IMG/VR virus record: IMGVR_UViG_2609459833_000015 | Span: 1 to 17,614 of that record | Length of the DNA: 17,614 nucleotides | Reading direction: 5' to 3' (one strand) | Source: a virus | Taxonomy: Duplodnaviria; Heunggongvirae; Uroviricota; Caudoviricetes | Shown: one piece after another, positions 1-17,614 of the stretch | How positions within the stretch are numbered: the first letter of the stretch is position 1 | Layout of the letters: the number at the start of each line of letters is the position of its first letter | The notes under the pieces: model-generated | The model's database searches: none | What the model was told of the DNA's origin: nothing | What the model saw: only the letters and a program-made list of their open reading frames with translations | Position numbers and translations under genes: made by a program

Positions 1-393
1 CTAATCATTTTTTACTTTTTTGGGCAGCCAGTCGTCCATCTCCAGCCTTACACCCAGCATCGACAGACATCCGTCAATAAATCCTTCAGCAATCTGCATC
101 TCAATTCGTATTGCCTTTTCGCTCTTCTTTCTTGTTCTGGCAATCTGCCTTTTTGATATGCGCAGCAGATAATGAGCTACCAGCAGCGAATACTCGTCCG
201 GTTTTTTCTTCTTCAGGCGCGTAAGGCAGTTTTCGATGATAAGGCCGTCATCATCGCTGCAGGCCGGGCGAGGTTTAGCGGTGGATGGTAAAAGGCCTTT
301 AAATCCAGCAGCTATCGGAGAATAGTCCACCCCGGTGTTACCACTTGCCGCCCATGCCCCCCAGCGTTCAAGAACCATCTGAATATCACGCAT
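1..393 (-). CDS. Late-gene antitermination protein Q (lambdoid Q family)
   Basis: Translation MRDIQMVLERWGAWAAS... matches my recollection of E. coli prophage Q proteins; ATG at 393 preceded by TTTGTGGAGAAAGTTG (SD GGAG); the track ORF 1..408 begins at a TTG; last gene before the expected late operon. Confidence 0.8.
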   Translation of the reverse strand: MRDIQMVLERWGAWAASGNTGVDYSPIAAGFKGLLPSTAKPRPACSDDDGLIIENCLTRLKKKKPDEYSLLVAHYLLRISKRQIARTRKKSEKAIRIEMQIAEGFIDGCLSMLGVRLEMDDWLPKKVKND

Positions 394-410
394 CAACTTT
401 CTCCACAAAA

Positions 411-1406
411 TCAGGACAGCACACCAATCGCCAGTGCGCGATCGATAAAACGAAATATCAGCTCCAGTTGGGAACCATACTTATCTTCAAATGCCACGGT
501 ATCCACATGCAGTTCGTCATGGTGTTTTCTGCACAACGGCAACACAAAAAGGTCATGCGCTTTTGTCCCCATACCACCCTGGCCGTGACCAATCAGATGA
601 TGCGGATCATCAGCTGGCTTTCCACAACATGCACACGGCTGCGTCTTAACCCAGCGAGTGTACTTTTCATTAACCCAGCGACGACGTTTGGGGCGTAACA
701 TAAAAGACTCCGGCGACTCCGGATCCACTTTCAGCGCCAGCACCTTTTTCGCTTTATCCCGGATAATACTGGTGGCAGTAACCGAAGGTACAAGGTCACT
801 CTCCCGGGTGACAGACGGCAAAACAGGCTTCGGTAATCTCAGGGCCTTACGGGCTGCACTTTCCGGTAAAGCATCCGCCAGGTCATTACGAACCAGCCAC
901 CAGCACAGTTCCGGCATTGTCACGACGTGACTGTCATCAAAACCAAGATCACGGCGCACAACAGACAACACCCAGCGGGCACAGTTATCCGTTGCCATTG
1001 CTTCCAGCCGTTCCGTGAACTGGTCACGGAGAAGATTGTCACAGTGCCAGCACAGACGGATTGCGCCTGGCGCGTGCCGCATTGTGGTCATGTTCTCGCT
1101 GTGCCAGTCGGAATGAGGCCACTGACAGCCCTTTTCACGAAGTAACCAGCTCTCAAGGCATTCCACGCCACCAGCACGACGGATCACCGCCTCATGGCGG
1201 AACACGGCCCGAACGGCAGGATCATCCGCCAGCGGTTGTGATGATGCCGGAACGGCACCACTGGCAAAAGATGAATAACGTTCCGGCTCAGGCTCCAGCA
1301 GGACACGCCCCTGCATAAACAGGGGCATCAGCTCTGAACCTGGCCTGAACAATACGATCCCCATACGCGGGGCGATTTCAGGGGTCAGTAGTGCTCTCAC
1401 GGTCAC
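411..1406 (-). CDS. DUF968-like prophage protein (YdfU-like) with C-terminal Cys/His-rich motif
   Basis: C-terminal CACCGKPADDPHH...LCRKHHDELH motif recalled from DUF968/YdfU proteins; start uncertain (GTG at 1406 one nt after the KilA-N stop, or ATG at 1364). Confidence 0.55.
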   Translation of the reverse strand: MTVRALLTPEIAPRMGIVLFRPGSELMPLFMQGRVLLEPEPERYSSFASGAVPASSQPLADDPAVRAVFRHEAVIRRAGGVECLESWLLREKGCQWPHSDWHSENMTTMRHAPGAIRLCWHCDNLLRDQFTERLEAMATDNCARWVLSVVRRDLGFDDSHVVTMPELCWWLVRNDLADALPESAARKALRLPKPVLPSVTRESDLVPSVTATSIIRDKAKKVLALKVDPESPESFMLRPKRRRWVNEKYTRWVKTQPCACCGKPADDPHHLIGHGQGGMGTKAHDLFVLPLCRKHHDELHVDTVAFEDKYGSQLELIFRFIDRALAIGVLS

Positions 1407-1407
1407 C

Positions 1408-2223
1408 TCAATGAACGGTATCGAGCAGCTTTAACAGCTCAGGGAATCGGGATTCGAAGAAATGCGGCTGCGTCTCGCGCGGATTTGCAGGACTGGTGAT
1501 GTTCTTGCCGAACATGCAGCCTTTCGCCGTCAGCGACCAGAATTTTTTGATGTTGTTAATCCCGGTACGGCTGTATCGTTCGCGTTGTTCAACGATCCCC
1601 AGCTTCGCCATCTGGTGATATGCCTGATTAGCCGTCAGGCGGATACCATACTGCTTCAGCAGTGCACTCAGCGACAGCGTAGGGCGGCTTGAACCATCTG
1701 GCGCATCAGCAGGTGCATCAATGGCATAGATCGGCATAAGTTCAGGAAGACCAGCTACCTTTGATAATTTCTGGTATGCACCAAGTTTCGAGGAGTTTGA
1801 CAGATTTAGAGTCTTTGCTGCTGATTCAAGCAGAATGACCCCGGATTTAATTTTGTCGGATGTGGTTTCTTCTGGTGATGAATTATGAAGCGCATCAAAA
1901 GTACGTATCACTTTTAAGCTGAATGCCGGGCTGATCCACATTGCATATGCATAGACCAGCTCTTTACAGACATACGTCCCACCATTGCGCCCCTGAATGG
2001 TGATGACAGGAATACTACGGGAATCTCCCGTAGTTTCTTCTTCCAATAATTCCACAAGAGCCTTCGTTTCAGGACGACGCATAAACTCGTGAACTTCCAG
2101 CGAACGGGAGGAGCGATTCTCACCAGCGGCAAGAAGAGCAGCTTTCTGAAGGTCGTTAAGACAGTAGTTAGATTCGAAGTACTGGCGCACAGAAACGCCA
2201 TCAATTACAAGCAACTGATTCAT
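1408..2223 (-). CDS. KilA-N domain protein
   Basis: N-terminal IDGVSVRQYF...QGRNGGTYVCKELVYAYAMWISPAFSLKVI fits the KilA-N consensus; ATG at 2223 with SD GGAG in TTTGTGGAGAAACCA; the track ORF extends to a GTG at 2235. Confidence 0.75.
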   Translation of the reverse strand: MNQLLVIDGVSVRQYFESNYCLNDLQKAALLAAGENRSSRSLEVHEFMRRPETKALVELLEEETTGDSRSIPVITIQGRNGGTYVCKELVYAYAMWISPAFSLKVIRTFDALHNSSPEETTSDKIKSGVILLESAAKTLNLSNSSKLGAYQKLSKVAGLPELMPIYAIDAPADAPDGSSRPTLSLSALLKQYGIRLTANQAYHQMAKLGIVEQRERYSRTGINNIKKFWSLTAKGCMFGKNITSPANPRETQPHFFESRFPELLKLLDTVH

Positions 2224-2385
2224 TGGTTTCTCCACAAATTTTTATCCACGAGCGGGACTGCACTCCCTTTTCGTTGATGCAGGATGAACTTACTGCGATT
2301 TTTAATAGTTATCAAGGATACACTGTTCATAAATACAGTATCTTTAACGAGGTAATACCCAAATTTAGGGTGTTGCTCAATTCCG

Positions 2386-2781
2386 TTACCGAGTTGCTAA
2401 TTTGCAACTCGCTTTTTCGTACTTACTGATAGTGATCTCGACCTTCCCTTCCGGGATAACCGGTCCCCACTCCACCAGCATTCTTTTCACCTGGCTGTCG
2501 TCTTCCCACACACCCGCGTGGGTCAGGGCGTCAAACAGCGCCTTGTTATAGTTGTCCAGATCGCGGATCCGGTTATCCGGAGGAAACAACACGATCTCCA
2601 CTGAAGCAGGTGCCGACGTTGGTTTCGGCAGACGACGTAACTGCTCAACTATTGCTGCACACGCCGCGCTCTGGAATTTTCGCCCCGCCGCGCTTATCAG
2701 GCTCTTACCAGCAAACGCCCCTTTGTTGGGGTGTCGCCAGTACGTGTTCACGCTGGGCGGAAAAGGCAGTATTAGCTTCAT
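2386..2781 (-). CDS. rusA: RusA-family Holliday junction resolvase
   Basis: LPFPPSVNTYWRH...RDLDNYNKALFDALTHAGVWEDDSQV resembles RusA (PPS.N.Y, RDLDN, DD motifs); ATGA overlap with the upstream gene stop. Confidence 0.8.
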   Translation of the reverse strand: MKLILPFPPSVNTYWRHPNKGAFAGKSLISAAGRKFQSAACAAIVEQLRRLPKPTSAPASVEIVLFPPDNRIRDLDNYNKALFDALTHAGVWEDDSQVKRMLVEWGPVIPEGKVEITISKYEKASCKLATR

Positions 2782-3104
2782 ACTTTCAGGCCCCTCTCAT
2801 GTAACCAGTGGGCTGCACGCAGCCTGGCGTTTGCCTCACCGGCAAGCAGGGCGCGGATAATCCCGACCGCCTCGCTGTCGTCGTCCTTCACCGCGGTATG
2901 AAGAGTGATACCCCGGGCCACGCCACGCTTTATCGTGATGACACCTTTTTTCTCCAGTGCGCGAAGATGCTCCACCGCTGCATTCACCGAACGGTATCCC
3001 AGCATGGTTGCCACCTCCTGATTGGTTGGCGGGAAGCCACGTTCTTTCTGATAAGAAATCAGCATATCCAGCACCTGCTGCTGGCATTGAGTTAATGTCG
3101 TCAT
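2778..3104 (-). CDS. LexA N-terminal DNA-binding-domain-only protein (no S24 peptidase domain)
   Basis: LTQCQQQVLDMLISYQKERGFPPTNQEVATMLGYRSVNAAVEHLRALEKKGVI parallels the LexA N-terminal winged helix; only 108 aa; ATGA overlap with the Dam stop. Confidence 0.65.
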   Translation of the reverse strand: MTTLTQCQQQVLDMLISYQKERGFPPTNQEVATMLGYRSVNAAVEHLRALEKKGVITIKRGVARGITLHTAVKDDDSEAVGIIRALLAGEANARLRAAHWLHERGLKV

Positions 3105-3754
3105 GCCGCCATCTCCCTGACCAGTTTTTCCGCCTGCTGGCGAACCTGCGCCAGAAATGCCTCACCACATGCCTCAAGTTCATCGCGCCCGATGTAGCTG
3201 ATTGCCGCTCCCTTCCAGGTCTTGTCGAAAACAGCAATAGCACCAGCGAAGAAAGCACCTGTTGGCACCTGCTTTTCGTCTTTCGGGATAAACCAGGCTG
3301 GCAGTTCAAAACCAATACGCCCGCGAATAAAAGCAATATGATCTGCATCTTCCGGCCACCACACTTCGCTGGTGGCCGCTTTGATCAGGAAAACATAGCG
3401 CCCGCCTTTATCACGCATGGCACTGGCATGCTTCATGATGTAACGCATGCCGGTGATGTATTGTCCCTCATGCTGACTGGCGCGGCTGTACGGGGGATTA
3501 CCAAAGGCAGCACCTTTAAGCTCCGCAAGACGTTCTGACCAGTCATGTGCCAGCGCGTTGTCTTCCGCCGTGTAATACGCGGCACATTTGGCGTTATCAC
3601 CGTCAGTAAACAGATCCAGAACAAACGGGCCAAACAGGGTGTTAATTCCCCAGAAAATGTTGTCCGGCGTGCGCCACTGATCGCCCACTTCCTTCAGTTC
3701 ATGGGCTGGTTTGTTCCGTAGTTCCACCAGCGCCTGGCAATATTTATTACTCAT
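3101..3754 (-). CDS. Phage Dam-type DNA N6-adenine methyltransferase
   Basis: NPPY catalytic motif (GNPPYS) and overall similarity to prophage Dam methylases as recalled; ATG at 3754 overlaps the upstream stop (TAATG); the track ORF extends to 3787. Confidence 0.8.
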   Translation of the reverse strand: MSNKYCQALVELRNKPAHELKEVGDQWRTPDNIFWGINTLFGPFVLDLFTDGDNAKCAAYYTAEDNALAHDWSERLAELKGAAFGNPPYSRASQHEGQYITGMRYIMKHASAMRDKGGRYVFLIKAATSEVWWPEDADHIAFIRGRIGFELPAWFIPKDEKQVPTGAFFAGAIAVFDKTWKGAAISYIGRDELEACGEAFLAQVRQQAEKLVREMAA

Positions 3755-4242
3755 TAAGCCCCCACGTAATTCCCTGACAGATACCACTCATCACCCGCTA
3801 CAGCGCGCTTTCTGCTTTTCCGTAAGCACCGCTCACGACGCGCCAGAAAATTGTTTCGTTCTGGCTGGGAGTGGCTTTCACGGAATGCCGCCATCCACAC
3901 GGTTGCAGCACGACGGTATAAGCCCCTGGACTCCAGTTCTTCCGCCTGGCGGGTCAGGCACAAAATCACCCGGGGATCGTTAGTGCCGACATAGAAATTG
4001 CGCACAGGTATGGTTTCAAGAACAGGTTGCAGTTTCTCCTCCTGCGATATCTCAGCCTGGTGTGGGAAATGTCTGCGTGTTTTCCCTTCACAACAGTGAG
4101 CCACACGGCCACTCTGACGTAACTTGCTTGCTGACTGCAGAACGCACTGTCGTGAGTAACCAGCAAAAGCATCCGCAATGTCACCTGAAGTACACCCCGG
4201 ATGGGCTTCAATGAATTTCTGTACATCGTTCATCAGACTCAT
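3754..4242 (-). CDS. PerC/Pch-like domain protein (possible transcriptional regulator); same length as CPS-53 YfdN as I recall it
   Basis: C-terminal LESRGLYRRAATVWMAAFRE...RRERC resembles the PerC-family core motif; start uncertain (ATG 4242, ATG 4233 or GTG 4248); directly coupled to the O-like gene stop. Confidence 0.45.
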   Translation of the reverse strand: MSLMNDVQKFIEAHPGCTSGDIADAFAGYSRQCVLQSASKLRQSGRVAHCCEGKTRRHFPHQAEISQEEKLQPVLETIPVRNFYVGTNDPRVILCLTRQAEELESRGLYRRAATVWMAAFRESHSQPERNNFLARRERCLRKSRKRAVAGDEWYLSGNYVGA

Positions 4243-4244
4243 GA

Positions 4245-5228
4245 TCACCCCCTGAATCCTGTCGGGATCTGGCTGTAGTCCACGTTGTCGTAACTGGCTT
4301 TGAAGTACGGGTCCTCGCGTCTGGCTGCAGATACCGCAGGAACTTCCCAGGATTCTTCGAAATGACGATCCGGACCAAAGAACGTGACAGCCTGTTTCAC
4401 AAATTGTGTGCCGCTATTGCCCATCGCAGATACCCAGCCCGCGTAGCGTTTCACACCTTCCAGCATGGTTTCGGGGTTTACCCCCTCGTTCAAACGGGCT
4501 TTCCAGGCTTTGAAGGCTGCTGATTTTGAATTGCCACCAGCACGTTTGGGATATTCCTGCCAGGCCTGTTCAAATTCCGGTGAATATTCCTGTCGGGCAG
4601 AACGCGCTGGCGCAGACGCGTCAGCGGATGCATCAATAGTGTTTTTAGTCTCCGTTGTAATCTCTGTAGTAATCTCTGTATTTGTATCAACATTCGGCGT
4701 ATCCCCTGTTCCGTTATGACGTCGGGGGGTGTTCCGTTTTAACGTAATAGCTGTATCGCTGATTGCATTATTGCTGTTACTTTCTGGCGAAACAGAAGAA
4801 GGTGTGGTGATGGCCGCAATTGCCTGTGGGTTGATCCCGACAAACAAAATATTGCTGCATTTCACCCCATCGAGCATTTCCACCGTGCGTAAATCCAGAG
4901 TAATAAACCCTGCATCGCGCAGACGCTTCAGCGCATCTGCGGTTTCCCTTTTCCCGAAACCAAACTGCTCAGCAAACGCCTGGTAGCTTCTTTGCAGTTT
5001 GTCGCCCTGAAAACGCTTGCGATATCCCAGCAACGCTCCGGTGTGCTCATCCCTGACCTCTGTCGGGCGGTACCAGTAAACGATCTCTGAAAGCAGAGCG
5101 ATAGCCGTCGCATCCGGACGCCCACTGGGTAGTCGAATATATTTCCACCAGGTCGCAGGTGTAACATTGCCGGAAATATTAATTTGACCAATAGCCATAA
5201 CTTCCGGTGTGGGGGCGTAACGGCTCAT
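4245..5228 (-). CDS. Replication initiation protein (lambda O-like replisome organiser)
   Basis: Position after cro/CII-like genes; two-domain layout with a repeat-encoding linker (TEITTEITTET, DASADASA); strong SD AGGAGG before ATG 5228; C-terminal region resembles the conserved C-terminus of phage replication proteins. Confidence 0.6.
   Translation of the reverse strand: MSRYAPTPEVMAIGQINISGNVTPATWWKYIRLPSGRPDATAIALLSEIVYWYRPTEVRDEHTGALLGYRKRFQGDKLQRSYQAFAEQFGFGKRETADALKRLRDAGFITLDLRTVEMLDGVKCSNILFVGINPQAIAAITTPSSVSPESNSNNAISDTAITLKRNTPRRHNGTGDTPNVDTNTEITTEITTETKNTIDASADASAPARSARQEYSPEFEQAWQEYPKRAGGNSKSAAFKAWKARLNEGVNPETMLEGVKRYAGWVSAMGNSGTQFVKQAVTFFGPDRHFEESWEVPAVSAARREDPYFKASYDNVDYSQIPTGFRG
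4655..4744. repeat. Iteron-like direct repeats inside the O-like gene (candidate replication origin)
   Basis: Tandem 12-mers GTTGTAATCTCT / GTAGTAATCTCT / GTATTTGTATC (4655-4689), plus TGTTCCGTTATGACG (4707-4721) and TGTTCCGTTTTAACG (4730-4744) 23 bp apart. Confidence 0.4.
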
Positions 5229-5524
5229 ACAACCTCCTTCCGCAGCATGAGAATTGTGTAGCCACGCGCAGGTTGTAGTCTGGCTTTTGCATCAATAGTA
5301 AGCGTTGCAATTTTTCGGATATGAAGATAACCAGCTCTTTCCAGTGCCAGGGTTTCCCTGAATATCGCTTGCTTAGAACAACAGCAGAAATCAGCAAGCA
5401 CCTGATGATCAATAACTCTCTCGCCTTCACCGTCTGAAGAACCCGACATCAAAACACGCAACATAATCAGGCGCTGAATCGGGTTATCGAAAGCACATCC
5501 GCACACAAACTGAAAACAGTTCAC
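5225..5524 (-). CDS. Hypothetical protein, possible helix-turn-helix
   Basis: GTG at 5524 preceded by SD GGGAGGTG; stop overlaps the O-like start (ATGA); no family recognised. Confidence 0.4.
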   Translation of the reverse strand: MNCFQFVCGCAFDNPIQRLIMLRVLMSGSSDGEGERVIDHQVLADFCCCSKQAIFRETLALERAGYLHIRKIATLTIDAKARLQPARGYTILMLRKEVV

Positions 5525-5745
5525 GCCACACCTCCCAGACGCTTAAACATTTTTCCGGAGCAAAAGGCTATAAGCGGCATACTGACGCGGTAATTACGGC
5601 CCAGCGGTTCACAAACCACCTTCTGACATTCACGGTCAACCAGGCTGACACGTAGAACATGCCCTGCAGGCGTGGTGTACCACTGACCAGGACGAGGACA
5701 ACGGAAAGTCTGATTGGTAAACCGTTTGAAAATATTCCGGATCAT
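5521..5745 (-). CDS. Hypothetical small Cys-containing protein
   Basis: ATG 5745 overlaps the Rha stop (ATGA); SD AAGGGGG five nt upstream; 74 aa. Confidence 0.4.
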   Translation of the reverse strand: MIRNIFKRFTNQTFRCPRPGQWYTTPAGHVLRVSLVDRECQKVVCEPLGRNYRVSMPLIAFCSGKMFKRLGGVA

Positions 5746-6287
5746 TTGCGCCCCCTTACCTCTGAAGGGTTCAGCGACAAATTTATGAGACTGGCCAGTA
5801 GCGCCGCGTCGTTGATGCGGTCATACAGACTTACAGCCAGCGGGGATTCGGCTTTTGCCAACATGGGATAAAGCTGCTGCAGCCAGACCTGATGAATTGA
5901 TGAAATGTAGGAATAGAGAACGCTGGCGTTATGTGCAACGTCGCTCAGTACAGAGGGATTTGAAAGCTGTTTCTCCATCTGGTTAAAGGCATTGATGTAT
6001 GCCTCTTTGAACTGGGCAGCACGTTTACCCGTGAAGCCCATGGCAAGAAACGCAAAACCGTCGCGGGTGATTTGATAGCAAGGTAGTTTGCGGCCTGTGC
6101 AATCGGTGTAATCACTCACCGAAAAATTGCGGGAAGTGAATGATGCAGAGCATTCAAGCGTGCGGATCTTTTTCAATACATCGTCATGCTGCTTGCAGAA
6201 ATATTCGGCAACGGCCAAAGAAGAAGTAACAGCCTGACCATCAACGATGGCAATTTCAGGTTGAGTGAGGGTTGGGATCGTAGCCAT
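5742..6287 (-). CDS. Rha-family phage regulatory protein
   Basis: FSVSDYTDCTGRKLPCYQITRDGFAFLAMGFTGKRAAQFKEAYINAFNQME matches the Rha family core as recalled; ATG 6287 with SD GGAGG; the track ORF 5742..6485 has a non-conserved N-terminal extension. Confidence 0.85.
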   Translation of the reverse strand: MATIPTLTQPEIAIVDGQAVTSSLAVAEYFCKQHDDVLKKIRTLECSASFTSRNFSVSDYTDCTGRKLPCYQITRDGFAFLAMGFTGKRAAQFKEAYINAFNQMEKQLSNPSVLSDVAHNASVLYSYISSIHQVWLQQLYPMLAKAESPLAVSLYDRINDAALLASLINLSLNPSEVRGRK

Positions 6288-6487
6288 GATGGCAGCCTCC
6301 GTTGACTGTGGAAAACTTCCACCACCGGAGCTGCGAAACACACAGGTGGCAGACGTACAGGGTTCGCGTACCGGCGTCAACAGACACCGGCGAGCCTTTC
6401 GGCTCCCCTGCACACCCCACCATAATTCTGGAGTGAGGAAACGCGCGCAAAAAAACCGCTGAAGCGTCATATATCGCATTGACAATT

Positions 6488-6883
6488 TCAGGACGCCAAT
6501 CCCGGCACCCGCTTTATAAGGTGCAGAGCAGTGTAACGTCCCGAAATTGCAGAATCAATATGCTGGTGGTCCTTCACACTCAACAAAATCACGCCTGAAT
6601 TTCCACAAAGGACTAAAGCACTCATGCGGGTAGTCTTTGCGAAGATAGATAACGCGCTGTGTTTCTGGCTCCCAACGAATAACATGGACATAAAGCCCTC
6701 TTCCGTCACGAAACCAGCGGTTAAGTTCCTGCACAACTCGCCCCCCACAGTCAGGTAAAGTTCTCTGTGGTTACTTACAGCCAGGTGATTTGGTAATCTG
6801 CATTCATGCCGTAACAACAGGTGTTCAGCGACGCTGACCACCAGCTGTTGCGACAAACGGTTATTTGCCGTTAAACTATTCAT
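6488..6883 (-). CDS. Hypothetical protein
   Basis: ATG 6883 overlaps the upstream stop (ATGA); SD GGAG in TGTGGAGAAACTAACGC; no family recognised. Confidence 0.35.
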   Translation of the reverse strand: MNSLTANNRLSQQLVVSVAEHLLLRHECRLPNHLAVSNHRELYLTVGGELCRNLTAGFVTEEGFMSMLFVGSQKHSALSIFAKTTRMSALVLCGNSGVILLSVKDHQHIDSAISGRYTALHLIKRVPGLAS

Positions 6884-7494
6884 GCGTTAGTTTCTCCACA
6901 ACCAGAAGCAATCGACGCCACGACGCCCGGAGCTGCACACTCGCGGGCGTTACTATTTTCTGGAGCGCAGAAGATTTTGTAGACCAGTGCTGCATGCTCC
7001 TGGAGCTTCGAAATTGAGAGGTACAGCTCGTCGTTAATTGCTGTCTTCTCATGCGGTTCCACTACACCGTCTTCGATTGCTGAACGAATCTGTCTGGAAT
7101 AACTGCCGATCTGTTCAATGACTTCCAGCAGACGCTGGTTAATATCGGCGTTGTCCACATCCTCGACGTCAGGAAGAGACACAAAGACGCCATTTGCAGA
7201 CTGCGCCACAGCGTCAGCAATGAAGTGAGTTCCACCAGCACGTTGTAAAATCATTGCCCATCCCAGCGGGAAAATCTGATCGCCATCGGCACGAAGGCGA
7301 TTGAATAAAGCGTTCTCTGTTACATCCAGCCAGTCAGCTGCTTCAGCGTAACCACCCGGCAACGCTGCGATAGTTTTTCTGACAGCTTTCACGTACCACT
7401 CAGGCTGTTTTTCTACTTTCCAGTGATGCTTACCCACGGTTAGCCTCATCGTTCTGTGGTTTCTGTTAATCGATTTATCCATTAGATTTTTCAT
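6880..7494 (-). CDS. Putative CII-like lysogeny regulator (CP76/YdaT-like)
   Basis: Immediately downstream of the cro-like gene; LDVTENALFNRLRADGDQIFPLGWAMIL region resembles phage regulatory CII (CP76) proteins as recalled; start ambiguous (ATG 7494, 7482 or 7449; the track ORF starts at GTG 7551 and overlaps cro). Confidence 0.45.
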   Translation of the reverse strand: MKNLMDKSINRNHRTMRLTVGKHHWKVEKQPEWYVKAVRKTIAALPGGYAEAADWLDVTENALFNRLRADGDQIFPLGWAMILQRAGGTHFIADAVAQSANGVFVSLPDVEDVDNADINQRLLEVIEQIGSYSRQIRSAIEDGVVEPHEKTAINDELYLSISKLQEHAALVYKIFCAPENSNARECAAPGVVASIASGCGETNA

Positions 7495-7675
7495 AAAGCT
7501 CAGGTTTAAATGGCAACCGTCCGCAAGTTCTATATGCAGCTTCTGCTGCACGTCCTTTTGGAATTAACTGGCCCGGACGGTTTCGCCACTGATAAACGGC
7601 TTCAGTTGTTATGCCGAAAAAAGCAGCAACTTTCTCAATACTGCCGAAGTAGCTTTCGATATCGTCAGTTGTCAT
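7475..7675 (-). CDS. Cro-like HTH regulator (YdaS/Cro family)
   Basis: 66 aa; HTH VAAFFGITTEAVYQWRNR; divergent from the CI repressor; SD GGAGGG before ATG 7675. Confidence 0.7.
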   Translation of the reverse strand: MTTDDIESYFGSIEKVAAFFGITTEAVYQWRNRPGQLIPKGRAAEAAYRTCGRLPFKPELYEKSNG

Positions 7676-7772
7676 ACGCCCTCCAAACTAAGTTTTATTA
7701 GATGCTAATTACAAATCTATCTTTGGTCAATAAAAACTAAGATTACTTAGCAATTCAAGAAATGGTGCTCCT
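7676..7772. promoter_or_regulatory. Immunity-region divergent promoter/operator region (PR-like leftward, PRM-like rightward)
   Basis: 97-bp AT-rich spacer between divergent cro-like and CI genes; minus-strand TTGACC (complement of 7725-7730) with a possible TAGCAT -10; AACTAAG at 7686-7692 and 7735-7741, and inverted CTAAG-N4-CTTAG at 7737-7750. Confidence 0.55.
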
Positions 7773-8399
7773 ATGGAAACGGTTGGTCAGCGTATAAAAG
7801 CTCTGAGAAGAGTTACCGGAACGTCCCAGAAAGAATTGGGTAAATTTTGTGGAGTAAGCGACGTTGCTGTGGGGTACTGGGAGAAAGACATCAATACCCC
7901 TGGTGGGGAGGCACTTTCGAAATTAGCGAAGTTCTTCAATACGTCAATAGATTACATTCTTTATGGTGCTGAGTTTGAAGGCAAACTCGTCACAAACATG
8001 CGCAGAGTTCCTGTAATATCGTGGGTTCAGGCTGGGCAGTTTACTGAGTGCAGGGCAGCAGAAGTGTTTAGTGAAGTGGACAAGTGGGTAGATACATCAT
8101 TAAAGATTGGTGATAACTCATTTGCATTAGAGGTTAAAGGTGACTCCATGACTAACCCTAATGGCCTCCCAACAATACCAGAAGGCGCAACAGTGATTGT
8201 AGATCCAGATGCAGAACCTCGTCATGGAAAAATAGTCATCGCTCGACTTGATGGAACAAACGAAGCTACAGTAAAAAAATTAGTCATCGATGGCCCTCAA
8301 AAGTTTTTAGTGCCATTAAATCCTCGGTATCCCAACATCCCTATCAATGGTAATTGCCTTATCATTGGTGTAGTCAAAGGAGTTCAATACGAACTCTAA
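7773..8399 (+). CDS. CI-like repressor (XRE-family HTH N-terminus, S24 LexA-like peptidase C-terminus)
   Basis: N-terminal HTH QKELGKFCGVSDVAVGYWE; C-terminal GDSM Ser-nucleophile motif and downstream Lys; 208 aa; divergent from cro-like gene. Confidence 0.85.
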   Translation: METVGQRIKALRRVTGTSQKELGKFCGVSDVAVGYWEKDINTPGGEALSKLAKFFNTSIDYILYGAEFEGKLVTNMRRVPVISWVQAGQFTECRAAEVFSEVDKWVDTSLKIGDNSFALEVKGDSMTNPNGLPTIPEGATVIVDPDAEPRHGKIVIARLDGTNEATVKKLVIDGPQKFLVPLNPRYPNIPINGNCLIIGVVKGVQYEL

Positions 8400-8605
8400 G
8401 ACCTCTCTTCTCTAACTAAGGCACCGAACTAAGAAAAGTTTGGTGTTTTCTCTTGCCATAATAACTAAGTTAAGTTAGATTTTATATCAAAGATAACGAA
8501 CAGGCAGGACGCCCACGAAGTAGCCGCCTGGGGCATATGAAGTCCAGGATGATTCGTTGAGTCATGTTGTGCCACCAGGCACTCATGTTAAAGCAGGTGT
8601 ATGAA

Positions 8606-8881
8606 ATGAAAGTCCAGATTTTAAACAATAACTGTGAAGTCGTTTGGTCATACGACATAGCCGCCCCTGTAGATCAGAGCGGCGATAGCTGGACCAATGG
8701 GAAACATCAGATTATGGCTGGAGTTGTGTTCTCTTTACGCCGTGCTTTGGAACAGGCTGAAGTATTTCCATCAGACCCTGAATGGAAATGGCCTTTTTCT
8801 ATTTGTCCAAATTCGGAGAGCACATTTCAGAAAATTGGTCAGAAAGTCGCACTCGAAGAGCATCAGCCAACTGTTTCCTGA
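8606..8881 (+). CDS. Hypothetical protein (first ORF downstream of CI)
   Basis: ATG 8606 with SD AGGTG six nt upstream; 91 aa, acidic, Trp-rich; 3' end overlaps the convergent ORF 8799..9044 by 83 bp and contains a plus-strand hairpin plus T-run. Confidence 0.35.
   Translation: MKVQILNNNCEVVWSYDIAAPVDQSGDSWTNGKHQIMAGVVFSLRRALEQAEVFPSDPEWKWPFSICPNSESTFQKIGQKVALEEHQPTVS
8764..8798 (+). terminator. Candidate intrinsic terminator (plus strand)
   Basis: ATTTCCAT (8764-8771), 10-nt loop, ATGGAAAT (8782-8789), then GGCC and TTTTT (8794-8798); AU-rich stem so likely weak. Confidence 0.3.
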
Positions 8882-9044
8882 TTTTTTCAGGTAACTCGTC
8901 GGCATCGCAGAAACAACAACGCTCGATCATGTTGAAAGCCGATTCGTAGAACTGTTTCTGCTGAGTGTCGCTGAGACAGGAAAAGAGCGACGTTACGATG
9001 ATTTTATTAATTGCATTATCAAGTTCTTTTTCATCAAAAGTCAT
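8799..9044 (-). CDS. Hypothetical protein (convergent to CI)
   Basis: ATG 9044 with SD AAGGA seven nt upstream; 81 aa with helical-looking hydrophilic composition; no family recognised. Confidence 0.4.
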   Translation of the reverse strand: MTFDEKELDNAINKIIVTSLFSCLSDTQQKQFYESAFNMIERCCFCDADELPEKIRKQLADALRVRLSDQFSEMCSPNLDK

Positions 9045-9284
9045 TTGATTTTCCTTTTATGTATACGGGCTTAAAAGGATACCACCGAGCCTGAAGTGGT
9101 GAAAAGACAGGCACATAACAGCTAAGTATTTTCAACCAAAGAGAATCCTTAGCGTTGTGGTGAATGCGGCTCAGCGCACGCGGGTTAAGGTTGAGGCTGA
9201 CAGTCGACCTTCTGTGGATACCCACCCGTCTGGTGTGCAACCTTCGCCAGGCACCGGGAGGCACCCGGCACCACAACTTTATGC

Positions 9285-9344
9285 TGTGTGTAGTCCTGGC
9301 GGTACCAGTTTGTACCCTTGCTTCCGGCTGGTACCGTCCTTTTT
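9285..9344 (+). ncRNA. DicF-like small RNA candidate ending in an intrinsic terminator
   Basis: 11-bp stem GGCGGTACCAG (9298-9308) paired with CTGGTACCGTC (9328-9338) followed by TTTTT (9340-9344); 5' arm GGCGGUACCAGUUUGUACCC closely resembles the DicF segment GGCGGUAUCAGUUUUACUCC as I recall it; 5' end not determinable. Confidence 0.45.
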
Positions 9345-9481
9345 ACAAAACAGAGAAGAGCATCACCGGACGACGGGCTCATAACCCAATCCATCCGGGC
9401 GGCAGTCACCGCAGGTGTTCTTCTCTGTTTTGTGGAGAAACTAACCGACCTTGCAGGGTCGATATGATGAGGAGCAGCAAA

Positions 9482-9844
9482 ATGGCTAGCGAACGCAGTA
9501 CTGATGTGCAGGCATTTATCGGGGAGCTGGACGGCGGCGTATTTGAAACCAAAATCGGCGCAGTTCTCAGTGAAGTCGCTTCCGGTGTGATGAACACGAA
9601 AACCAAAGGTAAGGTCTCACTCAACCTGGAAATCGAACCATTTGATGAGAACCGTGTGAAAATCAAACACAAACTCTCATATGTTCGCCCGACTAACCGC
9701 GGGAAAATTTCCGAAGAAGACACCACCGAAACGCCGATGTATGTCAATCGCGGTGGTCGCCTGACTATTCTGCAGGAAGACCAGGGACAATTACTGACTC
9801 TTGCCGGTGAACCTGACGGAAAACTCCGCGCAGCAGGTCATTAA
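9482..9844 (+). CDS. YfdP-like prophage protein
   Basis: 120 aa from ATG 9482 (SD GAGGAG 9469-9474), matching YfdP length and position upstream of YfdQ/R-like genes; alternative start ATG 9464. Confidence 0.5.
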   Translation: MASERSTDVQAFIGELDGGVFETKIGAVLSEVASGVMNTKTKGKVSLNLEIEPFDENRVKIKHKLSYVRPTNRGKISEEDTTETPMYVNRGGRLTILQEDQGQLLTLAGEPDGKLRAAGH

Positions 9845-9909
9845 TATCGTTCTTAATTAACTGATTATTTATCTCATCACTGAATATCTTAATATAGTGA
9901 GGACTTATT

Positions 9910-10734
9910 ATGTCTCAGAACTTAGACGCAACCGCAATTAATCAAATCCATGCCCTTATTTCTGCTCAGGGTGTTAATGAAATTATCAGTAAGATTGGTG
10001 CCGATGCTGTGGCATTGCCTGAGAATTTCCGCATTCATGATCTGGAAAAATTTAATTTAAATCGCTTCCGTTTCCGTGGTGCGCTTTCCACTGCCAGCAT
10101 CGATGACTTTACCCGTTATTCTAAAGATCTTGCAGATGAAGGCACCCGCTGCTTTATCGATGCCGATAATATGCGTGCCATCAGTGTGCTTAACCTGGGT
10201 ACTATTGATGAACCAGGTCACGCAGATAACACCGCCACTCTCAAACTGAAAAAGACAGCACCGTTCTCTGCCCTGCTGTCTGTTAATGGCGAGCGTAACT
10301 CCCAGAAGTCACTGGCAGAATGGATTGAAGACTGGGCCGACTATCTTGTGGGCTTTGATGCTAATGGTGACTCTATTAAGGCAACAAAAGCGGCTGCGGC
10401 AGTCCGTAAAATCACGATTGAAGCAAACCAGACCGCTGATTTTGAAGATAATGACTTCAGCGGCAAACGCTCTTTGATGGAGTCTGTCGAAGCGAAAACC
10501 AAAGACATTATACCAGTAGCATTTGAGTTTAAATGCGTTCCGTTTGAAGGCCTGAAAGAACGTCCGTTTAAATTACGCCTCAGCATTATCACTGGCGATC
10601 GTCCTGTACTGGTTCTGCGCATTATTCAGCTGGAAGCAGTGCAGGAGGAAATGGCTAACGAATTTCGTGATCTGCTTGTTGAGAAATTCAAAGACAGCAA
10701 AGTAGAAACCTTTATTGGTACTTTCACCGCCTGA
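9910..10734 (+). CDS. YfdQ-like prophage protein
   Basis: 274 aa, the length I recall for CPS-53 YfdQ; immediately followed by an HD-domain YfdR-like gene; SD GAGGA before ATG 9910. Confidence 0.55.
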
Positions 10735-10861
10735 TTTCATTACTGCAAATGCCCCTGCGGGGGCATTTATGGAAACGTAATTAACTCAATAATCACCGGA
10801 TGGTGAGGGCTTCCTTTTACCCAAATTCAGCGCGGTGCAGCGCATATACGTGGAGAACAAA

Positions 10862-11398
10862 ATGTCATTTATTAAAACTTTTTCCGGGAAGCATTTTTAT
10901 TATGACAAGATAAATAAAGATGACATCGTTATTAACGATATCGCGGTTTCCCTTTCAAATATCTGTCGCTTTGCCGGTCATCTTTCTCACTTCTACAGCG
11001 TCGCCCAACATGCGGTGCTTTGCAGCCAGCTGGTGCCGCAGGAATTTGCTTTTGAAGCGTTAATGCATGATGCAACAGAAGCGTATTGCCAGGACATCCC
11101 AGCTCCACTGAAACGCCTTCTTCCTGACTATAAACGGATGGAAGAAAAAATAGACGCCGTAATCCGTGAGAAATACGGGTTACCTCCTGTTATGAGCACG
11201 CCAGTGAAATATGCCGATCTCATTATGCTGGCAACCGAACGTCGCGATCTCGGGCTTGATGATGGCTCTTTCTGGCCTGTACTGGAAGGTATCCCGGCGA
11301 CAGAGATGTTCAAAGTTATTCCACTGTCACCAGGCCATGCCTACGGGATGTTTATGGAACGTTTTAACGAGTTATCGGAGTTACGCAAATGCGCATGA
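10862..11398 (+). CDS. HD-domain phosphohydrolase (YfdR-like 5'-deoxynucleotidase)
   Basis: HD signature (VAQHAV ... LMHDATE); 178 aa from ATG 10862 with SD GGAG; the track ORF begins at an upstream GTG (10835). Confidence 0.7.
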   Translation: MSFIKTFSGKHFYYDKINKDDIVINDIAVSLSNICRFAGHLSHFYSVAQHAVLCSQLVPQEFAFEALMHDATEAYCQDIPAPLKRLLPDYKRMEEKIDAVIREKYGLPPVMSTPVKYADLIMLATERRDLGLDDGSFWPVLEGIPATEMFKVIPLSPGHAYGMFMERFNELSELRKCA

Positions 11399-11751
11399 AT
11401 GTTTTCGAAATGGAAGGGTTTCTTCGCGGGAAATGTGTACCACGAGATCTGAAAGTGAATGAAACAAATGCTGAGTACCTGGTACGTAAATTCGATGCGC
11501 TTGAAGCTAAATGTGCGGCACTGGAAAACAAAATAATACCAGTGTCAGCTGAACTGCCGCCAGCAAATGAAAGTGTTCTGTTATTTGATGCTAATGGAGA
11601 AGGCTGGCTAATTGGCTGGCGTTCTCTCTGGTACACCTGGGGACAAAAAGAAACCGGAGAATGGCTGTGGACATTTCAGGTCGGGGACCTTGAAAACGTC
11701 AATATCACTCACTGGGCAGTAATGCCGAAAGCACCGAAGAATAAAAAATGA
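11389..11751 (+). CDS. DUF551-like protein (YfdS-like)
   Basis: 120 aa; C-terminal GWLIGWRSLWYTW...THWAVMP resembles the DUF551 domain; SD GGAG eight nt before ATG 11389; overlaps the YfdR-like stop. Confidence 0.55.
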   Translation: MRMNVFEMEGFLRGKCVPRDLKVNETNAEYLVRKFDALEAKCAALENKIIPVSAELPPANESVLLFDANGEGWLIGWRSLWYTWGQKETGEWLWTFQVGDLENVNITHWAVMPKAPKNKK

Positions 11752-11951
11752 GCGTGATAAAAACTCATACAGGAATTGTTATCACCCGAGACGGTCCGCA
11801 GGTAAAAAAACTGCACCAGACAAAGCGGATGTGGGTCGTCGGAAAAAACGAGTTTTACCACAAAGAAACCGGACGCCGCCACTTTGCAGAAAATACTCGC
11901 CGCCGACTGCTGATCGATACCATCAAGCCTATCGAGGTGAAGCATGTTTAA
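11748..11951 (+). CDS. Hypothetical small protein (67 aa)
   Basis: ATGA overlap with the upstream stop; basic small protein; no family recognised. Confidence 0.4.
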   Translation: MSVIKTHTGIVITRDGPQVKKLHQTKRMWVVGKNEFYHKETGRRHFAENTRRRLLIDTIKPIEVKHV

Positions 11952-12183
11952 ACAGAACGAAAAATCTATCGCTCAAATTGCTGAGTATATCCCGCGTGCG
12001 TGCCGGGATATGCAGTTGCAGGAAGCCAAAGCACGCCTGGAGAAAAAAATTGCGCTCTATATCGATGACGGCTGTGATGCCGCCGTTCTTAACGCGGCGT
12101 TCGCGCCAGCTCTTAACAGTCATACGCGAAAGTCTTTTTTTTCGTGCATCACAGCGCAGATCCGTAAAGGAGGCAACCAGTGA
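11944..12183 (+). CDS. Hypothetical small protein (79 aa)
   Basis: SD GAGGTG (11934-11939) before ATG 11944; stop overlaps the next gene's GTG start. Confidence 0.45.
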   Translation: MFKQNEKSIAQIAEYIPRACRDMQLQEAKARLEKKIALYIDDGCDAAVLNAAFAPALNSHTRKSFFSCITAQIRKGGNQ

Positions 12184-12995
12184 GCAACATTAACTATCAG
12201 GTACTGCGTGAAAAGGCAGAGAAAGCAACTAAAGGAAGCTACATCGTAGGGCATACATCTGTTAACCAACACGGCAATTTAACAGGAGTTTTTGTTTGTC
12301 AAAAATGGAAAGGAGAACCCGGTGGCGTAATTGCAGAATGTCACGTTAACTGCCTGGTTGAAACAGATGCTCAGGCTTATGCAAACGCTGAATTCATAGC
12401 AGAGGCTAACCCGGCTACCGTGCTGGCACTGCTGGATGAACGGGAAAGAAACCTGCAATACATCAAAAGCCGCGATCAGGAGAACGAGGATATTGCGCTA
12501 ACGGTAGGGAAGCTGAGAGTTGAGCTTGAGGAAGTAAAACAACACGCTGAAGAATTATCCGAAACCAAGGCTGTTCGTAACCAATGGCGGCCAGATATTT
12601 GCCCAATAACCGGACGTGCATTTTTCATGTGGATTGAGCATCCAACATTGGGAAATGTGCCGACATATGGTGGCCCATTAGATAGTTACACCATTCCAAC
12701 AAAGGACGGTGACGGTGAGTTTTCATGTGAGCGTTACGATCATGATTTTGGCGGTTGGGTAGAAAGCGAATGTCTTGGGTTATATCTGATTGATGATAGA
12801 GAACAATGCAGGGTCTACGAACTGGAGGAACGCGTTAAGGAACTGGATGCTCGGGAAATATCGCTCCCGGAACGTAGCAGCATGCTTCATCGAACAGATT
12901 TTCACGATGATTACCAAACGGTAATGGCATACAAAGTTTCTGAAGTCATCGCTGCAATCCGCGCCGCAGGCATTCGCATCAAAGGAGGTGAGTAA
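12180..12995 (+). CDS. Ead/Ea22-like protein
   Basis: GTG start with strong SD AGGAGG; central coiled-coil-like region and Trp/Cys-rich C-terminal half typical of Ea22-like prophage proteins as recalled. Confidence 0.55.
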   Translation: MSNINYQVLREKAEKATKGSYIVGHTSVNQHGNLTGVFVCQKWKGEPGGVIAECHVNCLVETDAQAYANAEFIAEANPATVLALLDERERNLQYIKSRDQENEDIALTVGKLRVELEEVKQHAEELSETKAVRNQWRPDICPITGRAFFMWIEHPTLGNVPTYGGPLDSYTIPTKDGDGEFSCERYDHDFGGWVESECLGLYLIDDREQCRVYELEERVKELDAREISLPERSSMLHRTDFHDDYQTVMAYKVSEVIAAIRAAGIRIKGGE

Positions 12996-13171
12996 TGCGT
13001 GTGGCATGTATCGGCTTGTTACCGTACCCGACTCGTTTTTGGGCTTCTGCGCTAATTGCAAAGCCACATGTCCTGATGGCTGACAACATCATCCCGGCAC
13101 CAAAGCGCCGCCATACCGGTATTGCAGCGGCACGACGAGCAGCAAAGAAACGCAGGAGAACAAAACGATGA
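12995..13171 (+). CDS. Small basic protein (58 aa; not in the ORF track because below its apparent 60-aa cutoff)
   Basis: ATG 12995 overlaps the Ea22-like stop (TAATG) with SD AGGAGGTG; stop overlaps the next ATG (ATGA); C-terminus AAARRAAKKRRRTKR. Confidence 0.4.
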   Translation: MRVACIGLLPYPTRFWASALIAKPHVLMADNIIPAPKRRHTGIAAARRAAKKRRRTKR

Positions 13172-13350
13172 AAAACCGTAAGGCAAAAATTCTGTTAGCT
13201 CGCAGAAACGGTGTTGGGGTCTGGCGATGGTTGAGGATTAGTAACAGACGAGTGAGGTTGACGGGGTGTTGCGGGGTGATGGGGCACAGTTGTTGCAAAA
13301 AGCCTAGCGCGTCACAGAACAGGCGGAAGAAAGGGTACGCAGTAAGATGA
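13168..13350 (+). CDS. Small Arg/Trp-rich protein, paralogue A (60 aa)
   Basis: Shares MKNRKAK, WLR(I/V)SNRRV(R/V)L and SA(S/A)QNR blocks with the next ORF; conserved residues use different synonymous codons (aga vs cgc, cga vs cgt). Confidence 0.5.
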   Translation: MKNRKAKILLARRNGVGVWRWLRISNRRVRLTGCCGVMGHSCCKKPSASQNRRKKGYAVR

Positions 13351-13538
13351 AAAACCGTAAAGCAAAGATGCTTATCTCCCGTGTATACAGACGTTGCTAT
13401 CCCAGCCAGTGGTTGAGAGTTAGCAATCGCCGTGTGGTGTTGTACTTATATTCTGGAATTGCCAGAGAGGGAATCAAAGATAAGCGCAGCGCGGCGCAAA
13501 ACCGCTGGAAAAACCACTTACGCACTAAAGGAGCCTGA
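13347..13538 (+). CDS. Small Arg/Trp-rich protein, paralogue B (63 aa)
   Basis: Tandem paralogue of 13168..13350 with an in-frame 3-nt indel; ATGA overlap with the upstream stop. Confidence 0.5.
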   Translation: MKNRKAKMLISRVYRRCYPSQWLRVSNRRVVLYLYSGIAREGIKDKRSAAQNRWKNHLRTKGA

Positions 13539-13539
13539 T

Positions 13540-13749
13540 ATGGCTATTTCCGCAAGTTACACCATGCATCTCTACTGTGATTGTTGCCAGTGTACAAATG
13601 GTAAATATCAAACGCCAGACTTCGGTGAGTATATCGGTACGTCATGGGCTGGCTGTGCAAAAGAGGCGCGCAAGGATGGCTGGCGAATAAGCAAAGACAA
13701 AACACGTGCTTTTGCGCCCGGGCATAAAGTTTTGAGGATTAATAAATGA
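13540..13749 (+). CDS. Small Cys-rich protein (69 aa; possible metal-binding CxCCxC)
   Basis: ATG 13540 with SD AGGAG; HLYCDCCQC motif; the track ORF 13432..13749 has an N-terminal extension overlapping the previous gene. Confidence 0.45.
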   Translation: MAISASYTMHLYCDCCQCTNGKYQTPDFGEYIGTSWAGCAKEARKDGWRISKDKTRAFAPGHKVLRINK

Positions 13750-14195
13750 CCACTATTACCAGAGAAAACGCGGAAATTAAATCATTCATCACTGGTTTCC
13801 TGAGCGACCCGGCGCACGATAACCAATCTTCAAGCAGCCTGCTTGCCAATGTGTTTCGTATCGCACTGGCATCGTTGGAAGCAGAGCCAGTCGCGTGGCG
13901 ATATCGCTACGTGAAAAAAGGTGTTACGGACTCTCAGGGGGATTCGTGGGTTGGTGACTGGAAATATGTACCGACAAAAGAGGATTGCAACGACAGACCG
14001 AACTATGAAATTCAGGCGTTATTCACTGCCCCGCCTGTGCCACTGACATCAGAAGGATTGATTAAAGCAGTGCGTTTCTATGAACAGGTTAAGCGTGAAA
14101 ATCCGCCAGTCGAAACCGGAGCATGGAAAGACGCTGTTGACTGGGTACTCAAAGAGGCTTGCCAGGCTGTAAACATTGGCATCAAAGGAGAGTGA
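13746..14195 (+). CDS. Hypothetical protein (149 aa)
   Basis: ATGA overlap with the upstream stop; SD GAGGA; shares an N-terminal module (RIALASLEAEPV) with the 14612..15556 gene. Confidence 0.5.
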   Translation: MTTITRENAEIKSFITGFLSDPAHDNQSSSSLLANVFRIALASLEAEPVAWRYRYVKKGVTDSQGDSWVGDWKYVPTKEDCNDRPNYEIQALFTAPPVPLTSEGLIKAVRFYEQVKRENPPVETGAWKDAVDWVLKEACQAVNIGIKGE

Positions 14196-14196
14196 T

Positions 14197-14418
14197 ATGG
14201 CTAACTCATTACTTGAAACCTGCAACAACTAGCAGATTCAGAGGGCGGAGATTTTATCTCGCAATCCAGATATGGCAATGACAATTGATAACCTGGATAC
14301 GCTAATTGAACGGACCGTGCGTTCTGCAATTGATATAGCACATCGAGTAGATTGGGATTTCAGAGAAGCGGAGCGACTCGCTAAAGAGCAGGCGAAAGCA
14401 GCGGGTAAAGGAGAGTGA
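14197..14418 (+). pseudogene. Small gene interrupted by an in-frame amber codon (TAG 14230-14232)
   Basis: ATG 14197 sits behind the same AAAGGAGAGTGATATG cassette used by the neighbouring gene; the frame runs 11 codons, TAG, then 61 more codons ending GKGE-stop at 14416-14418 directly coupled to the next gene. Confidence 0.35.
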
Positions 14419-14419
14419 T

Positions 14420-14608
14420 ATGTCACTGACGGTGAGGCAATTAATCAGCAAGCTCAGAAAAATGCCTCCTGAGGCTGTCGTGGTCTGGCAGGGCTATGAA
14501 CAATCAGAGTGTGAGTATAACGACTTTGTAGGTCATGTTGCTGATATTACAGATGAAAATTCATCATCCTTTGACCCAGAAGTGCGCGTTGTGGCGCTAA
14601 GAGGATAA
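14420..14608 (+). CDS. Hypothetical small protein (62 aa)
   Basis: SD AAAGGAGAG before ATG 14420. Confidence 0.45.
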   Translation: MSLTVRQLISKLRKMPPEAVVVWQGYEQSECEYNDFVGHVADITDENSSSFDPEVRVVALRG

Positions 14609-14611
14609 CCC

Positions 14612-17614: not shown

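Follow-up and report, generated by a model that had tools for sequence, protein, structure and literature searches.

Where does a lambdoid prophage start its replication when its initiator gene is followed by neither a helicase gene nor a helicase-loader gene? This question is raised by a locus in the early region of an E. coli prophage, which makes up the whole window analysed here (17,614 nt) and is 100% identical to DNA of E. coli strain 2015C-3121. The integrase (16328-17614) and a CI-type repressor (7773-8399) are encoded on the plus strand. An operon on the minus strand comprises a CII/CP76-like gene, Rha, a 74-aa ORF, a 99-aa ORF and a replication protein of 327 aa, and continues with a PerC-like ORF, Dam, a LexA-like ORF, RusA, a KilA-N-type regulator and an HNH endonuclease.

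For phages lambda and SPP1, iteron origins embedded in a gene belong to textbook knowledge. In lambda, the origin lies inside the part of gene O that encodes the linker and consists of dyad-symmetric iterons followed by an AT-richer region; the N-domain of O binds the origin and its C-domain recruits the helicase system. Among relatives of lambda the iterons differ from phage to phage and the adjoining region is kept. The first-pass annotation of our window had proposed an arrangement of this type, with iteron-like direct repeats inside the linker code of an 'O-like' gene.

Domain structure and relatives of the initiator

The replication gene (4245-5228, minus strand) was assigned to phrog_270, 'replication initiation protein', with an E-value of 8.5e-76, and its product is named in RefSeq 'replication protein', 'hypothetical protein' or 'LvrA C-terminal domain-related protein'. 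The label 'O-like' had to be given up, as the protein is not a homologue of lambda O: a search against Pfam and NCBIfam returned no match at E<=0.01, Phage_rep_O (PF04492) included, and the PHROG families described as 'O-like' were matched only weakly (phrog_391, 8.9e-08). Searching the solved structures with the sequence gave nothing at E<=1, and with a profile only generic GntR/AsnC HTH regions. Foldseek found nothing in the PDB at E<=0.001, and the C-domain had no informative structural match. The initiator is a member of a separate, very large family of winged-helix initiators.

We modelled the protein with AlphaFold2, using 38 homologues as input. The N-terminal winged-helix domain (aa 1-144, encoded at 4797-5228) is a confident region of the model, and it is this domain that presumably binds the iterons; it is 41-54% identical to its counterparts in phages of Geobacillus, Bacillus, Eggerthella and Acinetobacter. 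It is followed by a segment predicted to be disordered (aa 145-212, 4593-4796; pLDDT below 50), then by a helical C-terminal domain (aa 213-298, 4335-4592; blocks with pLDDT of 75-93) and finally by a disordered tail, all encoded on the minus strand. Both sets of repeats are contained in 4593-4796, which agrees with the earlier claim that they lie in the code for an inter-domain linker. The C-domain matched phrog_1701, 'DnaD-like helicase loader', and phrog_9327, 'primosomal protein', and the alignment shows that it is common to SfV orf39, mEp460 gp43, the Stx 'Eru6' phages and K-12 YfdO. The window DNA at 4245-4639 was matched in 2809 of 5426 E. coli genomes. The GC content is 35-37% at 4640-4699, against 52-62% in the adjoining C-terminal flank.

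Repeats in the linker-coding segment

On the minus strand, we observed two strong copies of a 16-mer: iteron 1, ACGTTAAAACGGAACA, at 4730-4745 (gene nt 484, frame 0, peptide T-L-K-R-N) and iteron 2, ACGTCATAACGGAACA, at 4707-4722 (gene nt 507, frame 2, peptide R-R-H-N-G-T). They are 88% identical, lie 23 bp apart from start to start and both match ACGTNNNAACGGAACA exactly (consensus ACGTyAwAACGGAACA). The annotation had described them as 15-mers at 4707-4721 and 4730-4744 with the same distance of 23 bp, so that each gains one base here. By reading the sequence, we propose a possible degenerate third iteron, ACGCCGAATGTTGATACA, at 4683-4700 (minus strand), 22 bp after iteron 2; the degenerate third iteron sequence ACGCCCAATGTTGATACA occupies the equivalent position in a Salmonella salamae relative. 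The iterons show partial dyad symmetry (core ACGT-N3-4-ACG).

The second set is an array of three tandem 12-mers at 4644-4679 (minus strand), which begins at codon 184 and encodes the peptide TEITTEITTETK. Read on the gene strand, its units are ACAGAGATTACT (4679 to 4668), ACAGAGATTACA (4667 to 4656) and ACGGAGACTAAA (4655 to 4644), and the consensus is ACAGAGAnTACw, in the frame T-E-x-T. Tandem Repeats Finder (TRF) placed the array at 4649-4680, with a period of 12 and 2.7 copies. The tandem 12-mers had been reported earlier at 4655-4689; the repeats are real, but these coordinates were about 10 nt off. The peptides TEITTEITTET and DASADASA, reported at the same time, are both present in the translation. 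As a DNA repeat, DASADASA is not significant, and we found there only a weak, imperfect palindrome of 16 bp, CGCAGACGCGTCAGCG, at 4611-4626. This palindrome, which lies downstream of the array, is a weak counterpart of the hairpins at other loci: 52% of the loci, against 13-16% of controls, have a perfect stem of at least 6 bp in the 70 nt that follow the array, and the best perfect stem downstream of the array in the window has only 5 bp.

Measured from start to start, the first 12-mer lies 21 bp beyond the degenerate third iteron and 43 bp beyond iteron 2, and so occupies the place where the next iteron would fall. A distance of 21 nt from the last iteron to the first 12-mer-like unit, again from start to start, was also seen at other loci where this was read; in the Geobacillus phage this unit is the degenerate ACAAAGACTACT. 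The array has a GC content of about 35% and is only moderately AT-rich. One extra unit is present in E. coli strain PU-1, and in E. coli variants with 93-94% identity both the 16-mer and the 12-mer sets are unchanged.

Within the window, the number of matches is not significant for either motif, since it was reached in 14 of 200 shuffles for the 16-mer and in 18 of 200 for the 12-mer. The significance of both sets comes from the comparison with other genomes. For this purpose, we used homologues with 44-70% protein identity, together with phage relatives found by tblastn. The iteron core AC[GA]T-N3-4-A[AC]G was counted in E. coli, Salmonella Newport, Yersinia, Serratia, Acinetobacter phage YMC-13-01-C62 and Geobacillus phage PT9.1; the 115 nt that precede the 12-mers contain 2-5 copies, spaced by 22-23 bp, and the rest of each gene (~860 nt) contains 0-1. 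Four iterons are found in the relatives from Yersinia, Serratia and Geobacillus, with core counts of 4-5, and phage PT9.1 carries four perfect copies of the palindrome GGGGTGTGACGTTnnAACGTCA. The Salmonella salamae relative (L321) is not matched by the strict core pattern, and looser copies are visible in its sequence. Conservation at the DNA level among homologues had been fixed beforehand as the test of the proposal, and the repeats passed it: the 16-mer core was found to recur in six genera in differing frames. With a spacing of 22-23 bp, successive 16-mers fall in different frames, so that the repeat is one of DNA and not of peptide. The 16-mers thus behave as iterons. The former label 'iteron-like' suits them and does not suit the 12-mers, which form a nearly invariant element beside hypervariable iterons.

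The window has two strong iterons and one degenerate iteron, compared to 3-5 usually found in the family and four in close relatives, and its origin could therefore be weakened.

Occurrence of the 12-mer in viruses and bacteria

We searched for two tandem units with the pattern ACAGAGANTACTACAGAGANTAC, which has 21 fixed bases and for which, by our own estimate, less than one chance match is expected per collection. The pattern was matched in at least 120 contigs of a viral contig collection and in at least 120 bacterial species of a one-genome-per-species collection. The hosts among the matches listed belong to the Gamma-, Beta- and Alphaproteobacteria, Desulfuromonas, Campylobacterota, Nitrospirota, Nitrospinota, Chloroflexota and many Firmicutes, with one CPR bacterium, and the GC content of the loci ranges from 29 to 64%. 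Among sequenced phages we observed the motif in 129, and among plasmids in 82; the genes that contain it nearly always carry an annotation as replication initiator, O-like, DnaD-like or primosomal. Two matches, L169 (an archaeal MAG) and L392 (a giant-virus MAG), were discarded as false positives, since they consist of long arrays of unrelated peptide repeats.

The number of units per array ranges from 2 to 6 across 213 non-redundant loci and is mostly three. A variant of the unit, ACAAAGAnTAC, was seen in Bacillus phage 0105phi7-2. The units outside the pair used as search seed carry about 2 bits of information at 10 of the 12 positions, and the flanks about 0 bits. In the 130 nt upstream of the motif, direct repeats are found that belong to dozens of unrelated sequence types (median repeat score 11; 0 in control segments). 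A search for distant DNA similarity returned genes of Klebsiella and Acinetobacter phages in which the stretch in common with the window is the 12-mer array only; in each gene the array is preceded by iterons peculiar to that gene. The architecture is a familiar one, and what is unfamiliar is a near-invariant 12-mer, conserved across phyla, beside hypervariable iterons. Full-text string searches, whose coverage leaves out most subscription journals, returned no mention of this motif.

Constraint on DNA and non-coding copies

The array is read in the same frame in 126/126 viral and E. coli cases and in 109/122 genomic cases, and in the window it lies inside a linker predicted to be disordered. 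Both observations would be expected if the repeats were nothing but a repetitive, flexible peptide linker (TEITTEIT...) with no function as DNA. To distinguish the two levels, we scanned for any coding of TExTTExTTE. The copies in replication genes are always written ACA GAG AnT AC[A/T], whereas elsewhere in the motif-carrying ORFs ACA accounts for 32% of Thr codons and GAG for 39% of Glu codons, and unrelated TExT peptide repeats use mixed codons. The synonymous positions are thus fixed, and the single free base of the 12-mer is one that alters the residue (I, N, T or S). Furthermore, the neighbouring 16-mers, at their spacing of 22-23 bp, yield no peptide repeat.

The motif is also found outside open frames. 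Iterons together with 12-mers are present in intergenic DNA of Bacillus, Natroniella, Dehalococcoidales, Orenia and Planococcus genomes, and without an open frame in several contigs of a Hyphomicrobiales MAG and in the small Bacillus plasmid pBSG3, whose iterons resemble those of Bacillus phage PM1. Copies with in-frame stop codons also occur. When the neighbourhood of the non-coding copies was checked, an N-domain gene was found near one of them only (L231), and L170, L205 and L201 are surrounded by housekeeping genes. Relics may be present among the non-coding copies, as the requirement of the search for an intact motif could favour the finding of decaying remnants; we therefore take them as support and not as proof. 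Fixed synonymous codons, a free base that changes the residue and copies without an open frame argue for a constraint at the level of the DNA and contradict a function as peptide linker only, which is, in our opinion, highly implausible.

N-terminal and C-terminal modules of the initiators

Which part of the protein does the 12-mer travel with? We divided 218 complete motif-carrying ORFs into N-parts and C-parts and clustered them by BLAST. A single cluster contains 211 of the 218 N-parts, whereas the C-parts are distributed over 42 clusters. Recognisable domains after the motif include DnaD-like (DnaB_2), DnaT, DnaA_N and HNH domains. The motif therefore belongs to one N-domain family, in which C modules are swapped directly after it. 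The initiator of the window has the features of this family: its N-domain falls in the single cluster, tandem ACAGAGAnTACw units (2-6 in the family) stand about 160 codons into the gene, and direct repeats with a spacing of about 20 bp lie directly upstream of the array.

The locus resembles those of the SfV type, for which a published study states that nothing is known about replication in the group of SfV, mEp460 and Stx 'Eru' phages (PMC8951638). SfV orf39, mEp460 gp43, the Eru6 protein and YfdO share with the window the C-terminal domain and the DnaT-like tail, and SfV-type loci have the same order of Rha, a small ORF, the replication gene, PerC and Dam, with no helicase gene. In contrast, SfV-type initiators have an HTH_36 N-domain, iterons of the type GTGCAGGAGATTCAC and another tandem 12-mer, GAACCAGTCAAw, which is retained behind three different types of iterons. 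The Eru6 module (PMC8951638) was considered as the same module and set aside, as only its C-half is common with the window; the replication types Eru1-3 of Stx phages (PMC8044961) are different modules from that of the window.

When E. coli is compared with SfV, mEp460 and Stx phages, homology at the DNA level stops at about 4639, a few bases from the array. This boundary, and the shuffling of 42 types of C-parts behind one type of N-part, could be explained if the 12-mers were mainly a recombination joint at which the N/origin module and the C module are exchanged, without a direct role in initiation. However, SfV-type genes carry the same C-half without ACAGAGAnTACw, and their joint was thus formed without that 12-mer. 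Near-invariance at 10 of 12 positions across phyla, between flanks of zero information, needs purifying selection, and the orphan copies retain iterons and 12-mers together without any gene. A recombination joint as the main role is therefore improbable.

The conservation of the 12-mer alone would be compatible with the initiator, a host protein or the helicase as its reader. An identical motif in hosts ranging from Proteobacteria to Firmicutes, Chloroflexota and CPR bacteria, whichever of the 42 C-terminal types is attached, is what one would expect if a conserved protein of the host replication machinery, for example the helicase, its loader or the primase, docked or started at the 12-mers. 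But another N-domain family, in the same host and with the same C-domain, uses GAACCAGTCAAw, which ties the 12-mer to the N-domain family. In addition, helicase loaders and primase specificities differ between bacterial phyla, and we consider a host docking site unlikely. Since variable iterons are paired with a constant tandem element that is specific to the family, the comparison argues that the 12-mers would be read by the initiator family and not by a universal host factor. DnaA boxes, IHF sites, DnaA-trios and primase trinucleotides were also considered as readings of the 12-mer, by eye only, and none was convincing.

Proposed helicase recruitment and the C-terminal tail

The ORF directly downstream of the initiator gene (3754-4248, minus strand) is PerC-like (PF06069, E 4.5e-09; phrog_1324, 'transcriptional activator') and is followed by Dam. 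Profile searches found no homologue of DnaB, DnaC or P there, as the first-pass annotation had noticed; the PerC-like protein is neither a helicase nor a loader. We observed that the window-type N-domain and putative origin are present, with 93-94% DNA identity, in other E. coli prophages in which they are joined to a diverged C-end, and that in these prophages genes for a DnaC-like ATPase and a DnaB-type helicase follow the initiator. The same two genes follow the initiator in 6/6 of the more distant homologues.

The alignment shows that the core of the C-domain, EYSPEFExAWxxYPKRAGGN...FFGPDRHFEE, is common to two types of tail. Genes whose product ends in ...GFSEQDYGxxxCNW are followed by DnaC and DnaB, and those ending in ...YDNVDYSQIP(T/A)GFRG, which are the window and SfV-type genes, are followed by PerC. 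The last nine residues of the window initiator, SQIPTGFRG (4248-4274, minus strand), match the end of E. coli DnaT, SQIPPGFRG, at 8/9 positions, and in both proteins the nonapeptide is at the extreme C-terminus. The likeness to DnaT is limited to these nine residues, and Pfam gave no match of the initiator to the DnaT DNA-binding domain (PF17948). Published work on DnaT (PMC13377028, PMC4132743) defines no partner for its extreme C-terminus.

Because the prophage has neither helicase nor loader and its initiator ends in the DnaT nonapeptide, we infer that the tail may select the helicase partner and that this prophage would use the host system by imitating DnaT. The strategy of helicase loading had been called unclear in the first annotation; this stands insofar as no loader gene follows, and the DnaT-like tail now provides a concrete lead. 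Mimicry of the DnaT C-terminus also offers a hypothesis for the recruitment of the host helicase by helicase-less E. coli prophages, Shiga-toxin phages included.

The probable origin and known replication systems

Taken together, the segment 4593-4796 is probably the replication origin of the prophage, embedded in its own initiator gene; we put the probability of this reading, which is based on sequence comparison, at about 0.7. In the mechanism that we propose, the N-terminal winged-helix domain would bind the two strong iterons and probably the degenerate one. The duplex would then first open at the three tandem 12-mers, which are constant across the initiator family and relatively AT-rich. 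Most likely, by analogy with plasmid Rep proteins on their 13-mers, the oligomerised initiator would contact one strand of the 12-mers in a sequence-specific manner. The C-terminal domain and the tail would subsequently bring in the replicative helicase, so that the host DnaB/DnaC system would be recruited via whatever partner reads the DnaT tail. The full model, an origin with iterons, an opening element made of 12-mers and helicase recruitment by the DnaT tail, seems likely to us. For the 12-mers taken separately, a role as an unwinding element read by the initiator has a chance that we place slightly short of even.

Such an organisation resembles that of lambda, as iterons embedded in the linker code are followed by an AT-richer region, with a palindrome in many relatives. 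It differs from lambda in that the initiator is unrelated in sequence to Phage_rep_O, there is no P-like loader gene, the window has only two strong iterons, and the neighbour of the iterons is a tandem 12-mer conserved in sequence and not a generic AT-rich tract.

In SPP1, oriL is embedded in gene 38, comprises AB boxes bound by G38P and an AT-rich unwinding element, and works in vivo and in vitro (PMC5737612). When we inspected its sequence, the AT-rich part of oriL was seen to be a short tandem repeat, and ACAGAGAnTACw was not found in the SPP1 sequence. The window initiator has no detectable similarity to G38P, N-domains included (BLASTP E 2.6). Unlike SPP1, which has its own loader G39P and helicase G40P, the window prophage encodes neither. 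A comparison was also made with the RepA_N plasmid initiators of Gram-positive bacteria, of which we take PDB 4pta to be an example; the window initiator gave no sequence match to them in Pfam or among the solved structures. Functionally, the locus would be an embedded origin of the lambda/SPP1/RepA_N type, and by membership the initiator is neither a lambda O nor a G38P homologue.

The closest model for the 12-mers may be the iteron plasmids, in which winged-helix initiators act on iterons that lie beside tandem 13-mers. TrfA of RK2 and RepE of F depend on the exact sequence of the 13-mers, of which they bind one of the two strands (PMC4081077). In contrast to the window, the origins of these plasmids are non-coding and use DnaA boxes, and their initiators belong to another family, with two winged-helix domains.

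At this probable origin, a part that confers specificity (the iterons) can be separated from a constant part (the 12-mers). The 12-mer offers a simple marker by which origins can be located in phages and prophages of a very large class, and it raises a clean question, namely what reads it. As a tentative answer, less probable than the origin itself, one very large family of winged-helix initiators might recognise ACAGAGAnTACw in a sequence-specific manner through a conserved surface, and each initiator family would have a 12-mer of its own (GAACCAGTCAAw in the SfV type). If so, the 12-mer would be the phage counterpart of DnaA-trios or of plasmid 13-mers, a short, fixed DNA tag would mark the exact site of unwinding in thousands of phage and prophage origins across phyla, and the copies without genes on plasmids and chromosomes would be hitch-hiking origins or decoys that titrate phage initiators.

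Finally, the 99-aa ORF upstream of the initiator gene (5225-5524, minus strand; phrog_4617, E 4.1e-29) overlaps the start codon of the latter. It is absent from L006; an ORF of 99-103 aa is present at the equivalent position in L004, L005, L322, L324 and L325, and the ORF is kept in most relatives.

Array copy number and a mosaic joint beside the array

The tandem 12-mer array located in the linker-coding part of the initiator gene (window 4644-4679, minus strand) contains three units, versus four in E. coli PU-1 (L004), and its copy number differs among E. coli prophages that are otherwise 99% identical. We observed that the stretch 4245-4639 is the only DNA of the window homologous to SfV, mEp460, Stx2 phages and the K-12 prophage CPS-53 (yfdO), and that this homology ends, at about 4639, a few bases from the array. 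Position ~4639 is a mosaic joint between the origin/N-domain module and the C-domain module. Among complete E. coli genomes (5426), the C-half is present in 2809 and the N-half of the window in 222.

Downstream of the array, short GC-rich hairpins (e.g. TTGTCCGGTTGC..GCAACCAGAC) are enriched at a distance of 10-21 nt: among 213 non-redundant loci, 52% have stems of 6 bp or longer, versus 13-16% of controls. In the window such a feature is seen only in weak form, at 4611-4626.

The replication gene of the SfV/mEp460 type carries, in mEp460 (L001, ~3940-4110, minus strand), five GTGCAGGAGATTCAC-like iterons followed by a tandem 12-mer of its own, GAACCAGTCAAw. In viral contigs (L354, L426) this 12-mer also follows two further types of iteron.

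Copies of the module without an initiator gene

Iterons followed by a tandem of ACAGAGAnTACw were also detected without the gene, in plasmid pBSG3 (L335, NC_014104.1, 700-870), where a palindrome forms part of the module, and in loci L170 (~3950-4075), L205 (~3370-3500), L201, L141 and L162. The settings of such copies are a small rolling-circle Bacillus plasmid and intergenic DNA amid housekeeping genes. Each may be a relic, a hitch-hiking origin or a decoy that titrates phage initiators; cloned lactococcal phage origins confer 'Per' resistance, which is of the decoy type. In a Hyphomicrobiales MAG, near-identical non-coding iteron and 12-mer segments lie near the ends of four contigs (L134, L152, L182, L187), which suggests a multi-copy element.

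Initiator C-terminus and neighbouring ORFs

The initiator ends in SQIPTGFRG (window 4248-4274, minus strand), versus SQIPPGFRG at the end of E. coli DnaT. Homologues with DnaC and DnaB genes downstream have a tail, ...DYGxxxCNW, unlike that of the window. A 99-aa ORF (5225-5524, minus strand), overlapping the initiator start codon, finds its match in phrog_4617, which is the N-part of a 'replication initiation protein'; this ORF is kept upstream in most relatives (L004, L005, L322, L324, L325) and is missing in L006. Finally, a 108-aa ORF (2778-3104, minus strand) whose match to LexA is confined to the N-terminal, DNA-binding part (TIGR00498 positions 1-91), the peptidase domain being absent, is kept in mEp460 and SfV.

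What the first reader, a model, noticed from the sequence alone, without database searches (positions are those of the whole stretch)
7686..8469. AACTAAG operator-like motif clustered on both sides of the CI gene
AACTAAG occurs at 7686-7692 and 7735-7741 (with an inverted CTAAG-N4-CTTAG at 7737-7750) between cro and CI, and again at 8414-8420, 8427-8433 and 8463-8469 just downstream of CI. A related CTAAG...CTTAG pair sits at 9122-9152. Five same-strand copies flanking the repressor gene look like OR and OL half-sites. The downstream cluster overlaps a possible promoter (TTGCCA at 8453-8458, 17-nt spacer, TAGATT at 8476-8481), which would make the 91-aa ORF the first PL-operon gene rather than a CI-cotranscribed gene.
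Basis: seen in the sequence. Interest (0 to 1): 0.45.

Follow-up and report, generated by a model that had tools for sequence, protein, structure and literature searches.

The report
Prophage repressor operators flanking cI
The repeated AACTAAG motif is the left half of a 14-bp palindromic binding site for a P22-C2-like prophage repressor, arranged as a classical right operator (cro/cI) and left operator (PL promoter); this is an ordinary lambdoid immunity switch with a binding specificity that I found no experimental description of.

Summary
All five AACTAAG copies, the CTAAG-N4-CTTAG dyad and the TTGCCA-17-TAGATT promoter sit at the stated coordinates. Five same-strand copies within 800 bp never arose in 2000 simulations.

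The functional unit is a 14-bp dyad, CTAA-N6-TTAG.
- It occurs exactly three times in the window: 7688-7701 (OR1), 7737-7750 (OR3) and 8465-8478 (OL1).
- Two degenerate sites sit at conserved positions: 7712-7725 (OR2) and 8429-8442 (OL2, inside the cI terminator hairpin).
- The 8414-8420 copy is not conserved.
- The 9122-9152 pair lies in DNA 99.3% identical to heteroimmune phage SfV, so it is unrelated.

Evidence that these are operators:
- CI is 47% identical to P22 C2, and Cro belongs to the P22_Cro family.
- Promoter and operator geometry matches the annotated P22 immC region. The half-site differs at one position (P22 TTAAG, here CTAAG).
- In 20 relatives from about ten genera that share the recognition helix, 57 of 61 exact dyads fall at the OR or OL positions. 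In 58 loci with other helices there is one dyad in 205 kb.

A terminator separates cI from PL, so the 91-aa ORF is the first PL gene.

This is a new member of a known kind, of modest interest. No binding experiment exists.

The parts
7475..7675 (-). cro (66 aa), P22_Cro family
   Evidence: ORF list. Pfam PF14549, E 4.4e-11. 30% identity to P22 Cro, E 4e-9.
7688..7701 (.). OR1: dyad CTAAGTTTTATTAG. It abuts the PR -10 hexamer and covers the predicted PR start.
   Evidence: Exact CTAA-N6-TTAG. Conserved at about -85 to -88 from the cI start in relatives. Dyad score rank 3 in the window.
7702..7730 (-). PR promoter for cro: -35 TTGACC (7730-7725), 17-nt spacer, -10 TAGCAT (7707-7702)
   Evidence: Promoter scan. 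GGTCAA is nearly invariant and the -10 is TAATAT in relatives. Same placement as the annotated P22 PR.
7712..7725 (.). OR2 (degenerate): CAAATCTATCTTTG, 24 bp from OR1 and 25 bp from OR3, centre to centre
   Evidence: Aligns with the exact dyad CTAATCTTTATTAG in Rahnella loci L013 and L026, and with a perfect right half CTTAG in mEp460. Rank 8 of about 17,600 positions. Inferred to need cooperative binding.
7737..7750 (.). OR3: perfect dyad CTAAGATTACTTAG. It contains TAAGAT (7738-7743), the same hexamer as the annotated P22 PRM -10.
   Evidence: Conserved at -36 to -39 in relatives. P22 PRM annotation and sequence. The PRM assignment here is by homology only.
7773..8399 (+). cI repressor (208 aa): HTH_3 N-domain, S24 self-cleaving C-domain, Ala87-Gly88 cleavage site, Ser125 and Lys168
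   Evidence: Pfam. PDB sequence search: lambda cI C-terminal domain 7.5e-28, P22 C2 N-terminal domain about 2e-9. 47% identity to full-length P22 C2, E 2e-65.
8418..8454 (+). cI terminator: core stem 8422-8429 / 8438-8445 (CACCGAAC / GTTTGGTG), then a T-run
   Evidence: MFE hairpin -15.1 kcal/mol, z -2.6. Compensatory stem changes in relatives, for example CATCAAAC / GTTTGATG. Not listed by the simple terminator scan.
8429..8442 (.). OL2 (degenerate): CTAAGAAAAGTTTG, 36 bp upstream of OL1, on the far side of the PL -35, embedded in the terminator hairpin
   Evidence: 7 of 8 core match. Rank 4 in the window. Left half CTAA[G/A/T] is kept in 25 of the 26 distinct upstream-of-PL relatives. There is an exact dyad at the same position (34 bp) in Yersinia and Providencia loci and in several IMG/VR contigs. 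P22 OL2 lies 35 bp from OL1.
8453..8481 (+). PL promoter: -35 TTGCCA, 17-nt spacer, -10 TAGATT; start predicted near 8488
   Evidence: Promoter scan. Relatives have TTGACC with the same spacing. The annotated P22 PL is TTGACC-17-TAAATT with OL1 starting 6 nt after the -35, the same as here.
8465..8478 (.). OL1: dyad CTAAGTTAAGTTAG, in the PL spacer and overlapping the -10
   Evidence: Top dyad score in the window. CTAAGTTAAGTTAGAT is invariant in 9 sequences from several genera while the flanks vary.
8488..8605 (+). PL leader RNA, with a conserved 5' block and hairpin (8527-8531 paired with 8544-8548)
   Evidence: Shared with heteroimmune phages and at least 120 IMG/VR contigs behind many operator types. 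In the hairpin, 4 of 5 pairs have double-sided changes.
8606..8881 (+). 91-aa ORF (phrog_3195, function unknown), first gene of the PL operon
   Evidence: Annotated as a hypothetical protein in the identical RefSeq region.
8414..8420 (+). AACTAAG copy that is NOT part of the system: no right half-site and not conserved
   Evidence: AACCAAA in mEp460. Variable in relatives. Dyad rank 99.
9122..9152 (.). CTAAG-N21-CTTAG pair that is NOT part of the system
   Evidence: Lies in 8495-9900, which is 99.3% identical to heteroimmune SfV. Overlaps the start of an STnc100-like match at 9132-9347. The spacing is wrong for the dyad.

Best explanation
The motif marks the operators of a lambdoid immunity switch homologous to P22 immC, with a different DNA specificity.

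Binding. Dimers of the 208-aa CI bind 14-bp dyads of the form (AA)CTAAG-N4-nTTAG. CI has a P22-C2-like HTH domain with recognition helix SDVAVGYWEK. Cro is expected to bind the same sites.

Right operator. OR1 (7688-7701) abuts the PR -10 hexamer. The degenerate OR2 (7712-7725) lies in the PR spacer. OR3 (7737-7750) overlaps the PRM -10. CI bound at OR1 and OR2 would block PR and so cro. OR3 would autoregulate cI.

Left operator. An intrinsic terminator (8422-8445 plus a T-run) ends the cI transcript. OL1 (8465-8478) sits in the spacer and -10 of PL (8453-8481). The degenerate OL2 (8429-8442) sits 36 bp upstream, inside the terminator hairpin. Together they would repress PL. PL transcribes a conserved leader and then the 91-aa ORF.

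Induction. SOS induction would proceed through RecA-stimulated self-cleavage at Ala87-Gly88, using Ser125 and Lys168.

Shown by computation: the positions, enrichment and conservation of the sites, the homology to P22, and the link to the recognition helix.

Inferred, not shown: binding, cooperativity, transcription start sites, and repression or activation.
For: Enrichment and placement. The exact dyad occurs 3 times against 0.3 expected, only in the two intergenic regions flanking cI. A dyad matrix built from relatives, with the window excluded, ranks OL1, OR3, OR1 and OL2 as numbers 1 to 4 and OR2 as number 8 of about 17,600 positions.

Conservation. Sites lie at about -87, -63 and -38 and near +690 from the cI start. 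This holds in relatives at 63-90% amino-acid identity from Enterobacter, Kosakonia, Kluyvera, Serratia, Rahnella, Yersinia, Rouxiella, Providencia and Proteus, while flanking bases diverge.

Specificity link.
- 20 loci with helix GVS[DG]V[AST]VGYWE carry 61 exact dyads in 71 kb, 57 of them at the OR or OL positions.
- 58 loci with other helices carry 1 dyad in 205 kb, and none in the AT-rich Proteus, Xenorhabdus and Photorhabdus members.
- IMG/VR contigs with the helix have 48 dyads in 16 loci (0.26 per kb). Those without have 0.024 per kb.
- Heteroimmune SfV, SfII, P22 and HK022 regions have none.

Homology to P22. CI is 47% identical to P22 C2 and Cro is in the P22_Cro family. In the annotated P22 record:
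- PL is TTGACC-17-TAAATT, with OL1 starting 6 nt after the -35 and OL2 35 bp upstream.
- The PR -35 lies between OR2 and OR3.
- The PRM -10 is TAAGAT, inside OR3.
All of these match the window.

Cassette boundaries. The window differs from SfV only over 7462-8494. SfV and SfII carry their own repeats at the same PL position.

Terminator. The hairpin has dG -15.1 kcal/mol and z -2.6, with compensatory changes in relatives.

Direction of transcription. A covarying hairpin with G-U pairs on the + strand lies just downstream of PL.
Against: - There are no binding, footprint, reporter or transcript data for this repressor. I found no paper describing this specificity.
- OR2 and OL2 are degenerate in the window. 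OR2 scores -0.8 and OL2 6.9, against 19-30 for the three strong sites.
- The matrix was built from exact-core hits, so it is partly circular.
- OL2 cannot be cleanly separated from constraints on the terminator stem.
- The window's PL -35 (TTGCCA) is weaker than the TTGACC of relatives.
- The simple terminator scan did not list the cI terminator.
- Many control loci are GC-rich Pseudomonas, which lowers the chance rate of an AT-rich motif.
Confidence: 0.85

Rival explanations
1. The copies are chance or low-complexity occurrences of an A/T-rich heptamer in A/T-rich intergenic DNA, with no function.
For: The heptamer count alone is only mildly above expectation: 5 against 1.75, and 4 of 200 shuffles reach 5. 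CTAAG is not enriched in the window. The cro-cI spacer is 68% A+T. The dyad with up to one mismatch is not enriched: 5 against 5.06.
Against: Five same-strand copies within 800 bp arose in 0 of 2000 simulations. The exact dyad occurs 3 times against 0.3 expected, all flanking cI. Its position is conserved across genera while neighbouring bases change. It is present only where the repressor has the matching recognition helix.
Confidence: 0.02
2. The same-strand AACTAAG repeats are direct-repeat sites for another regulator, for example the CII-like activator (CP76 family, 6880-7551), or for an architectural protein. They would not be dyad operators of CI and Cro.
For: All five copies are on one strand. 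A CII-like gene is adjacent. Lambda CII is known to bind direct repeats (general knowledge).
Against: Three copies are the left arms of exact 14-bp dyads, and a fourth is the left arm of a 7-of-8 dyad. The right arms are conserved as well. The layout is base-for-base analogous to the P22 C2 operators. The motif tracks the CI recognition helix. The cII-like gene is shared at about 90% identity with heteroimmune SfV and SfII, which lack the motif.
Confidence: 0.03
3. Only the OR sites and OL1 are operators. The downstream copies at 8414-8433 exist solely because of the cI terminator hairpin and its A-rich 5' flank, so there is no OL2.
For: 8427-8433 spans the 5' stem and loop of the hairpin. 8418-8421 pairs with the U-tract in the MFE fold. 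The right half GTTTG departs from the consensus exactly where the stem needs it. The 36-bp spacing to OL1 is not an integral number of helical turns.
Against: Terminator loops are normally free to vary, yet CTAA[G/A/T] is kept in 25 of the 26 distinct upstream-of-PL relatives. In relatives without that hairpin, an exact dyad occupies the same position 34 bp from OL1. P22 has OL2 35 bp from OL1. The site ranks 4th in the window.
Confidence: 0.25

Closest known systems
Salmonella phage P22 immC region (C2 repressor, Cro, OR1-3, OL1-3, PR/PRM/PL)
   Same: The repressor is 47% identical over its full length, and Cro is in the same Pfam family. The dyads share the AAG-N4-CTT core. OR site spacing is 24 and 25 bp here, against 23 and 25 bp in P22. 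The PR -35 lies between OR2 and OR3. TAAGAT sits in OR3 where P22 has its PRM -10. PL is TTGnCn-17-TAnATT with OL1 starting 6 nt after the -35. OL2 is 35-36 bp upstream.
   Different: The half-site is AACTAAG rather than ATTTAAG, so the outermost base pair of the 14-mer is C:G rather than T:A. The recognition helix is SDVAVGYWEK against SNVAISQWER: N32D, I35V, S36G and Q37Y, with V33 kept. There is no OL3, and OL2 is merged with the cI terminator. cI has a leader of about 24 nt, whereas the P22 c2 start is nearly leaderless. The PL leader has no gene-24 (N-like) protein and no boxA or boxB. The genome backbone is SfV/CPS-53-like, not P22-like.
Phage lambda cI/Cro with OR and OL
   Same: The C-terminal domain is homologous to lambda cI (E 7.5e-28), with the Ala-Gly cleavage site and Ser/Lys dyad. 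OR is tripartite, with an OL at PL downstream of cI. The 5' part of the PL leader resembles lambda AUCAGCAGGACGC (my recollection for lambda; checked for P22).
   Different: The N-terminal DNA-binding domain and the operator sequence are unrelated to lambda's 17-bp TATCACCGC-type sites. There is no rexAB between cI and PL, and no N/nut.
Shigella phage SfV and SfII immunity regions (same phage backbone)
   Same: The flanks are nearly identical: 6800-7461 at 90-92%, 8495-9900 at 99.3% to SfV, and segments at 94-98% to SfII. The order is the same: cro, operators, cI, terminator, PL with operators, conserved leader. The SfV record annotates a 'putative operator region' and a terminator at the corresponding places.
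   Different: cI, cro and the operator repeats differ: TGTACC-type in SfV and TTGCGCAA-type in SfII, with no CTAA-N6-TTAG. These phages are heteroimmune.

Membership tests
Lambdoid (P22 immC-type) CI/Cro immunity switch | Repressor with an N-terminal HTH and a C-terminal S24 self-cleaving domain, carrying an Ala-Gly site and a Ser/Lys dyad | tested here: met
   Pfam HTH_3 and Peptidase_S24. Alignments to lambda cI and P22 C2 show VQA87-G88, GDS125M and VK168K.
Lambdoid (P22 immC-type) CI/Cro immunity switch | Divergently transcribed cro next to cI | tested here: met
   cro at 7475-7675 (-) and cI at 7773-8399 (+), with a 97-bp spacer. P22_Cro Pfam match.
Lambdoid (P22 immC-type) CI/Cro immunity switch | Three dyad-symmetric operators about 24 bp apart in the cro-cI spacer, overlapping PR and PRM | tested here: met
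   OR1 and OR3 are exact dyads. OR2 is degenerate in the window but exact in Rahnella relatives. Centre spacings are 24 and 25 bp. PR TTGACC-17-TAGCAT abuts OR1.
Lambdoid (P22 immC-type) CI/Cro immunity switch | Second operator set overlapping a PL promoter downstream of the repressor gene | tested here: met
   OL1 lies in the PL spacer and -10, and OL2 is 36 bp upstream. The geometry is the same as in annotated P22.
Lambdoid (P22 immC-type) CI/Cro immunity switch | Operator sequence specific to the immunity type: it co-occurs with the recognition helix and moves as a cassette | tested here: met
   61 dyads in 20 loci with the helix, against 1 in 58 loci without it. In IMG/VR contigs, 0.26 against 0.024 per kb. 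The cassette relative to SfV is 7462-8494.
Lambdoid (P22 immC-type) CI/Cro immunity switch | Repressor and Cro physically bind the sites and repress PR and PL | not testable with these tools
   Needs EMSA or footprinting and reporter assays. No publication was found.
P22 immunity specificity (same operator as P22 C2) | Half-site ATTTAAG, i.e. 14-mer core TTAAG-N4-CTTAA | tested here: not met
   The window sites are CTAAG-N4-nTTAG. The P22 immC region contains no CTAA-N6-TTAG.
P22 immunity specificity (same operator as P22 C2) | Recognition helix SNVAISQWER | tested here: not met
   The helix here is SDVAVGYWEK.
N/nut antitermination at PL (lambda, P22) | boxA (GCTCTTTAA) and boxB in the PL leader, plus an Arg-rich N-like first gene | tested here: not met
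   There is no boxA within one mismatch in 8482-8605 or near cro. The 91-aa product is not Arg-rich. Some relatives with the same immunity do carry GCTCTTTAACAA after the leader hairpin.

The most novel reading that the evidence does not exclude
Two things go beyond a routine immunity region.

(a) The upstream PL operator (OL2) and the cI transcription terminator are written in the same roughly 24 nucleotides, across a whole family of phages.

(b) PL transcripts of many heteroimmune enterobacterial lambdoid phages begin with an unannotated conserved RNA element of about 60 nt. It comprises an invariant 5' block, a covarying 5-bp hairpin with a GGCRUAYGAAG-type loop, and GAUGAUUCG. It is absent from Rfam and of unknown function, and could be a cis-acting leader element controlling early-left expression in phages that lack N/nut.

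Separately, the natural T-to-C change in the half-site, paired with N32D, S36G and Q37Y in the helix, would be a usable data point for a C2-family recognition code.
Probability: 0.35. Interest if true: 0.5.

Novelty: new member of a known kind. Interest (0 to 1): 0.3.

Why it matters
- **Immunity type.** The result defines, in silico, the operator sequence and promoter layout of an immunity type that is common in E. coli. At least 128 of 5426 complete genomes carry 80% or more of the 7400-9200 region. The type also occurs in at least nine other enterobacterial genera.
- **Annotation.** It corrects how the region should be annotated: cI ends at its own terminator, and the 91-aa gene belongs to the repressed PL operon.
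- **Specificity pair.** It gives a natural specificity pair with P22 C2 (TTAAG against CTAAG) for studying HTH recognition.
- **Overall.** The biology is otherwise textbook.

Tried and rejected
- **Rfam.** The gathering search of the whole window and the E-value search of 8380-9500 found nothing over the operators or the PL leader. Hits were C4 and isrK at 6342-6524 and a sub-threshold STnc100 match at 9132-9347.
- **Dyad with one mismatch.** Not enriched window-wide (5 against 5.06). Only the exact core and the position-specific matrix discriminate.
- **Terminator scan.** The simple scan did not report the cI terminator. It was established by folding and compensatory changes instead.
- **An OL3.** No site lies 19-24 bp upstream of OL2. 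The 8414 copy has no right arm.
- **The 9122-9152 pair as an operator.** Rejected, because that DNA is shared with heteroimmune SfV.
- **N/nut or HK022-put-like reading of the PL leader.**
  - There is no boxA.
  - The 91-aa protein is not N-like.
  - HK022 lacks the leader motif.
  - Single-sequence folding of the leader is not unusually stable (z -0.56). Only the covariation test supports the hairpin.
  - The outer helix I proposed (columns 31-34 with 69-72) shows no double-sided changes.
- **Literature.** Searches for the motif, for mEp460 and for the leader sequence found no description. One paper's EMSA oligos share a 15-nt flank with 8455-8469, of unknown origin.
Full report
**Context.** The window is part of an E. 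coli lambdoid prophage of the SfV/CPS-53 type.
- 7400-9200 is 100% identical to several E. coli chromosomes. At least 80% of it is present in 128 of 5426 complete genomes.
- Parts of it match phages vB_EcoM-689R6, mEp460, Kati, LLS, SfV and SfII.
- cro (7475-7675, - strand, 66 aa) is a P22_Cro family member.
- cI (7773-8399, + strand, 208 aa) has HTH_3 and Peptidase_S24 domains.
- The cI C-domain matches lambda cI (E 7.5e-28) and its N-domain matches the P22 C2 DNA-binding domain (E about 2e-9).
- Over its full length cI is 47% identical to P22 C2 (E 2e-65). It keeps the Ala-Gly cleavage site and the Ser/Lys catalytic pair.

**Checking the observation.**
- AACTAAG occurs five times, all on the + strand, at 7686, 7735, 8414, 8427 and 8463, and nowhere else.
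- The count alone is modest: 5 against 1.75 expected, with 4 of 200 shuffles reaching 5.
- The clustering is decisive: five same-strand copies within 800 bp appeared in none of 2000 Markov simulations.
- The pentamer CTAAG is not enriched in the window.

**What the unit really is.** Three of the copies are the left arms of a 14-bp dyad, CTAA-N6-TTAG.
- The three dyads are CTAAGTTTTATTAG (7688-7701), CTAAGATTACTTAG (7737-7750) and CTAAGTTAAGTTAG (8465-8478).
- These are the only exact matches in 17.6 kb, against 0.3 expected (P about 0.0015). All lie in the two intergenic regions flanking cI.
- I built a half-site matrix from relatives only. With it, the four best dyads in the window are 8465, 7737, 7688 and 8429 (CTAAGAAAAGTTTG).
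- 7712 (CAAATCTATCTTTG) ranks 8th. The fifth heptamer copy, at 8414-8420, ranks 99th because it has no right arm.

**Comparative evidence.** A scan of one genome per species returned 79 loci encoding relatives of this CI.
- Twenty of them, at 63-90% identity, come from Enterobacter, Kosakonia, Kluyvera, Serratia, Rahnella, Yersinia, Rouxiella, Providencia and Proteus. All keep the recognition helix GVS[DG]V[AST]VGYWE.
- These 20 loci carry 61 exact dyads in 71 kb. 57 of them lie within 130 bp upstream of cI or 620-760 bp downstream of its start.
- The other 58 loci have different helices and include AT-rich Proteus, Xenorhabdus and Photorhabdus. They carry one dyad in 205 kb.
- In IMG/VR contigs the figures are 48 dyads in 16 loci with the helix (three per locus) against 0.024 per kb in 64 loci without it.
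- Alignments show dyad arms, the PR -35 (GGTCAA on the + strand) and the PR -10 conserved while the surrounding bases vary.
- OL1 plus the first bases of the -10 (CTAAGTTAAGTTAGAT) is invariant in nine sequences.
- The middle OR site is an exact dyad in Rahnella (CTAATCTTTATTAG at -63) and has a perfect right arm in mEp460. This fixes 7712-7725 as OR2.
- SfV and SfII share the flanks (6800-7461 at 90-92% in both; 8495-9900 at 99.3% in SfV). They have different cI and cro genes, carry their own repeats at the same places, and have no CTAA-N6-TTAG.
- The exchanged cassette is therefore 7462-8494: cro, OR, cI, terminator and PL/OL. That is the classical definition of an immunity region.

**Homology with a characterised system.** I read the annotated P22 record.
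- P22 PL is TTGACC-17-TAAATT, with the OL1 core TTAAGAAGTCTTAA beginning 6 nt after the -35 and OL2 35 bp upstream of OL1.
- The window has TTGCCA-17-TAGATT, with CTAAGTTAAGTTAG beginning 6 nt after the -35 and the 8429 site 36 bp upstream.
- On the right side, the P22 PR -35 lies between OR2 and OR3, its PR -10 abuts OR1, and its PRM -10 is TAAGAT inside OR3.
- The window has the PR -35 TTGACC at 7730-7725, the -10 TAGCAT at 7707-7702 abutting OR1, and TAAGAT at 7738-7743 inside OR3.
- Centre spacings are 24 and 25 bp here, against 23 and 25 bp in P22.
- The difference is one base pair of the half-site: P22 ATTTAAG against AACTAAG here. It is accompanied by helix changes N32D, I35V, S36G and Q37Y, with V33 retained.
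- A published simulation study of the P22 complex attributes TTAA recognition to Val33 and to apolar contacts of Gln37 with thymine methyls (PMC5175364). A Q37Y change alongside loss of one thymine is therefore plausible, but that is inference.

**The downstream cluster in detail.**
- 8418-8449 folds into a hairpin (dG -15.1 kcal/mol, z -2.6). Its core stem, CACCGAAC / GTTTGGTG, is followed by TTTTCTCTT.
- Relatives show compensatory changes, for example CATCAAAC / GTTTGATG. This is the cI terminator, and SfV and SfII have annotated terminators at the same place.
- The AACTAAG copy at 8427-8433 spans the stem-loop junction. Its CTAA[G/A/T] is kept in 25 of the 26 distinct upstream-of-PL relatives.
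- More distant relatives have an exact dyad at that position, 34 bp from OL1.
- I therefore read 8429-8442 as a weak OL2 superimposed on the terminator. A terminator-only explanation keeps about 0.25 probability.
- The copy at 8414-8420 is not conserved (AACCAAA in mEp460) and is best treated as incidental.

**PL and the 91-aa ORF.**
- Downstream of PL, from 8495, the sequence is shared with heteroimmune phages: SfII, SfV, SfIV, ST64B, SPN3UB, mEp237, YeP1-3, ZF40 and phiNP. It is never annotated in them.
- The same sequence follows many different PL/OL types in at least 120 IMG/VR contigs, including P22-type TTAAG and lambda-type operators.
- Its 5' block resembles the start of the P22 PL transcript, AUCAGCAGGACGC.
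- A hairpin (8527-8531 with 8544-8548) has double-sided changes in 4 of 5 pairs and is 96.9% paired. 0 of 500 shuffles reach the observed covariation score. Its few G-U pairs would be A-C on the other strand.
- This argues that the + strand is transcribed here, consistent with PL.
- There is no boxA and no N-like protein.

**The 9122-9152 pair.**
- It has 21-nt spacing and lies in DNA 99.3% identical to heteroimmune SfV.
- It also lies at the 5' edge of an STnc100-like sRNA match (9132-9347, 39.5 bits, below the gathering score of 47).
- It is not part of the immunity system.

**Novelty and verdict.**
- Only five phage records carry this N-domain at 90% identity or more: vB_EcoM-689R6, vB_EcoS-569R4, Kati, mEp460_4F5 and LLS.
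- None has annotated operators. Literature searches found no description of this specificity.
- The finding is real and the interpretation essentially correct. It is an ordinary lambdoid immunity switch, a heteroimmune relative of P22 immC, so it is a new member of a known kind.
- Confidence that these are CI/Cro operators is 0.85. The missing piece is any binding or expression experiment.

Noticed in passing
window 8495-8560 (+); alignment A1; loci L087-L166: The PL leader begins with a conserved element of about 60 nt: ACAGGCAGGACGCCCACGAAGUAGCC, a hairpin (8527-8531 with 8544-8548), then GAUGAUUCG. It is shared by many heteroimmune enterobacterial phages (SfII, SfV, SfIV, ST64B, SPN3UB, mEp237, ZF40 and others) and by at least 120 IMG/VR contigs. 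The hairpin shows strong covariation: 4 of 5 pairs change on both sides. There is no Rfam hit and no annotation in any record. It is absent from HK022. Function unknown.
   Followed up: partly
window 9132-9347 (+): Sub-threshold match to the Rfam sRNA family STnc100 (39.5 bits, gathering score 47, E 7e-7). It ends in a hairpin and T-run near 9300-9345, inside the long non-coding stretch between the 81-aa ORF and the yfdP-like gene. That hairpin would be a terminator within the PL operon.
   Followed up: no
window 6342-6427 (-) and 6449-6524 (-): C4 antisense RNA (65 bits) and isrK (54 bits) lie immediately upstream of a Rha-domain ORF (5742-6485, -). This looks like a P1/P7 immI-like or Gifsy isrK-like antirepressor control module, a second regulatory layer in the same prophage. 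The listed TTG start of the 247-aa ORF overlaps the C4 RNA and is probably too far upstream.
   Followed up: no
window 8606-8881 (+) and 8799-9044 (-): Two convergent ORFs overlap by 83 nt. Both match PHROG families end to end: phrog_3195 (E 4e-65) and phrog_3311 (E 1e-55). RefSeq annotates only the + strand ORF in the identical region. The - strand gene would be antisense within the PL operon, like a moron.
   Followed up: no
window 9164-9844 (+): A 226-aa ORF fuses about 100 N-terminal residues of GC-rich, probably non-coding sequence to a YfdP-like domain (phrog_204 covers residues 101-225). RefSeq calls a frameshifted pseudogene plus yfdP in the closely related H1827/12 locus. The real gene is probably about 9483-9844.
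   Followed up: no
window 8455-8469: The 15-mer GCCATAATAACTAAG, spanning the PL -35 to OL1, is identical to the right-hand flank of the EMSA oligonucleotides used for Stx-phage BAA2326 operators in PMC5977221. I could not determine where that flank came from.
   Followed up: partly
loci L005, L090 and others (relatives with the same immunity): In some phages with the same cI and operators, the DNA after the leader hairpin is replaced by a segment carrying a hairpin followed by a boxA-like GCTCTTTAACAA. The window lacks this. The recombination junction is at about 8558.
   Followed up: no

Follow-up and report, generated by a model that had tools for sequence, protein, structure and literature searches.

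What is encoded immediately downstream of the repressor gene of this phage, and under which conditions would it be made? The neighborhood of prophage repressor genes has proved to be a source of exclusion and defense functions, although the ORFs there are usually considered singly. In the window, by which we mean the whole 17,614-nt stretch of viral DNA analyzed here, this place holds two small convergent ORFs. A first-pass annotation had proposed that they form an exclusion or toxin/antisense-type module, or that one of them is spurious.

Substitution patterns mark both overlapping ORFs as genes

The plus-strand ORF, gene P, extends from 8606 to 8881 (ATG at 8606, stop at 8879-8881) and encodes 91 aa. 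The minus-strand ORF, gene M, occupies 8799-9044 (ATG at 9044, stop at 8799-8801) and encodes 81 aa. The genes converge, and their 3' ends share 83 bp (8799-8881). P is preceded by the Shine-Dalgarno (SD) sequence AGGTG (8595-8599, plus strand), located 6 nt ahead of its ATG, and M by AAGGA (9056-9052, minus strand), located 7 nt ahead of its ATG and inside an invariant AAGGAAA. The coordinates first given for both ORFs, their SD sequences and the overlap were all re-checked and are correct. In the alignment, the SD of each ORF is kept in every lineage despite differing surrounding sequence. A GAGG, AGGA or AAGGA motif precedes P at a constant distance in all lineages, and TTTCCTT, the reverse complement of AAGGAAA, is invariant in eight aligned sequences from five lineages.

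ORFs this small are not uncommon by chance, and the case for both being real was made on evolutionary evidence. Annotators disagree about the locus: P is the only one of the two called in SfV and by PGAP, and M the only one in the 720R4 and SKA5 records. This would fit one ORF being a gene and the other its antisense shadow. Five lineages share an ungapped 439-nt unit at 64-70% nucleotide identity. In the P-only part of this unit, divergence at P codon positions 1/2/3 is 0.278/0.178/0.459, with a pN/pS of 0.34; in the M-only part, the values for M are 0.236/0.191/0.548 and 0.28. Each ORF thus has its own codon-position signature and a low pN/pS where it is not overlapped, in addition to its conserved SD. 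The off-frames, with the exception of the mirror-image frame, give pN/pS values of 0.9-1.7. The antisense extension of P across M, present in the 122-aa versions of P, gives 1.35, an example of how a true shadow frame behaves at this locus. Against this evidence, a shadow is extremely improbable for either ORF. The suspicion that one ORF is spurious is also contradicted by their strict co-conservation (see below) and, judged by these comparisons, P and M are both real protein-coding genes under purifying selection.

Positions 8798-8818 (module nt 193-213), comprising P residues 65-71 and the C-terminal tail of M with its variable stop, form a hypervariable stretch, with a mean pairwise divergence of 0.495 versus approximately 0.31 elsewhere in the unit. 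The core of the coding overlap follows at 8819-8863 (P codons 72-86, M codons 61-76), where divergence is 0.242, the lowest among the named segments of the unit, and shows no wobble bias. Third-position variability in this core, calculated from just 15 codons in five lineages, is 0.30 for M (0.55 in the M-only part) and 0.18 for P (0.46 in the P-only part), a pattern consistent with constraint in both frames. The tail of P that overlaps M is not conserved in L105 and L114, the two most distant lineages; consequently, dual coding of the overlap is not universal.

A plus-strand hairpin followed by a T-run had been reported in the overlap, and it does exist at 8764-8798 (-10.5 kcal/mol, matched by 1.8% of shuffles). 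Its stem is not kept in four other lineages, where the homologous segments fold differently and more weakly, and its T-run corresponds to the conserved Trp-Pro-Phe (WPF) codons TGG CCT TTT. The idea of a functional terminator was rejected because the hairpin is not conserved, and we treat it as a by-product of coding.

Longer plus-strand readings are possible from an ATG at 8564 or 8585, as in SfV orf33 (98 aa). All P homologues begin at MKVQ, which corresponds to position 8606. The versions of P with 98, 105 and 122 aa are judged too long.

The pair maps to the early-left operon

The immunity region is defined by a cI-type repressor gene at 7773-8399 on the plus strand (HTH_3 and Peptidase_S24; Pfam PF00717, 9.2e-28, and PF01381, 1.1e-10), with Cro (P22_Cro) encoded divergently at 7475-7675. 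The cI transcript is predicted to end at an intrinsic terminator on the plus strand at 8418-8452, consisting of a 13-bp stem followed by TTTTCTC (-15.1 kcal/mol); the SfV record annotates a terminator at the equivalent place after its own cI. The promoter scan placed a pL-type early-left promoter at 8453-8481 (plus strand, TTGCCA-17-TAGATT). Its spacer contains a CI operator copy (8458-8478) of repeat family D1, which ties it to two OR repeats at 7681-7701 and 7730-7750. Its PWM score of 11.7 is similar to that of pR (12.3). Downstream, at 8495-8558 on the plus strand, lies a BLAST-conserved block, a structured leader RNA with which the pL transcript would begin. More than 1,900 E. coli genomes and many phages carry this block; RNAalifold predicts 17 pairs, eight of them with compensatory changes, and the block matches no Rfam family. 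The same leader follows a promoter-like sequence in six other immunity types, at a distance of 8-10 nt. The leader bounds the cargo slot on the left and lies outside the P/M pair itself.

Since the terminator and the operator-bearing pL lie between cI and P, the pair falls inside the CI-repressed early-left operon. By this arrangement, the pL operon opens with P, at the position of N in lambda. Without exception P heads the genes that follow the repressor or pL, and in Rac-, Qin- and lambda-like backgrounds it leads the early-left operon.

The lambda rexAB genes are non-essential, adjoin cI and are expressed in the lysogen; they occupy the interval from cI to pL, share the strand of cI and are transcribed together with it from pRM. 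The first-pass annotation likened the present locus to this arrangement. The pair does adjoin cI, but the analogy does not hold, since the terminator at 8418-8452 and pL at 8453-8481 intervene: unlike rexAB, P is controlled by pL and M is encoded on the opposite strand. Pfam, PHROG annotation and PADLOC revealed no homology to RexA or RexB.

As the first ORF after pL, with a structured leader before it, P also resembles lambda N and HK022 Nun. The leader sits where HK022 has putL (PMC9378689), and comparison with the putL sequence found just two short shared strings. A lambda N-like antiterminator was considered for P and rejected: the position fits, but P has no arginine-rich motif, has a pI of 4.95, and is absent from the sister prophages of CFT073 and J3, which carry the same cI, leader and downstream genes. 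P can therefore not be required for early-left expression.

P and M are inherited together

P and M co-occur in all of the approximately nine lineages examined, which come from E. coli, Salmonella, Klebsiella, Yersinia and further samples (the window with L002 and L016; L004/L010; L006/L022/L020; L009; L018/L023; L107; L105/L106; L114; L115). Both ORFs are thus conserved in related prophages, whose immunity types differ and in which the pair may lie on either side of the leader RNA, with protein identities falling as low as roughly 30-50%; this is the opposite of the condition that the first-pass annotation had named as refuting its proposal. No locus carrying only P or only M was present among the matches of the P and M homology searches. 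A scan of viral contigs returned only copies whose P is identical to that of the window, and these were used to check the intactness of M; both scans of genome contigs gave no matches. The stretch 8400-9140 recurs with 100% identity in E. coli H1827/12.

Two independent morons could also have come to abut here, their overlap reflecting genome compaction with no functional link. Many unrelated fillings mark the slot as a hot spot, and chance can keep the P frame open some way into M (by our own estimate, the stop probability per codon junction is about 5%). We consider this very unlikely, as it does not account for the joint presence of two such diverged genes throughout the lineages, for the ungapped spacing in five of them, or for the lack of single-gene loci among the search matches. 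On these comparisons, P/M is one conserved two-gene accessory cassette of ~0.5 kb (~8595-9112), inherited together. It runs from the start of P to the candidate promoter of M and is inserted in the 5' part of the pL operon.

P and M encode small acidic proteins outside characterized families

P belongs to phrog_3195, the SfV orf33 family, annotated as 'unknown function' (3.8e-65 over residues 1-91). Its homologues are full-length at 49-68% identity; the conserved core comprises residues 1-64, and the C-terminal helix is conserved to ...VALEE (residue 85) in five lineages. Searching exhaustively with the P profile (HMMER), we retrieved just 17 relatives from 1.84e9 representatives, all of the same family. 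The protein is acidic and soluble, and its AF2 model (pLDDT 44) is too poor to use.

M matches phrog_3311, also of 'unknown function' (1.2e-55 over residues 1-81), and its homologues in Salmonella, Klebsiella and Yersinia are 56-64% identical. The distant M partners still match PHROG (L107, 1.9e-22; L105, 1.4e-7), and P0064-P0068 also match PHROG profiles, at 1e-14 to 1e-26. The AF2 model of M contains three helices (pLDDT 68), suggesting a three-helix bundle. M is acidic (pI 4.56) and soluble, with no hydrophobic segment (maximum 19-residue hydropathy, 0.80). A CCxC motif was considered as a metal site and rejected, as one Cys is left in L105 and none in L114. A nonsense mutation or frameshift has inactivated M, with P intact, in a small number of copies that are otherwise whole (L016 and 3/80 loci), so M is dispensable, at least in the short term.

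P, M, their distant members and the other proteins of the slot gave no usable match in Pfam, NCBIfam or PADLOC, and profile searches of the PDB gave only chance-level matches. These results bear out the original remark that neither protein matches a characterized family; they contain no homology or fold match to any exclusion, defense, toxin or antitoxin protein. A literature search found no functional study of SfV orf33, ECs1072 or similar modules. We rejected a type I toxin-antitoxin system because both partners encode conserved soluble proteins of 76-91 aa and neither is a small hydrophobic toxin. A type II system was rejected because the genes are convergent instead of co-directional and match no toxin or antitoxin in Pfam, NCBIfam or PADLOC.

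A candidate promoter for M faces pL

No other minus-strand gene was found upstream that could drive M. The predicted M promoter, P_M, lies on the minus strand at 9076-9103, with a -35 element TTCACC (9103-9098), a 16-nt spacer and an extended -10 element TGgTATCCT (TG at 9084-9083, hexamer at 9081-9076). Transcription is predicted to start near 9069, leaving a 5' UTR of approximately 25 nt. The P_M score of 9.1 is not significant in itself, being matched by 185/2000 shuffles (9%). This site has the top sigma70-like score within 140 nt upstream of M in 9/10 module-bearing loci and is the top site in 6/7 lineages; in L105, the top site is not at that place. Its aligned place is constant, 31-48 nt from the ATG of M, and the same site is found ahead of ymfI in the e14 prophage.

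The P_M spacer holds an inverted repeat, ACCAC-N10-GTGGT (9081-9100), which forms the right border of both cassette and slot. It is kept with compensatory changes (ACCGCT/AGCGGT in L009, ACCACGC/GCGTGGT in L018). The repeat was rejected as an intrinsic terminator, because the T-run on the minus strand precedes it and on the plus strand an A-run follows it.

A model for mutually exclusive expression of P and M

An exclusion or antisense-type two-gene module, as first suggested, remains the best reading of this locus. Specifically, we hypothesize that P and M are a mutually exclusive, excludon-type pair, with M expressed in the lysogen and P on induction, and that their products are probably antagonistic. 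We assign this reading a rough probability of 0.45. Expression of one gene would probably be confined to the dormant prophage, and that of the other to the time after induction. In the lysogen, pL would be shut, so that only M could be made, and M-sense transcription, meeting no convincing terminator, would run antisense through P, the leader and pL. After loss of CI, or on infection, the stronger pL would fire and P would be made first. Transcription from pL would then pass head-on through M and the weaker P_M, shutting M down through collision and RNA duplex formation. The scores predict that pL is indeed the stronger promoter (11.7 versus 9.1). The weakest steps of the model concern the proteins: M would be a small acidic cytoplasmic effector of the lysogenic state, at the place of sieB in Rac, and P an induction- or infection-specific antagonist or partner of M, so that the phage would be spared its own lysogen-state function. 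The soluble, acidic character of both proteins would suit binders or inhibitors.

Interference between convergent promoters is familiar from pR/pL of coliphage 186. Here, the predicted pL and P_M face each other ~580 bp apart, and the 83-bp overlap of the ORFs means that any full-length P and M mRNAs must overlap. P/M would resemble excludons (PMC12288877) in having convergent units with overlapping transcripts, a strong lytic promoter set against a putative weaker promoter of the lysogenic state, and an expected mutual exclusion of expression. It differs from them in that the overlap includes coding sequence of both genes and that the proteins are co-inherited as a unit.

The same anatomy would also fit the opposite polarity. 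P could be a harmful early protein for host takeover and M an antidote made in the lysogen, the M transcript serving as a cis-antisense silencer of leaky P; the cassette would then work as an addiction module or shield the lysogen against a leaky pL. As there is no convincing minus-strand terminator in 8800-8490, M-sense RNA would be antisense to all of P, including its SD. Related loci carry host-killing early-left neighbors, KilR and Lambda_Kil, and P and M are strictly co-conserved. The loci with M dead and P intact are unexpected if M is an antidote, even if CI repression may suffice there. In addition, neither protein resembles any toxin or antitoxin family, the convergent genes are unlike a type II operon, and P, a soluble acidic protein of 91 aa, is unlike type I toxins. 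We therefore regard reversed polarity as unlikely.

Other prophages carry unrelated cargo in the same slot

In other prophages the pL-proximal slot holds unrelated cargo, in every case with a gene facing pL. Such a gene is present in 7/7 fillings of the slot, 3/7 of which are convergent overlapping pairs. A close parallel in arrangement is the e14 prophage of E. coli K-12. There, ymfJ (plus strand, 102 aa) and ymfI (minus strand, 113 aa) occupy the same slot after the cI homologue ymfK, pL and the same leader RNA, converging with a 63-bp overlap. The promoter and inverted-repeat element that stands ahead of M also stands ahead of ymfI. An STnc100-like region, annotated as ymfH, follows. In the SOS response, ymfJ is induced late, together with ymfM and intE (log2 +4.8, versus +2.0 for ymfI; PMC11002266). 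This induction of ymfJ resembles that of other CI-repressed e14 genes. K-12 RNA-seq lists both ymfI-ymfJ and sieB-ydaF as convergent transcript overlaps (PMC12288877). The second of these pairs lies in Rac, where the small early-left ORFs ydaG and ydaF follow racR and converge with sieB (4-bp overlap), with kilR next. In Salmonella L004, P/M is located directly before KilR, which is the place of sieB in Rac, and M, like SieB, lies inside the early-left region and is oriented against pL. SieB is a membrane protein of ~160-190 aa, whereas M has 81 aa, is soluble, acidic and helical, and gives no SieB-family match; neither YdaF nor YdaG is among the 17 relatives of P. BLASTP found no similarity of P/M to ymfJ/ymfI or to the cargo of J3 and CFT073, which were rejected as homologues. 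The parallels with e14 and Rac are thus positional only, the sequences being unrelated.

This recurrence fits the mutually exclusive model and also bears on a reading in which transcription itself is the function. P_M would mainly direct RNA polymerase toward pL, lowering basal early-left expression and stabilizing lysogeny, and the proteins would have separate accessory roles. The facing predicted promoters would allow this, and the same promoter element stands before unrelated minus-strand cargo in e14 and other fillings, every one of which has a gene facing pL. However, single-gene fillings have a minus-strand terminator just before the leader, so antisense transcription would not reach pL in those cases. 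Such a function would also leave unexplained why P travels with M through ~9 lineages and why M is under selection at the protein level (pN/pS 0.28). We rate it as decidedly unlikely.

Extending the mutually exclusive P/M model to the slot as a whole is speculative, and we hold it to be doubtful in this general form. The slot would be a docking site, in many enterobacterial lambdoid and Rac-like prophages including e14 of K-12, for two-state cassettes that combine a lysogen effector, expressed from a shared and conserved antisense promoter, with a head-on, induction-specific antagonist. P/M would be the founding, strictly co-evolving pair for defense plus self-immunity (or host control plus release), its switch hard-wired by overlapping convergent genes without a regulator protein. 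As the slot, leader and antisense promoter element also hold other convergent pairs, one of them ymfJ/ymfI, the idea is directly testable in a standard strain.

Two ORFans that annotators call alternately prove to be a single co-inherited unit, and from its architecture opposite expression states are predicted. Should M be an effector of the lysogenic state and P the antidote to it, a small protein pair would join the repertoire of phage-host conflict, and a gene facing pL together with the first pL ORF would provide a search rule for more such pairs. If not, the annotation is still corrected: both genes are real, the longer versions of P are trimmed, and 9132-9347 is relabeled. This last region, just downstream of the cassette, is labeled by PGAP as 'frameshifted hypothetical protein' or ymfH, and is more likely an STnc100-like RNA region.

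P opens the early-left operon

The window is an SfV-like lambdoid prophage; positions 8495-9100 are 99.3% identical to phage SfV, and 8400-9140 are 100% identical to E. coli H1827/12. Rechecking the sequence upheld the positions that the first-pass annotation had given for two small convergent ORFs. We call these P (8606-8881, plus strand, 91 aa, with AGGTG 6 nt 5' of its ATG) and M (8799-9044, minus strand, 81 aa, with AAGGA 7 nt 5' of its ATG); they overlap at their 3' ends by 83 bp. The SfV and PGAP annotations carry P alone, as orf33 or 'hypothetical', and the vB_EcoM-720R4 and SKA5 records carry M alone.

The repressor gene cI ends at 8399 and is followed by a strong terminator hairpin with a T-run (8418-8452). 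Next comes a sigma70 promoter, pL (8453-8481, TTGCCA-17-TAGATT), whose spacer bears an operator-type repeat, 8458-8478 being a copy of the repeat that occurs at two places in the operator region between cI and cro. The score of pL equals or is similar to that of pR. Directly 3' of it lies a block (8495-8558) kept across more than 1,900 E. coli genomes; phages of Salmonella, Klebsiella, Yersinia, Pectobacterium, Providencia and Aeromonas have it too. Because this block starts 8-10 nt past a promoter-like -10 in at least six immunity types, we take it as the 5' leader of the early-left transcript. As terminator, operator-bearing promoter and leader all stand between cI and P, P is the first ORF of a CI-repressed early-left operon, which runs on along the plus strand through an STnc100-like region, yfdP, yfdQ, yfdR and further genes toward xis and int. 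Rac-, Qin- and lambda-like relatives again have P first after the repressor, on the same strand as kil, gam, exo and int. The earlier comparison with rexAB thus fails, since the cI terminator and pL intervene between cI and the pair.

In Yersinia the P/M cassette follows pL and precedes the leader, and in the window it lies past the leader; since it can stand on either side, it is a mobile unit in its own right, distinct from the leader. A Salmonella relative (L004) has a second accessory insertion in the region, a gene for a 384-aa HSDR_N-domain protein (restriction-endonuclease-like N-domain; 2552-3706) between the repressor gene and the cassette.

Both reading frames are under selection

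M seemed spurious at first, because the initial protein search with it gave just near-identical or frameshifted relatives. P has full-length relatives at 50-69% identity, and the DNA of each of these loci contains an open minus-strand ORF that is a clear M homologue (59-63% identity). A profile search recovered called M proteins in Salmonella, Klebsiella and Yersinia, each locus with an uncalled P. Five lineages, only 64-70% identical in nucleotides across the unit, all have the ATGs of P and M exactly 439 nt apart, with zero indels.

Divergence at codon positions 1, 2 and 3 was 0.278, 0.178 and 0.459 in the P-only part read in the P frame (pN/pS 0.34), and 0.236, 0.191 and 0.548 in the M-only part read in the M frame (pN/pS 0.28); other frames, mirror-image frames excluded, gave pN/pS of 0.9-1.7. 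At 0.242, divergence in the overlap core (8819-8863; 15 codons, five lineages) is below that of every other named segment of the unit, and the wobble bias has vanished there, a pattern that constraint on both frames would produce. The Shine-Dalgarno sequences of P and M are kept in all lineages. Judged from these substitution patterns, both are genes. The suggestion that one ORF may be spurious has become very hard to sustain, each having its own codon-position signature, low pN/pS and conserved Shine-Dalgarno. A lack of conservation in related prophages, which the first-pass annotation had named as a refuting outcome, does not apply: both are conserved across lineages. A plus-strand hairpin and T-run (8764-8798) that the annotation had singled out is not conserved, and the T-run consists of Trp-Pro-Phe codons. 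The 122-aa versions of P produced by some gene callers are, by a pN/pS of 1.35, an antisense shadow; the selected portion of P stops near residue 86.

Neither protein had been recognisable on first inspection, and searches of Pfam, NCBIfam, PADLOC and PDB indeed returned no relative of P or M. They belong to phrog 3195 (P) and phrog 3311 (M), families without an assigned function, and the P family is very small (17 matches among 1.84 billion representatives). Both proteins are acidic and soluble, without a hydrophobic segment. M is predicted with moderate confidence to be a three-helix bundle and has generic structural neighbours only; the structure model of P is unreliable. We rejected P as an N-type antiterminator: it is acidic, has no Arg-rich motif, and is missing from sister prophages with the same backbone.

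P and M are inherited together

Four further, more distant lineages (L107, L105/L106, L114 and L115) also carry P and M convergent and overlapping. In L105 and L114, conservation of P is limited to about the first 64 residues, and M lacks its Cys motif. Among the loci examined, none had P without M or M without P. Of the 80 viral contigs whose P protein is identical to that of the window, 76 have an intact M and 3 a frameshifted one; in one genome M is interrupted by a nonsense codon. P and M could be two unlinked morons; with no locus separating them, we consider this improbable.

At all module loci the P frame extends 83-160 nt into M before its stop, whether or not the tail is conserved (for example 8799-8881 in the window, 3188-3327 in L105 and 2688-2803 in L114), and every lineage lacks a stop codon in the unconstrained linker ahead of M. 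Chance may account for this pattern; alternatively, it may matter in itself that ribosomes translating P pass through the 3' end of M. In L107 the P domain is fused C-terminal to another small early-gene domain of ~80 aa (phrog_9419/2151-like; 3001-3579), which elsewhere is a separate small gene, in other prophages just downstream of the cassette (e.g. L009 4572-4772). The fusion suggests that P may act together with another early-left protein.

The cassette occupies a cargo hot spot

Related prophages carry unrelated inserts in the slot between the leader and a right-end element: the convergent pair ymfJ/ymfI in K-12 e14 (63-bp overlap), a convergent pair made up of a 68-aa ORF and an ECs1072-family gene (29-bp overlap), or single minus-strand genes of 170, 167, 171 and 63 aa. 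All fillings found include a gene facing pL, and none of the cargo genes checked has a known function. Late in SOS induction, e14 ymfJ rises with other CI-repressed genes, far above ymfI (PMC11002266), and convergent transcript overlaps in K-12 include ymfI-ymfJ and sieB-ydaF (PMC12288877). Rac has a topology like that of P/M, with racR, ydaG and ydaF convergent with the known gene sieB, and then kilR. The e14 and Rac parallels are positional analogy, not homology.

Accessory genes beside repressors and convergent units that overlap are both known kinds already. In the literature as searched, we found no description of this pair, its strict co-conservation with fixed geometry, its overlap that is dual-coded in part, or the slot with a shared promoter where ymfJ/ymfI sits too.

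In the E. coli J3 and CFT073 slot variants (L014 2600-2700, L015 2600-2700), a perfect rrn-type boxA (GCTCTTTAACAA) and a GC hairpin follow the leader. The slot in these variants holds either one minus-strand gene or the ECs1072-family pair; there the same hairpin, with a T-run on the minus strand, reads as the cargo-gene terminator. The window's filling lacks this boxA.

A proposed switch between M and P

Neither the window nor its relatives have a minus-strand gene right of M, so M must have its own promoter within 9045-9140. On the M strand, the conserved right end of the cassette (9076-9112) reads TTCACC-16 nt-TGgTATCCT, 31 nt 5' of the ATG, and we predict a promoter, P_M, at 9076-9103. 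A simple PWM scan placed the best site at that aligned position in 9 of 10 module-bearing loci (6 of 7 lineages), L105 having its best site elsewhere; the site likewise precedes e14 ymfI. As 9% of shuffles reach its score, unremarkable alone, the case for P_M is positional conservation, not score. No convincing minus-strand terminator was found between M and pL.

An inverted repeat, ACCAC-N10-GTGGT (9081-9100), lies within the predicted P_M spacer and shows compensatory changes in two lineages. It has counterparts in L004-L023, L107 and L017, and also ahead of unrelated cargo (e14 ymfI). It was ruled out as a canonical terminator for either strand; a protein may bind there, or the repeat may form a hairpin in pL RNA.

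P and M form a real, co-inherited pair of convergent, overlapping genes; a CI-controlled promoter drives P, and M faces that promoter. We are much surer of this anatomy than of the function. We hypothesize an excludon logic in which M, with a weaker promoter of its own, would be expressed in the lysogen. Once CI is lost, the stronger pL would make P first, and head-on transcription from pL together with RNA duplex formation would shut M off. The strict co-inheritance and the sieB-like position suggest that M would be a lysogen-state effector, acting for example in exclusion or as an inhibitor of a host or phage protein, and P its induction-specific antagonist. We give this whole package a probability of roughly 45%. 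The same anatomy would suit the reversed polarity, with P harmful and M its antidote and antisense silencer; we hold this to be rather unlikely. Transcriptional interference as the main function would accord with the facing promoters, fits less easily with purifying selection on the M protein, and seems to us somewhat less probable still. The switch with M as effector and P as antagonist makes sharp predictions, testable in standard strains.

Leader and other RNA elements

The leader (8495-8558, plus strand) is a structured RNA of ~64 nt at the extreme 5' end of the pL transcript. In the RNAalifold prediction it has 17 base pairs, of which 8 show compensatory changes, and the outer stem is entirely re-written in the Klebsiella lineage; no Rfam family matched the leader. 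Its place and size are those of HK022 putL, an RNA-only antiterminator (PMC9378689), with which it shares short strings only (ACGAAC, CAGGAUGA). By this analogy, the leader is a candidate put-like element.

Just 3' of the cassette, 9132-9347 (plus strand) matches the prophage sRNA family STnc100 at 39.5 bits, below the gathering score of 47 (E 1.2e-5). PGAP labels this stretch 'frameshifted hypothetical protein', and in K-12 e14 it is the protein ymfH; both look like mis-annotation of an RNA region. Matches to isrK (54.3 bits) and C4 antisense RNA (65.1 bits), both above the gathering score, lie in tandem at 6342-6524 (minus strand). They precede a Rha-type regulatory gene on that strand (about 5742-6290), a layout known from antirepressor control of the P1/P7 and Gifsy types.

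What the first reader, a model, noticed from the sequence alone, without database searches (positions are those of the whole stretch)
9045..9481. Roughly 440-bp structured non-coding region before the first long early gene, with no N-like antiterminator ORF
No arginine-rich N-like ORF is visible between the CI gene and the yfdP-like gene. Instead the region is GC-rich with nested hairpins (GCCTG...CAGGC at 9089-9112; CCGGG-AGGCA-CCCGG at 9255-9269) and two terminator-like structures in series. The track ORFs here (9157..9384 plus, 9185..9409 minus) run straight through the terminator hairpins and look non-coding. This could mean RNA-based processive antitermination (put-like), or an operon deliberately attenuated upstream of the yfdPQRS-like module.
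Basis: inference. Interest (0 to 1): 0.5.

Follow-up and report, generated by a model that had tools for sequence, protein, structure and literature searches.

The report
Structured RNA leader with tandem terminators
The 440 bases ahead of the prophage's early-left genes encode no protein but a conserved, pseudoknotted RNA related to the prophage small-RNA family STnc100/PasD, followed by two terminator hairpins, and the same sequence is annotated as the protein gene ymfH in E. coli K-12.

Summary
Window 9045-9481 is non-coding, G+C-rich and far more structured than chance (z = -5.9). It lies in the early-left operon of an SfV/e14-like lambdoid prophage that has no N-like gene.

It is a mosaic:
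- a 35-nt hairpin module shared with lambda and P22 (9081-9115);
- a 124-nt multibranch, pseudoknotted RNA domain (9154-9277), a divergent relative of Rfam STnc100/PasD (39.5 bits, below the cut-off of 47);
- a conserved single-stranded motif (9283-9295);
- intrinsic terminator T1 (9298-9344);
- a long three-way helix T2 (9340-9438);
- a hairpin ahead of the yfdP ribosome-binding site.

Stems are kept by compensatory changes between E. coli, Salmonella and other lineages. Indels that are not multiples of three exclude every ORF. Published Term-seq data for the 91%-identical e14 copy ("ymfH") place RNA 3' ends exactly at the T1 U-tract, just after the domain, and just after the first hairpin.

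A covariance model of HK022 put finds nothing here, so it is not a put family member.

Most likely it is an attenuator/insulator that also releases a terminated sRNA-like transcript. A put-like antiterminator function is not excluded, because this variant sits downstream of the repressor gene in phages without a recognisable N.

The parts
8453..8481 (+). Predicted early-left promoter pL (TTGCCA-17-TAGATT), overlapped by OL operator repeats AACTAAG-N6-TTAG (8414-8480). This is context for the finding, not part of it.
   Evidence: Promoter scan. The repeats are shared with the cro/cI intergenic region at 7686-7703 and 7735-7750.
9081..9115 (+). 35-nt module holding hairpin GCCUG(9089-9093)/CAGGC(9108-9112). 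It is shared with lambda, P22 and HK629, where it lies upstream of the antisense sieB-type gene. Here it lies upstream of the minus-strand ORF 8799-9044. It marks an RNA 3' end.
   Evidence: 94% identity to lambda, P22 and other phages, with context. In e14 the Term-seq 3' end at 1201423 falls 2 nt after the hairpin and is seen in all three growth conditions, with the highest read counts of the three ends in this region.
9154..9277 (+). Multibranch RNA domain, a divergent ('B-type') relative of STnc100/PasD. The closing helix P1 is 9154-9162 with 9269-9277. The junction GGUGAAU is at 9159-9165, overlapping the last four bases of the P1 5' strand.
   Evidence: Rfam STnc100 matches over the full model length at 39.5 bits, E 8e-7, below the gathering score of 47. 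Family model R2 gives 81.5 bits (the window sequence was in the training set). P1 covaries across 75 family sequences: UA/CG/UG, GC/AU and UA/CG.
9187..9193 (+). 5' strand of the pseudoknot (AAGGUUG). It pairs with the loop of hairpin Pd.
   Evidence: In about 63 of 75 family sequences, the best complement to the Pd loop lies 18-23 nt after GGUGAAU, and the paired sequences differ widely between members. 79% of own pairings score at least 5.5, against 29% when loops are matched to other members' junctions.
9228..9252 (+). Hairpin Pd. Its loop (9238-9244, CAACCUU) is the 3' strand of the pseudoknot.
   Evidence: A hairpin is present at this position in all 75 family sequences, with very different stem sequences.
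9254..9268 (+). Hairpin Pe, CCGGG-AGGCA-CCCGG. It is the signature of the family and stacks directly on the P1 3' strand.
   Evidence: Upper-case (highly conserved) positions in the Rfam STnc100 consensus. The 19-mer is present in more than 120 IMG/VR loci. There is only one copy in the window.
9283..9295 (+). Conserved single-stranded motif GCUGUGUGUAGUC between the domain and T1. It is a candidate seed or processing site.
   Evidence: Kept in four lineages whose T1 stems differ (window type, ST64B type, L305 type, L331 type). No complementary site above chance in the window.
9298..9344 (+). Intrinsic terminator T1: stem 9298-9309/9327-9338, a 17-nt loop, then C plus UUUUU.
   Evidence: The fold and the alignment fold agree. 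Five of its 12 pairs show compensatory changes, and the Salmonella version has a different stem and 20 extra loop nt. In e14 the Term-seq 3' end at 1201195 falls on the last U of the tract.
9340..9438 (+). T2, a 24-bp helix (9340-9363 with 9415-9438). It pairs the T1 U-tract with GGAGA (9434-9438) and carries UUUUGU in its 3' arm. Its apex is a three-way junction (9366-9398 and 9403-9414) that includes an initiator-tRNA-like anticodon stem-loop at 9375-9387. It is a likely second terminator and a possible RNase III substrate.
   Evidence: Consensus fold and pair counts: 98.6% of cells in this helix are paired, with compensatory pairs at 9355/9423 and in the apical helices. The RNase III role is inference.
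9446..9461 (+). Hairpin (CGACC-UUGCAG-GGUCG) just upstream of the yfdP ribosome-binding site (GAGGAG, 9469-9474) and start codon (9482).
   Evidence: Three of its five pairs show compensatory changes, and the stem is entirely different in ST64B (GGCGG/CCGCC) and in other E. coli variants (CGCCCC/GGGGGC).

Best explanation
The region is a conserved non-coding leader of the early-left (pL) operon.

Proposed course of events: transcripts start at pL (about 8488) or read through from the repressor gene. They cross orf33 and meet three successive RNA 3'-end-forming structures: the hairpin at 9089-9112, the intrinsic terminator T1, and the long helix T2. Only then do they reach yfdP, the downstream genes, xis and int.

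Between the first hairpin and T1 lies a 124-nt pseudoknotted domain homologous to the scaffold of the STnc100/PasD prophage sRNAs. It is followed by a conserved single-stranded motif.

I propose two functions.
(a) The stacked terminators act as a multiplicative attenuator or insulator. They keep the weak immunity-region transcription of a lysogen out of the lytic and recombination genes. They still let a useful fraction of the strong, derepressed pL transcription through.
(b) Termination at T1 releases an RNA of scaffold, seed-like motif and terminator hairpin with U-tail, about 190 nt if measured from P1. This RNA would behave like its STnc100/PasD relatives, which are Hfq-associated and trans-acting, much as DicF is embedded in the dicB operon.

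What is shown:
- non-coding status;
- the fold and its covariation;
- the pseudoknot;
- family relationship to STnc100;
- position downstream of the repressor gene;
- in-vivo 3' ends in the e14 copy.

What is inferred:
- partial rather than complete termination;
- the insulator role;
- Hfq binding and trans action;
- RNase III cleavage of T2;
- any role of the scaffold itself.
For: Layout. The window reads Q ... cro (minus strand) | cI, orf33, this leader, yfdPQR ... xis, int (plus strand). OL/pL is at 8414-8481.

Non-coding.
- E. coli and Salmonella versions differ by 1-, 1- and 20-nt indels. The e14 copy differs from the window by single-base deletions.
- PGAP itself calls the ORF 'frameshifted'.
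- ST64B annotators placed no gene here.
- No Pfam hits.

Structure.
- Fold z-score is -5.9.
- Across the T1-T2-hairpin segment, 96.1% of cells are paired, against 45-54% when partners are slid. Eleven pairs have changes on both sides, against 1-4 when slid, and only 1 of 500 shuffles reaches that.
- P1, Pd and the pseudoknot covary across 75 family members.

Family.
- Full-length match to STnc100 at E 8e-7.
- The shared core 19-mer retrieves loci most of which are STnc100 at gathering score.
- STnc100 and PasD are expressed, confirmed by Northern blot, and Hfq-associated (PMC5331693; bioRxiv 10.64898/2026.05.13.724894).
- Fifty of 59 clusters retrieved with the core 19-mer (most of them canonical STnc100) have a terminator 30-150 nt downstream.

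In vivo.
- Term-seq in K-12 (PMC7815308, supplementary file 1) lists 3' ends in e14 at the last U of T1, 4 nt after P1, and 2 nt after the first hairpin.
- e14 ymfH, xisE and intE belong to one SOS-responsive iModulon together with ymfJ and ymfT. This implies read-through on induction (PMC12132413).
Against: - About half of the B-type clusters have no terminator after the domain and run straight into an ORF about 35 nt later. The scaffold must therefore do something that does not need T1.
- No promoter was found directly upstream of the domain in the window, unlike canonical STnc100. The 5' end of any released RNA is therefore unknown.
- No target for the seed-like motif was found in the window.
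- The Term-seq evidence comes from e14, whose Pe hairpin is mutated, and from uninduced cells.
- Terminator efficiencies are unknown.
- The apparent invariance of the core is partly an artefact of retrieving loci with exact-match patterns.
Confidence: 0.5

Rival explanations
1. The pseudoknotted domain is a cis-acting processive antiterminator, like put in function but unrelated in sequence. It would bind the transcribing RNA polymerase, possibly with Nus factors recruited by a boxA-like sequence. It would carry the polymerase through T1, T2 and later terminators, and so replace N-nut in this group of phages.
For: - It sits where nutL/N or putL sit. In 10 of 19 B-type clusters a CI/C2-like repressor gene lies 340-1750 nt upstream in the same orientation.
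- No lambda, P22 or HK629 N homologue, and no Nun homologue, occurs in 125 B-type loci.
- The family model finds no copy in the early regions of five N- or put-carrying phages.
- Terminators follow it directly.
- A near-invariant core across mosaic phages suggests a host-machine partner.
- Many B-type loci carry UGCUCU(U/C), which resembles boxA, 4-9 nt upstream of P1.
Against: - T1 is maintained by compensatory change and gives a real 3' end in e14. A terminator placed 20 nt after an always-on antiterminator would serve no purpose.
- Canonical relatives accumulate as discrete terminated RNAs of about 200 nt.
- There is no second copy in the rightward operon.
- It is not related to put.
- The boxA-like motif is degenerate in the window itself (AAUCCUUAG).
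Confidence: 0.15
2. The domain is a sensor, either a riboswitch aptamer or the binding site of a regulatory protein. It would switch T1 (or, in other members, translation initiation) on and off in response to a cellular signal.
For: - It has aptamer-like complexity: a multi-helix junction, a pseudoknot, and conserved junction and loop nucleotides.
- The downstream 'expression platforms' vary: a terminator in some members, an adjacent ribosome-binding site in others.
- Tandem copies occur.
- Many riboswitch leaders were first catalogued as sRNAs (general knowledge).
Against: - No mutually exclusive antiterminator pairing was found. The terminator 5' arm pairs no better with its own domain or linker than with those of other members (5.98 vs 5.74, and 3.59 vs 3.73).
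- The linker between P1 and the terminator is 20-60 nt and variable.
- Downstream genes are functionally unrelated.
- orf33 does not co-occur with the element.
Confidence: 0.1
3. The domain is a nut-like site for a protein antiterminator that has not been recognised, either a phage protein (for example Orf33/YmfJ, the first gene after pL) or a host protein.
For: - The order pL, first small gene, RNA element, terminators mirrors lambda's pL, nutL, N, tL1.
- Orf33 belongs to a PHROG family of unknown function.
- A boxA-like motif occurs in relatives.
Against: - Orf33 is not arginine-rich. Among 18 other B-type clusters it has only one, weak homologue.
- ST64B has no annotated gene between cI and the element.
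- The Pe loop AGGCA is not a GNRA-like boxB loop (sequence).
- No ORF with an arginine-rich motif lies near pL.
Confidence: 0.07
4. The region encodes a protein: YmfH on the plus strand, or the PHROG 3651-type ORF on the minus strand.
For: - K-12 annotates ymfH (103 aa) over the e14 copy.
- PGAP annotates a CDS here.
- The minus-strand ORF 9185-9409 hits phrog_3651 at E 1.5e-49, and e14 YmfH hits phrog_33599.
Against: - In the window, every one of these ORFs is truncated or frameshifted relative to its 'family'.
- Indels between lineages are 1, 1 and 20 nt.
- Substitutions are compensatory in RNA stems.
- No Pfam domains.
- PHROG families are built from deposited ORF calls, so they inherit spurious ones.
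Confidence: 0.03

Closest known systems
STnc100 (Rfam RF02076) and PasD sRNAs of lambdoid prophages
   Same: - Same fold: P1 closing helix with GGUGAAU, a first hairpin with a GCG loop, hairpin Pd, the signature hairpin CCGGG-AGGCA-CCCGG stacked on P1, then a linker and an intrinsic terminator.
- The match covers the full model length.
- The same pseudoknot is present in both types.
   Different: - It scores below the Rfam gathering threshold (39.5 vs 47 bits), as did all five B-type loci scanned.
- The first hairpin has a different sequence (GCGGCUCAGCGCACGC instead of CCCCCUGUGCGGAGGGG).
- No promoter lies directly upstream.
- It sits in the early-left operon downstream of the repressor gene. 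Canonical copies are stand-alone units, often in tandem and next to tRNA genes, near Q, stx and the lysis genes.
- Half of its close relatives lack the terminator.
HK022/HK639 put antiterminator RNAs
   Same: - A cis-encoded structured RNA in the early-left operon of a lambdoid phage that has no N.
- Located upstream of terminators.
   Different: - No sequence or structure similarity; the put covariance model finds nothing.
- About 124 nt with a pseudoknot, against about 70 nt with two stems.
- It lies about 665 nt downstream of pL rather than at +1.
- There is no counterpart in the rightward operon.
- Its own terminator T1 is demonstrably used.
DicF in the dicB operon of prophage Qin
   Same: - An sRNA embedded in the early operon next to the immunity region of a defective lambdoid prophage, ending at an intrinsic terminator.
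- There is a weak resemblance of single-stranded motif plus terminator.
   Different: - The Rfam DicF match is insignificant (15.7 bits, E 2.4).
- DicF has no large structured scaffold.
- DicF processing by RNase III and RNase E is known from the literature (my own knowledge). It is not shown for this element.
Lambda nutL-N-tL1 arrangement
   Same: - Promoter-proximal RNA element plus terminator ahead of the recombination and xis-int genes.
- The 35-nt module at 9081-9115 is literally shared with lambda and P22, where it lies downstream of N and upstream of sieB.
   Different: - No N protein.
- No boxB-type hairpin.
- Only a degenerate boxA-like sequence.

Membership tests
HK022-type put RNA | Two-stem RNA of about 70 nt with conserved GAACGG, GUCGG and GGCGGGUUCAGGAUGAACGGCAAU | tested here: not met
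   Model R1, built from 7 put sequences, scores its own members at 58-96 bits. It gives no hit in 8400-9500, and the best window hits have E > 0.5 elsewhere. A 13-of-15 nt resemblance (GCGGGUUAAGGUUGA) falls in a different structural context.
HK022-type put RNA | Position just downstream of pL (putL) and about 270 nt downstream of pR (putR) | tested here: inconclusive
   The domain starts about 665 nt downstream of the predicted pL. There is no second copy in the rightward operon. HK639 is also annotated with only a putL.
HK022-type put RNA | Protein-independent antitermination that depends on the beta-prime zinc-binding domain | not testable with these tools
   Needs transcription assays and rpoC mutants.
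STnc100 (RF02076) / PasD | Score at or above the Rfam gathering threshold (47 bits) | tested here: not met
   39.5 bits, E 8.3e-7 in a 1.25-kb search. Absent from the gathering-threshold scan of the window.
STnc100 (RF02076) / PasD | Shared architecture: P1 with GGUGAAU, the signature hairpin CCGGGAGGCACCCGG stacked on P1, and a 3' terminator | tested here: met
   The alignment to the model covers positions 1-206. The family alignment is A2. Model R2 gives 81.5 bits for the window (which was in the training set) and 62.9 bits for the e14 copy (which was not).
STnc100 (RF02076) / PasD | Pseudoknot between the junction after the first hairpin and the loop of Pd (defined here) | tested here: met
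   AAGGUUG (9187-9193) pairs with CAACCUU (9238-9244), at the same offset as in canonical members.
STnc100 (RF02076) / PasD | Own sigma-70 promoter placing the 5' end at P1 | tested here: inconclusive
   Canonical members show TTGACA-type promoters directly upstream. None was found upstream of 9154.
STnc100 (RF02076) / PasD | Hfq association and trans-acting base-pairing | not testable with these tools
   Known for PasD and STnc100 from the literature. Not examined for this variant.
Lambda-type N/nut antitermination | Arginine-rich N protein encoded as the first pL gene | tested here: not met
   Pfam and PHROGs give no N family. The scan for arginine-rich motifs finds none near pL. tblastn with three N proteins and Nun finds nothing in 125 related loci.
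Lambda-type N/nut antitermination | boxA followed by a 15-nt boxB hairpin with a GNRA-like pentaloop | tested here: not met
   The Pe loop is AGGCA. The boxA-like UGCUCU(U/C) seen in relatives is degenerate here (AAUCCUUAG).
Intrinsic (Rho-independent) terminator, for T1 | G+C-rich hairpin followed by a U-tract, with an RNA 3' end in the tract in vivo | tested here: met
   Stem of 11-12 bp at about -20.7 kcal/mol, followed by UUUUU. In e14 the Term-seq 3' end falls on the last U. The in-vivo evidence comes from the 91%-identical e14 copy, not from this strain.
Transcriptional riboswitch / attenuator | Mutually exclusive antiterminator pairing between the sensor domain and the terminator 5' arm | tested here: not met
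   Complementarity within each member equals that between members in 50 family members.
Protein-coding gene (ymfH or the PHROG 3651 ORF) | Reading frame conserved among homologues | tested here: not met
   Indels of 1, 1 and 20 nt between lineages. PGAP labels the ORF 'frameshifted'. The ORFs are split in the window.

The most novel reading that the evidence does not exclude
The pseudoknotted STnc100-type scaffold is not just sRNA packaging. It would be an RNA that binds a conserved host machine, either RNA polymerase with Nus factors or another global factor. In its B-type form at the head of the early-left operon, it would replace N-nut in a large group of N-less lambdoid phages (SfV, SfII, SfIV, ST64B, e14 and many prophages). 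That would make it a second class of RNA antiterminator, unrelated to put, or else a new phage riboswitch class.
Probability: 0.15. Interest if true: 0.85.

Novelty: new variant of a known kind. Interest (0 to 1): 0.55.

Why it matters
- It reassigns an E. coli K-12 'y-gene' (ymfH) and thousands of 'hypothetical protein' or 'frameshifted' annotations to a structured RNA.
- It shows that the STnc100/PasD prophage sRNA family has a conserved pseudoknotted scaffold.
- It therefore offers a concrete candidate for how SfV/ST64B/e14-type phages gate their early-left genes, including xis and int, and gives a defined set of mutants to test.
- If the scaffold binds a host factor, this would be a new regulatory RNA class. 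Part or all of the 437-nt region is present in about half of sequenced E. coli genomes.

Tried and rejected
- **HK022-type put:** model R1 found nothing. A 13/15-nt similarity to put stem II lies in a different structural context and is taken as chance.
- **tRNA gene:** ARAGORN finds none, and Rfam tRNA does not appear even at E <= 10.
- **DicF membership:** 15.7 bits, E 2.4. Rejected.
- **Riboswitch-style antiterminator pairing:** no excess complementarity. In the window, the Pd 3' arm (CGCCAGG) is complementary to the T1 5' arm (CCUGGCG), but this is not conserved in ST64B, so I dismissed it.
- **Second copy of the element in the rightward operon:** none.
- **Target of the seed-like motif within the window:** not above chance.
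- **Orf33 as a dedicated partner protein:** it does not co-occur with the element.
- **ops/RfaH site:** GGCGGTA in T1 resembles ops, but the rest does not match and it is not conserved in Salmonella. Rejected by eye.
- **N or Nun homologues:** none in 125 related loci. An ORF with an arginine-rich motif at 13347-13538 lies 4.8 kb downstream of pL, beyond T1 and T2, so it cannot act on them.
- **Wasted effort:** the single genome-contig scan, run with a 15-mer, was swamped by chance matches.
- **Alignment limits:** MAFFT alignment of the whole family is unreliable in the variable middle. The pseudoknot and Pd statistics were therefore computed with my own scripts rather than with the count of structure pairs.
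Full report
**Context**

The window is an SfV/e14-like lambdoid prophage integrated next to mlrA. The 1.5 kb around the finding (8400-9900) is 100% identical to E. coli EC2.

Genes from Q (1-389) to cro (7475-7675) lie on the minus strand. On the plus strand lie the repressor cI (7773-8399), a small ORF (orf33/ymfJ-like, 8606-8881), the region in question, then yfdP (9482-9844), yfdQ, yfdR and further genes up to xis and int.

Operator-like repeats AACTAAG-N6-TTAG occur between cro and cI and again at 8414-8480. There they overlap a promoter-like site (TTGCCA-17-TAGATT, 8453-8481). The finding therefore lies in the early-left (pL) operon, about 600-1000 nt downstream of pL. That is the territory of N, nutL and tL1 in lambda.

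**The observation**

All the stated features are present, and they are not chance.
- G+C is 0.54-0.60 against 0.33-0.48 in the flanks.
- Fold energy has z = -5.89.
- The two named hairpins are there, one of them shifted by a single base (9254-9268).
- Two terminator-like structures stand in series.
- No N-like ORF is found by Pfam or PHROGs, by a scan for arginine-rich motifs, or in the RefSeq annotation.

**Conservation and coding status**

All or part of the 437 nt occurs in 2785 of 5426 complete E. coli genomes. It also occurs in phages SfV (99.1%), SfII, SfIV, mEp460-type phages, Salmonella ST64B and 118970_sal3 (77-79%), and in prophage e14 of K-12 (91%).

Annotators disagree about what it is:
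- 'terminator' only in SfV;
- nothing in ST64B;
- the protein gene ymfH in K-12;
- 'frameshifted hypothetical protein' in EC2.

PHROGs contains ORF families for both strands, and the window matches them only in fragments.

The aligned E. coli and Salmonella versions differ by 1-, 1- and 20-nt indels. The e14 copy differs from the window by single-base deletions. No frame on either strand survives these. I conclude that the region is non-coding.

**Anatomy**

*(i) 9081-9115.* This 35-nt module contains the hairpin 9089-9112. It is 94% identical to a segment of lambda, P22, HK629 and many other phages. In those phages it lies downstream of N and just upstream of the antisense sieB-type gene. Here it lies upstream of the minus-strand ORF 8799-9044 (phrog_3311).

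*(ii) 9154-9277.* This is a multibranch domain. Rfam's STnc100 model matches it over its full length, but below threshold (39.5 bits against a gathering score of 47; E 8e-7). Its hairpin CCGGGAGGCACCCGG and the adjacent CACC, used as a 19-mer, retrieved more than 120 IMG/VR loci. These fall into 59 clusters at 90% identity. Most are STnc100 at gathering score, frequently in tandem arrays of up to four and next to phage tRNA genes.

The window belongs to a distinct 'B type' with a different first hairpin (GUGGUGAAUGCGGCUCAGCGCACGCGG). A second pattern scan retrieved 117 copies in 19 clusters.

Across 75 non-identical family sequences:
- P1 covaries;
- Pd is always a hairpin, though its sequence is almost free;
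- the Pd loop pairs with the segment 18-23 nt after GGUGAAU in about 63 of 75 cases, using many different sequences.

Seventy-nine percent of own pairings score at least 5.5, against 29% when loops are matched to other members' junctions. This is a conserved pseudoknot. In the window it joins 9187-9193 with 9238-9244.

One caveat applies. The invariance of the core is partly built in by retrieval with exact patterns. The pseudoknot, P1 and Pd evidence is independent of those patterns.

*(iii) 9283-9295.* The motif GCUGUGUGUAGUC is single-stranded. It is conserved in four lineages whose T1 stems differ.

*(iv) T1.* The stem is 9298-9309/9327-9338, followed by C plus U5.

*(v) T2.* This is a 24-bp helix, 9340-9363 with 9415-9438. 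It pairs the T1 U-tract with a GGAGA motif and has a three-way apex.

*(vi) Hairpin 9446-9461.* It lies just ahead of the yfdP ribosome-binding site.

For parts iv-vi, 96.1% of cells are paired across 12 sequences, against 45-54% when the partners are slid. Eleven pairs have changes on both sides, against 1-4 when slid, and 1 of 500 shuffles reaches that number. The independent lineages are few, so this is good but not overwhelming support.

**Experimental anchor**

Adams et al. 2021 (PMC7815308, supplementary file 1) list Term-seq 3' ends in K-12. Each entry gives 61 nt, and the 3' end is base 51. I checked this layout on sgrS.

In e14, on the strand equivalent to the window's plus strand, there are three ends:
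- 1201195, the last U of the T1 tract;
- 1201257, 4 nt after the P1 3' strand;
- 1201423, 2 nt after the 9089-9112-type hairpin. This one is seen in all three conditions and has the highest counts of the three.

T1 is therefore used in vivo. The domain also survives as a stable 3'-trimmed species. These data come from an uninduced, defective prophage whose Pe hairpin is mutated.

The e14 genes ymfH, xisE and intE are also reported in one SOS-type iModulon with ymfJ and ymfT (PMC12132413). This implies that transcription does get through on induction.

**Is it put?**

No. A covariance model of seven put RNAs finds its own members at 58-96 bits and nothing in this leader. The family model R2 finds exactly one copy in the window. 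It finds none in the early regions of O276 (a hybrid carrying the HK022 immunity region), HK639, HK629, a P22-like phage or lambda imm434.

**Where the B type sits**

- In 10 of 19 B-type clusters, a CI/C2-like repressor gene lies 340-1750 nt upstream in the same orientation.
- The first downstream genes are unrelated to each other.
- No homologue of lambda, P22 or HK629 N, or of Nun, is found in 125 B-type loci. N proteins are diverse, so this is suggestive only.
- About half of the B-type clusters have a terminator after the domain. The other half run into an ORF about 35 nt later.
- Fifty of the 59 clusters retrieved with the core 19-mer (most of them canonical STnc100) have a terminator.

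**Mechanism**

The evidence best fits an attenuator or insulator that also produces a terminated, sRNA-like transcript. Three successive end-forming structures stand between the immunity region and the lytic and recombination genes. T1 is maintained by compensatory evolution and is used in vivo. The scaffold, seed-like motif and terminator layout is that of its Hfq-associated relatives STnc100 and PasD.

A constitutive cis-antiterminator placed 20 nt before a conserved, functional terminator would make little sense, and its relatives accumulate as terminated RNAs. I therefore rank the put-like function second (0.15).

It cannot be dismissed. The element sits downstream of the repressor gene, as nutL/N do, in phages without a recognisable N. 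Its core is near-invariant. Half of its relatives lack a terminator altogether, so the scaffold has a role of its own that I cannot name.

A riboswitch-type switch ranks third (0.10), because no alternative pairing with the terminator was detectable. A nut-like site for an unknown protein (0.07) and protein coding (0.03) rank lowest.

**Novelty**

STnc100 and PasD are known sRNA families of unknown function. As far as the searched literature shows, four things are new:
- the B-type branch in the early-left operon;
- the pseudoknot;
- the reassignment of ymfH to this RNA;
- the tandem-terminator leader architecture with its covariation.

I file it as a new variant of a known kind.

Noticed in passing
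window 6342-6524 (-): Rfam gathering-level hits to C4 antisense RNA (65.1 bits) and isrK (54.3 bits) lie side by side in the rightward operon. They fall inside what RefSeq annotates as a Rha-family regulator gene. This points to a second, RNA-based immunity or antirepressor module of the P1 c4-ant or Gifsy isrK type.
   Followed up: no
window 9081-9115 (+) and minus-strand ORF 8799-9044: A 35-nt hairpin module is shared at 94% with lambda, P22, HK629 and many other phages, always just upstream of an antisense sieB-type gene. In e14 the strongest local Term-seq 3' end lies 2 nt after this hairpin. An RNA ending here would be antisense to the 5' region of the minus-strand gene. From memory, this recalls the P22 sas/sieB arrangement.
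   Followed up: partly
window 9373-9389 (+), apex of T2: CGGGCUCAUAACCC forms a stem-loop with three G-C pairs and a CAU 'anticodon'. From memory, it is identical to the anticodon arm of E. coli initiator tRNA. The segment 9351-9401 gives weak BLAST hits to tRNA genes of Klebsiella phages (E 2e-4). ARAGORN finds no tRNA. The loop differs in e14 (UUAAUAA).
   Followed up: partly
L040, L274, L284, L286, L305, L341, L346 (4-9 nt upstream of P1); window 9143-9151: Many B-type relatives carry UGCUCU(U/C) or CGCUCUUU, which resembles boxA, just upstream of the domain. The window has only a degenerate version (AAUCCUUAG). It could recruit NusB/NusE, or it could be part of a promoter.
   Followed up: partly
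L008, L016, L026 (IMG/VR loci): Canonical STnc100 units, each with its own promoter and terminator, occur in tandem arrays of up to four. They lie directly next to clusters of phage tRNA genes.
   Followed up: no
window 8606-8881 (+) and 8799-9044 (-): Two convergent ORFs overlap by 83 nt. Each matches its own PHROG family of unknown function (phrog_3195 and phrog_3311). The same arrangement exists in e14 (ymfJ and ymfI). It is unclear whether both are real genes.
   Followed up: no
e14 coordinate 1203751 (K-12 minus strand); window about 6904-6964 (+): Term-seq lists an extremely abundant 3' end (14-50 million reads) antisense to ymfL in e14. It follows the hairpin GACGCC...GGCGUC. Part of that sequence (GACGCCACGACGCC) is present in the window at 6914-6927. 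This would be an abundant RNA antisense to the rightward early operon.
   Followed up: no
L129 (Salmonella phage 118970_sal3) and L040, between the 35-nt module and the domain: The Salmonella sal3-type version carries an insertion of about 110 nt. It contains two sequences resembling tRNA T-arms (GGTTCGATTCC and GGTCCGTTCAATTCGGAC).
   Followed up: no
window 5735-6883 (-): RefSeq annotates one 382-aa Rha-family CDS in EC2 at the matching position. The window's mechanical ORF list instead shows two ORFs in different frames (6488-6883 and 5742-6485). Either the window differs from EC2 here, or the annotated CDS needs checking.
   Followed up: no

What the first reader, a model, noticed from the sequence alone, without database searches (positions are those of the whole stretch)
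9285..9344. DicF-like sRNA hairpin/terminator in the leftward early operon
An 11-bp stem (GGCGGTACCAG / CTGGTACCGTC) followed by TTTTT forms a strong intrinsic terminator. Its 5' arm and the next few bases closely resemble the DicF segment GGCGGUAUCAGUUUUACUCC as I remember it, but the loop and 3' arm differ. If this is a divergent DicF paralogue it would regulate host targets such as ftsZ on prophage induction, and the diverged 3' portion could mean altered target specificity.
Basis: partly seen in the sequence, partly recalled or inferred. Interest (0 to 1): 0.55.

Follow-up and report, generated by a model that had tools for sequence, protein, structure and literature searches.

The report
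Prophage RprA-seed, DicF-type terminator module
The hairpin is a real transcription terminator that ends a prophage small-RNA unit; it is a distant relative of DicF, but the stretch in front of it carries the seed of the host small RNA RprA, so curli/biofilm genes are the likelier target, not ftsZ.

Summary
Bases 9298-9338 form an 11-13 bp hairpin followed by UUUUU (9340-9344). In the 91%-identical copy in E. coli K-12 prophage e14 (annotated as protein YmfH), published Term-seq places an RNA 3' end on the last U.

It is not DicF by Rfam (15.7 bits; cut-off 48; true DicF 76.7). DicF's 5' seed and its loop are absent. It is nevertheless related to DicF. Prophage variants sitting in the dicF slot carry the window's 5' flank with DicF-like stems and score 29-43 bits. 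A dicF locus also aligns straight through the upstream domain into this module.

The hairpin is the 3' end of a STnc100-like RNA (9132-9347; 39.5 bits, E 5e-7). That RNA's 5' domain is a covarying pseudoknotted fold.

The unexpected part lies just 5' of the hairpin. Bases 9282-9295 (UGCUGUGUGUAGUC) are identical to RprA nt 62-75, the validated anti-csgD/ydaM seed. Seed plus terminator copies the layout of processed RprA.

Best reading: a cis terminator in front of the yfdP-int operon that also yields an RprA-mimicking small RNA of about 63 nt. The trans function is inferred, not shown.

The parts
9081..9114 (+). Hairpin ACCACCGAGCCUGAAGUGGU plus 14 nt. It is the probable 3' end of the upstream (cI-side) transcript, or a processing site that makes the 5' end of the RNA described here.
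   Evidence: In the e14 copy, Term-seq places an abundant 3' end at ...GAAAAGACAGGCAC| (MG1655 1201423, - strand), which corresponds to window 9114. Homology between e14 and the window starts at 9078.
9132..9347 (+). STnc100-like RNA as delimited by the Rfam model: a 5' structured domain, a linker/seed and a terminator.
   Evidence: RF02076 scores 39.5 bits (gathering score 47), E = 4.6e-7, with the full model 1-206 matched.
9154..9277 (+). Pseudoknotted core domain. P1 pairs 9154-9162 with 9269-9277. H1 is 9166-9184. The pseudoknot pairs 9187-9193 (AAGGUUG) with 9238-9244 (CAACCUU), which lies in the loop of H4 (9230-9251). H5 is 9254-9268 (CCGGG AGGCA CCCGG).
   Evidence: RNAfold of 9120-9350 gives -90.9 kcal/mol, z = -3.4. 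P1 and H5 covary: score 0.262 against 0.131 in shuffles, 0 of 500 shuffles reach it. Pseudoknot strands match their own partner better than other sequences' partners (17.4 against 13.2), with 36 distinct strand sequences.
9282..9295 (+). UGCUGUGUGUAGUC, identical to RprA nt 62-75 (the anti-csgD site Ib / anti-ydaM seed). It is the proposed seed of the small RNA, and 9282 is the proposed 5' end of the processed form.
   Evidence: There is one exact match in the window. The RprA sequence comes from PMC5606850 and PMC7311995. The RprA-csgD/ydaM pairing regions come from PMC3465796. In e14 a Term-seq 3' end falls at ...CACCACAACUUUA|, corresponding to window 9281. The predicted duplex with the csgD 5' UTR is -23.9 kcal/mol, against -15.6 +/- 2.8 for shuffles.
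9298..9338 (+). The terminator hairpin, which is the reported finding: arms GGCGGUACCAG and CUGGUACCGUC, loop 9309-9327.
   Evidence: Folding result. The stem is kept through wobble and compensatory changes, and is replaced outright in ST64B (GUCGGCGUC/GACGCCGAC). The loop is free to vary.
9340..9344 (+). U5 tract, the site where the transcript ends.
   Evidence: In e14 the Term-seq 3' end at MG1655 1201195 (- strand) falls on the last U of CCGCCCUUUUU.
9345..9433 (+). Long conserved hairpin in the read-through leader of yfdP. The outer arms are ACAAAACAGAGAAGAG and CUCUUCUCUGUUUUGU. An inner hairpin carries GGG-CUCAUAA-CCC (9375-9387).
   Evidence: RNAfold of 9340-9490 gives -62.9 kcal/mol, z = -6.6, and the stem can extend over the U tract. 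The arms and the inner motif are conserved in e14, ST64B and many viral contigs, while the interior varies.
9482..9844 (+). yfdP, the first gene of the leftward operon downstream of the terminator.
   Evidence: ORF list. Annotated as SfV orf32 and as YfdP.

Best explanation
The hairpin at 9298-9338 with its U5 tract is a Rho-independent terminator with two roles.

In cis, it stops most transcription that enters from the immunity side, before the long leader hairpin and the yfdP-yfdQ...xis-int operon. Read-through transcripts express that operon.

In trans, the terminated RNA is a member of the prophage STnc100-like class: a pseudoknotted 5' domain (9154-9277), a short single-stranded stretch, then the terminator. 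Cleavage just 3' of the domain (after 9281) would release a 63-nt RNA (9282-9344). Its 5' end is UGCUGUGUGUAGUC, identical to the core seed of the host small RNA RprA. Its body is a DicF-type GGCGG...CCG(U/C)C hairpin with a U tail. This is the layout of processed RprA (its last 47 nt) and of DicF, both of which are Hfq-dependent.

The predicted action is RprA-like: pairing with csgD mRNA site Ib (ACUACACACAGCA) and with ydaM/dgcM. A lysogen would then damp curli/biofilm expression independently of Rcs/Cpx signalling. Action on ftsZ is not predicted.

Shown: the hairpin; the seed identity; the homology relations; transcript 3' ends at both boundaries in the e14 copy.
Inferred: a stable 63-nt species, Hfq binding, and regulation of csgD/ydaM.
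For: 1. Terminator. The hairpin folds at -23.8 kcal/mol, z = -3.6. In K-12 e14 (90.9% identical), Term-seq 3' ends fall on the last U of the tract and at CAACUUUA|UGCUG (Adams et al. 2021, PMC7815308, supplementary file 1).

2. Longer RNA. The Rfam STnc100 model spans 9132-9347 with E = 4.6e-7. The domain's helices and pseudoknot covary. Other family members carry quite different terminators, or a Shine-Dalgarno/ATG, in the same place.

3. Seed. Bases 9282-9295 equal RprA nt 62-75. Sister modules share 19-26 nt with RprA, for example AAAUAACGACAUUGCUGUGUGUAGUC against RprA AAACAACGA-AUUGCUGUGUGUAGUC.
   - In ST64B and 118970_sal3, which were found by overall similarity (77-79% identity), the flank is kept with one change while the stem is completely replaced.
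   - RprA60-105 alone down-regulates csgD. Site Ib and ydaM pairing use this region (PMC3465796). Processed RprA is the last 47 nt (PMC9262595).
   - The window seed pairs with the csgD leader at -23.9 kcal/mol; 1.2% of shuffles do as well. DicF's 5' part does not pair.

4. Kinship with DicF. Rfam DicF scores fall in a graded series: 76.7, then 42.8/39.1/38.1/29.2, then 15.7. The upstream block and the STnc100-like domain are shared with dicF loci. L215 aligns with the dicF locus L006 at 74% over 171 nt, running into the module.

5. The element is widespread. 1,823 of 5,426 complete E. coli genomes hold at least 80% of 9100-9482.
Against: - No experiment shows a stable 63-nt fragment, Hfq binding or target regulation. 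The 3' end at 9281 shows only that the upstream fragment ends there.
- In this window the RprA match is 14 nt. As a single-window statistic it is weak: 15 of 200 shuffled RprA sequences reach the same local score.
- The large census of modules was collected with a pattern that imposes part of the flank, so its conservation is partly circular.
- mEp460 and the other phages that match only 9297-9482 keep the hairpin, the long leader hairpin and yfdP; in mEp460, the one examined, the RprA-like flank is missing. The hairpin is therefore maintained for its cis role alone in some lineages.
- The U tail is only five U, as in DicF.
- Neither Rfam DicF, RprA nor STnc100 reaches its gathering score.
- No convincing promoter was found on the + strand between 9045 and 9300, so the origin of the transcript is open.
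Confidence: 0.55

Rival explanations
1. It is purely a cis-acting terminator or attenuator in the leader of the leftward (yfdP-int) operon. The conserved flank is then a cis signal, such as a processing or pause site, and its identity with RprA has no trans consequence.
For: The hairpin sits between the immunity region and the operon. It is followed by further conserved leader structures. mEp460 keeps the hairpin without the flank, and other phages match only from the hairpin onward. Stems are replaced by unrelated terminators in related RNAs.
Against: A cis role does not explain why 14-26 nt identical to the validated RprA seed are kept in front of stems that are otherwise free to change. DicF, the homologous element, is a proven trans-acting small RNA made in the same way (PMC5069750).
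Confidence: 0.3
2. It is a divergent DicF that still represses ftsZ and inhibits cell division.
For: The stem base and tail are shared. The 5' arm matches 14 of 15 bases. It has the same position in the leftward operon as dicF. It is homologous to DicF-slot variants.
Against: Rfam DicF scores 15.7 bits against a cut-off of 48. DicF's 5' seed is replaced. The loop, which in DicF carries the ftsZ-complementary ...UUUUACUCCG..., reads UUUGUACCCUUG here and differs again in e14. No dicB is present. Duplex energies with the ftsZ initiation region are no better than shuffles, although the same holds for real DicF, so that test is uninformative.
Confidence: 0.05
3. The region codes for protein, as annotated: YmfH in K-12, 'hypothetical protein' from PGAP, and the mechanical ORFs 9157-9384 and 9164-9844.
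For: RefSeq annotates a CDS over the homologous stretch in K-12 and in many other genomes.
Against: The stretch matches a structured-RNA model. Its variation is compensatory in helices and in a pseudoknot. Copies differ by indels that are not multiples of three in the hairpin loop. Transcripts end inside the supposed CDS.
Confidence: 0.03
4. It is a nut-like antitermination site: a boxA-like UGCUGUGUGUAG followed by a hairpin, recognised by a phage or host factor.
For: It lies at the head of the leftward operon, like nutL. Its layout is a linear motif plus a hairpin.
Against: The hairpin is long, variable and followed by a U tract at which transcripts actually end. There is no second copy in the rightward operon. 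There is no similarity to HK022 put RNAs.
Confidence: 0.04

Closest known systems
DicF (Rfam RF00039), the Qin-type prophage small RNA of the dicBF operon
   Same: A short unit of single-stranded seed plus GGCGG...CCGCC hairpin plus U5, inside the leftward operon downstream of the cI-like repressor. The 3' end is made by intrinsic termination, and DicF's 5' end by RNase E processing (PMC5069750). It is homologous by position and flanks: both lie 3' of a GUUGUGG...CCACAAC-closed domain, and the same STnc100-like domain and upstream block occur at dicF loci. Intermediates exist.
   Different: It scores 15.7 bits against 48. DicF's 5' seed UUUCUGGUGACGUUU and its loop are not present. Here the module follows the STnc100-like domain, whereas in dicF loci that domain follows DicF. 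yfdP rather than dicB lies downstream.
RprA (Rfam RF00034), especially its processed 47-nt form (RprA60-105)
   Same: Identical core seed UGCUGUGUGUAGUC (RprA nt 62-75), placed directly 5' of a Rho-independent terminator. The upstream RNA part is removable. There is perfect complementarity to csgD site Ib.
   Different: There is no Rfam RprA match at E <= 10. The rpoS-pairing part (about nt 30-60) and the two 5' stem-loops are absent. The terminator hairpin is different. The locus is a prophage, not the core rprA locus with its Rcs/Cpx control.
STnc100 (Rfam RF02076) and the related PasD prophage small RNAs
   Same: The same conserved 5' domain (GGUGAAU ... CACCGGGAGGCACCCGGCACC, with closing helix P1), followed by a linker and a terminator. 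Both are encoded by lambdoid prophages.
   Different: It falls below the gathering score (39.5 against 47). It sits at the head of the leftward operon next to the immunity region, rather than near Q and the late genes as the Pas preprint describes for PasD and many STnc100 copies. Its 3' module is of the RprA/DicF type. PasD itself could not be compared, because no sequence is held.
StxS / lambda 6S-type RNAs: short transcripts made by a terminator at the head of a phage operon
   Same: A terminator that blocks a phage operon in the lysogen and, as a by-product, yields a regulatory small RNA (abstract of PMC7547250, seen).
   Different: The operon differs (leftward/early rather than PR' late). 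No Q-type antitermination context is shown here. There is no sequence relation.

Membership tests
DicF (RF00039) | Rfam covariance model at or above the gathering score (48 bits) | tested here: not met
   15.7 bits, E = 1.3 over 701 nt. Genuine DicF scores 76.7. DicF-slot variants score 42.8, 39.1, 38.1 and 29.2.
DicF (RF00039) | 5' single-stranded seed UUUCUGGUGACGUUU, used for xylR/pykA pairing | tested here: not met
   The window has UUUAUGCUGUGUGUAGUCCU instead. In a locus-level alignment it is positionally homologous but diverged. The role of the seed is taken from PMC5069750.
DicF (RF00039) | ftsZ-complementary sequence in the hairpin loop / 3' half | tested here: not met
   The loop reads UUUGUACCCUUGCUUCCGG, against DicF's UUUUACUCCGUGA. 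It also varies between near-identical copies. Duplex-energy tests were uninformative even for true DicF.
DicF (RF00039) | GGCGG/CCGCC-based terminator hairpin plus U5 that generates the 3' end | tested here: met
   A Term-seq 3' end falls on the last U in the e14 copy.
DicF (RF00039) | Location in the leftward operon downstream of a cI-like repressor | tested here: met
   The order is cI, then the element, then yfdP ... xis, int, compared with cI, then DicF, dicB, xis, int.
DicF (RF00039) | Followed by dicB (the dicBF operon) | tested here: not met
   tblastn of DicB against the window gives only chance hits, E > 1.
DicF (RF00039) | 5' end made by RNase E processing of a longer transcript | not testable with these tools
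   The only hint is a Term-seq 3' end at CAACUUUA|UGCUG in e14, directly 5' of the module.
RprA (RF00034) | Rfam covariance model match | tested here: not met
   No RprA hit at E <= 10 in 8900-9600.
RprA (RF00034) | Conserved core seed nt 62-75 (anti-csgD Ib / anti-ydaM) | tested here: met
   Exact 14-nt identity at 9282-9295. Sister modules share 19-26 nt.
RprA (RF00034) | Seed immediately 5' of a Rho-independent terminator, as in the processed 47-nt form | tested here: met
   The seed ends 2 nt before the hairpin. The definition of RprAproc is from PMC9262595 and of RprA60-105 from PMC3465796.
RprA (RF00034) | rpoS-activating region and the two 5' stem-loops | tested here: not met
   The local alignment with RprA covers nt 62-75 only.
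RprA (RF00034) | Complementarity to csgD 5' UTR site Ib | tested here: met
   13-14 contiguous pairs with ACUACACACAGCA. Energy -23.9 kcal/mol, against -15.6 +/- 2.8 for shuffles, of which 1.2% reach it. This is computational only.
STnc100 (RF02076) | Rfam covariance model at or above the gathering score (47 bits) | tested here: not met
   39.5 bits, E = 4.6e-7, full-length match at 9132-9347.
STnc100 (RF02076) | Conserved domain: P1 GGUG/CACC closing helix, H1, H5 CCGGGAGGCACCCGG, then a 3' terminator | tested here: met
   All elements are present. They covary across 28 diverse sequences. The pseudoknot is supported by 36 distinct strand pairs.
Intrinsic (Rho-independent) terminator | Stable GC-rich hairpin directly followed by a U tract, with transcripts ending there | tested here: met
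   The 3' end is mapped in the 91%-identical e14 copy. It has not been measured for this exact sequence.

The most novel reading that the evidence does not exclude
DicF, this element and processed RprA may belong to one family of exchangeable 'seed + terminator' cassettes. Lambdoid prophages carry them next to a pseudoknotted STnc100-type domain. Many copies, including the one annotated as protein YmfH in E. coli K-12 e14, carry RprA's exact anti-csgD/ydaM seed. A large fraction of E. coli lysogens would then express a phage-borne RprA mimic that rewires the curli/biofilm (and possibly RpoS-linked) network independently of Rcs/Cpx signalling. The STnc100 domain itself would be a cis-acting platform for processing or regulation, not merely small-RNA body.
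Probability: 0.35. Interest if true: 0.8.

Novelty: new variant of a known kind. Interest (0 to 1): 0.62.

Why it matters
If the module acts in trans, roughly a third of sequenced E. coli genomes, the laboratory strain K-12 included, carry an unrecognised second source of the RprA seed. That would matter for interpreting rprA deletion phenotypes, for csgD/curli and c-di-GMP (ydaM/dgcM) regulation, and for how prophages tune host biofilm behaviour.

It would also give DicF an evolutionary context, as one allele of a mosaic cassette family. It would show that 'STnc100' RNAs are composites of a conserved pseudoknotted domain and swappable seed/terminator ends.

At the least, the result corrects an annotation: YmfH and the many 'hypothetical proteins' at this position are RNA, not protein. 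It also places a working terminator at the head of the leftward operon of SfV/ST64B/e14-type phages.

Tried and rejected
1. HK022 put-like antiterminator RNA. I read putL and putR from the HK022 genome and compared them with the window. No similarity was found.

2. Hybridisation energies of the module with the ftsZ initiation region, both full-length and in 16-nt windows. These had no discriminating power: authentic DicF was itself no better than shuffles. The test was dropped as uninformative.

3. Literature on ymfH. Nothing relevant was found, apart from a Reg-Seq note that the intE-xisE-ymfH promoter is mostly silent.

4. The K-12 RefSeq annotation of e14 shows no ncRNA at this locus.

5. 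The dRNA-seq transcription-start paper (Thomason et al. 2015) is not held, and the supplements of the RIL-seq paper (Melamed et al. 2016) are not held. The 5' end and Hfq chimeras therefore could not be checked.

6. The supplement of the Pas small-RNA preprint holds no matching sequence, so identity with PasB or PasD could not be tested.

7. The promoter scan found no sigma-70-like site on the + strand in 9045-9300. My readings by eye were weak, so I do not claim a promoter.

8. A second E. coli genome search added only counts.

9. I looked for a STnc100-like domain upstream of DicF-like modules in dicF-slot loci. Rfam finds only the domain downstream. A different GUUGUGG...CCACAAC-closed domain sits upstream.

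Full report
CONTEXT. The window is a lambdoid prophage of the SfV/ST64B/e14 type. The intergenic stretch 9045-9482 is 99.1% identical to Shigella phage SfV and 100% identical to an E. coli chromosome. The cI-like repressor is on the + strand (7773-8399) and cro is on the - strand. The + strand beyond cI is therefore the 'leftward' operon: yfdP (9482-9844), yfdQ... xis, int. The finding lies in the 440-nt gap between a small divergently transcribed gene (8799-9044, - strand) and yfdP.

OBSERVATION. The hairpin is real. GGCGGUACCAG (9298-9308) pairs with CUGGUACCGUC (9328-9338) and is followed by C UUUUU (9339-9344). The energy for 9285-9350 is -23.8 kcal/mol, z = -3.6, with 0 of 200 shuffles as stable.

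The window matches DicF at 14 of 15 bases across UGGCGGUA.CAGUUU and again at the CCG.CCUUUUU end. Taken alone this is marginal: 5 of 100 shuffles reach the same score.

IT IS A WORKING TERMINATOR. E. coli K-12 carries a 90.9%-identical copy in prophage e14, annotated as the protein gene ymfH. The published Term-seq tables of Adams et al. 2021 (PMC7815308, supplementary file 1) list three RNA 3' ends there.
- One is at MG1655 1201195 (- strand), in ...CUGGUACCGCCCUUUUU|ACAAAACAGA. This is the last U of this hairpin's tail and corresponds to window 9344.
- A second is at 1201257, in ...CACCACAACUUUA|UGCUGUGUGU. This corresponds to window 9281.
- A third, abundant one is at 1201423, in ...GUGGUGAAAAGACAGGCAC|. 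This corresponds to window 9114.

WHAT THE HAIRPIN BELONGS TO. At a permissive threshold, Rfam places the whole STnc100 model (RF02076) on 9132-9347: 39.5 bits, gathering score 47, E = 4.6e-7. The hairpin is that model's terminator. DicF scores only 15.7 bits (gathering score 48, E = 1.3).

I scanned viral contigs for the domain's most conserved hairpin (CACCNGGAGGCACCNGGCACC). This returned more than 120 copies. Their common features are:
- a closing helix P1 (...GGUG / CACC...);
- hairpin H1;
- hairpin H5 (CCGGG-AGGCA-CCCGG);
- a pseudoknot between the segment after H1 and the loop of H4.

The pseudoknot strands differ in sequence from subtype to subtype but stay complementary: 36 distinct strands, with an own-partner score of 17.4 against 13.2 for other sequences' partners. 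P1 and H5 covary: 0.262 against 0.131 in shuffles, 0 of 500 reaching it, and slid controls at most 0.19.

In the window the parts are as follows. P1 pairs 9154-9162 with 9269-9277. The pseudoknot pairs 9187-9193 with 9238-9244. H5 is 9254-9268.

What follows the domain is interchangeable: many unrelated terminators, or a Shine-Dalgarno and ATG directly. Many copies have a strong sigma-70 promoter directly 5' of P1. The window type does not.

RELATION TO DICF. In genuine dicF loci (mEp460_ev081, Tritos) the order is cI, small ORFs, DicF, an STnc100-like domain (40.1 bits), then dicB. Window 9138-9183 and 9252-9275 are homologous to that dicF-dicB spacer. Window 9030-9120 is homologous (75%) to a block upstream of dicF.

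Some prophages carry variants in the dicF slot itself. In these, the window's 5' flank precedes a DicF-like stem, and the 3' flank is DicF's own. An example from L120 is UUGCUGUGUGUAGUCCUGGCGGCAUCAG...CUGAUGUCCGCCCUUUUUAAAGUGAAUUUUG. L068 has the window's exact 5' arm, and L194 has DicF's exact 5' arm. Their Rfam DicF scores (42.8, 39.1, 38.1, 29.2) fill the gap between true DicF (76.7) and the window (15.7).

Locus L215 aligns with the dicF locus L006 at 74% over 171 nt. The alignment runs through a shared upstream domain and into the module. It places AUUGCUGUGUGUAGUCUUGGCGG opposite DicF's UUUUCUG-GUGACGU-UUGGCGG. The window element is therefore a relative of DicF in the sense of a mosaic cassette family, but it fails DicF's defining tests. 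There is no dicB.

THE FLANK IS THE RPRA SEED. A full-text search for the flank sequence found it inside E. coli RprA...AAACAACGAAUUGCUGUGUGUAGUCUUUGCCCAUCUCCCACGAUGGGCUUUUUUU. Window 9282-9295 equals RprA nt 62-75. e14 shares 18 of 19 nt, L213 shares 20 of 21, and L120 shares 24 of 26 including the upstream AACGA.

Published work shows the following.
- RprA is cleaved to a 47-nt 3' form (PMC9262595).
- RprA60-105, the 'highly conserved region', suffices to down-regulate csgD.
- csgD site I (-119..-84) pairs with RprA nt 60-97, with site Ib CAGC(-90..-87) proven by mutation.
- ydaM pairs with RprA nt 45-75 (PMC3465796).

The K-12 csgD leader contains ACUACACACAGCAGUG. The window flank pairs with it contiguously at -23.9 kcal/mol, against -15.6 +/- 2.8 for shuffles (1.2% reach it). 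RprA gives -28.5 and DicF's 5' end gives -11.5.

The e14 3' end at CAACUUUA|UGCUG sits directly 5' of the UGCUG seed, close to where RprA is cut. The released RNA would be 63 nt in the window (9282-9344).

Two Salmonella phages give evidence that does not depend on my search pattern. ST64B and 118970_sal3 were found by overall similarity (77-79% identity). They keep the flank with one change (AUUGCUGUGUGAAGUCUUG). Their stem is entirely replaced (GUCGGCGUC/GACGCCGAC), yet still ends in U5.

In the pattern-based census, 68 of 71 distinct modules have a hairpin of at most -10 kcal/mol followed by at least four U. The flank's conservation in that set is partly imposed by the pattern.

CAVEATS. 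The trans function is inferred. On its own, the 14-nt match in this window is not significant: 15 of 200 shuffles reach it. mEp460 and the other phages that match only 9297-9482 keep the hairpin, the long leader hairpin and yfdP; in mEp460, the one examined, the flank is missing. There is thus a mosaic joint at the 5' foot of the hairpin, and the hairpin has a cis role of its own. The origin of the transcript is unresolved. It could be an own promoter, or processing of the cI-side transcript at 9114.

DOWNSTREAM. Read-through RNA folds into a long hairpin (9345-9433) that can extend over the U tract: -62.9 kcal/mol, z = -6.6. Its arms, and an inner GGG-CUCAUAA-CCC hairpin, are conserved across many loci. 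It lies just upstream of the yfdP ribosome-binding site.

VERDICT. The DicF interpretation is partly supported: the element is related to DicF, but it is not DicF and not an ftsZ regulator. The best-supported reading is a terminator that closes an STnc100-like prophage RNA and, together with the RprA seed in front of it, forms an RprA-mimicking, DicF-type small-RNA cassette. No paper in the held library describes a prophage RprA-like RNA. That is not proof of novelty.

Noticed in passing
window 6342-6427 (-) and 6449-6524 (-): Rfam gathering-level matches to C4 antisense RNA (65.1 bits) and isrK (54.3 bits). They lie side by side in the rightward operon, upstream of the ORF at 5742-6485. This looks like a P1-immI / Salmonella isrK-type antirepressor control region.
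   Followed up: no
window 9154-9277; loci L009-L128: The STnc100 core domain has a strongly covarying pseudoknot (segment after H1 with the H4 loop) and near-invariant GGUGAAU / CACCGGGAGGCACCCGGCACC. It is followed either by a terminator or directly by a Shine-Dalgarno and ATG, a layout reminiscent of a cis-regulatory (riboswitch- or antiterminator-like) leader rather than a plain small RNA.
   Followed up: partly
L006 4051-4260 (dicF-dicB spacer of phage mEp460_ev081); same in L007: The spacer between dicF and dicB is an STnc100-like domain (40.1 bits) with a 12-bp P1 helix (UGUGAUGCGGUG / CACCGCAUCACA). The reported RNase III-made 72-nt DicF 3' end would fall in or near the 5' strand of this helix.
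   Followed up: partly
window 9345-9433 (inner motif 9375-9387): Conserved long leader hairpin whose inner loop, GGG-CUCAUAA-CCC, resembles a tRNA-Met anticodon stem-loop. The motif GACGGGCUCAUAACCCAAUCC recurs in many phage loci next to these modules.
   Followed up: partly
window 9081-9114 (+): Hairpin without a U tract. In e14 it marks a very abundant RNA 3' end (Term-seq read counts 109,099 and 285,136 on two condition sheets), probably the end of the cI-side transcript. It overlaps the 5' UTR of the divergent gene 8799-9044 (- strand).
   Followed up: partly
E. coli K-12 MG1655 1201069-1201380 (ymfH); homologous CDSs in more than 1,700 E. coli genomes: The annotated protein gene ymfH, and PGAP 'hypothetical protein' calls, cover this structured RNA and contain mapped transcript 3' ends. 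The CDS is probably spurious.
   Followed up: partly
L019, L028, L084 (3 copies each); L029, L051, L074 (2 copies 484 nt apart): Several viral contigs carry two or three STnc100-type domains in tandem, in the same orientation.
   Followed up: no
L155, L212, L227, L215, L228 (regions upstream of the module): Successive structured units share GUUGUGG. It is the 3' strand of an upstream hairpin (CACAAC...GUUGUG) and also the 5' strand of the next domain's P1 (GUUGUGG...CCACAAC). The two pairings are mutually exclusive, which hints at a conformational switch. tRNA genes or fragments often lie next to these leaders.
   Followed up: no
L047 9891-10069 (-) and L058 11327-11505 (-): RalA (RalR antitoxin small RNA) matches above the gathering score, in the same contigs as DicF-slot variants.
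   Followed up: no

What the first reader, a model, noticed from the sequence alone, without database searches (positions are those of the whole stretch)
9347..9433. Long-range inverted repeat forming a second terminator-like structure
AAAACAGAGAAGAG (9347-9360) pairs with TTCTTCTCTGTTTT (9418-9431), enclosing about 57 nt of GC-rich sequence with its own sub-hairpins (GCGG-CAGTCAC-CGC; CACC-GCA-GGTG) and followed by a T-run. It lies directly after the DicF-like terminator and about 50 nt before the yfdP-like start, so it could be a second terminator, an attenuator or a processing site.
Basis: seen in the sequence. Interest (0 to 1): 0.4.

Follow-up and report, generated by a model that had tools for sequence, protein, structure and literature searches.

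The report
Conserved tRNA-like RNA element, not terminator
The inverted repeat is real, but it is the closing stem of a conserved, undescribed ~90-nt folded RNA found in many enterobacterial prophages, whose central hairpin copies the anticodon stem-loop of initiator tRNA; it is not a second terminator.

Summary
The repeat exists and is longer than reported. A 20-bp helix (9345-9364 / 9414-9433, 15 bp perfect) closes a three-way junction. The fold is -51 kcal/mol, z = -8.3, and it is the only such repeat in the window.

It is not terminator-shaped. The "T-run" lies inside the 3' arm, and GGAGAAAC follows the helix.

About 2,800 of 5,426 complete E. coli genomes carry it, as do Shigella, Salmonella, Klebsiella, Citrobacter and Pantoea phages. 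Across 47 variants, 93% of pair cells stay paired and 11 pairs show compensatory changes. G·U pairs and model scores (111 vs 42 bits) place the RNA on the + strand. Lengths differ by non-multiples of 3, so it is non-coding.

The core hairpin P2 is nearly invariant. It holds 14 nt identical to the E. coli tRNA-fMet anticodon stem-loop.

Klebsiella phages carry the same core with a 6-bp stem ending in CCA, directly after tRNA genes.

No Rfam family, tRNA finder or paper describes it.

Best reading (inferred): a tRNA-like RNA module, transcribed only after read-through of the upstream sRNA terminator and probably excised via its RNase III-sized stem. Its function is unproven.

The parts
9132..9347 (+). 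Context: upstream STnc100/PasD-family sRNA (equivalent to 'sRNA-17' of E. coli K1), ending in a DicF-like terminator
   Evidence: Rfam STnc100 at 39.5 bits, below the gathering score of 47, E = 8e-7; weak DicF match at 9285-9339. The primers in PMC7719688 Table S2 map to about 9153-9344.
9298..9344 (+). Intrinsic terminator of the upstream sRNA: stem GGCGGTACCAG / CTGGTACCGTC plus TTTTT
   Evidence: Inverted repeat I4 and the sequence itself. In 112 of 115 homologous copies a T-run lies within 14 nt upstream of the element.
9345..9364 (+). P1 5' arm (ACAAAACAGAGAAGAGCATC) of the 20-bp closing helix
   Evidence: Of 20 pairs, 6 show compensatory changes; 95.5% of cells are paired; neither arm has an indel in 47 variants.
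9366..9398 (+). P2, the conserved core hairpin: CCGGACG-AC-GGG-CUCAUAA-CCC-AAUC-CAUCCGG
   Evidence: Nearly invariant across Escherichia, Salmonella, Klebsiella, Citrobacter and Pantoea phages. The lower stem covaries (G-C in 25, A-U in 17). It is the only part shared with the Klebsiella form.
9374..9387 (+). 14 nt (CGGGCTCATAACCC) identical to the anticodon stem-loop of E. coli initiator tRNA (metZ, metW, metV)
9399..9412 (+). P3, a variable hairpin (GCGG-CAGUCA-CCGC); 13 to about 50 nt in relatives, with free sequence
   Evidence: 3 of 4 pairs show compensatory changes.
9414..9433 (+). P1 3' arm (GGTGTTCTTCTCTGTTTTGT)
   Evidence: The G·U pairs (for example U19·G in 44 of 47) work only on the + strand. 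The covariance model scores 111.5 bits on + and 42 bits on -.
9434..9441 (+). Conserved single-stranded GGAGAAAC directly after the helix
   Evidence: Present in nearly all class-A variants whatever the downstream gene.
9446..9461 (+). Hairpin 2 (CGACCU-UGCA-GGGUCG), a second conserved stem-loop of the leader
   Evidence: Present about 12 nt after GGAG in nearly all of the 47 distinct downstream variants, with different stem sequences and an NGCA-type loop. It also folds in the full context.
9482..9844 (+). Context: yfdP-like ORF, first gene of the + strand operon (followed by DUF2303/yfdQ and HD-domain yfdR homologues)
   Evidence: The gene after the leader differs between phages (yfdP types, xisE in e14, others).

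Best explanation
The repeat is helix P1 of a conserved, non-coding, roughly 90-nt three-way-junction RNA on the + strand. I call it a tRNA-like element.

Shown:
- It is a structured RNA under selection. P1 (20 bp, fixed length), P2 and P3 all covary.
- P2 is almost invariant and contains the exact anticodon stem-loop of initiator tRNA.
- It sits directly behind a promoter-proximal intrinsic terminator, so RNA polymerase reaches it only by reading through that terminator.
- In Klebsiella phages the same core has a 6-bp stem followed by A/G-CCA and is the last unit of a tRNA gene array.

Inferred:
- It is a stand-alone RNA module, made when the operon is read through during lytic development.
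- It is cut out of the transcript. In the window's form, RNase III would cut in the RNase III-sized P1. In the Klebsiella form, the tRNA-processing enzymes would do it.
- P1 and P3 serve as scaffold. P2 presents an anticodon-loop-like U-turn hairpin to a conserved host partner, either a protein that recognises the Met/fMet anticodon arm or a complementary RNA.
- Cutting in P1 would also separate the constitutive upstream sRNA from the yfdP operon mRNA.

It does not act as a terminator.
For: - Structure: z = -8.25. The same fold appears in divergent relatives and persists in a 341-nt context.
- Covariation on 47 distinct variants: 92.9% of cells paired, against 41-54% when partners are slid; 11 pairs with changes on both sides; 0 of 500 shuffles reach the observed values.
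- Strand: 111.5 vs 42 bits.
- Non-coding: element lengths are 90, 91, 92, 93, 94, 113, 114 and 117 nt.
- Spread: 2,808 of 5,426 complete E. coli genomes, up to 5 copies each; 71 phage records in 6 genera; at least 120 viral contigs.
- The mosaic boundaries of related phages fall on either side of the element, and the downstream gene varies. It is therefore an operon-level module, not a gene-specific one.
- tRNA link: a 14-mer identical to metZ/W/V. The Klebsiella form begins 6 nt after the CCA of tRNA-Arg, tRNA-Asn or tRNA-Thr and ends in RCCA.
- The loop keeps anticodon-loop-like features: 106 of 132 copies are CUCAUAA, and nearly all variants keep the Y-U-N-R start.
- Position behind a terminator: 112 of 115 copies. 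The same holds in the late operons of Klebsiella RCIP0034 and Pantoea PA-1.
- The P1 arms have no indels in 47 variants, and RNase III accommodates about 22 bp (PMC6212723).
- Read-through into yfdP has been observed experimentally (PMC7719688).
Against: - There is no direct evidence for processing, for a stable excised RNA, or for any binding partner.
- The window's form has no CCA tail, and no tRNA finder or Rfam model recognises either form.
- My viral scans were anchored on P2 sequence, which inflates its apparent invariance. The e14 copy of K-12 has a different loop (UUAAUAA) and a changed internal loop.
- No complementary target for the loop was found in the window beyond chance.
- The identity to tRNA-fMet could reflect ancestry from a tRNA gene rather than present mimicry.
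- The conserved GGAGAAAC and hairpin 2 downstream suggest a cis-acting leader role that this model does not explain.
Confidence: 0.4

Rival explanations
1. It is a purely cis-acting leader element of the early operon. P1 would be an RNase III site or 5'/3' stabiliser, as in the lambda N leader or the T7 RNase III sites. Alternatively, together with the boxA-like UGCUCUU in the 3' arm, GGAGAAAC and hairpin 2, it would be a nut- or put-like site that loads an antitermination factor or modifies RNA polymerase for downstream terminators. P2 would then be conserved because it contacts a conserved host component such as RNA polymerase or a Nus factor.
For: It lies in the leader of a long operon next to a cI/cro-type switch. 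The module is kept while the first gene changes. Hairpin 2 and GGAGAAAC are co-conserved. In Pantoea and Klebsiella late operons it lies between two terminators. P1 length fits RNase III. The 3' arm reads UGCUCUU(U/C) in most variants, which resembles boxA (from my own knowledge).
Against: The boxA-like stretch is locked inside P1. The element lies after the first terminator, not before it. The covariance model finds nothing in the HK022 put region, and put is two side-by-side stem-loops with no enclosing helix (PMC9378689). No N-like gene is fixed next to it. The Klebsiella form, with a CCA end inside a tRNA array, looks like a released RNA rather than a polymerase-loading site.
Confidence: 0.25
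2. It is a C4/CI-type phage antisense (immunity) RNA. It would be excised from the leader and would act by loop-loop kissing through the YUNR loop of P2 on a complementary site in a phage or host mRNA, for example a start region containing UUAUGAG.
For: The architecture matches C4: a long closing stem with two hairpins. A genuine C4 RNA lies in the same window at 6342-6427 on the - strand. The loop is a 7-nt YUNR type closed by G-C pairs. It is embedded in an operon leader.
Against: No Rfam C4-clan match at E <= 10. No complementary site in the window beyond chance. The downstream genes vary, so no fixed cis target exists. Seven nucleotides centred on CAU match any AUG context trivially.
Confidence: 0.1
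3. It is a second intrinsic terminator or an attenuator.
For: It is a strong hairpin directly after a terminator and before the first gene. yfdP is nearly silent in a lysogen while the upstream sRNA is expressed (PMC7719688).
Against: No U-tract follows the helix, because the T-run is inside the arm and is not conserved. The fold is branched and the helix base is A-U rich. The sRNA 3' end maps to the upstream terminator. yfdP rose 95-fold when upstream transcription increased, with the terminator hairpin and the element both left intact. No mutually exclusive pairing with the terminator is seen. The terminator scan does not list it.
Confidence: 0.04
4. It is a decaying relic of a phage tRNA gene, or a small mobile inverted-repeat element, with no present function.
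For: The 14-nt identity to tRNA-fMet. The Klebsiella relatives sit in tRNA arrays. It has terminal inverted repeats, and the e14 copy shows loop decay.
Against: Compensatory changes in all three helices, a fixed P1 length and a nearly invariant P2 across six genera indicate purifying selection. There are at most 5 copies per genome, always in the same prophage context and never scattered.
Confidence: 0.05

Closest known systems
C4 antisense RNA of P1/P7 and CI RNA of P4 (Rfam RF01695, clan CL00128)
   Same: Phage-encoded. A long closing helix encloses two hairpins. It is embedded in the leader of the operon it belongs to and, from my own knowledge (not checked here), is released by processing with RNase P. 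A bona fide C4 RNA lies in the same window.
   Different: No sequence or covariance-model similarity. No ACC tail in the window's form. No complementary a/b target boxes were found. The conserved part is a tRNA-anticodon-like hairpin rather than two antisense loops.
tRNA and tRNA-like RNAs (initiator tRNA anticodon arm; stable RNAs in phage tRNA clusters such as T4 species 1 and 2; viral tRNA-like structures)
   Same: The 14-nt anticodon stem-loop of tRNA-fMet is present exactly. The Klebsiella form fills a tRNA slot 6 nt after the preceding CCA, has a 6-bp acceptor-like stem with a 7-bp hairpin able to stack on it, and ends in RCCA.
   Different: It is a three-way, not a four-way, junction, with no D arm and no T-loop sequence. 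Neither form is recognised by ARAGORN (also in relaxed and mitochondrial modes) or by Rfam tRNA. The window's form has a 20-bp stem and no CCA.
RNase III processing hairpins in phage early leaders (lambda N leader, T7 R sites)
   Same: An irregular helix of about 20-25 bp in the leader of an early operon, shortly before the first start codon. Its length fits the roughly 22-bp enzyme footprint. A central mismatch occurs in 26 of 47 variants, like the T7 internal loops (my own knowledge).
   Different: It carries a conserved branched insert whose sequence, not just its pairing, is under selection. No cleavage data exist.
HK022 put RNA (RNA-only processive antitermination)
   Same: A cis-encoded structured RNA in the leader of the early operon of a lambdoid phage, with no fixed N-like gene next to it, and conserved across phages of hosts that share RNA polymerase.
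   Different: put is two adjacent stem-loops without an enclosing helix, located before the terminators it suppresses (PMC9378689). The model finds no match in HK022, and the element follows the first terminator.
Rho-independent terminator
   Same: A stable hairpin in an intergenic leader.
   Different: No 3' U-tract, a branched fold, an A-U rich helix base, and read-through documented at the homologous locus.

Membership tests
Intrinsic (Rho-independent) terminator | A compact G+C-rich hairpin immediately followed by a U-tract | tested here: not met
   GGAGAAAC follows the helix. TTTT (9428-9431) is inside the 3' arm and becomes GTTGTGT in relatives. The terminator scan does not list it.
Intrinsic (Rho-independent) terminator | Transcript 3' ends form at the site | not testable with these tools
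   Indirect only. In RS218 the sRNA 3' end maps to the upstream terminator, and yfdP rises 95-fold with raised upstream transcription (PMC7719688).
tRNA | Cloverleaf with D arm, anticodon arm and T arm, recognised by tRNA detectors | tested here: not met
   ARAGORN finds no gene in the window or at the element in relatives. Relaxed and -mt modes give only inconsistent noise. No Rfam tRNA hit at E <= 10.
tRNA | Seven-nt anticodon loop with U33 and purine 37, closed by a stem | tested here: met
   The loop is CUCAUAA on GGG/CCC, identical to metZ/W/V over 14 nt. 106 of 132 copies have this loop.
tRNA | Acceptor stem followed by a discriminator base and CCA | tested here: not met
   In the window, the 20-bp P1 is followed by GGAGAAAC. 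The feature is met only in the Klebsiella form: GGCCUG/CAGGCC followed by A/G-CCA.
C4 / CI antisense RNA clan (CL00128) | Match to the clan's covariance models | tested here: not met
   No C4-clan hit on 8400-9600 at E <= 10, whereas the true C4 at 6342-6427 scores 65 bits.
C4 / CI antisense RNA clan (CL00128) | Long closing helix enclosing two hairpins, embedded in an operon leader | tested here: met
   P1, P2 and P3. Leader position.
C4 / CI antisense RNA clan (CL00128) | Loops complementary to target boxes in the same transcript | tested here: not met
   No complement to the P2 loop or internal loop in the window beyond chance.
RNase III processing site | Mostly paired helix of about two turns (around 22 bp) | tested here: met
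   A 20-bp P1, extendable to 25, with no indels in 47 variants. Enzyme footprint from PMC6212723.
RNase III processing site | rnc-dependent staggered cleavage leaving a 2-nt 3' overhang | not testable with these tools
   No supplementary cleavage tables were available. K-12 carries only the e14 variant.
HK022 put antiterminator RNA | Two adjacent stem-loops just downstream of the early promoter and upstream of the terminators | tested here: not met
   The architecture differs (PMC9378689). The element follows the first terminator. No model match in the HK022 immunity region.
STnc100 / PasD / DicF sRNAs | Lies within the Rfam model span of the neighbouring sRNA | tested here: not met
   The STnc100 match ends at 9347 and the DicF match at 9339. 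The element is a separate module whose flanks recombine independently.

The most novel reading that the evidence does not exclude
The element and its Klebsiella-phage relative would form a new family of phage tRNA mimics lacking a D arm. Their business end would be a copy of the initiator-tRNA anticodon stem-loop. Made only when the phage operon is read through, the RNA would act as a decoy or competitor for a host factor that recognises that arm. One candidate is a VapC-type nuclease, which in Shigella and Salmonella kills by cutting tRNA-fMet in the anticodon stem-loop (PMC4705866). Other candidates are MetRS, TilS or the 30S P site. The phage would thereby protect or redirect translation initiation during lytic growth.
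Probability: 0.12. Interest if true: 0.85.

Novelty: new variant of a known kind. Interest (0 to 1): 0.6.

Why it matters
A strongly structured, covarying RNA present in about half of all complete E. coli genomes appears to be undescribed. It has no Rfam family, and a full-text search for its sequence returned no paper. In strain K-12 it lies inside the annotated 'protein' gene ymfH of prophage e14.

The upstream STnc100/PasD/'sRNA-17' RNAs are now being studied as virulence-linked regulators. Deletion or overexpression constructs at these loci that ignore the element may be misread. The 95-fold yfdP increase in the sRNA-17 mutant is one such case.

If the tRNA-fMet-like hairpin is a functional mimic, this would be a new way for temperate phages to interact with the host's tRNA or translation-initiation machinery, or with tRNA-targeting defence systems.

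At the least, it defines a clean candidate RNA family with testable processing by RNase III and RNase P.

Tried and rejected
- Terminator or attenuator: rejected on anatomy, conservation and published read-through.
- Rfam: nothing on the element at E <= 10. Only the neighbouring STnc100/DicF-like RNA appears, and a noise-level hairpin-ribozyme hit at E = 10.
- tRNA detection by ARAGORN in standard, relaxed and mitochondrial modes: negative.
- HK022 put homology: no model hit, and the architecture differs.
- Hammerhead idea, from CUGAUGA in the Klebsiella form: that motif is not conserved (the window has CGGACGA) and there is no Rfam hit.
- Cis antisense target for the P2 loop or internal loop: nothing beyond chance.
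- Qin dicF locus as an experimentally studied homologue: it has no element. There dicF is followed by an STnc100-like segment.
- A genome-contig scan with a pattern of only 14 specified bases was a mistake. 119 of 120 returned loci were chance matches, so I obtained no species-level distribution.
- RNase III target tables of PMC6212723: supplements not held.
- Literature searches for the sequence, ymfH, xisE plus RNase III, and tRNA-like plus prophage found no description of the element.
- DNA-level site (protein-binding palindrome or cruciform): disfavoured, because G·U pairs and the model score are strand-specific and the insert length varies.
- Coding region: rejected on length variation by non-multiples of 3.

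Full report
**1. The observation**

The sequence at 9345-9433 contains the reported inverted repeat. As RNA the helix runs 20 bp (9345-9364 / 9414-9433), and 25 bp if the preceding U-tract is included.

RNAfold gives -51 kcal/mol for 9340-9440, against -23.6 +/- 3.3 for dinucleotide shuffles (z = -8.25). It is the only perfect inverted repeat of 14 nt or more within 100 nt in the whole window. Such a repeat appears in only 2 of 300 shuffled windows.

The fold is a three-way junction:
- P1, the repeat.
- One unpaired A.
- P2 (9366-9398).
- P3 (9399-9412).
- One unpaired A.
- The 3' arm of P1.

The T-run is inside the 3' arm, and GGAGAAAC follows the helix. The proposed CACC-GCA-GGTG mini-hairpin conflicts with P1 and P3 and is not kept in relatives.

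**2. Context**

The window is an SfV/mEp460-like lambdoid prophage of E. coli, 99% identical to phage SfV around orf32.
- A cI-like S24 repressor (7773-8399, + strand) faces cro- and cII-like genes on the - strand.
- A C4 antisense RNA and an isrK RNA pass the Rfam gathering scores at 6342-6524 on the - strand.
- Directly upstream of the element lies an STnc100-like RNA (9132-9347, 39.5 bits, below the threshold of 47). Its 3' end is the DicF-like terminator.
- This RNA corresponds to the 193-nt 'sRNA-17' of E. coli K1 RS218, as the primers in that paper show (PMC7719688). It belongs to the STnc100/PasD family (bioRxiv 10.64898/2026.05.13.724894).
- Downstream are yfdP-, yfdQ- (DUF2303) and yfdR-like genes.

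**3. Conservation and structure**

The 101-nt element is found in 2,808 of 5,426 complete E. coli genomes, with 1-5 copies each.

Related phages share either the part to the left of the element plus the element, or the element plus yfdP. The gene behind it varies: two yfdP types, xisE in e14 and others. It therefore behaves as an independent module.

I aligned 47 distinct variants and tested a structure that I specified myself.
- 92.9% of pair cells are standard pairs, against 41-54% when the partners are slid by 1-3 columns.
- 11 of 34 pairs show changes on both sides: 6 in P1, 2 in P2 and 3 in P3.
- None of 500 shuffles reaches the observed covariation.
- The sequences are related, and the structure was derived from one of them. 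The shuffle control is therefore generous, but the slide control and the compensatory pairs are clear.

The P1 arms have no indels. P3 ranges from 13 to about 50 nt. Element lengths (90, 91, 92, 93, 94, 113, 114 and 117 nt) exclude a coding role.

G·U pairs such as U19·G (44 of 47) fit only the + strand. A covariance model built from the alignment scores 111.5 bits on + and 42 bits on -.

In a 341-nt context the upstream sRNA, its terminator, the element and a downstream hairpin all fold as separate modules.

**4. The core hairpin and the tRNA connection**

P2 reads CCGGRYGAC-GGG-CUCAUAA-CCC-AAUCCAYCCGG and is almost invariant, while P1 and P3 drift.

Its tip, CGGGCUCAUAACCC (9374-9387), is identical to the anticodon stem-loop of the E. 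coli initiator tRNA genes metZ, metW and metV. That includes the three G-C pairs.

My first viral scan forced CTCAT. Three further scans therefore required a different base at each 'anticodon' position. They returned only about 9 deviants (CUUAUAA, CUAAUAA, CUCCUAA). Over 132 copies the loop is CUCAUAA in 106. The e14 copy of K-12 has UUAAUAA. Nearly all variants keep a Y-U-N-R start, as in anticodon loops and antisense recognition loops.

In Klebsiella phages the same P2 is flanked differently:
- P1 is only GGCCUG/CAGGCC.
- P3 is a 7-bp hairpin.
- A-CCA or G-CCA follows the 3' strand.
- The unit starts 6 nt after the CCA end of the last gene of a tRNA array (Asn, Phe, Thr, Arg) downstream of the Q gene.

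Neither form is called a tRNA by ARAGORN, even in relaxed or mitochondrial mode, or by Rfam. It is tRNA-like, not a tRNA.

**5. Where it sits relative to terminators**

In 112 of 115 copies of the window's type, a T-run lies within 14 nt upstream of P1.

In Pantoea phage PA-1 the element follows a terminator in the late region and precedes a second one.

In Klebsiella phage RCIP0034 the order is:
- Q gene.
- A promoter-like site.
- A terminator (1310-1335).
- tRNA-Asn.
- tRNA-Arg.
- The element.
- A second terminator.

The element is thus among the first RNAs made once a promoter-proximal terminator is read through. From my own knowledge, Stx phages carry tRNA genes in that slot.

**6. Why it is not a terminator**

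- No U-tract follows the helix.
- The helix base is A-U rich.
- The fold is branched.
- The T-run is not conserved.

In RS218 the sRNA ends at the upstream terminator. In the wild-type lysogen yfdP is nearly silent (0.5 reads). It rises 95-fold when the sRNA body is replaced by a cassette that leaves the terminator hairpin and the element in place. Transcription can therefore pass through both.

**7. Mechanism**

Shown: this is a conserved, strand-specific, non-coding structured RNA with a tRNA-fMet-like hairpin. It is reached only by terminator read-through.

Inferred: it is a stand-alone RNA module that is excised. The fixed 20-bp P1 fits the roughly 22-bp RNase III substrate (PMC6212723). 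The Klebsiella form has the U-1/G+1 context, the stacked helices and the CCA end expected of an RNase P substrate (my own knowledge of RNase P determinants).

P2 would then be displayed to a conserved host partner. I put about 0.4 on this.

The main rival (0.25) is a purely cis-acting leader role: RNase III control of the operon mRNA, or a nut/put-like site. It is supported by two co-conserved features, GGAGAAAC (9434-9441) and hairpin 2 (9446-9461), which has covarying stems and an NGCA loop.

A C4-like antisense role (0.1) shares the architecture but lacks any model match or target. Terminator (0.04) and relic (0.05) are unlikely.

**8. Comparison with known systems and novelty**

No Rfam 15 family covers the element. 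A full-text search for its sequence found no paper. The STnc100/PasD paper and the sRNA-17 paper, searched by term, showed no mention of it.

It resembles C4/CI RNAs in shape, tRNAs in its hairpin and in the Klebsiella context, and RNase III leader hairpins in helix length. It fails the membership tests for all three.

I class it as a new variant of known kinds (phage leader-embedded structured RNAs and tRNA-like RNAs), with function unproven.

The most novel reading not excluded is a decoy of the initiator-tRNA anticodon arm, for example against VapC, which cleaves tRNA-fMet there in Shigella and Salmonella (PMC4705866). I give it about 0.12.

**9. Limits**

- All homologue collection beyond BLAST was anchored on P2 sequence.
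- The one genome-wide scan was wasted on an under-specified pattern.
- No transcript-end data for the element itself were available.

Noticed in passing
window 6342-6427 (-) and 6449-6524 (-): A C4 antisense RNA (65.1 bits, gathering score 45) and an isrK RNA (54.3 bits, gathering score 50) lie side by side downstream of the cro/cII-like genes. This suggests a P1/Gifsy-type RNA-controlled antirepressor or anti-Q module in this prophage.
   Followed up: no
window 9132-9347 (+): An STnc100/PasD-family RNA scores just below the Rfam threshold (39.5 vs 47 bits). Its closing stem is GUUGUGGUG / CACCACAAC (9154-9162 / 9269-9277), and its 3' end is a DicF-like terminator. It matches the published 'sRNA-17' of E. 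coli K1 (PMC7719688). That paper says the sRNA has no Rfam homologue.
   Followed up: partly
L002 (NC_000913.3) 1201098-1201194, minus strand, inside ymfH (b1142, 1201069-1201380): The K-12 e14 prophage carries an 84%-identical copy of the element (86.7 bits), preceded by a DicF-like terminator. Both lie inside the annotated ORF ymfH, directly upstream of xisE. ymfH is therefore probably not a protein gene but covers non-coding RNA elements.
   Followed up: partly
window 9446-9461 (+), and the equivalent place in about 47 variant leaders: A second conserved stem-loop (hairpin 2) has different stem sequences and a U-NGCA-G loop. It lies 12 nt after a conserved GGAGAAAC and before the ribosome-binding site of whatever gene follows. 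Its role is unknown; it could be boxB-like or a 5' stabiliser.
   Followed up: partly
window 9464-9484 (+): Two in-frame ATG codons (9464, 9467) precede the annotated yfdP ATG (9482). The GAGGAG ribosome-binding site (9469-9474) lies between them, so the true start of yfdP is ambiguous.
   Followed up: no
L004 1509-1580; also L005, L017, L024, L027, L054, L058, L064, L068, L078, L098, L101, L124: Klebsiella phages carry a roughly 72-nt unannotated tRNA-like RNA: a 6-bp acceptor-like stem, the P2 hairpin, a 7-bp hairpin and RCCA. It is the last unit of their tRNA arrays between Q and the lysis genes. It is followed by about 80 nt and a terminator, which may be another small RNA.
   Followed up: partly
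L255 136-168 and L256 158-188: Two mitovirus-like contigs (Pfam Mitovir_RNA_pol, E = 3e-85 and 6e-48) have a P2-like hairpin (GAYGAC-GGG-7 nt-CCC-AAUCCAYC) in their 5' untranslated region, with loops UUAGUAC and CUGAUAC. The search pattern is expected to give about 2-3 chance hits per scan, so this may be coincidence.
   Followed up: partly
L263 (NC_000913.3 Qin prophage) 2445-2594: In Qin, dicF is followed by an STnc100-like segment (GUGGUGAAUGCGG ... CACCUGGAGGCACCAGGCAC). That segment is enclosed by a long-range inverted repeat (GTGAATTTTGTGATG / CATCACAAAATTCAT) just before dicB. The module order is the reverse of this window's.
   Followed up: no
window 16938-16949 / 17021-17032: This is the only other perfect 12-nt inverted repeat within 100 nt in the window. 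It lies inside the last large ORF (16328-17614).
   Followed up: no
window 8799-9044 (-) and 8564-8881 (+): Two overlapping ORFs (81 aa and 105 aa) with no Pfam match lie between the repressor gene and the sRNA. The 81-aa ORF is on the strand opposite the flanking genes, the repressor gene and the yfdP operon.
   Followed up: no

Follow-up and report, generated by a model that had tools for sequence, protein, structure and literature searches.

A yfdP-yfdQ-yfdR-yfdS cassette of the K-12 CPS-53 type in the early-left operon of a lambdoid prophage without a Rec module

The window, by which we mean the whole 17,614-nt stretch analyzed (positions 1 to 17,614 of IMGVR_UViG_2609459833_000015, whose numbering is used throughout), carries four consecutive ORFs on the plus strand between 9482 and 11751, with products of 120, 274, 178 and 120 aa (Table 1). 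A sequence-only reading had matched their lengths and order to the CPS-53 (KplE1) cluster, and the check it proposed, BLASTP against the K-12 proteins (strain JW5503), bears this out, with identical residues at 119/120 positions for YfdP (99%), 268/274 for YfdQ (98%), 175/178 for YfdR (98%) and 115/117 for YfdS (98%). The same four yfd names are given by RefSeq in the near-identical EC2 prophage, and window positions 9463-11736 are 97.6% identical to CPS-53 at the DNA level. By sequence similarity, the four genes are almost certainly yfdP, yfdQ, yfdR and yfdS. The start of yfdS overlaps the stop of yfdR by 10 nt, and yfdS in turn overlaps the next ORF by 4 nt; since yfdR and yfdS overlap they are probably translationally coupled. 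Two longer mechanical ORFs (9164-9844 and 10835-11398) were rejected, as a Shine-Dalgarno-like sequence precedes each of the ATGs at 9482 and 10862 and as the K-12 annotation supports the shorter ORFs. The cassette is common, with matches in 3035 of 5426 complete E. coli genomes, 2445 of which match at least 80% of its length.

Table 1. Features of the window discussed in the text (window coordinates).
Feature	Position	Strand	Description
Seven Chi sites (GCTGGTGG)	897, 1168, 2472, 3724, 4534, 6838, 7232 (span 897..7239)	-	Early-right operon; lambda-active orientation
cI-like prophage repressor	7773..8399	+	HTH + S24 peptidase; 208-aa ORF; same direction as cassette
PL-like promoter with OL-like operators	8410..8485	+	Sigma70-like TTGCCA-17-TAGATT at 8453-8481
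yfdP	9482..9844	+	120 aa; Pfam PF27127 'YfdP', PHROG 204
yfdQ	9910..10734	+	274 aa; DUF2303/PF10065, PHROG 210
GC-rich hairpin	10747..10768	+	9 perfect pairs, loop TGCG; 12 nt after yfdQ stop
Second small hairpin (TCACC-GGAT-GGTGA)	10793..10806	+	yfdQ-yfdR spacer; RNAalifold, 8 enteric spacers, 5 pairs
yfdR	10862..11398	+	178 aa; HD-domain phosphohydrolase, annotated 5'-deoxynucleotidase
yfdS	11389..11751	+	120 aa; coiled-coil N-terminus, DUF551-like C-terminus; PHROG 583 (E 2e-81)
Eighth active-orientation Chi site	15913..15920	-	Near xis/int
xis and int	16040..17614	+	Distal end of early-left operon; ORFs, RefSeq excisionase + tyrosine integrase adjoining mlrA

The cassette stands in a recognizable early-left operon. 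The cI-like repressor is named a LexA family protein by RefSeq and matches LexA/UmuD-like and DicA/RstR-like HTH models in NCBIfam, and the heptamer AACTAAG occurs exactly five times in the window, three times in the PL-like region (8414, 8427, 8463) and twice in the cro-cI spacer (7686, 7735). Repressor, operator/promoter cluster, cassette and xis/int follow one another on one strand, with the cassette approximately 1 kb 3′ of the PL-like promoter, confirming the earlier placement of the module in the PL operon. Downstream of yfdS there is no yfdT but a different 67-aa ORF and, farther on, an Ea22-like gene and many small ORFs. The nearest complete relative is the EC2 prophage, which occupies approximately 53 kb at mlrA and is 99.66% identical over the window. 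It has an IS1 element downstream of Q, a major capsid gene disrupted by a frameshift, and further pseudogenes, and it looks defective; the description of the window prophage as apparently intact therefore lacks support.

Compared with K-12 CPS-53, the window shares gene order, gene lengths, proteins of 98-99% identity and the sufficient set of yfdQ, yfdR and yfdS. In K-12, however, the cassette belongs to a remnant at argW, where yfdO is truncated and fused to it, whereas here it is still joined to its repressor, operators and PL-like promoter, in what is a prophage of approximately 53 kb at mlrA in EC2. K-12 also differs in carrying yfdT in the place of the 67-aa ORF, and in three residues of YfdR (K151N, S155A and E170D, window to K-12). 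The gene order recurs in functional phages, namely SfV (cI, orf33, yfdP, Q, R, S, T, xis, int), cdtI, LLS, ST64B and phiNP. The cassette of SfV (orf32-orf28) is also that of cdtI, SfIV, Ayreon and Stx2c phages, with YfdQ 98% identical, and both SfV and cdtI present the order cI, leader ORF, yfdP, Q, R, S, then xis and int. The SfV group differs from the window prophage in that its phages are complete and inducible and their integrases and virion modules are different ones (the SfV tail is Mu-like), while the window has the longer region downstream of yfdS, with its Ea22-like gene and many small ORFs. Phage LLS (Zheng, Casjens, Davidson, Amundsen & Smith 2025, PMC12315714) has homologues of yfdP, yfdQ and yfdR in the same place, but these proteins are only 56-67% identical (YfdQ 56%, YfdR 67%), and LLS forms plaques as a free phage and grows better with RecBCD, whereas the nearest complete relative of the window prophage looks defective. 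The four genes are the standard early-left-operon cassette of SfV/cdtI/CPS-53-type lambdoid phages.

The position of the cassette is that of exo/bet/gam, and it had been suggested that the module stands in place of these genes. Their absence is borne out. Pfam and PHROG searches of all ORFs from cI to int found no Rec genes, only families of unknown function together with Ea22, DUF551 and DUF4222, and tblastn of seven Rec proteins (SSB, exonuclease, RecT-like and Gam-like proteins of ArgO145; recombinase, exonuclease and SSB of Usme) against the whole EC2 prophage gave nothing below E 0.1. By all three routes the prophage lacks a lambda Red-type module; RefSeq annotates a RusA resolvase in the early-right operon, as in many such phages. 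Chi sites, counted directly here in the window, the EC2 prophage and SfV, are abundant. The window has 10 where 0.55 ± 0.76 are expected, a number reached in none of 200 shuffles, with 8 in the active and 2 in the inactive orientation. In the EC2 prophage we counted 12 active against 3 inactive sites, and 11 of those 12 fall within the 16 kb that lie upstream of the gene for the terminase small subunit, where cos is presumed to be. SfV, which likewise has no Rec module, has 17 active and 5 inactive. Zheng et al. (2025, PMC12315714) define a class of lambdoid phages, the LLS functional type, by the absence of a Rec module and by no fewer than 8 active and no more than 6 inactive Chi sites, concentrated towards the right end; the counts for the window, EC2 and SfV all fall within these limits. 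The early-left operon encodes no recognizable SSB, nuclease, annealing protein or inhibitor of RecBCD, and from this, the Chi counts and the clustering of the sites towards the presumed cos-proximal right end we assign the prophage with good confidence to this 'no Rec module, high Chi' class.

The replacement itself is not supported. The yfdPQ genes also lie beside complete Rec modules, as we verified in ArgO145, Vibrio D478 and Xylella phage Usme, and the cassette is therefore most probably not a Red substitute. Zheng et al. (2025, PMC12315714), describing just such prophages, argue from the occurrence of yfdP, yfdQ and yfdR next to complete Rec modules that these are not hidden recombination proteins. 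More plausibly, the missing Red function would be covered by the Chi sites together with host RecBCD; in the published model for the class, the RecBCD and RecA of the host would carry out the recombination at the numerous Chi sites that have the proper orientation.

The company that yfdP and yfdQ keep nevertheless deserves consideration, as it could be read to mean that YfdP and YfdQ, possibly with YfdR and YfdS, form an unrecognized recombination, annealing or end-protection system that replaces Red. Besides holding the exo/bet/gam position, the pair is found in the order Gam, RecT, Exo, SSB, YfdP, YfdQ in ArgO145 and Erf, RecE-like, exonuclease, YfdP, YfdQ, one ORF, SSB in Vibrio D478; in Usme a recombinase, an exonuclease and an SSB lie 2-4 kb downstream of it, in VvAW1 it has an exonuclease upstream and an SSB downstream, and in LLS and phiNP it shares its operon with exonuclease genes. 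A yfdQ deletion is sensitive to MMS and H2O2, according to work cited in PMC4776307. The 36 chains of a PDB entry for a YfdQ homologue, discussed below, fit a large homo-oligomer, as ring- or filament-forming annealing proteins also make. However, the co-occurrence of yfdP-yfdQ with complete, separate Rec modules is the published counter-argument (PMC12315714), and the many correctly oriented Chi sites point to a reliance of such phages on RecBCD, leaving a Red-replacing role unlikely.

A comparison of related loci indicates that the cassette is built in two parts. A 9-bp perfect hairpin reported earlier between the second and third genes was recovered by direct reading of the sequence, with arms AAATGCCCC (10747-10755) and GGGGCATTT (10760-10768) and five G-C pairs among the nine. 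An equivalent hairpin follows yfdQ in 18 of 19 diverse lineages, and 11 of the 19 have strict Watson-Crick pairing compared with 2.2% of background windows. Compensatory changes are seen at three pairs of the stem, such that the position is kept while the sequence changes. This conservation of position, together with the covariation of the stems, shows the hairpin to be functional, and both are compatible with termination, attenuation or stabilization. The tail of the hairpin (AUUUAUGG) falls short of the terminator-scan rule of at least 5 T in 8 and was not flagged, having no canonical U-tract; among homologous hairpins, a canonical tail, UUUUGUU, follows that of Vibrio phage VvAW1, and U-rich tails follow those of D93 and 1.232.O. 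It is probable that the hairpin is a weak terminator, an attenuator or a 3′-end stabilizer of the yfdPQ unit, with somewhat better than even odds on a terminator or attenuator. The second hairpin, in the yfdQ-yfdR spacer, keeps its pairing through changes from CACC/GGTG to CGCC/GGCG among the eight enteric spacers, and an Rfam gathering scan of 9482-11751 returned no known RNA family.

The gene content of related loci divides at the same point. The yfdP-yfdQ pair is present in all 11 diverse phage loci and in 8 further enteric prophages, and the K-12 literature gives yfdPQ as an operon unit. Among 80 IMG/VR contigs YfdP occurs in 80, YfdR in 79 and YfdS in only 57; these loci are all 98-100% identical and were used for gene content, the covariation being drawn from the phage collection and other encoding contigs. 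Vibrio and Xanthomonas phages, including apparently lytic podophages of both, carry yfdP-yfdQ, and examples without yfdR occur in both groups. YfdR homologues keep their linkage to yfdPQ out to a phage of Pseudomonas stutzeri (38% identity). These data show a cassette in two parts, first a yfdP-yfdQ unit that is shared by distantly related phages and ends in a conserved hairpin, then yfdR-yfdS. By attenuating read-through or stabilizing the 3′ end, the hairpin would most likely cause YfdP and YfdQ to be made in excess of YfdR and YfdS.

Of the individual proteins, YfdP belongs to PHROG 204 (E 1e-49), and all homologues retrieved carry a precomputed match to PF27127; fold comparison with its AF2 model (pLDDT 67) produced no informative match. 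YfdQ matches DUF2303 over residues 7-272 at 304.9 bits against a gathering score of 26.6 (Pfam E 5.8e-91). A homologue is present in the PDB as 9o7m ('YfdQ Protein'), for which 36 chains are listed, a number that fits a large homo-oligomer. Sequence comparison places it in Cp2-like Xanthomonas/Xylella phages (98.8% to MET23-P3). A search for a publication on 9o7m found none, a cryo-EM preprint on the Cp2-like phage PhiXacm4-11 makes no mention of it, and the proteins neighboring the YfdQ homologue in Usme, when looked up, were without PDB entries. YfdS scores 21.0 bits on DUF551 (PF04448; E 6e-4) over residues 50-117, just short of the gathering score of 22.

YfdQ combines an orphan fold and an apparent large homo-oligomer with a conserved hairpin closing its own gene pair, and in distant phages this pair is nearly always located among SSB, exonuclease and annealing-protein genes. 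One reading of these observations, which we regard as improbable, is that yfdP-yfdQ encodes an unrecognized DNA-transaction complex and that the effect of YfdR on DnaA is a secondary add-on of enteric phages. If true, YfdP and YfdQ might, for instance, cover or shield the ends of DNA or intermediates of replication, or influence the activity of RecBCD or RecA, and such a complex would help explain how the 'no Rec module' lambdoid phages manage on host recombination.

The HD domain noticed earlier in the third gene product is real, even though the Pfam HD models score below their gathering thresholds (YfbR-like 24.3 bits against 25.9; HD_3 17 against 22.5). YfdR belongs to PHROG 318 (E 4e-110) and matches the HD protein Atu1052 (PDB 2gz4) with E 2e-13, in an alignment where the H of VAQH, the HD pair (residues 69-70) and the aspartates of QD and YAD are all conserved. 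These metal-binding residues, together with the pairwise and PHROG support, identify YfdR at the sequence level as an HD-domain phosphohydrolase. It shares with E. coli YfbR the HD-domain superfamily, the H...HD...D pattern and the annotated activity, being given as 5′-deoxynucleotidase or dNMP phosphatase in RefSeq and PHROG. However, it is closer to Atu1052, its score on the Pfam YfbR-like model is below gathering, and on the NCBIfam equivalog for YfbR-type 5′-deoxynucleotidases (NF003009) it reaches 19.9 bits where the cutoff is 122. By these scores YfdR is an HD lineage separate from YfbR. Its nucleotide affinity is also given as much lower than that of YfbR, in an account by Noguchi and Katayama (PMC4776307, citing Zimmerman 2008) of the K-12 biochemistry on which the 5′-deoxynucleotidase name rests, where the YfdR nucleotidase is described as having low substrate affinity.

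With intact H, HD and D residues, a nucleotidase annotation and a linkage to yfdPQ reaching the P. stutzeri phage, which fits a conserved enzymatic role, YfdR might act chiefly as a catalyst. It would then dephosphorylate dNMPs or hydrolyze a signal derived from nucleotides, reshaping precursor pools or blunting a host defense, with DnaA binding incidental and YfdP, YfdQ and YfdS unrelated accessories. The failure of YfdR as a YfbR equivalog speaks against this, and the window offers no hint of a target system; PADLOC gave no defense matches, and no defense-related or anti-defense evidence was found. We consider a mainly catalytic role unlikely.

The alternative that we favor connects the cassette to the host initiator. 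Noguchi and Katayama (2016, PMC4776307) reported that initiation at oriC is inhibited when the cluster is supplied in extra copies and that purified YfdR binds domain I of DnaA, dependent on DnaA Phe46. The sequence-only reading had named both the inhibition and the binding to DnaA correctly, and had credited the whole cluster. The active set, however, is yfdQ and yfdR with either yfdS or yfdT, yfdP being explicitly not required; the initiation effect appeared only with multicopy supply, and deletion of yfdQRST gave no replication phenotype (PMC4776307). YfdR alone inhibited only moderately, and the authors conceded an overexpression artifact as possible (PMC4776307). The window has Q, R and S present and intact and lacks T, and so contains the active set. 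Extending the K-12 experiments to these 98%-identical proteins, we suggest that induction would result in early expression of the cassette, that YfdR would bind DnaA domain I at Phe46 in competition with DiaA and DnaB, and that YfdR, YfdQ and YfdS together would damp initiation at the host oriC, biasing replication resources towards the phage. The idea of a takeover of host replication was proposed earlier by Noguchi and Katayama (PMC4776307). By analogy with K-12, inhibition of host initiation may be the natural role of the cassette, a tentative proposal to which we give somewhat less than even odds. It is not the ancestral function of the yfdP-yfdQ unit, because the pair occurs without yfdR in Vibrio and Xanthomonas phages.

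As a proposed early phage protein that binds the initiator and lowers initiation at oriC, YfdR invites comparison with lambda P, with B. subtilis SirA and with DiaA competition. YfdR uses the DiaA/DnaB-binding patch around DnaA Phe46, and SirA the equivalent Phe49 (PMC4776307). Neither lambda P nor SirA, however, has any sequence relationship with YfdR, and lambda P, itself a helicase loader, binds DnaA domain III, whereas YfdR is an HD-domain hydrolase with moderate competition in vitro (PMC4776307).

The retention of the cassette in about half of complete E. coli genomes raises the alternative of a benefit to the lysogen, in which these moron-like genes would confer, for example, tolerance of oxidative or alkylation stress and be expressed from their own signals. 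In K-12, deletions of CPS-53, yfdQ or yfdS have been reported, in work cited in sources including PMC4776307, to raise sensitivity to H2O2 or MMS, and the K-12 literature describes binding of the host regulator SrsR upstream of yfdP, with an effect on yfdPQ mRNA. Here and in functional phages, however, the genes sit behind repressor-controlled early-left operators and should be silent in a stable lysogen. Moreover, the SrsR boxes of K-12 lie in an upstream region that is a deletion junction; this junction is absent here, where homology to K-12 begins at 9463. A search of the window for the boxes (TCAGATTTTGC) found no cluster, only 8 scattered matches with up to 2 mismatches where 7.25 are expected, and the regulatory junction of K-12 yfdP is therefore not conserved here. 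The presence of the pair in apparently lytic Vibrio and Xanthomonas podophages is a further argument against a lysogen benefit, which we consider improbable.

Our best overall explanation, to which we attach a probability of roughly 55%, is that of a standard cassette with an early, DnaA-directed damping of host initiation, which would not replace Red, in a prophage whose recombination would proceed through Chi and RecBCD. The genes, the link to DnaA (2016) and the place of the cassette in Rec-less, Chi-rich early-left operons (2025) are all already known, and the finding is correct but ordinary. Its value lies in the experimental setting. Noguchi and Katayama, in asking if YfdQRS(T) stops host initiation during phage development, had no cassette behind a natural, repressor-controlled promoter, such as is present here and in the functional phages SfV and cdtI. 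For later workers, the conserved evolutionary unit is yfdP-yfdQ, and not yfdQRST, and the hairpin at the end of yfdPQ holds its position with covarying stems in phages of Enterobacterales, Vibrio, Pseudomonas and Xanthomonas.

The four consecutive genes identified as yfdP, yfdQ, yfdR and yfdS in the sequence-only reading do correspond to the genes of that name in CPS-53 (KplE1), a prophage remnant of E. coli K-12. By BLASTP against the K-12 proteins, 119/120, 268/274, 175/178 and 115/117 residues are identical for YfdP, YfdQ, YfdR and YfdS, respectively, and the DNA is 97.6% identical to K-12 across 9463-11736. This bears out the observation, and the interpretation attached to it is supported in part; the cassette is an already known and very common feature, with matches in 3035 of 5426 complete E. 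coli genomes, 2445 of which match at least 80% of its length. That it serves to benefit the lysogen we consider very improbable.

The Pfam match to DUF2303 in YfdQ is unambiguous, and the scores for HD in YfdR and DUF551 in YfdS fall slightly below the Pfam gathering scores. The assignment of YfdR to the HD proteins is supported by its match to PHROG 318 and by its alignment to the HD protein 2gz4, which retains the H/HD/D residues. A catalytic role for YfdR, either in the nucleotide pool or in anti-defense, seems rather doubtful to us.

Features of the cassette and its surroundings in the window
Feature	Position	Strand	Remarks
yfdP	9482-9844	+	ORF, 120 aa; Shine-Dalgarno-like sequence upstream
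yfdQ	9910-10734	+	ORF, 274 aa; Shine-Dalgarno-like sequence upstream
yfdR	10862-11398	+	ORF, 178 aa; Shine-Dalgarno-like sequence upstream
yfdS	11389-11751	+	ORF, 120 aa; Shine-Dalgarno-like sequence upstream
91-aa ORF	within leader 8606-9467	+	PHROG 3195
81-aa ORF	8799-9044	-	good AGGA ribosome-binding site; overlaps end of 91-aa ORF
Frameshifted ORF	9157-9467		in leader upstream of yfdP; pseudogene in EC2 too
Adjacent, overlapping ORFs	13168-13350, 13347-13538	+	60 and 63 aa; both PHROG 1380, both start MKNRKAK
Ea22-like ORFs	12180-12995, 13746-14195, 14612-15556	+	Ea22/Ead-like segments in PHROGs 60, 250, 660, 3323, 5117
C4 antisense RNA	6342-6427	-	Rfam gathering-level match, 65 bits
isrK	6449-6524	-	Rfam gathering-level match, 54 bits
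Chi, active orientation	897-7239 and 15913-15920	-	8 sites
Chi, inactive orientation	3368, 6562	+	2 sites

The window has the Q antiterminator gene at one end and the integrase gene at the other, and a prophage of E. coli EC2, its nearest complete relative, matches it from end to end with 99.66% identity (53 mismatches, 7 gaps). This 53-kb prophage is bounded by a 20-bp direct repeat, CACGCGCGTAACGTGACAGG, and its integration site adjoins mlrA (yehV). The description of the prophage as apparently intact is not borne out in EC2, where an IS1 lies downstream of Q, the major capsid gene is frameshifted and further pseudogenes are present. The IS1 occupies the position of stx in Stx phages that use the yehV site, and an ompC-like porin gene is embedded in the tail genes; the EC2 coordinates for these observations lie outside the window (EC2 loci L003, 20031-20728 and 41272-42435, and L004).

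The plus strand of the window carries a cI-like repressor gene (7773-8399), the cassette, an Ea22-like gene, many small ORFs, xis and int, and the minus strand carries cro together with CII-like, Rha-domain, O-like, PerC, Dam, LexA-DBD, RusA, KilA-N, DUF968 and Q genes; from this layout on both strands, the plus strand therefore represents lambda's leftward direction. Five exact copies of AACTAAG are present in the window, two in the cro-cI spacer (7686, 7735) and three just past the cI stop (8414, 8427, 8463), the latter group overlapping a sigma70-like site at 8453-8481. Judged from the sequence, this distribution is the pattern expected for putative OR and OL/PL. The PL-like promoter lies approximately 1 kb upstream of the cassette, and the intervening leader (8606-9467, roughly 1 kb) holds two ORFs and one frameshifted ORF; no N-like antiterminator was recognized in it.

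Elsewhere in the early-left operon, the pair of ORFs matching PHROG 1380 seems to have arisen by tandem duplication of a gene for an arginine- and lysine-rich peptide. The three ORFs downstream of yfdS look like a modular set of Ea22-like paralogs, with N-terminal segments common to all three and differing C-termini; one ORF closes with DUF551 positions 1-16. In the early-right operon, the C4 antisense RNA and isrK matches lie directly upstream of the Rha domain in ORF 5745-6485, and the region resembles a P1/Gifsy-type, c4/isrK-controlled antirepressor switch. The EC2 annotation has here a single 382-aa ‘Rha family’ CDS running through both RNAs, which in the window is divided by an in-frame stop (6488-6490) into ORFs of 131 aa and 247 aa.

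The cassette had been proposed to stand in place of the exo/bet/gam recombination genes. Their absence from the early-left operon is borne out: Pfam and PHROG scans found no exonuclease, annealing protein, Gam/Abc-type inhibitor or SSB in any ORF between cI and int, and seven recombination proteins (four from phage ArgO145, three from Xylella phage Usme) gave no tblastn match below E 0.1 in the whole EC2 prophage. The yfdP-yfdQ pair is nevertheless not an alternative to such a module, because it neighbors recombination genes in D478 (in the order Erf, RecE, exonuclease, YfdP, YfdQ, one ORF, SSB), in ArgO145 (Gam, RecT, Exo, SSB, YfdP, YfdQ) and in Usme, where a recombinase, an exonuclease and SSB lie downstream of the pair. 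More broadly, the pair tends to sit amid recombination and replication genes.

The prophage falls in the Rec-less, Chi-rich class of Zheng, Casjens, Davidson, Amundsen and Smith (2025, PMC12315714). With the active orientation of Chi defined by the late-gene coding strand, which in this lambda-like genome is the minus strand of the window, there are eight active and two inactive sites in the window against 0.55 +/- 0.76 expected in total, ten being reached in 0 of 200 shuffles; none of the ten octamers is inside yfdPQRS. The 53-kb EC2 prophage has 12 active and 3 inactive sites, with 11 of the 12 active ones within 16 kb upstream of the terminase genes, the presumed cos location. Phage SfV, which has the same cassette (YfdQ 98% identical) and an early-left operon consisting almost entirely of it, has 17 active and 5 inactive sites, and the early-left region of ArgO145, with its recombination module, has 0 and 2. 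Under the published model, recombination for the prophage would be supplied by RecBCD acting at Chi. Zheng et al. explicitly name the yfdR/yfdQ/yfdP homologs of phage LLS, report that such homologs are common in early-left operons, neither limited to Rec-less phages nor universal there, and conclude that a hidden role in recombination is unlikely for them (PMC12315714). We also regard it as unlikely that the cassette is a concealed recombination or DNA-end module.

What is conserved as a unit is yfdP-yfdQ. A YfdP homolog is found immediately upstream of YfdQ in 11/11 diverse phage loci (the window, LLS, ST64B, phiNP, ArgO145, Vibrio VvAW1, D478, D93, 1.232.O, Pseudomonas pAN and Xylella Usme), with HMM E-values from 1e-15 to 1e-69, and the pairing recurs in eight more enteric prophages. 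In a set of 80 IMG/VR contigs whose YfdQ is near-identical, all 80 encode YfdP, 79 YfdR, 57 YfdS and 38 YfdT. Most of the enteric prophages examined have YfdR after the pair, and a YfdR homolog (38% identity) stands three genes past it in a P. stutzeri phage; no YfdR comes after it in the Vibrio or Xanthomonas phages examined. It is conceivable, if rather improbable, that the pair forms an unrecognized DNA-transaction complex. No informative structural relatives of YfdQ or YfdP were found in a PDB fold library ending April 2026 and lacking 9o7m. This entry, ‘YfdQ Protein’, comprises 36 identical chains of a homolog approximately 38% identical to the window YfdQ, the sequence coming from a Cp2-like Xanthomonas/Xylella phage (compare Xylella phage Usme locus L007, 5962-6786); we found no paper or description of it.

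The perfect 9-bp hairpin noted between the second and third genes is present at 10747-10768 (arms AAATGCCCC and GGGGCATTT, loop TGCG) and is a conserved element. A GC-rich stem, 7 bp or longer, begins 4-30 nt past the yfdQ stop in 18/19 lineages, its sequence differing considerably between them. Under a strict Watson-Crick criterion the hairpin is found in 11/19 lineages against 2.2% of background 70-nt windows (nominal P 3e-14, the lineages not being independent). RNAalifold on eight enteric spacers revealed compensatory changes at three of its stem pairs and a second small conserved hairpin at 10793-10806. In the window the U-run of the first hairpin is short and a terminator scan made no call, and the Vibrio versions resemble canonical terminators. 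Our reading is of a weak terminator, attenuator or 3′-end stabilizer that sets yfdPQ, treated as an operon unit in the K-12 literature, apart from yfdRS in expression; it probably tunes the ratio of YfdP and YfdQ to YfdR and YfdS.

The stated connection to DnaA and replication is right in substance, but the cluster concerned is yfdQRST, not yfdPQRS (PMC4776307). Noguchi and Katayama (2016, PMC4776307) recovered CPS-53 DNA that, in multicopy, suppresses hda-185 over-initiation, an effect requiring yfdQ and yfdR with either yfdS or yfdT, yfdP being dispensable. Initiation in wild-type cells was likewise inhibited by extra copies of the CPS-53 genes, and purified YfdR bound DnaA in a Phe46-dependent manner (PMC4776307). 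Deletion of the CPS-53 genes left initiation unaffected, and the authors themselves raised the possibility of an overexpression artifact (PMC4776307). Both the binding of YfdR to DnaA and the inhibition of initiation by extra copies were shown by others, on proteins 98% identical to those of the window, and would extend to the latter by analogy. The window lacks yfdT and holds the sufficient set of yfdQ, yfdR and yfdS.

An O-like protein of 327 aa in the early-right operon (4245-5228, minus strand) is presumed to be the replication initiator; the K-12 homolog of its C-terminal part is the truncated yfdO (93.6% DNA identity over 3488-4320). Because neither Pfam nor NCBIfam gives a match for this protein, and no gene for a helicase or its loader was recognized within the window, competition for host DnaB is an attractive, if speculative, idea. 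A lambda-P-like takeover role was suggested by Noguchi and Katayama for the ancestral phage (PMC4776307). Our main reading, to which we give a probability of roughly 35-40%, is that upon induction YfdR, with YfdQ and YfdS, would damp initiation at oriC, favoring replication of the phage.

What the first reader, a model, noticed from the sequence alone, without database searches (positions are those of the whole stretch)
12995..13538. Chain of three tiny, highly basic ORFs including a tandem paralogue pair under protein-level selection
Three consecutive start/stop-overlapping ORFs of 58, 60 and 63 aa follow the Ea22-like gene. The second and third are paralogues whose conserved residues are encoded by different synonymous codons and which differ by an in-frame 3-nt indel, which argues for selection on the peptides rather than a non-coding DNA repeat. 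They are Arg/Lys/Trp-rich, suggesting nucleic-acid binding. I do not recognise the family; small duplicated basic proteins in this accessory region are candidates for host-takeover or anti-defence factors.
Basis: seen in the sequence. Interest (0 to 1): 0.5.

Follow-up and report, generated by a model that had tools for sequence, protein, structure and literature searches.

The report
Three small basic prophage early genes
The three tiny overlapping reading frames are real, conserved protein-coding genes of temperate coliphages; two of them belong to one small, very basic protein family that databases already list but whose function nobody has studied.

Summary
ORF1 (12995-13171), ORF2 (13168-13350) and ORF3 (13347-13538) follow an Ead/Ea22-like gene with overlapping stop and start codons. 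ORF2 and ORF3 are paralogues (BLASTP E 2e-11). Of their 26 identical residues, 13 use different codons, and there is one 3-nt indel.

Comparison with about 165 related phage loci shows selection on the peptides. All 211 family copies are intact. pN/pS is 0.19-0.45 in frame, against 0.6-1.7 in the two control frames. Conserved residues use up to five synonymous codons. ORF1 is also constrained (0.27, against 1.4 and 1.0), but about 5% of contigs carry frameshift alleles.

ORF2 and ORF3 match phrog_1380 and ORF1 matches phrog_13831, both of unknown function. The family is restricted to enterobacterial temperate phages and P1-like phage-plasmids. It has no Pfam, NCBIfam, PADLOC, PDB or Rfam match and no literature.

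AlphaFold (pLDDT 75) predicts a helix, three strands and a helix, with no significant structural neighbour. Arrays hold one to three diverged subtypes, always in the same order.

Binding of nucleic acid or another polyanion is the most plausible activity, but it is only inferred. The anti-defence and host-takeover ideas are untested. These are ordinary uncharacterised phage genes of modest interest.

The parts
12180..12995 (+). Ead/Ea22-like gene (271 aa). This is context. Its stop codon overlaps the ORF1 start.
   Evidence: Pfam PF13935 at E 1.3e-32. PGAP annotates the identical E. coli EC2 sequence as an ead/Ea22-like family protein.
12982..12991 (+). Shine-Dalgarno-like AAGGAGGTGA, 3 nt upstream of the ORF1 ATG.
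   Evidence: Read from the sequence.
12995..13171 (+). ORF1, 58 aa, pI 12.0, phrog_13831. It has a moderately hydrophobic N-terminal half and a nearly invariant basic tail, PKRR(H)TGIAAARRAAKKRRRxKR. Its last codons carry the AGGAG ribosome-binding site of ORF2 (13154-13158).
   Evidence: phrog_13831 at E 1.3e-41 over its full length. The 23 distinct homologous sequences in the fetched loci are all open. pN/pS is 0.27 in frame against 1.38 and 0.98 in control frames. Variable sites by codon position are 15/19/34. Indels of 21 and 3 nt are in frame. The search found 96 protein clusters; all that carry an organism name are Escherichia or Salmonella, and many are unnamed metagenome sequences. Frameshift alleles exist.
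13168..13350 (+). ORF2, 60 aa, pI 11.9, phrog_1380 subtype B. It is the upstream copy of the array and carries the junction-type C-terminus ...SQNRRKKGYAVR*.
   Evidence: phrog_1380 at E 6e-29. The identical protein is phiV10p50, AAZ95948.1. Upstream copies show pN/pS of 0.39-0.42, like terminal copies. PGAP does not call it in strain EC2.
13347..13538 (+). ORF3, 63 aa, pI 11.6, phrog_1380 subtype A. It is the terminal copy with the canonical C-terminus ...SAAQNRWKNHLRTKGA*. Its last codons carry the AAGGAG site (13528-13533) of the next gene.
   Evidence: phrog_1380 at E 9.7e-33. PGAP annotates it as WP_032348680.1. AlphaFold model at pLDDT 74.7: helix 4-16, strands 20-26, 29-34 and 39-44, helix 49-62.
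13540..13749 (+). Next gene in the coupled chain (context). It encodes a 69-aa Cys-rich protein, phrog_926, and is the commonest downstream neighbour of the family.
   Evidence: phrog_926 at E 3.3e-36. Neighbour survey.

Best explanation
The three ORFs are genuine small protein genes. They are translated as part of a chain of genes with overlapping stop and start codons in the early-left accessory region, between the Ea22-like gene and xis/int. The prophage is lambdoid and CPS-53-like, and lies next to mlrA in E. coli EC2.

ORF2 and ORF3 are two old subtypes of one orphan family (phrog_1380). Its consensus is MKNRKAK-LL...(W)L(R)xSNRR...G...KxSAAQNRWKNH. ORF1 (phrog_13831) is an optional third small basic protein that always sits directly in front of the first family copy.

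The family protein is predicted to fold as helix, three-stranded sheet, helix. Three patches are under strong purifying selection: N3-R4-K5-A6-K7, S26-N27-R28-R29 and K46...S48-A-A-Q-N-R-W-K-N-H57. Each patch contains an Asn-Arg pair. The segments between the patches vary freely.

My inference is that these patches form a binding surface for a polyanion, most likely DNA or RNA and less likely an acidic host protein. I also infer that the variable segments and the heterotypic arrays (order D, B, A) give different specificities or partners early after infection or induction.

Shown: coding status, paralogy, purifying selection, the array architecture, and the distribution among phages.
Inferred: translation by coupling, the fold, polyanion binding, and any role in the phage life cycle.
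For: **Coding.**
- All 113 copies in the first 85 sources (84 fetched loci plus the window), and all 211 hits in about 165 loci, are full length with no partial or frameshifted hit.
- In-frame pN/pS is 0.45, 0.40, 0.19 and 0.38 for subtypes A to D, against 0.64-1.58 in control frames. Subtype C has variable sites by codon position of 21/18/50.
- Conserved residues use 2-5 synonymous codons.
- Patch-wise pN/pS is 0.07-0.17 while pS is uniform at 0.26-0.33.
- ORF1 has pN/pS of 0.27 against 1.38 and 0.98, with in-frame indels.

**Operon structure.**
- There are ATGA/TAATG overlaps, Shine-Dalgarno motifs, no terminator-like sites, and no more promoter-like sites than shuffled sequence gives (2 found against a mean of 2.9, none in or just before the three ORFs), and no Rfam hit.

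**Family.**
- The phrog matches are strong.
- Only 44 clusters appear among 1.84 billion representative proteins, nearly all about 55-80 aa; the longer ones checked are fusions or read-throughs.
- Every family hit that carries an organism name is enterobacterial.

**Arrays.**
- There are 104 non-redundant arrays: 84 single, 1 with two copies 612 nt apart, and 19 tandem. All 19 tandem arrays have ATGA junctions and the order D, B, A.

**Fold.**
- AlphaFold with 33 sequences gives pLDDT 74.7 and the helix, three strands, helix topology.

**Charge.**
- pI is 11.6-12.0, with 15-18 K+R residues in about 60.
Against: - There is no expression, ribosome-profiling or proteomic evidence, and no literature on these proteins.
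- Some of the basic residues at ORF ends are forced by purine-rich ribosome-binding sites of the next gene: the ...RRRxKR* tail of ORF1 and the ...TKGE* tail of the family. The tail at residues 58-63 is barely constrained.
- Upstream copies such as ORF2 lack the conserved W-K-N-H. PGAP skips ORF2.
- ORF1 carries several independent frameshift alleles. One of them is seen on 95 contigs.
Confidence: 0.5

Rival explanations
1. The proteins are real, but they act on a host or phage protein rather than on nucleic acid. An example would be a small inhibitor or adaptor that binds an acidic target, which would make them host-takeover or anti-defence factors.
For: - They lie in the early-left accessory region, where small modulators of host physiology are found (PMC8614690).
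- Variable segments flanked by conserved patches, together with heterotypic arrays, fit diversification against variable targets.
- The module is mobile among lambdoid, epsilon15-like and P1-like phages.
Against: - No family member matches any characterised inhibitor.
- pN/pS in the variable segments stays below 1 (0.31-0.44 within subtypes), so there is no sign of positive selection.
- Nothing here tests any defence system.
Confidence: 0.25
2. ORF3 is the functional gene. ORF2, and possibly ORF1, are decaying or dispensable remnants kept open only because translation through them delivers ribosomes to the next gene.
For: - PGAP omits ORF2.
- Upstream copies have lost the conserved W-K-N-H end.
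- 84 of 104 arrays hold a single copy, and ORF1 is absent from many loci.
- ORF1 has frameshift alleles.
Against: - Upstream copies have pN/pS of 0.39-0.42, the same as terminal copies, and none is broken.
- The upstream junction end ...QNRRKKGYAVR* is itself conserved across subtypes.
- ORF1 is under purifying selection along its whole length: 0.29 in the first half and 0.23 in the second.
Confidence: 0.15
3. The region is a non-coding tandem DNA repeat or an RNA element, and the ORFs are accidental.
For: ORFs of this size are abundant by chance. The two units share short stretches of direct nucleotide repeat.
Against: - Nucleotide identity between the units is only 53%, and 35% at third codon positions.
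- The frame-specific excess of synonymous change is seen in all subtypes.
- Conserved residues use up to five codons.
- There is no Rfam match at E of 1 or below, and no terminator-like site or excess of promoter-like sites.
- All indels are in frame.
Confidence: 0.03

Closest known systems
PHROG families phrog_1380 (ORF2, ORF3) and phrog_13831 (ORF1)
   Same: Full-length, highly significant matches. The homologues are phage proteins of the same size in the same genomic slot.
   Different: Nothing differs. These are the same families, catalogued with unknown function and without any published study.
Small exo-xis / ea-region proteins of lambda and Stx phages (Orf60a, Orf61, Orf63, Orf73, Ea8.5, Orf55)
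   Same: Same kind of locus: small genes in the early-left operon between the recombination genes and xis, next to ea22. They vary between phages and are thought to modulate the host or the lysis-lysogeny decision (PMC8614690).
   Different: No sequence relationship. The hhalign probability against lambda Orf55 is 0.8%, and Pfam families of the other proteins gave no hit. The characterised examples are not pI-12 proteins occurring in tandem heterotypic arrays.
Double-stranded-RNA-binding domain (dsRBD)
   Same: The predicted order of elements (helix, three strands, helix) and the size are the same. The three conserved patches fall in helix 1, the strand 1-2 turn and the start of helix 2. From my own knowledge of dsRBDs, these are the three RNA-contacting regions of that domain.
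Three-stranded-sheet DNA-binding modules (AP2 domain, NUMOD4 of phage HNH endonucleases)
   Same: The motif W-L-R-V-S-N-R-R-V-V-L resembles, from memory, the Y-x-V-S-N-x-G-x-V hairpin of NUMOD4. It also resembles the ...TRNRWVVKV... strand of the AP2-type domain in the HNH endonuclease that precedes the family gene in locus L046.

Membership tests
phrog_1380 | Significant full-length match to the family profile (62 positions). | tested here: met
   ORF2 matches at E 6e-29 over residues 1-60. ORF3 matches at E 9.7e-33 over residues 1-62.
phrog_13831 | Significant full-length match to the family profile (58 positions). | tested here: met
   ORF1 matches at E 1.3e-41, residues 1-58 of 58.
Protein-coding gene under purifying selection | Frame kept open in homologues, and an excess of synonymous change in that frame only. 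| tested here: met
   All 211 family copies are full length. In-frame pN/pS is 0.19-0.45, against 0.6-1.7 in control frames. ORF1 gives 0.27, against 1.38 and 0.98, but about 5% of contigs carry frameshift alleles.
Protein-coding gene under purifying selection | Direct evidence of translation (ribosome profiling or peptides). | not testable with these tools
   No such data are available. The literature searches found nothing.
dsRBD | Structural superposition on solved dsRBDs, or a Pfam dsrm match. | tested here: not met
AP2 / NUMOD4 DNA-binding modules | Profile match or significant structural match. | tested here: not met
Known anti-phage defence systems (PADLOC) | Match to a model of a defence-system protein. 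| tested here: not met
   No hit at E up to 1. Libraries of anti-defence proteins were not available.
Lambda exo-xis protein Orf55 | Profile similarity. | tested here: not met
   hhalign probability is 0.8%.
Structured RNA (Rfam) | Covariance-model match. | tested here: not met
   No match at E of 1 or below in 11500-15000 on either strand.

The most novel reading that the evidence does not exclude
phrog_1380 is a new class of very small nucleic-acid-binding proteins with a fold not yet seen in solved structures. Temperate enterobacterial phages would deploy it in ordered heterotypic arrays whose variable segments set different targets. It would act early after infection or induction on host or competitor nucleic acids, either as a regulator or as an anti-defence factor.
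Probability: 0.15. Interest if true: 0.6.

Novelty: new member of a known kind. Interest (0 to 1): 0.3.

Why it matters
The variable genes between ea22 and xis of lambdoid and Shiga-toxin phages are early-expressed and largely unexplained. This analysis gives one recurrent module a firm gene model.

The model corrects public annotation. ORF2 is missing from a RefSeq genome. ORF3 is often given a false 27-residue extension. The 933W record misses both genes.

The analysis also defines which residues are constrained and shows an ordered array of subtypes. That makes the family a tractable target for deletion, binding and structure work.

In itself the finding is not surprising. Small conserved hypothetical genes are the norm in this region.

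Tried and rejected
- **Sequence libraries.** Pfam, NCBIfam and PADLOC scans gave no meaningful hit. A profile search of PDB sequences gave none at E up to 10.
- **Representative search.** The exhaustive profile search of 1.84 billion representatives found only the family itself. The larger apparent fusions are frameshift or read-through artefacts, not domain fusions: P0099, the 933W 167-aa ORF, and the models behind phrog_12350 and phrog_9263.
- **Specific fold and protein ideas.** The dsRBD and AP2/NUMOD4 ideas were considered and not supported. Lambda Orf55 is unrelated.
- **RNA and DNA elements.** Rfam, promoter, terminator and repeat scans gave no support for an RNA or DNA element. The 10-bp palindrome ATACCGGTAT inside ORF1 is what chance would give in 17.6 kb.
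- **Species-representative genomes.** The scan found no relative.
- **Metal site.** A site in ORF2's CCGVMGHSCC segment was rejected because the cysteines are not conserved in the family.
- **Covariation.** No covariation is visible between family subtype and the variant of the neighbouring Ea22-like gene.
- **Cluster artefact.** The 193-aa members of ORF2's 90% cluster are unrelated Ea22-type proteins and reflect a clustering artefact.

Full report
**1. The observation**

The window carries three + strand ORFs exactly as described: 12995-13171 (58 aa), 13168-13350 (60 aa) and 13347-13538 (63 aa). They follow a 271-aa gene that matches Pfam Ead_Ea22 at E 1.3e-32.

The junctions are TAATG, ATGA and ATGA. 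ORF3's stop is one base from the next ATG at 13540, and that gene again overlaps its successor as ATGA. Shine-Dalgarno-like motifs precede ORF1 (AAGGAGGTGA), ORF2 (AGGAG) and the gene after ORF3 (AAGGAG). ORF3 has only a weak AAAGGG 11 nt upstream of its ATG.

There is no terminator-like site in 12000-14500, and promoter-like sites are no more frequent than in shuffled sequence (2 found against a mean of 2.9, neither in nor just before the three ORFs). There is no Rfam match at E of 1 or below in 11500-15000.

ORF2 and ORF3 align with BLASTP E 2e-11. Of their 26 identical residues, 13 use different codons. Nucleotide identity is 53%, split 0.53/0.70/0.35 by codon position, and there is one 3-nt indel. 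The three proteins have pI 11.6-12.0.

**2. Are they coding?**

An ORF of about 60 aa proves nothing by itself, since 51 ORFs of at least 30 aa overlap 3.5 kb here. I therefore collected relatives.

- The sequence is identical to part of a prophage in E. coli EC2 that ends with xis and int next to mlrA. It is 97% identical to phage phiV10, where all three ORFs are annotated.
- A profile of the ORF2/ORF3 family retrieved 80 phage loci from IMG/VR, and a second scan with ORF2 retrieved 80 more.
- A six-frame HMM search found 113 copies in the first 85 sources (84 fetched loci plus the window) and 211 hits overall. Every hit is full length, and none is split between frames.
- Nei-Gojobori counts within the four subtypes give pN/pS of 0.45, 0.40, 0.19 and 0.38 in frame. 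The two shifted frames of the same alignments give 0.64-1.58.
- The most diverse subtype has variable sites by codon position of 21/18/50.
- Invariant residues are encoded by two to five synonymous codons.
- Split by region, residues 1-9, 22-32 and 46-57 have pN/pS of 0.07, 0.15 and 0.17. Synonymous divergence is the same in all regions (0.26-0.33). The conserved ends are therefore conserved as protein, not as recombination-homogenised DNA.
- The last six residues encode the ribosome-binding site of the next gene and are barely constrained (0.52).

ORF1 was tested the same way.

- Its 23 distinct sequences in the fetched loci are all open. The start codon is ATG or GTG.
- Indels of 21, 3 and 3 nt are in frame.
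- pN/pS is 0.27, against 1.38 and 0.98 in the control frames.

The protein database shows that ORF1 is less secure than the other two.

- Several independent frameshift alleles lie in the PAPKRRHTG segment. One of them is seen on 95 contigs.
- A few alleles are fused to the next gene.
- By contig counts, disrupted alleles make up roughly 5% of ORF1 occurrences.

**3. What the family is**

ORF2 and ORF3 both match phrog_1380 (E 6e-29 and 1e-32), and ORF1 matches phrog_13831 (E 1e-41). Both families have unknown function.

Nothing turned up in Pfam, NCBIfam, PADLOC or PDB sequences. An exhaustive profile search of 1.84 billion representative proteins found only 44 clusters. Nearly all are about 55-80 aa, and the longer ones I checked are fusions or read-throughs. 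Every hit that carries an organism name is from Escherichia, Salmonella, Citrobacter or Phytobacter, and most hits are unnamed metagenome or read-archive sequences.

The module occurs in several kinds of phage:

- lambdoid and Stx phages;
- the epsilon15-like phiV10;
- Salmonella phages Sasha and Sergei, a Yersinia phage, and P1-type records;
- 370 plasmid records, mostly non-mobilizable replicons; the sampled ones of about 90-105 kb are presumably P1-like phage-plasmids such as RCS47.

Part of 12995-13538 is present in 680 of 5,426 complete E. coli genomes, but the whole trio is present in only 8. The exact proteins are already in NCBI as hypothetical proteins. No paper mentions them by accession or by sequence motif. 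Reviews of the exo-xis region describe the genes downstream of ea22 only as a variable, uncharacterised set (PMC8614690).

**4. Anatomy**

The family consensus is MKNRKAK-LL ... (W)L(R)xSNRR ... G ... KxSAAQNRWKNH(LRTKGE). Each of the three constrained patches contains an Asn-Arg pair. The segments at 10-21 and 33-45 differ almost completely between subtypes.

Among 104 non-redundant arrays, 84 hold one copy, one holds two copies 612 nt apart, and 19 are tandem: DA 7, bA 4 (the window's type), DB 3, BA 2, Db 2 and DBA 1. Every tandem junction is ATGA, and the order is always D, then B, then A.

Upstream copies always end ...QNRRKKGYAVR*, whatever their subtype. Terminal copies end ...QNRWKNH.... 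ORF2's subtype also occurs as a single copy with the canonical end (P0121; 24 arrays).

Synonymous sites between ORF2 and ORF3 are saturated (pS 0.745). So the pair is two old subtypes placed side by side, not a recent duplication. Upstream copies are as constrained as terminal ones: pN/pS 0.42 and 0.39, against 0.38-0.45.

ORF1, when present, always lies directly in front of the first copy. Its last codons are retained as a short remnant even where the rest is missing, because they carry the ribosome-binding site.

The family gene usually follows or precedes an Ead/Ea22-type gene, in at least 50 of the 85 sources by a simple search. Downstream neighbours vary.

**5. Structure**

AlphaFold with 16 sequences gave pLDDT 61.5. 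With 33 sequences it gave 74.7, with helix 4-16, strands 20-26, 29-34 and 39-44, and helix 49-62.

The order of elements and the placement of the conserved patches recall a dsRBD. The SNRR hairpin recalls NUMOD4 and AP2 modules. Neither resemblance passed a test. Lambda Orf55 is also a three-strand-plus-helix protein near xis, but it is unrelated.

**6. Mechanism**

What is shown is that three small, very basic proteins are maintained by selection. They lie in an early operon, arranged for coupled translation.

What I infer, at roughly one chance in three, is that the family binds nucleic acid through the three Asn-Arg patches. In that reading the variable segments and the heterotypic arrays provide different specificities.

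Nothing here tests that.

A reading in which ORF2 and ORF1 are dispensable remnants is weakened by their constraint but not excluded. A non-coding repeat or RNA element is effectively excluded.

**7. Verdict**

Its functional suggestions remain open.

The genes are catalogued hypothetical phage proteins of a narrow orphan family. The new points here are:

- corrected gene models;
- the map of constrained residues;
- the conserved inter-copy junction;
- the fixed subtype order.

This is an ordinary piece of phage dark matter, of modest interest.

Noticed in passing
window 13168-13350; L004 9269-9451: PGAP does not annotate ORF2 in the identical RefSeq genome (E. coli EC2), although it annotates ORF1 and ORF3. 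Many database entries give ORF3 a false 27-residue N-terminal extension (90 aa, for example P0006 and phiV10p51) that overlaps ORF2 in another frame.
   Followed up: yes
L002 (phage 933W) 2036-2593: The original 933W record annotates neither ORF1 (2036-2191) nor the family gene (2188-2376). Its L0068 (95 aa, GTG start at 2306) is an over-extended version of the 71-aa phrog_926 gene, which starts at ATG 2378.
   Followed up: yes
window 13090-13130 (ORF1 codons for IIPAPKRRHTG); proteins P0206, P0209, P0215, P0217: At least four different frameshift alleles of ORF1 all switch into the same alternative frame. This replaces the basic tail with an acidic one (...AIPVLQRHDEQQRNAGEQNDEKP*). One allele is on 95 contigs, including complete genomes. 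I did not determine whether this is a mutational hot spot, decay in cryptic prophages, or something selected.
   Followed up: partly
L017 1194-1734 and 19 tandem arrays in L001-L165: The subtype order in arrays is always D, then B, then A, and one locus carries all three. The inter-copy junction (...QNRRKKGYAVR* overlapping ATG) is the same whichever subtypes it joins.
   Followed up: partly
L046 upstream of 3001; L045-L068: Otherwise unrelated upstream genes all end with the same ...RKGVQS* overlapping the family ATG. These are varied Ea22-type proteins and, in L046, an HNH endonuclease with an AP2-like domain. Some family members end ...KGAQS*. This looks like a shared junction or ribosome-binding module at mosaic boundaries.
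   Followed up: partly
window 13540-13749: The gene after ORF3 encodes a 69-aa Cys-rich protein (HLYCDCCQCTNGKY..., phrog_926) of unknown function. It is the commonest downstream partner of the family.
   Followed up: partly
window 13746-14195 and 14612-15556: Both encoded proteins contain the motif (R)IALASLEA(E/D)PV. PGAP starts the second gene 165 nt later (window 14777) than the longest ORF, leaving 14609-14776 unannotated.
   Followed up: no
window 11389-12183 and 14272-14608: Further small ORFs with overlapping stop and start codons flank the region (120, 67 and 79 aa upstream of the Ea22-like gene; 48 and 62 aa downstream). The coupled chain therefore extends well beyond the three ORFs.
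   Followed up: no
whole window; L004: The window is the early region and left arm of a prophage with CPS-53-like genes (yfdP, yfdQ, yfdR), a LexA-family repressor, Cro/CI, Rha and PerC-family genes. The xis/int end (integrase at 16328-17614) lies next to mlrA in E. coli EC2.
   Followed up: partly
Genome-contig scan: In one genome per species for 185,579 species, 59 stretches matched the family's peptide patterns but none was confirmed as a relative. The family seems absent from species-representative genomes, although it is present in about one in eight complete E. coli genomes.
   Followed up: no
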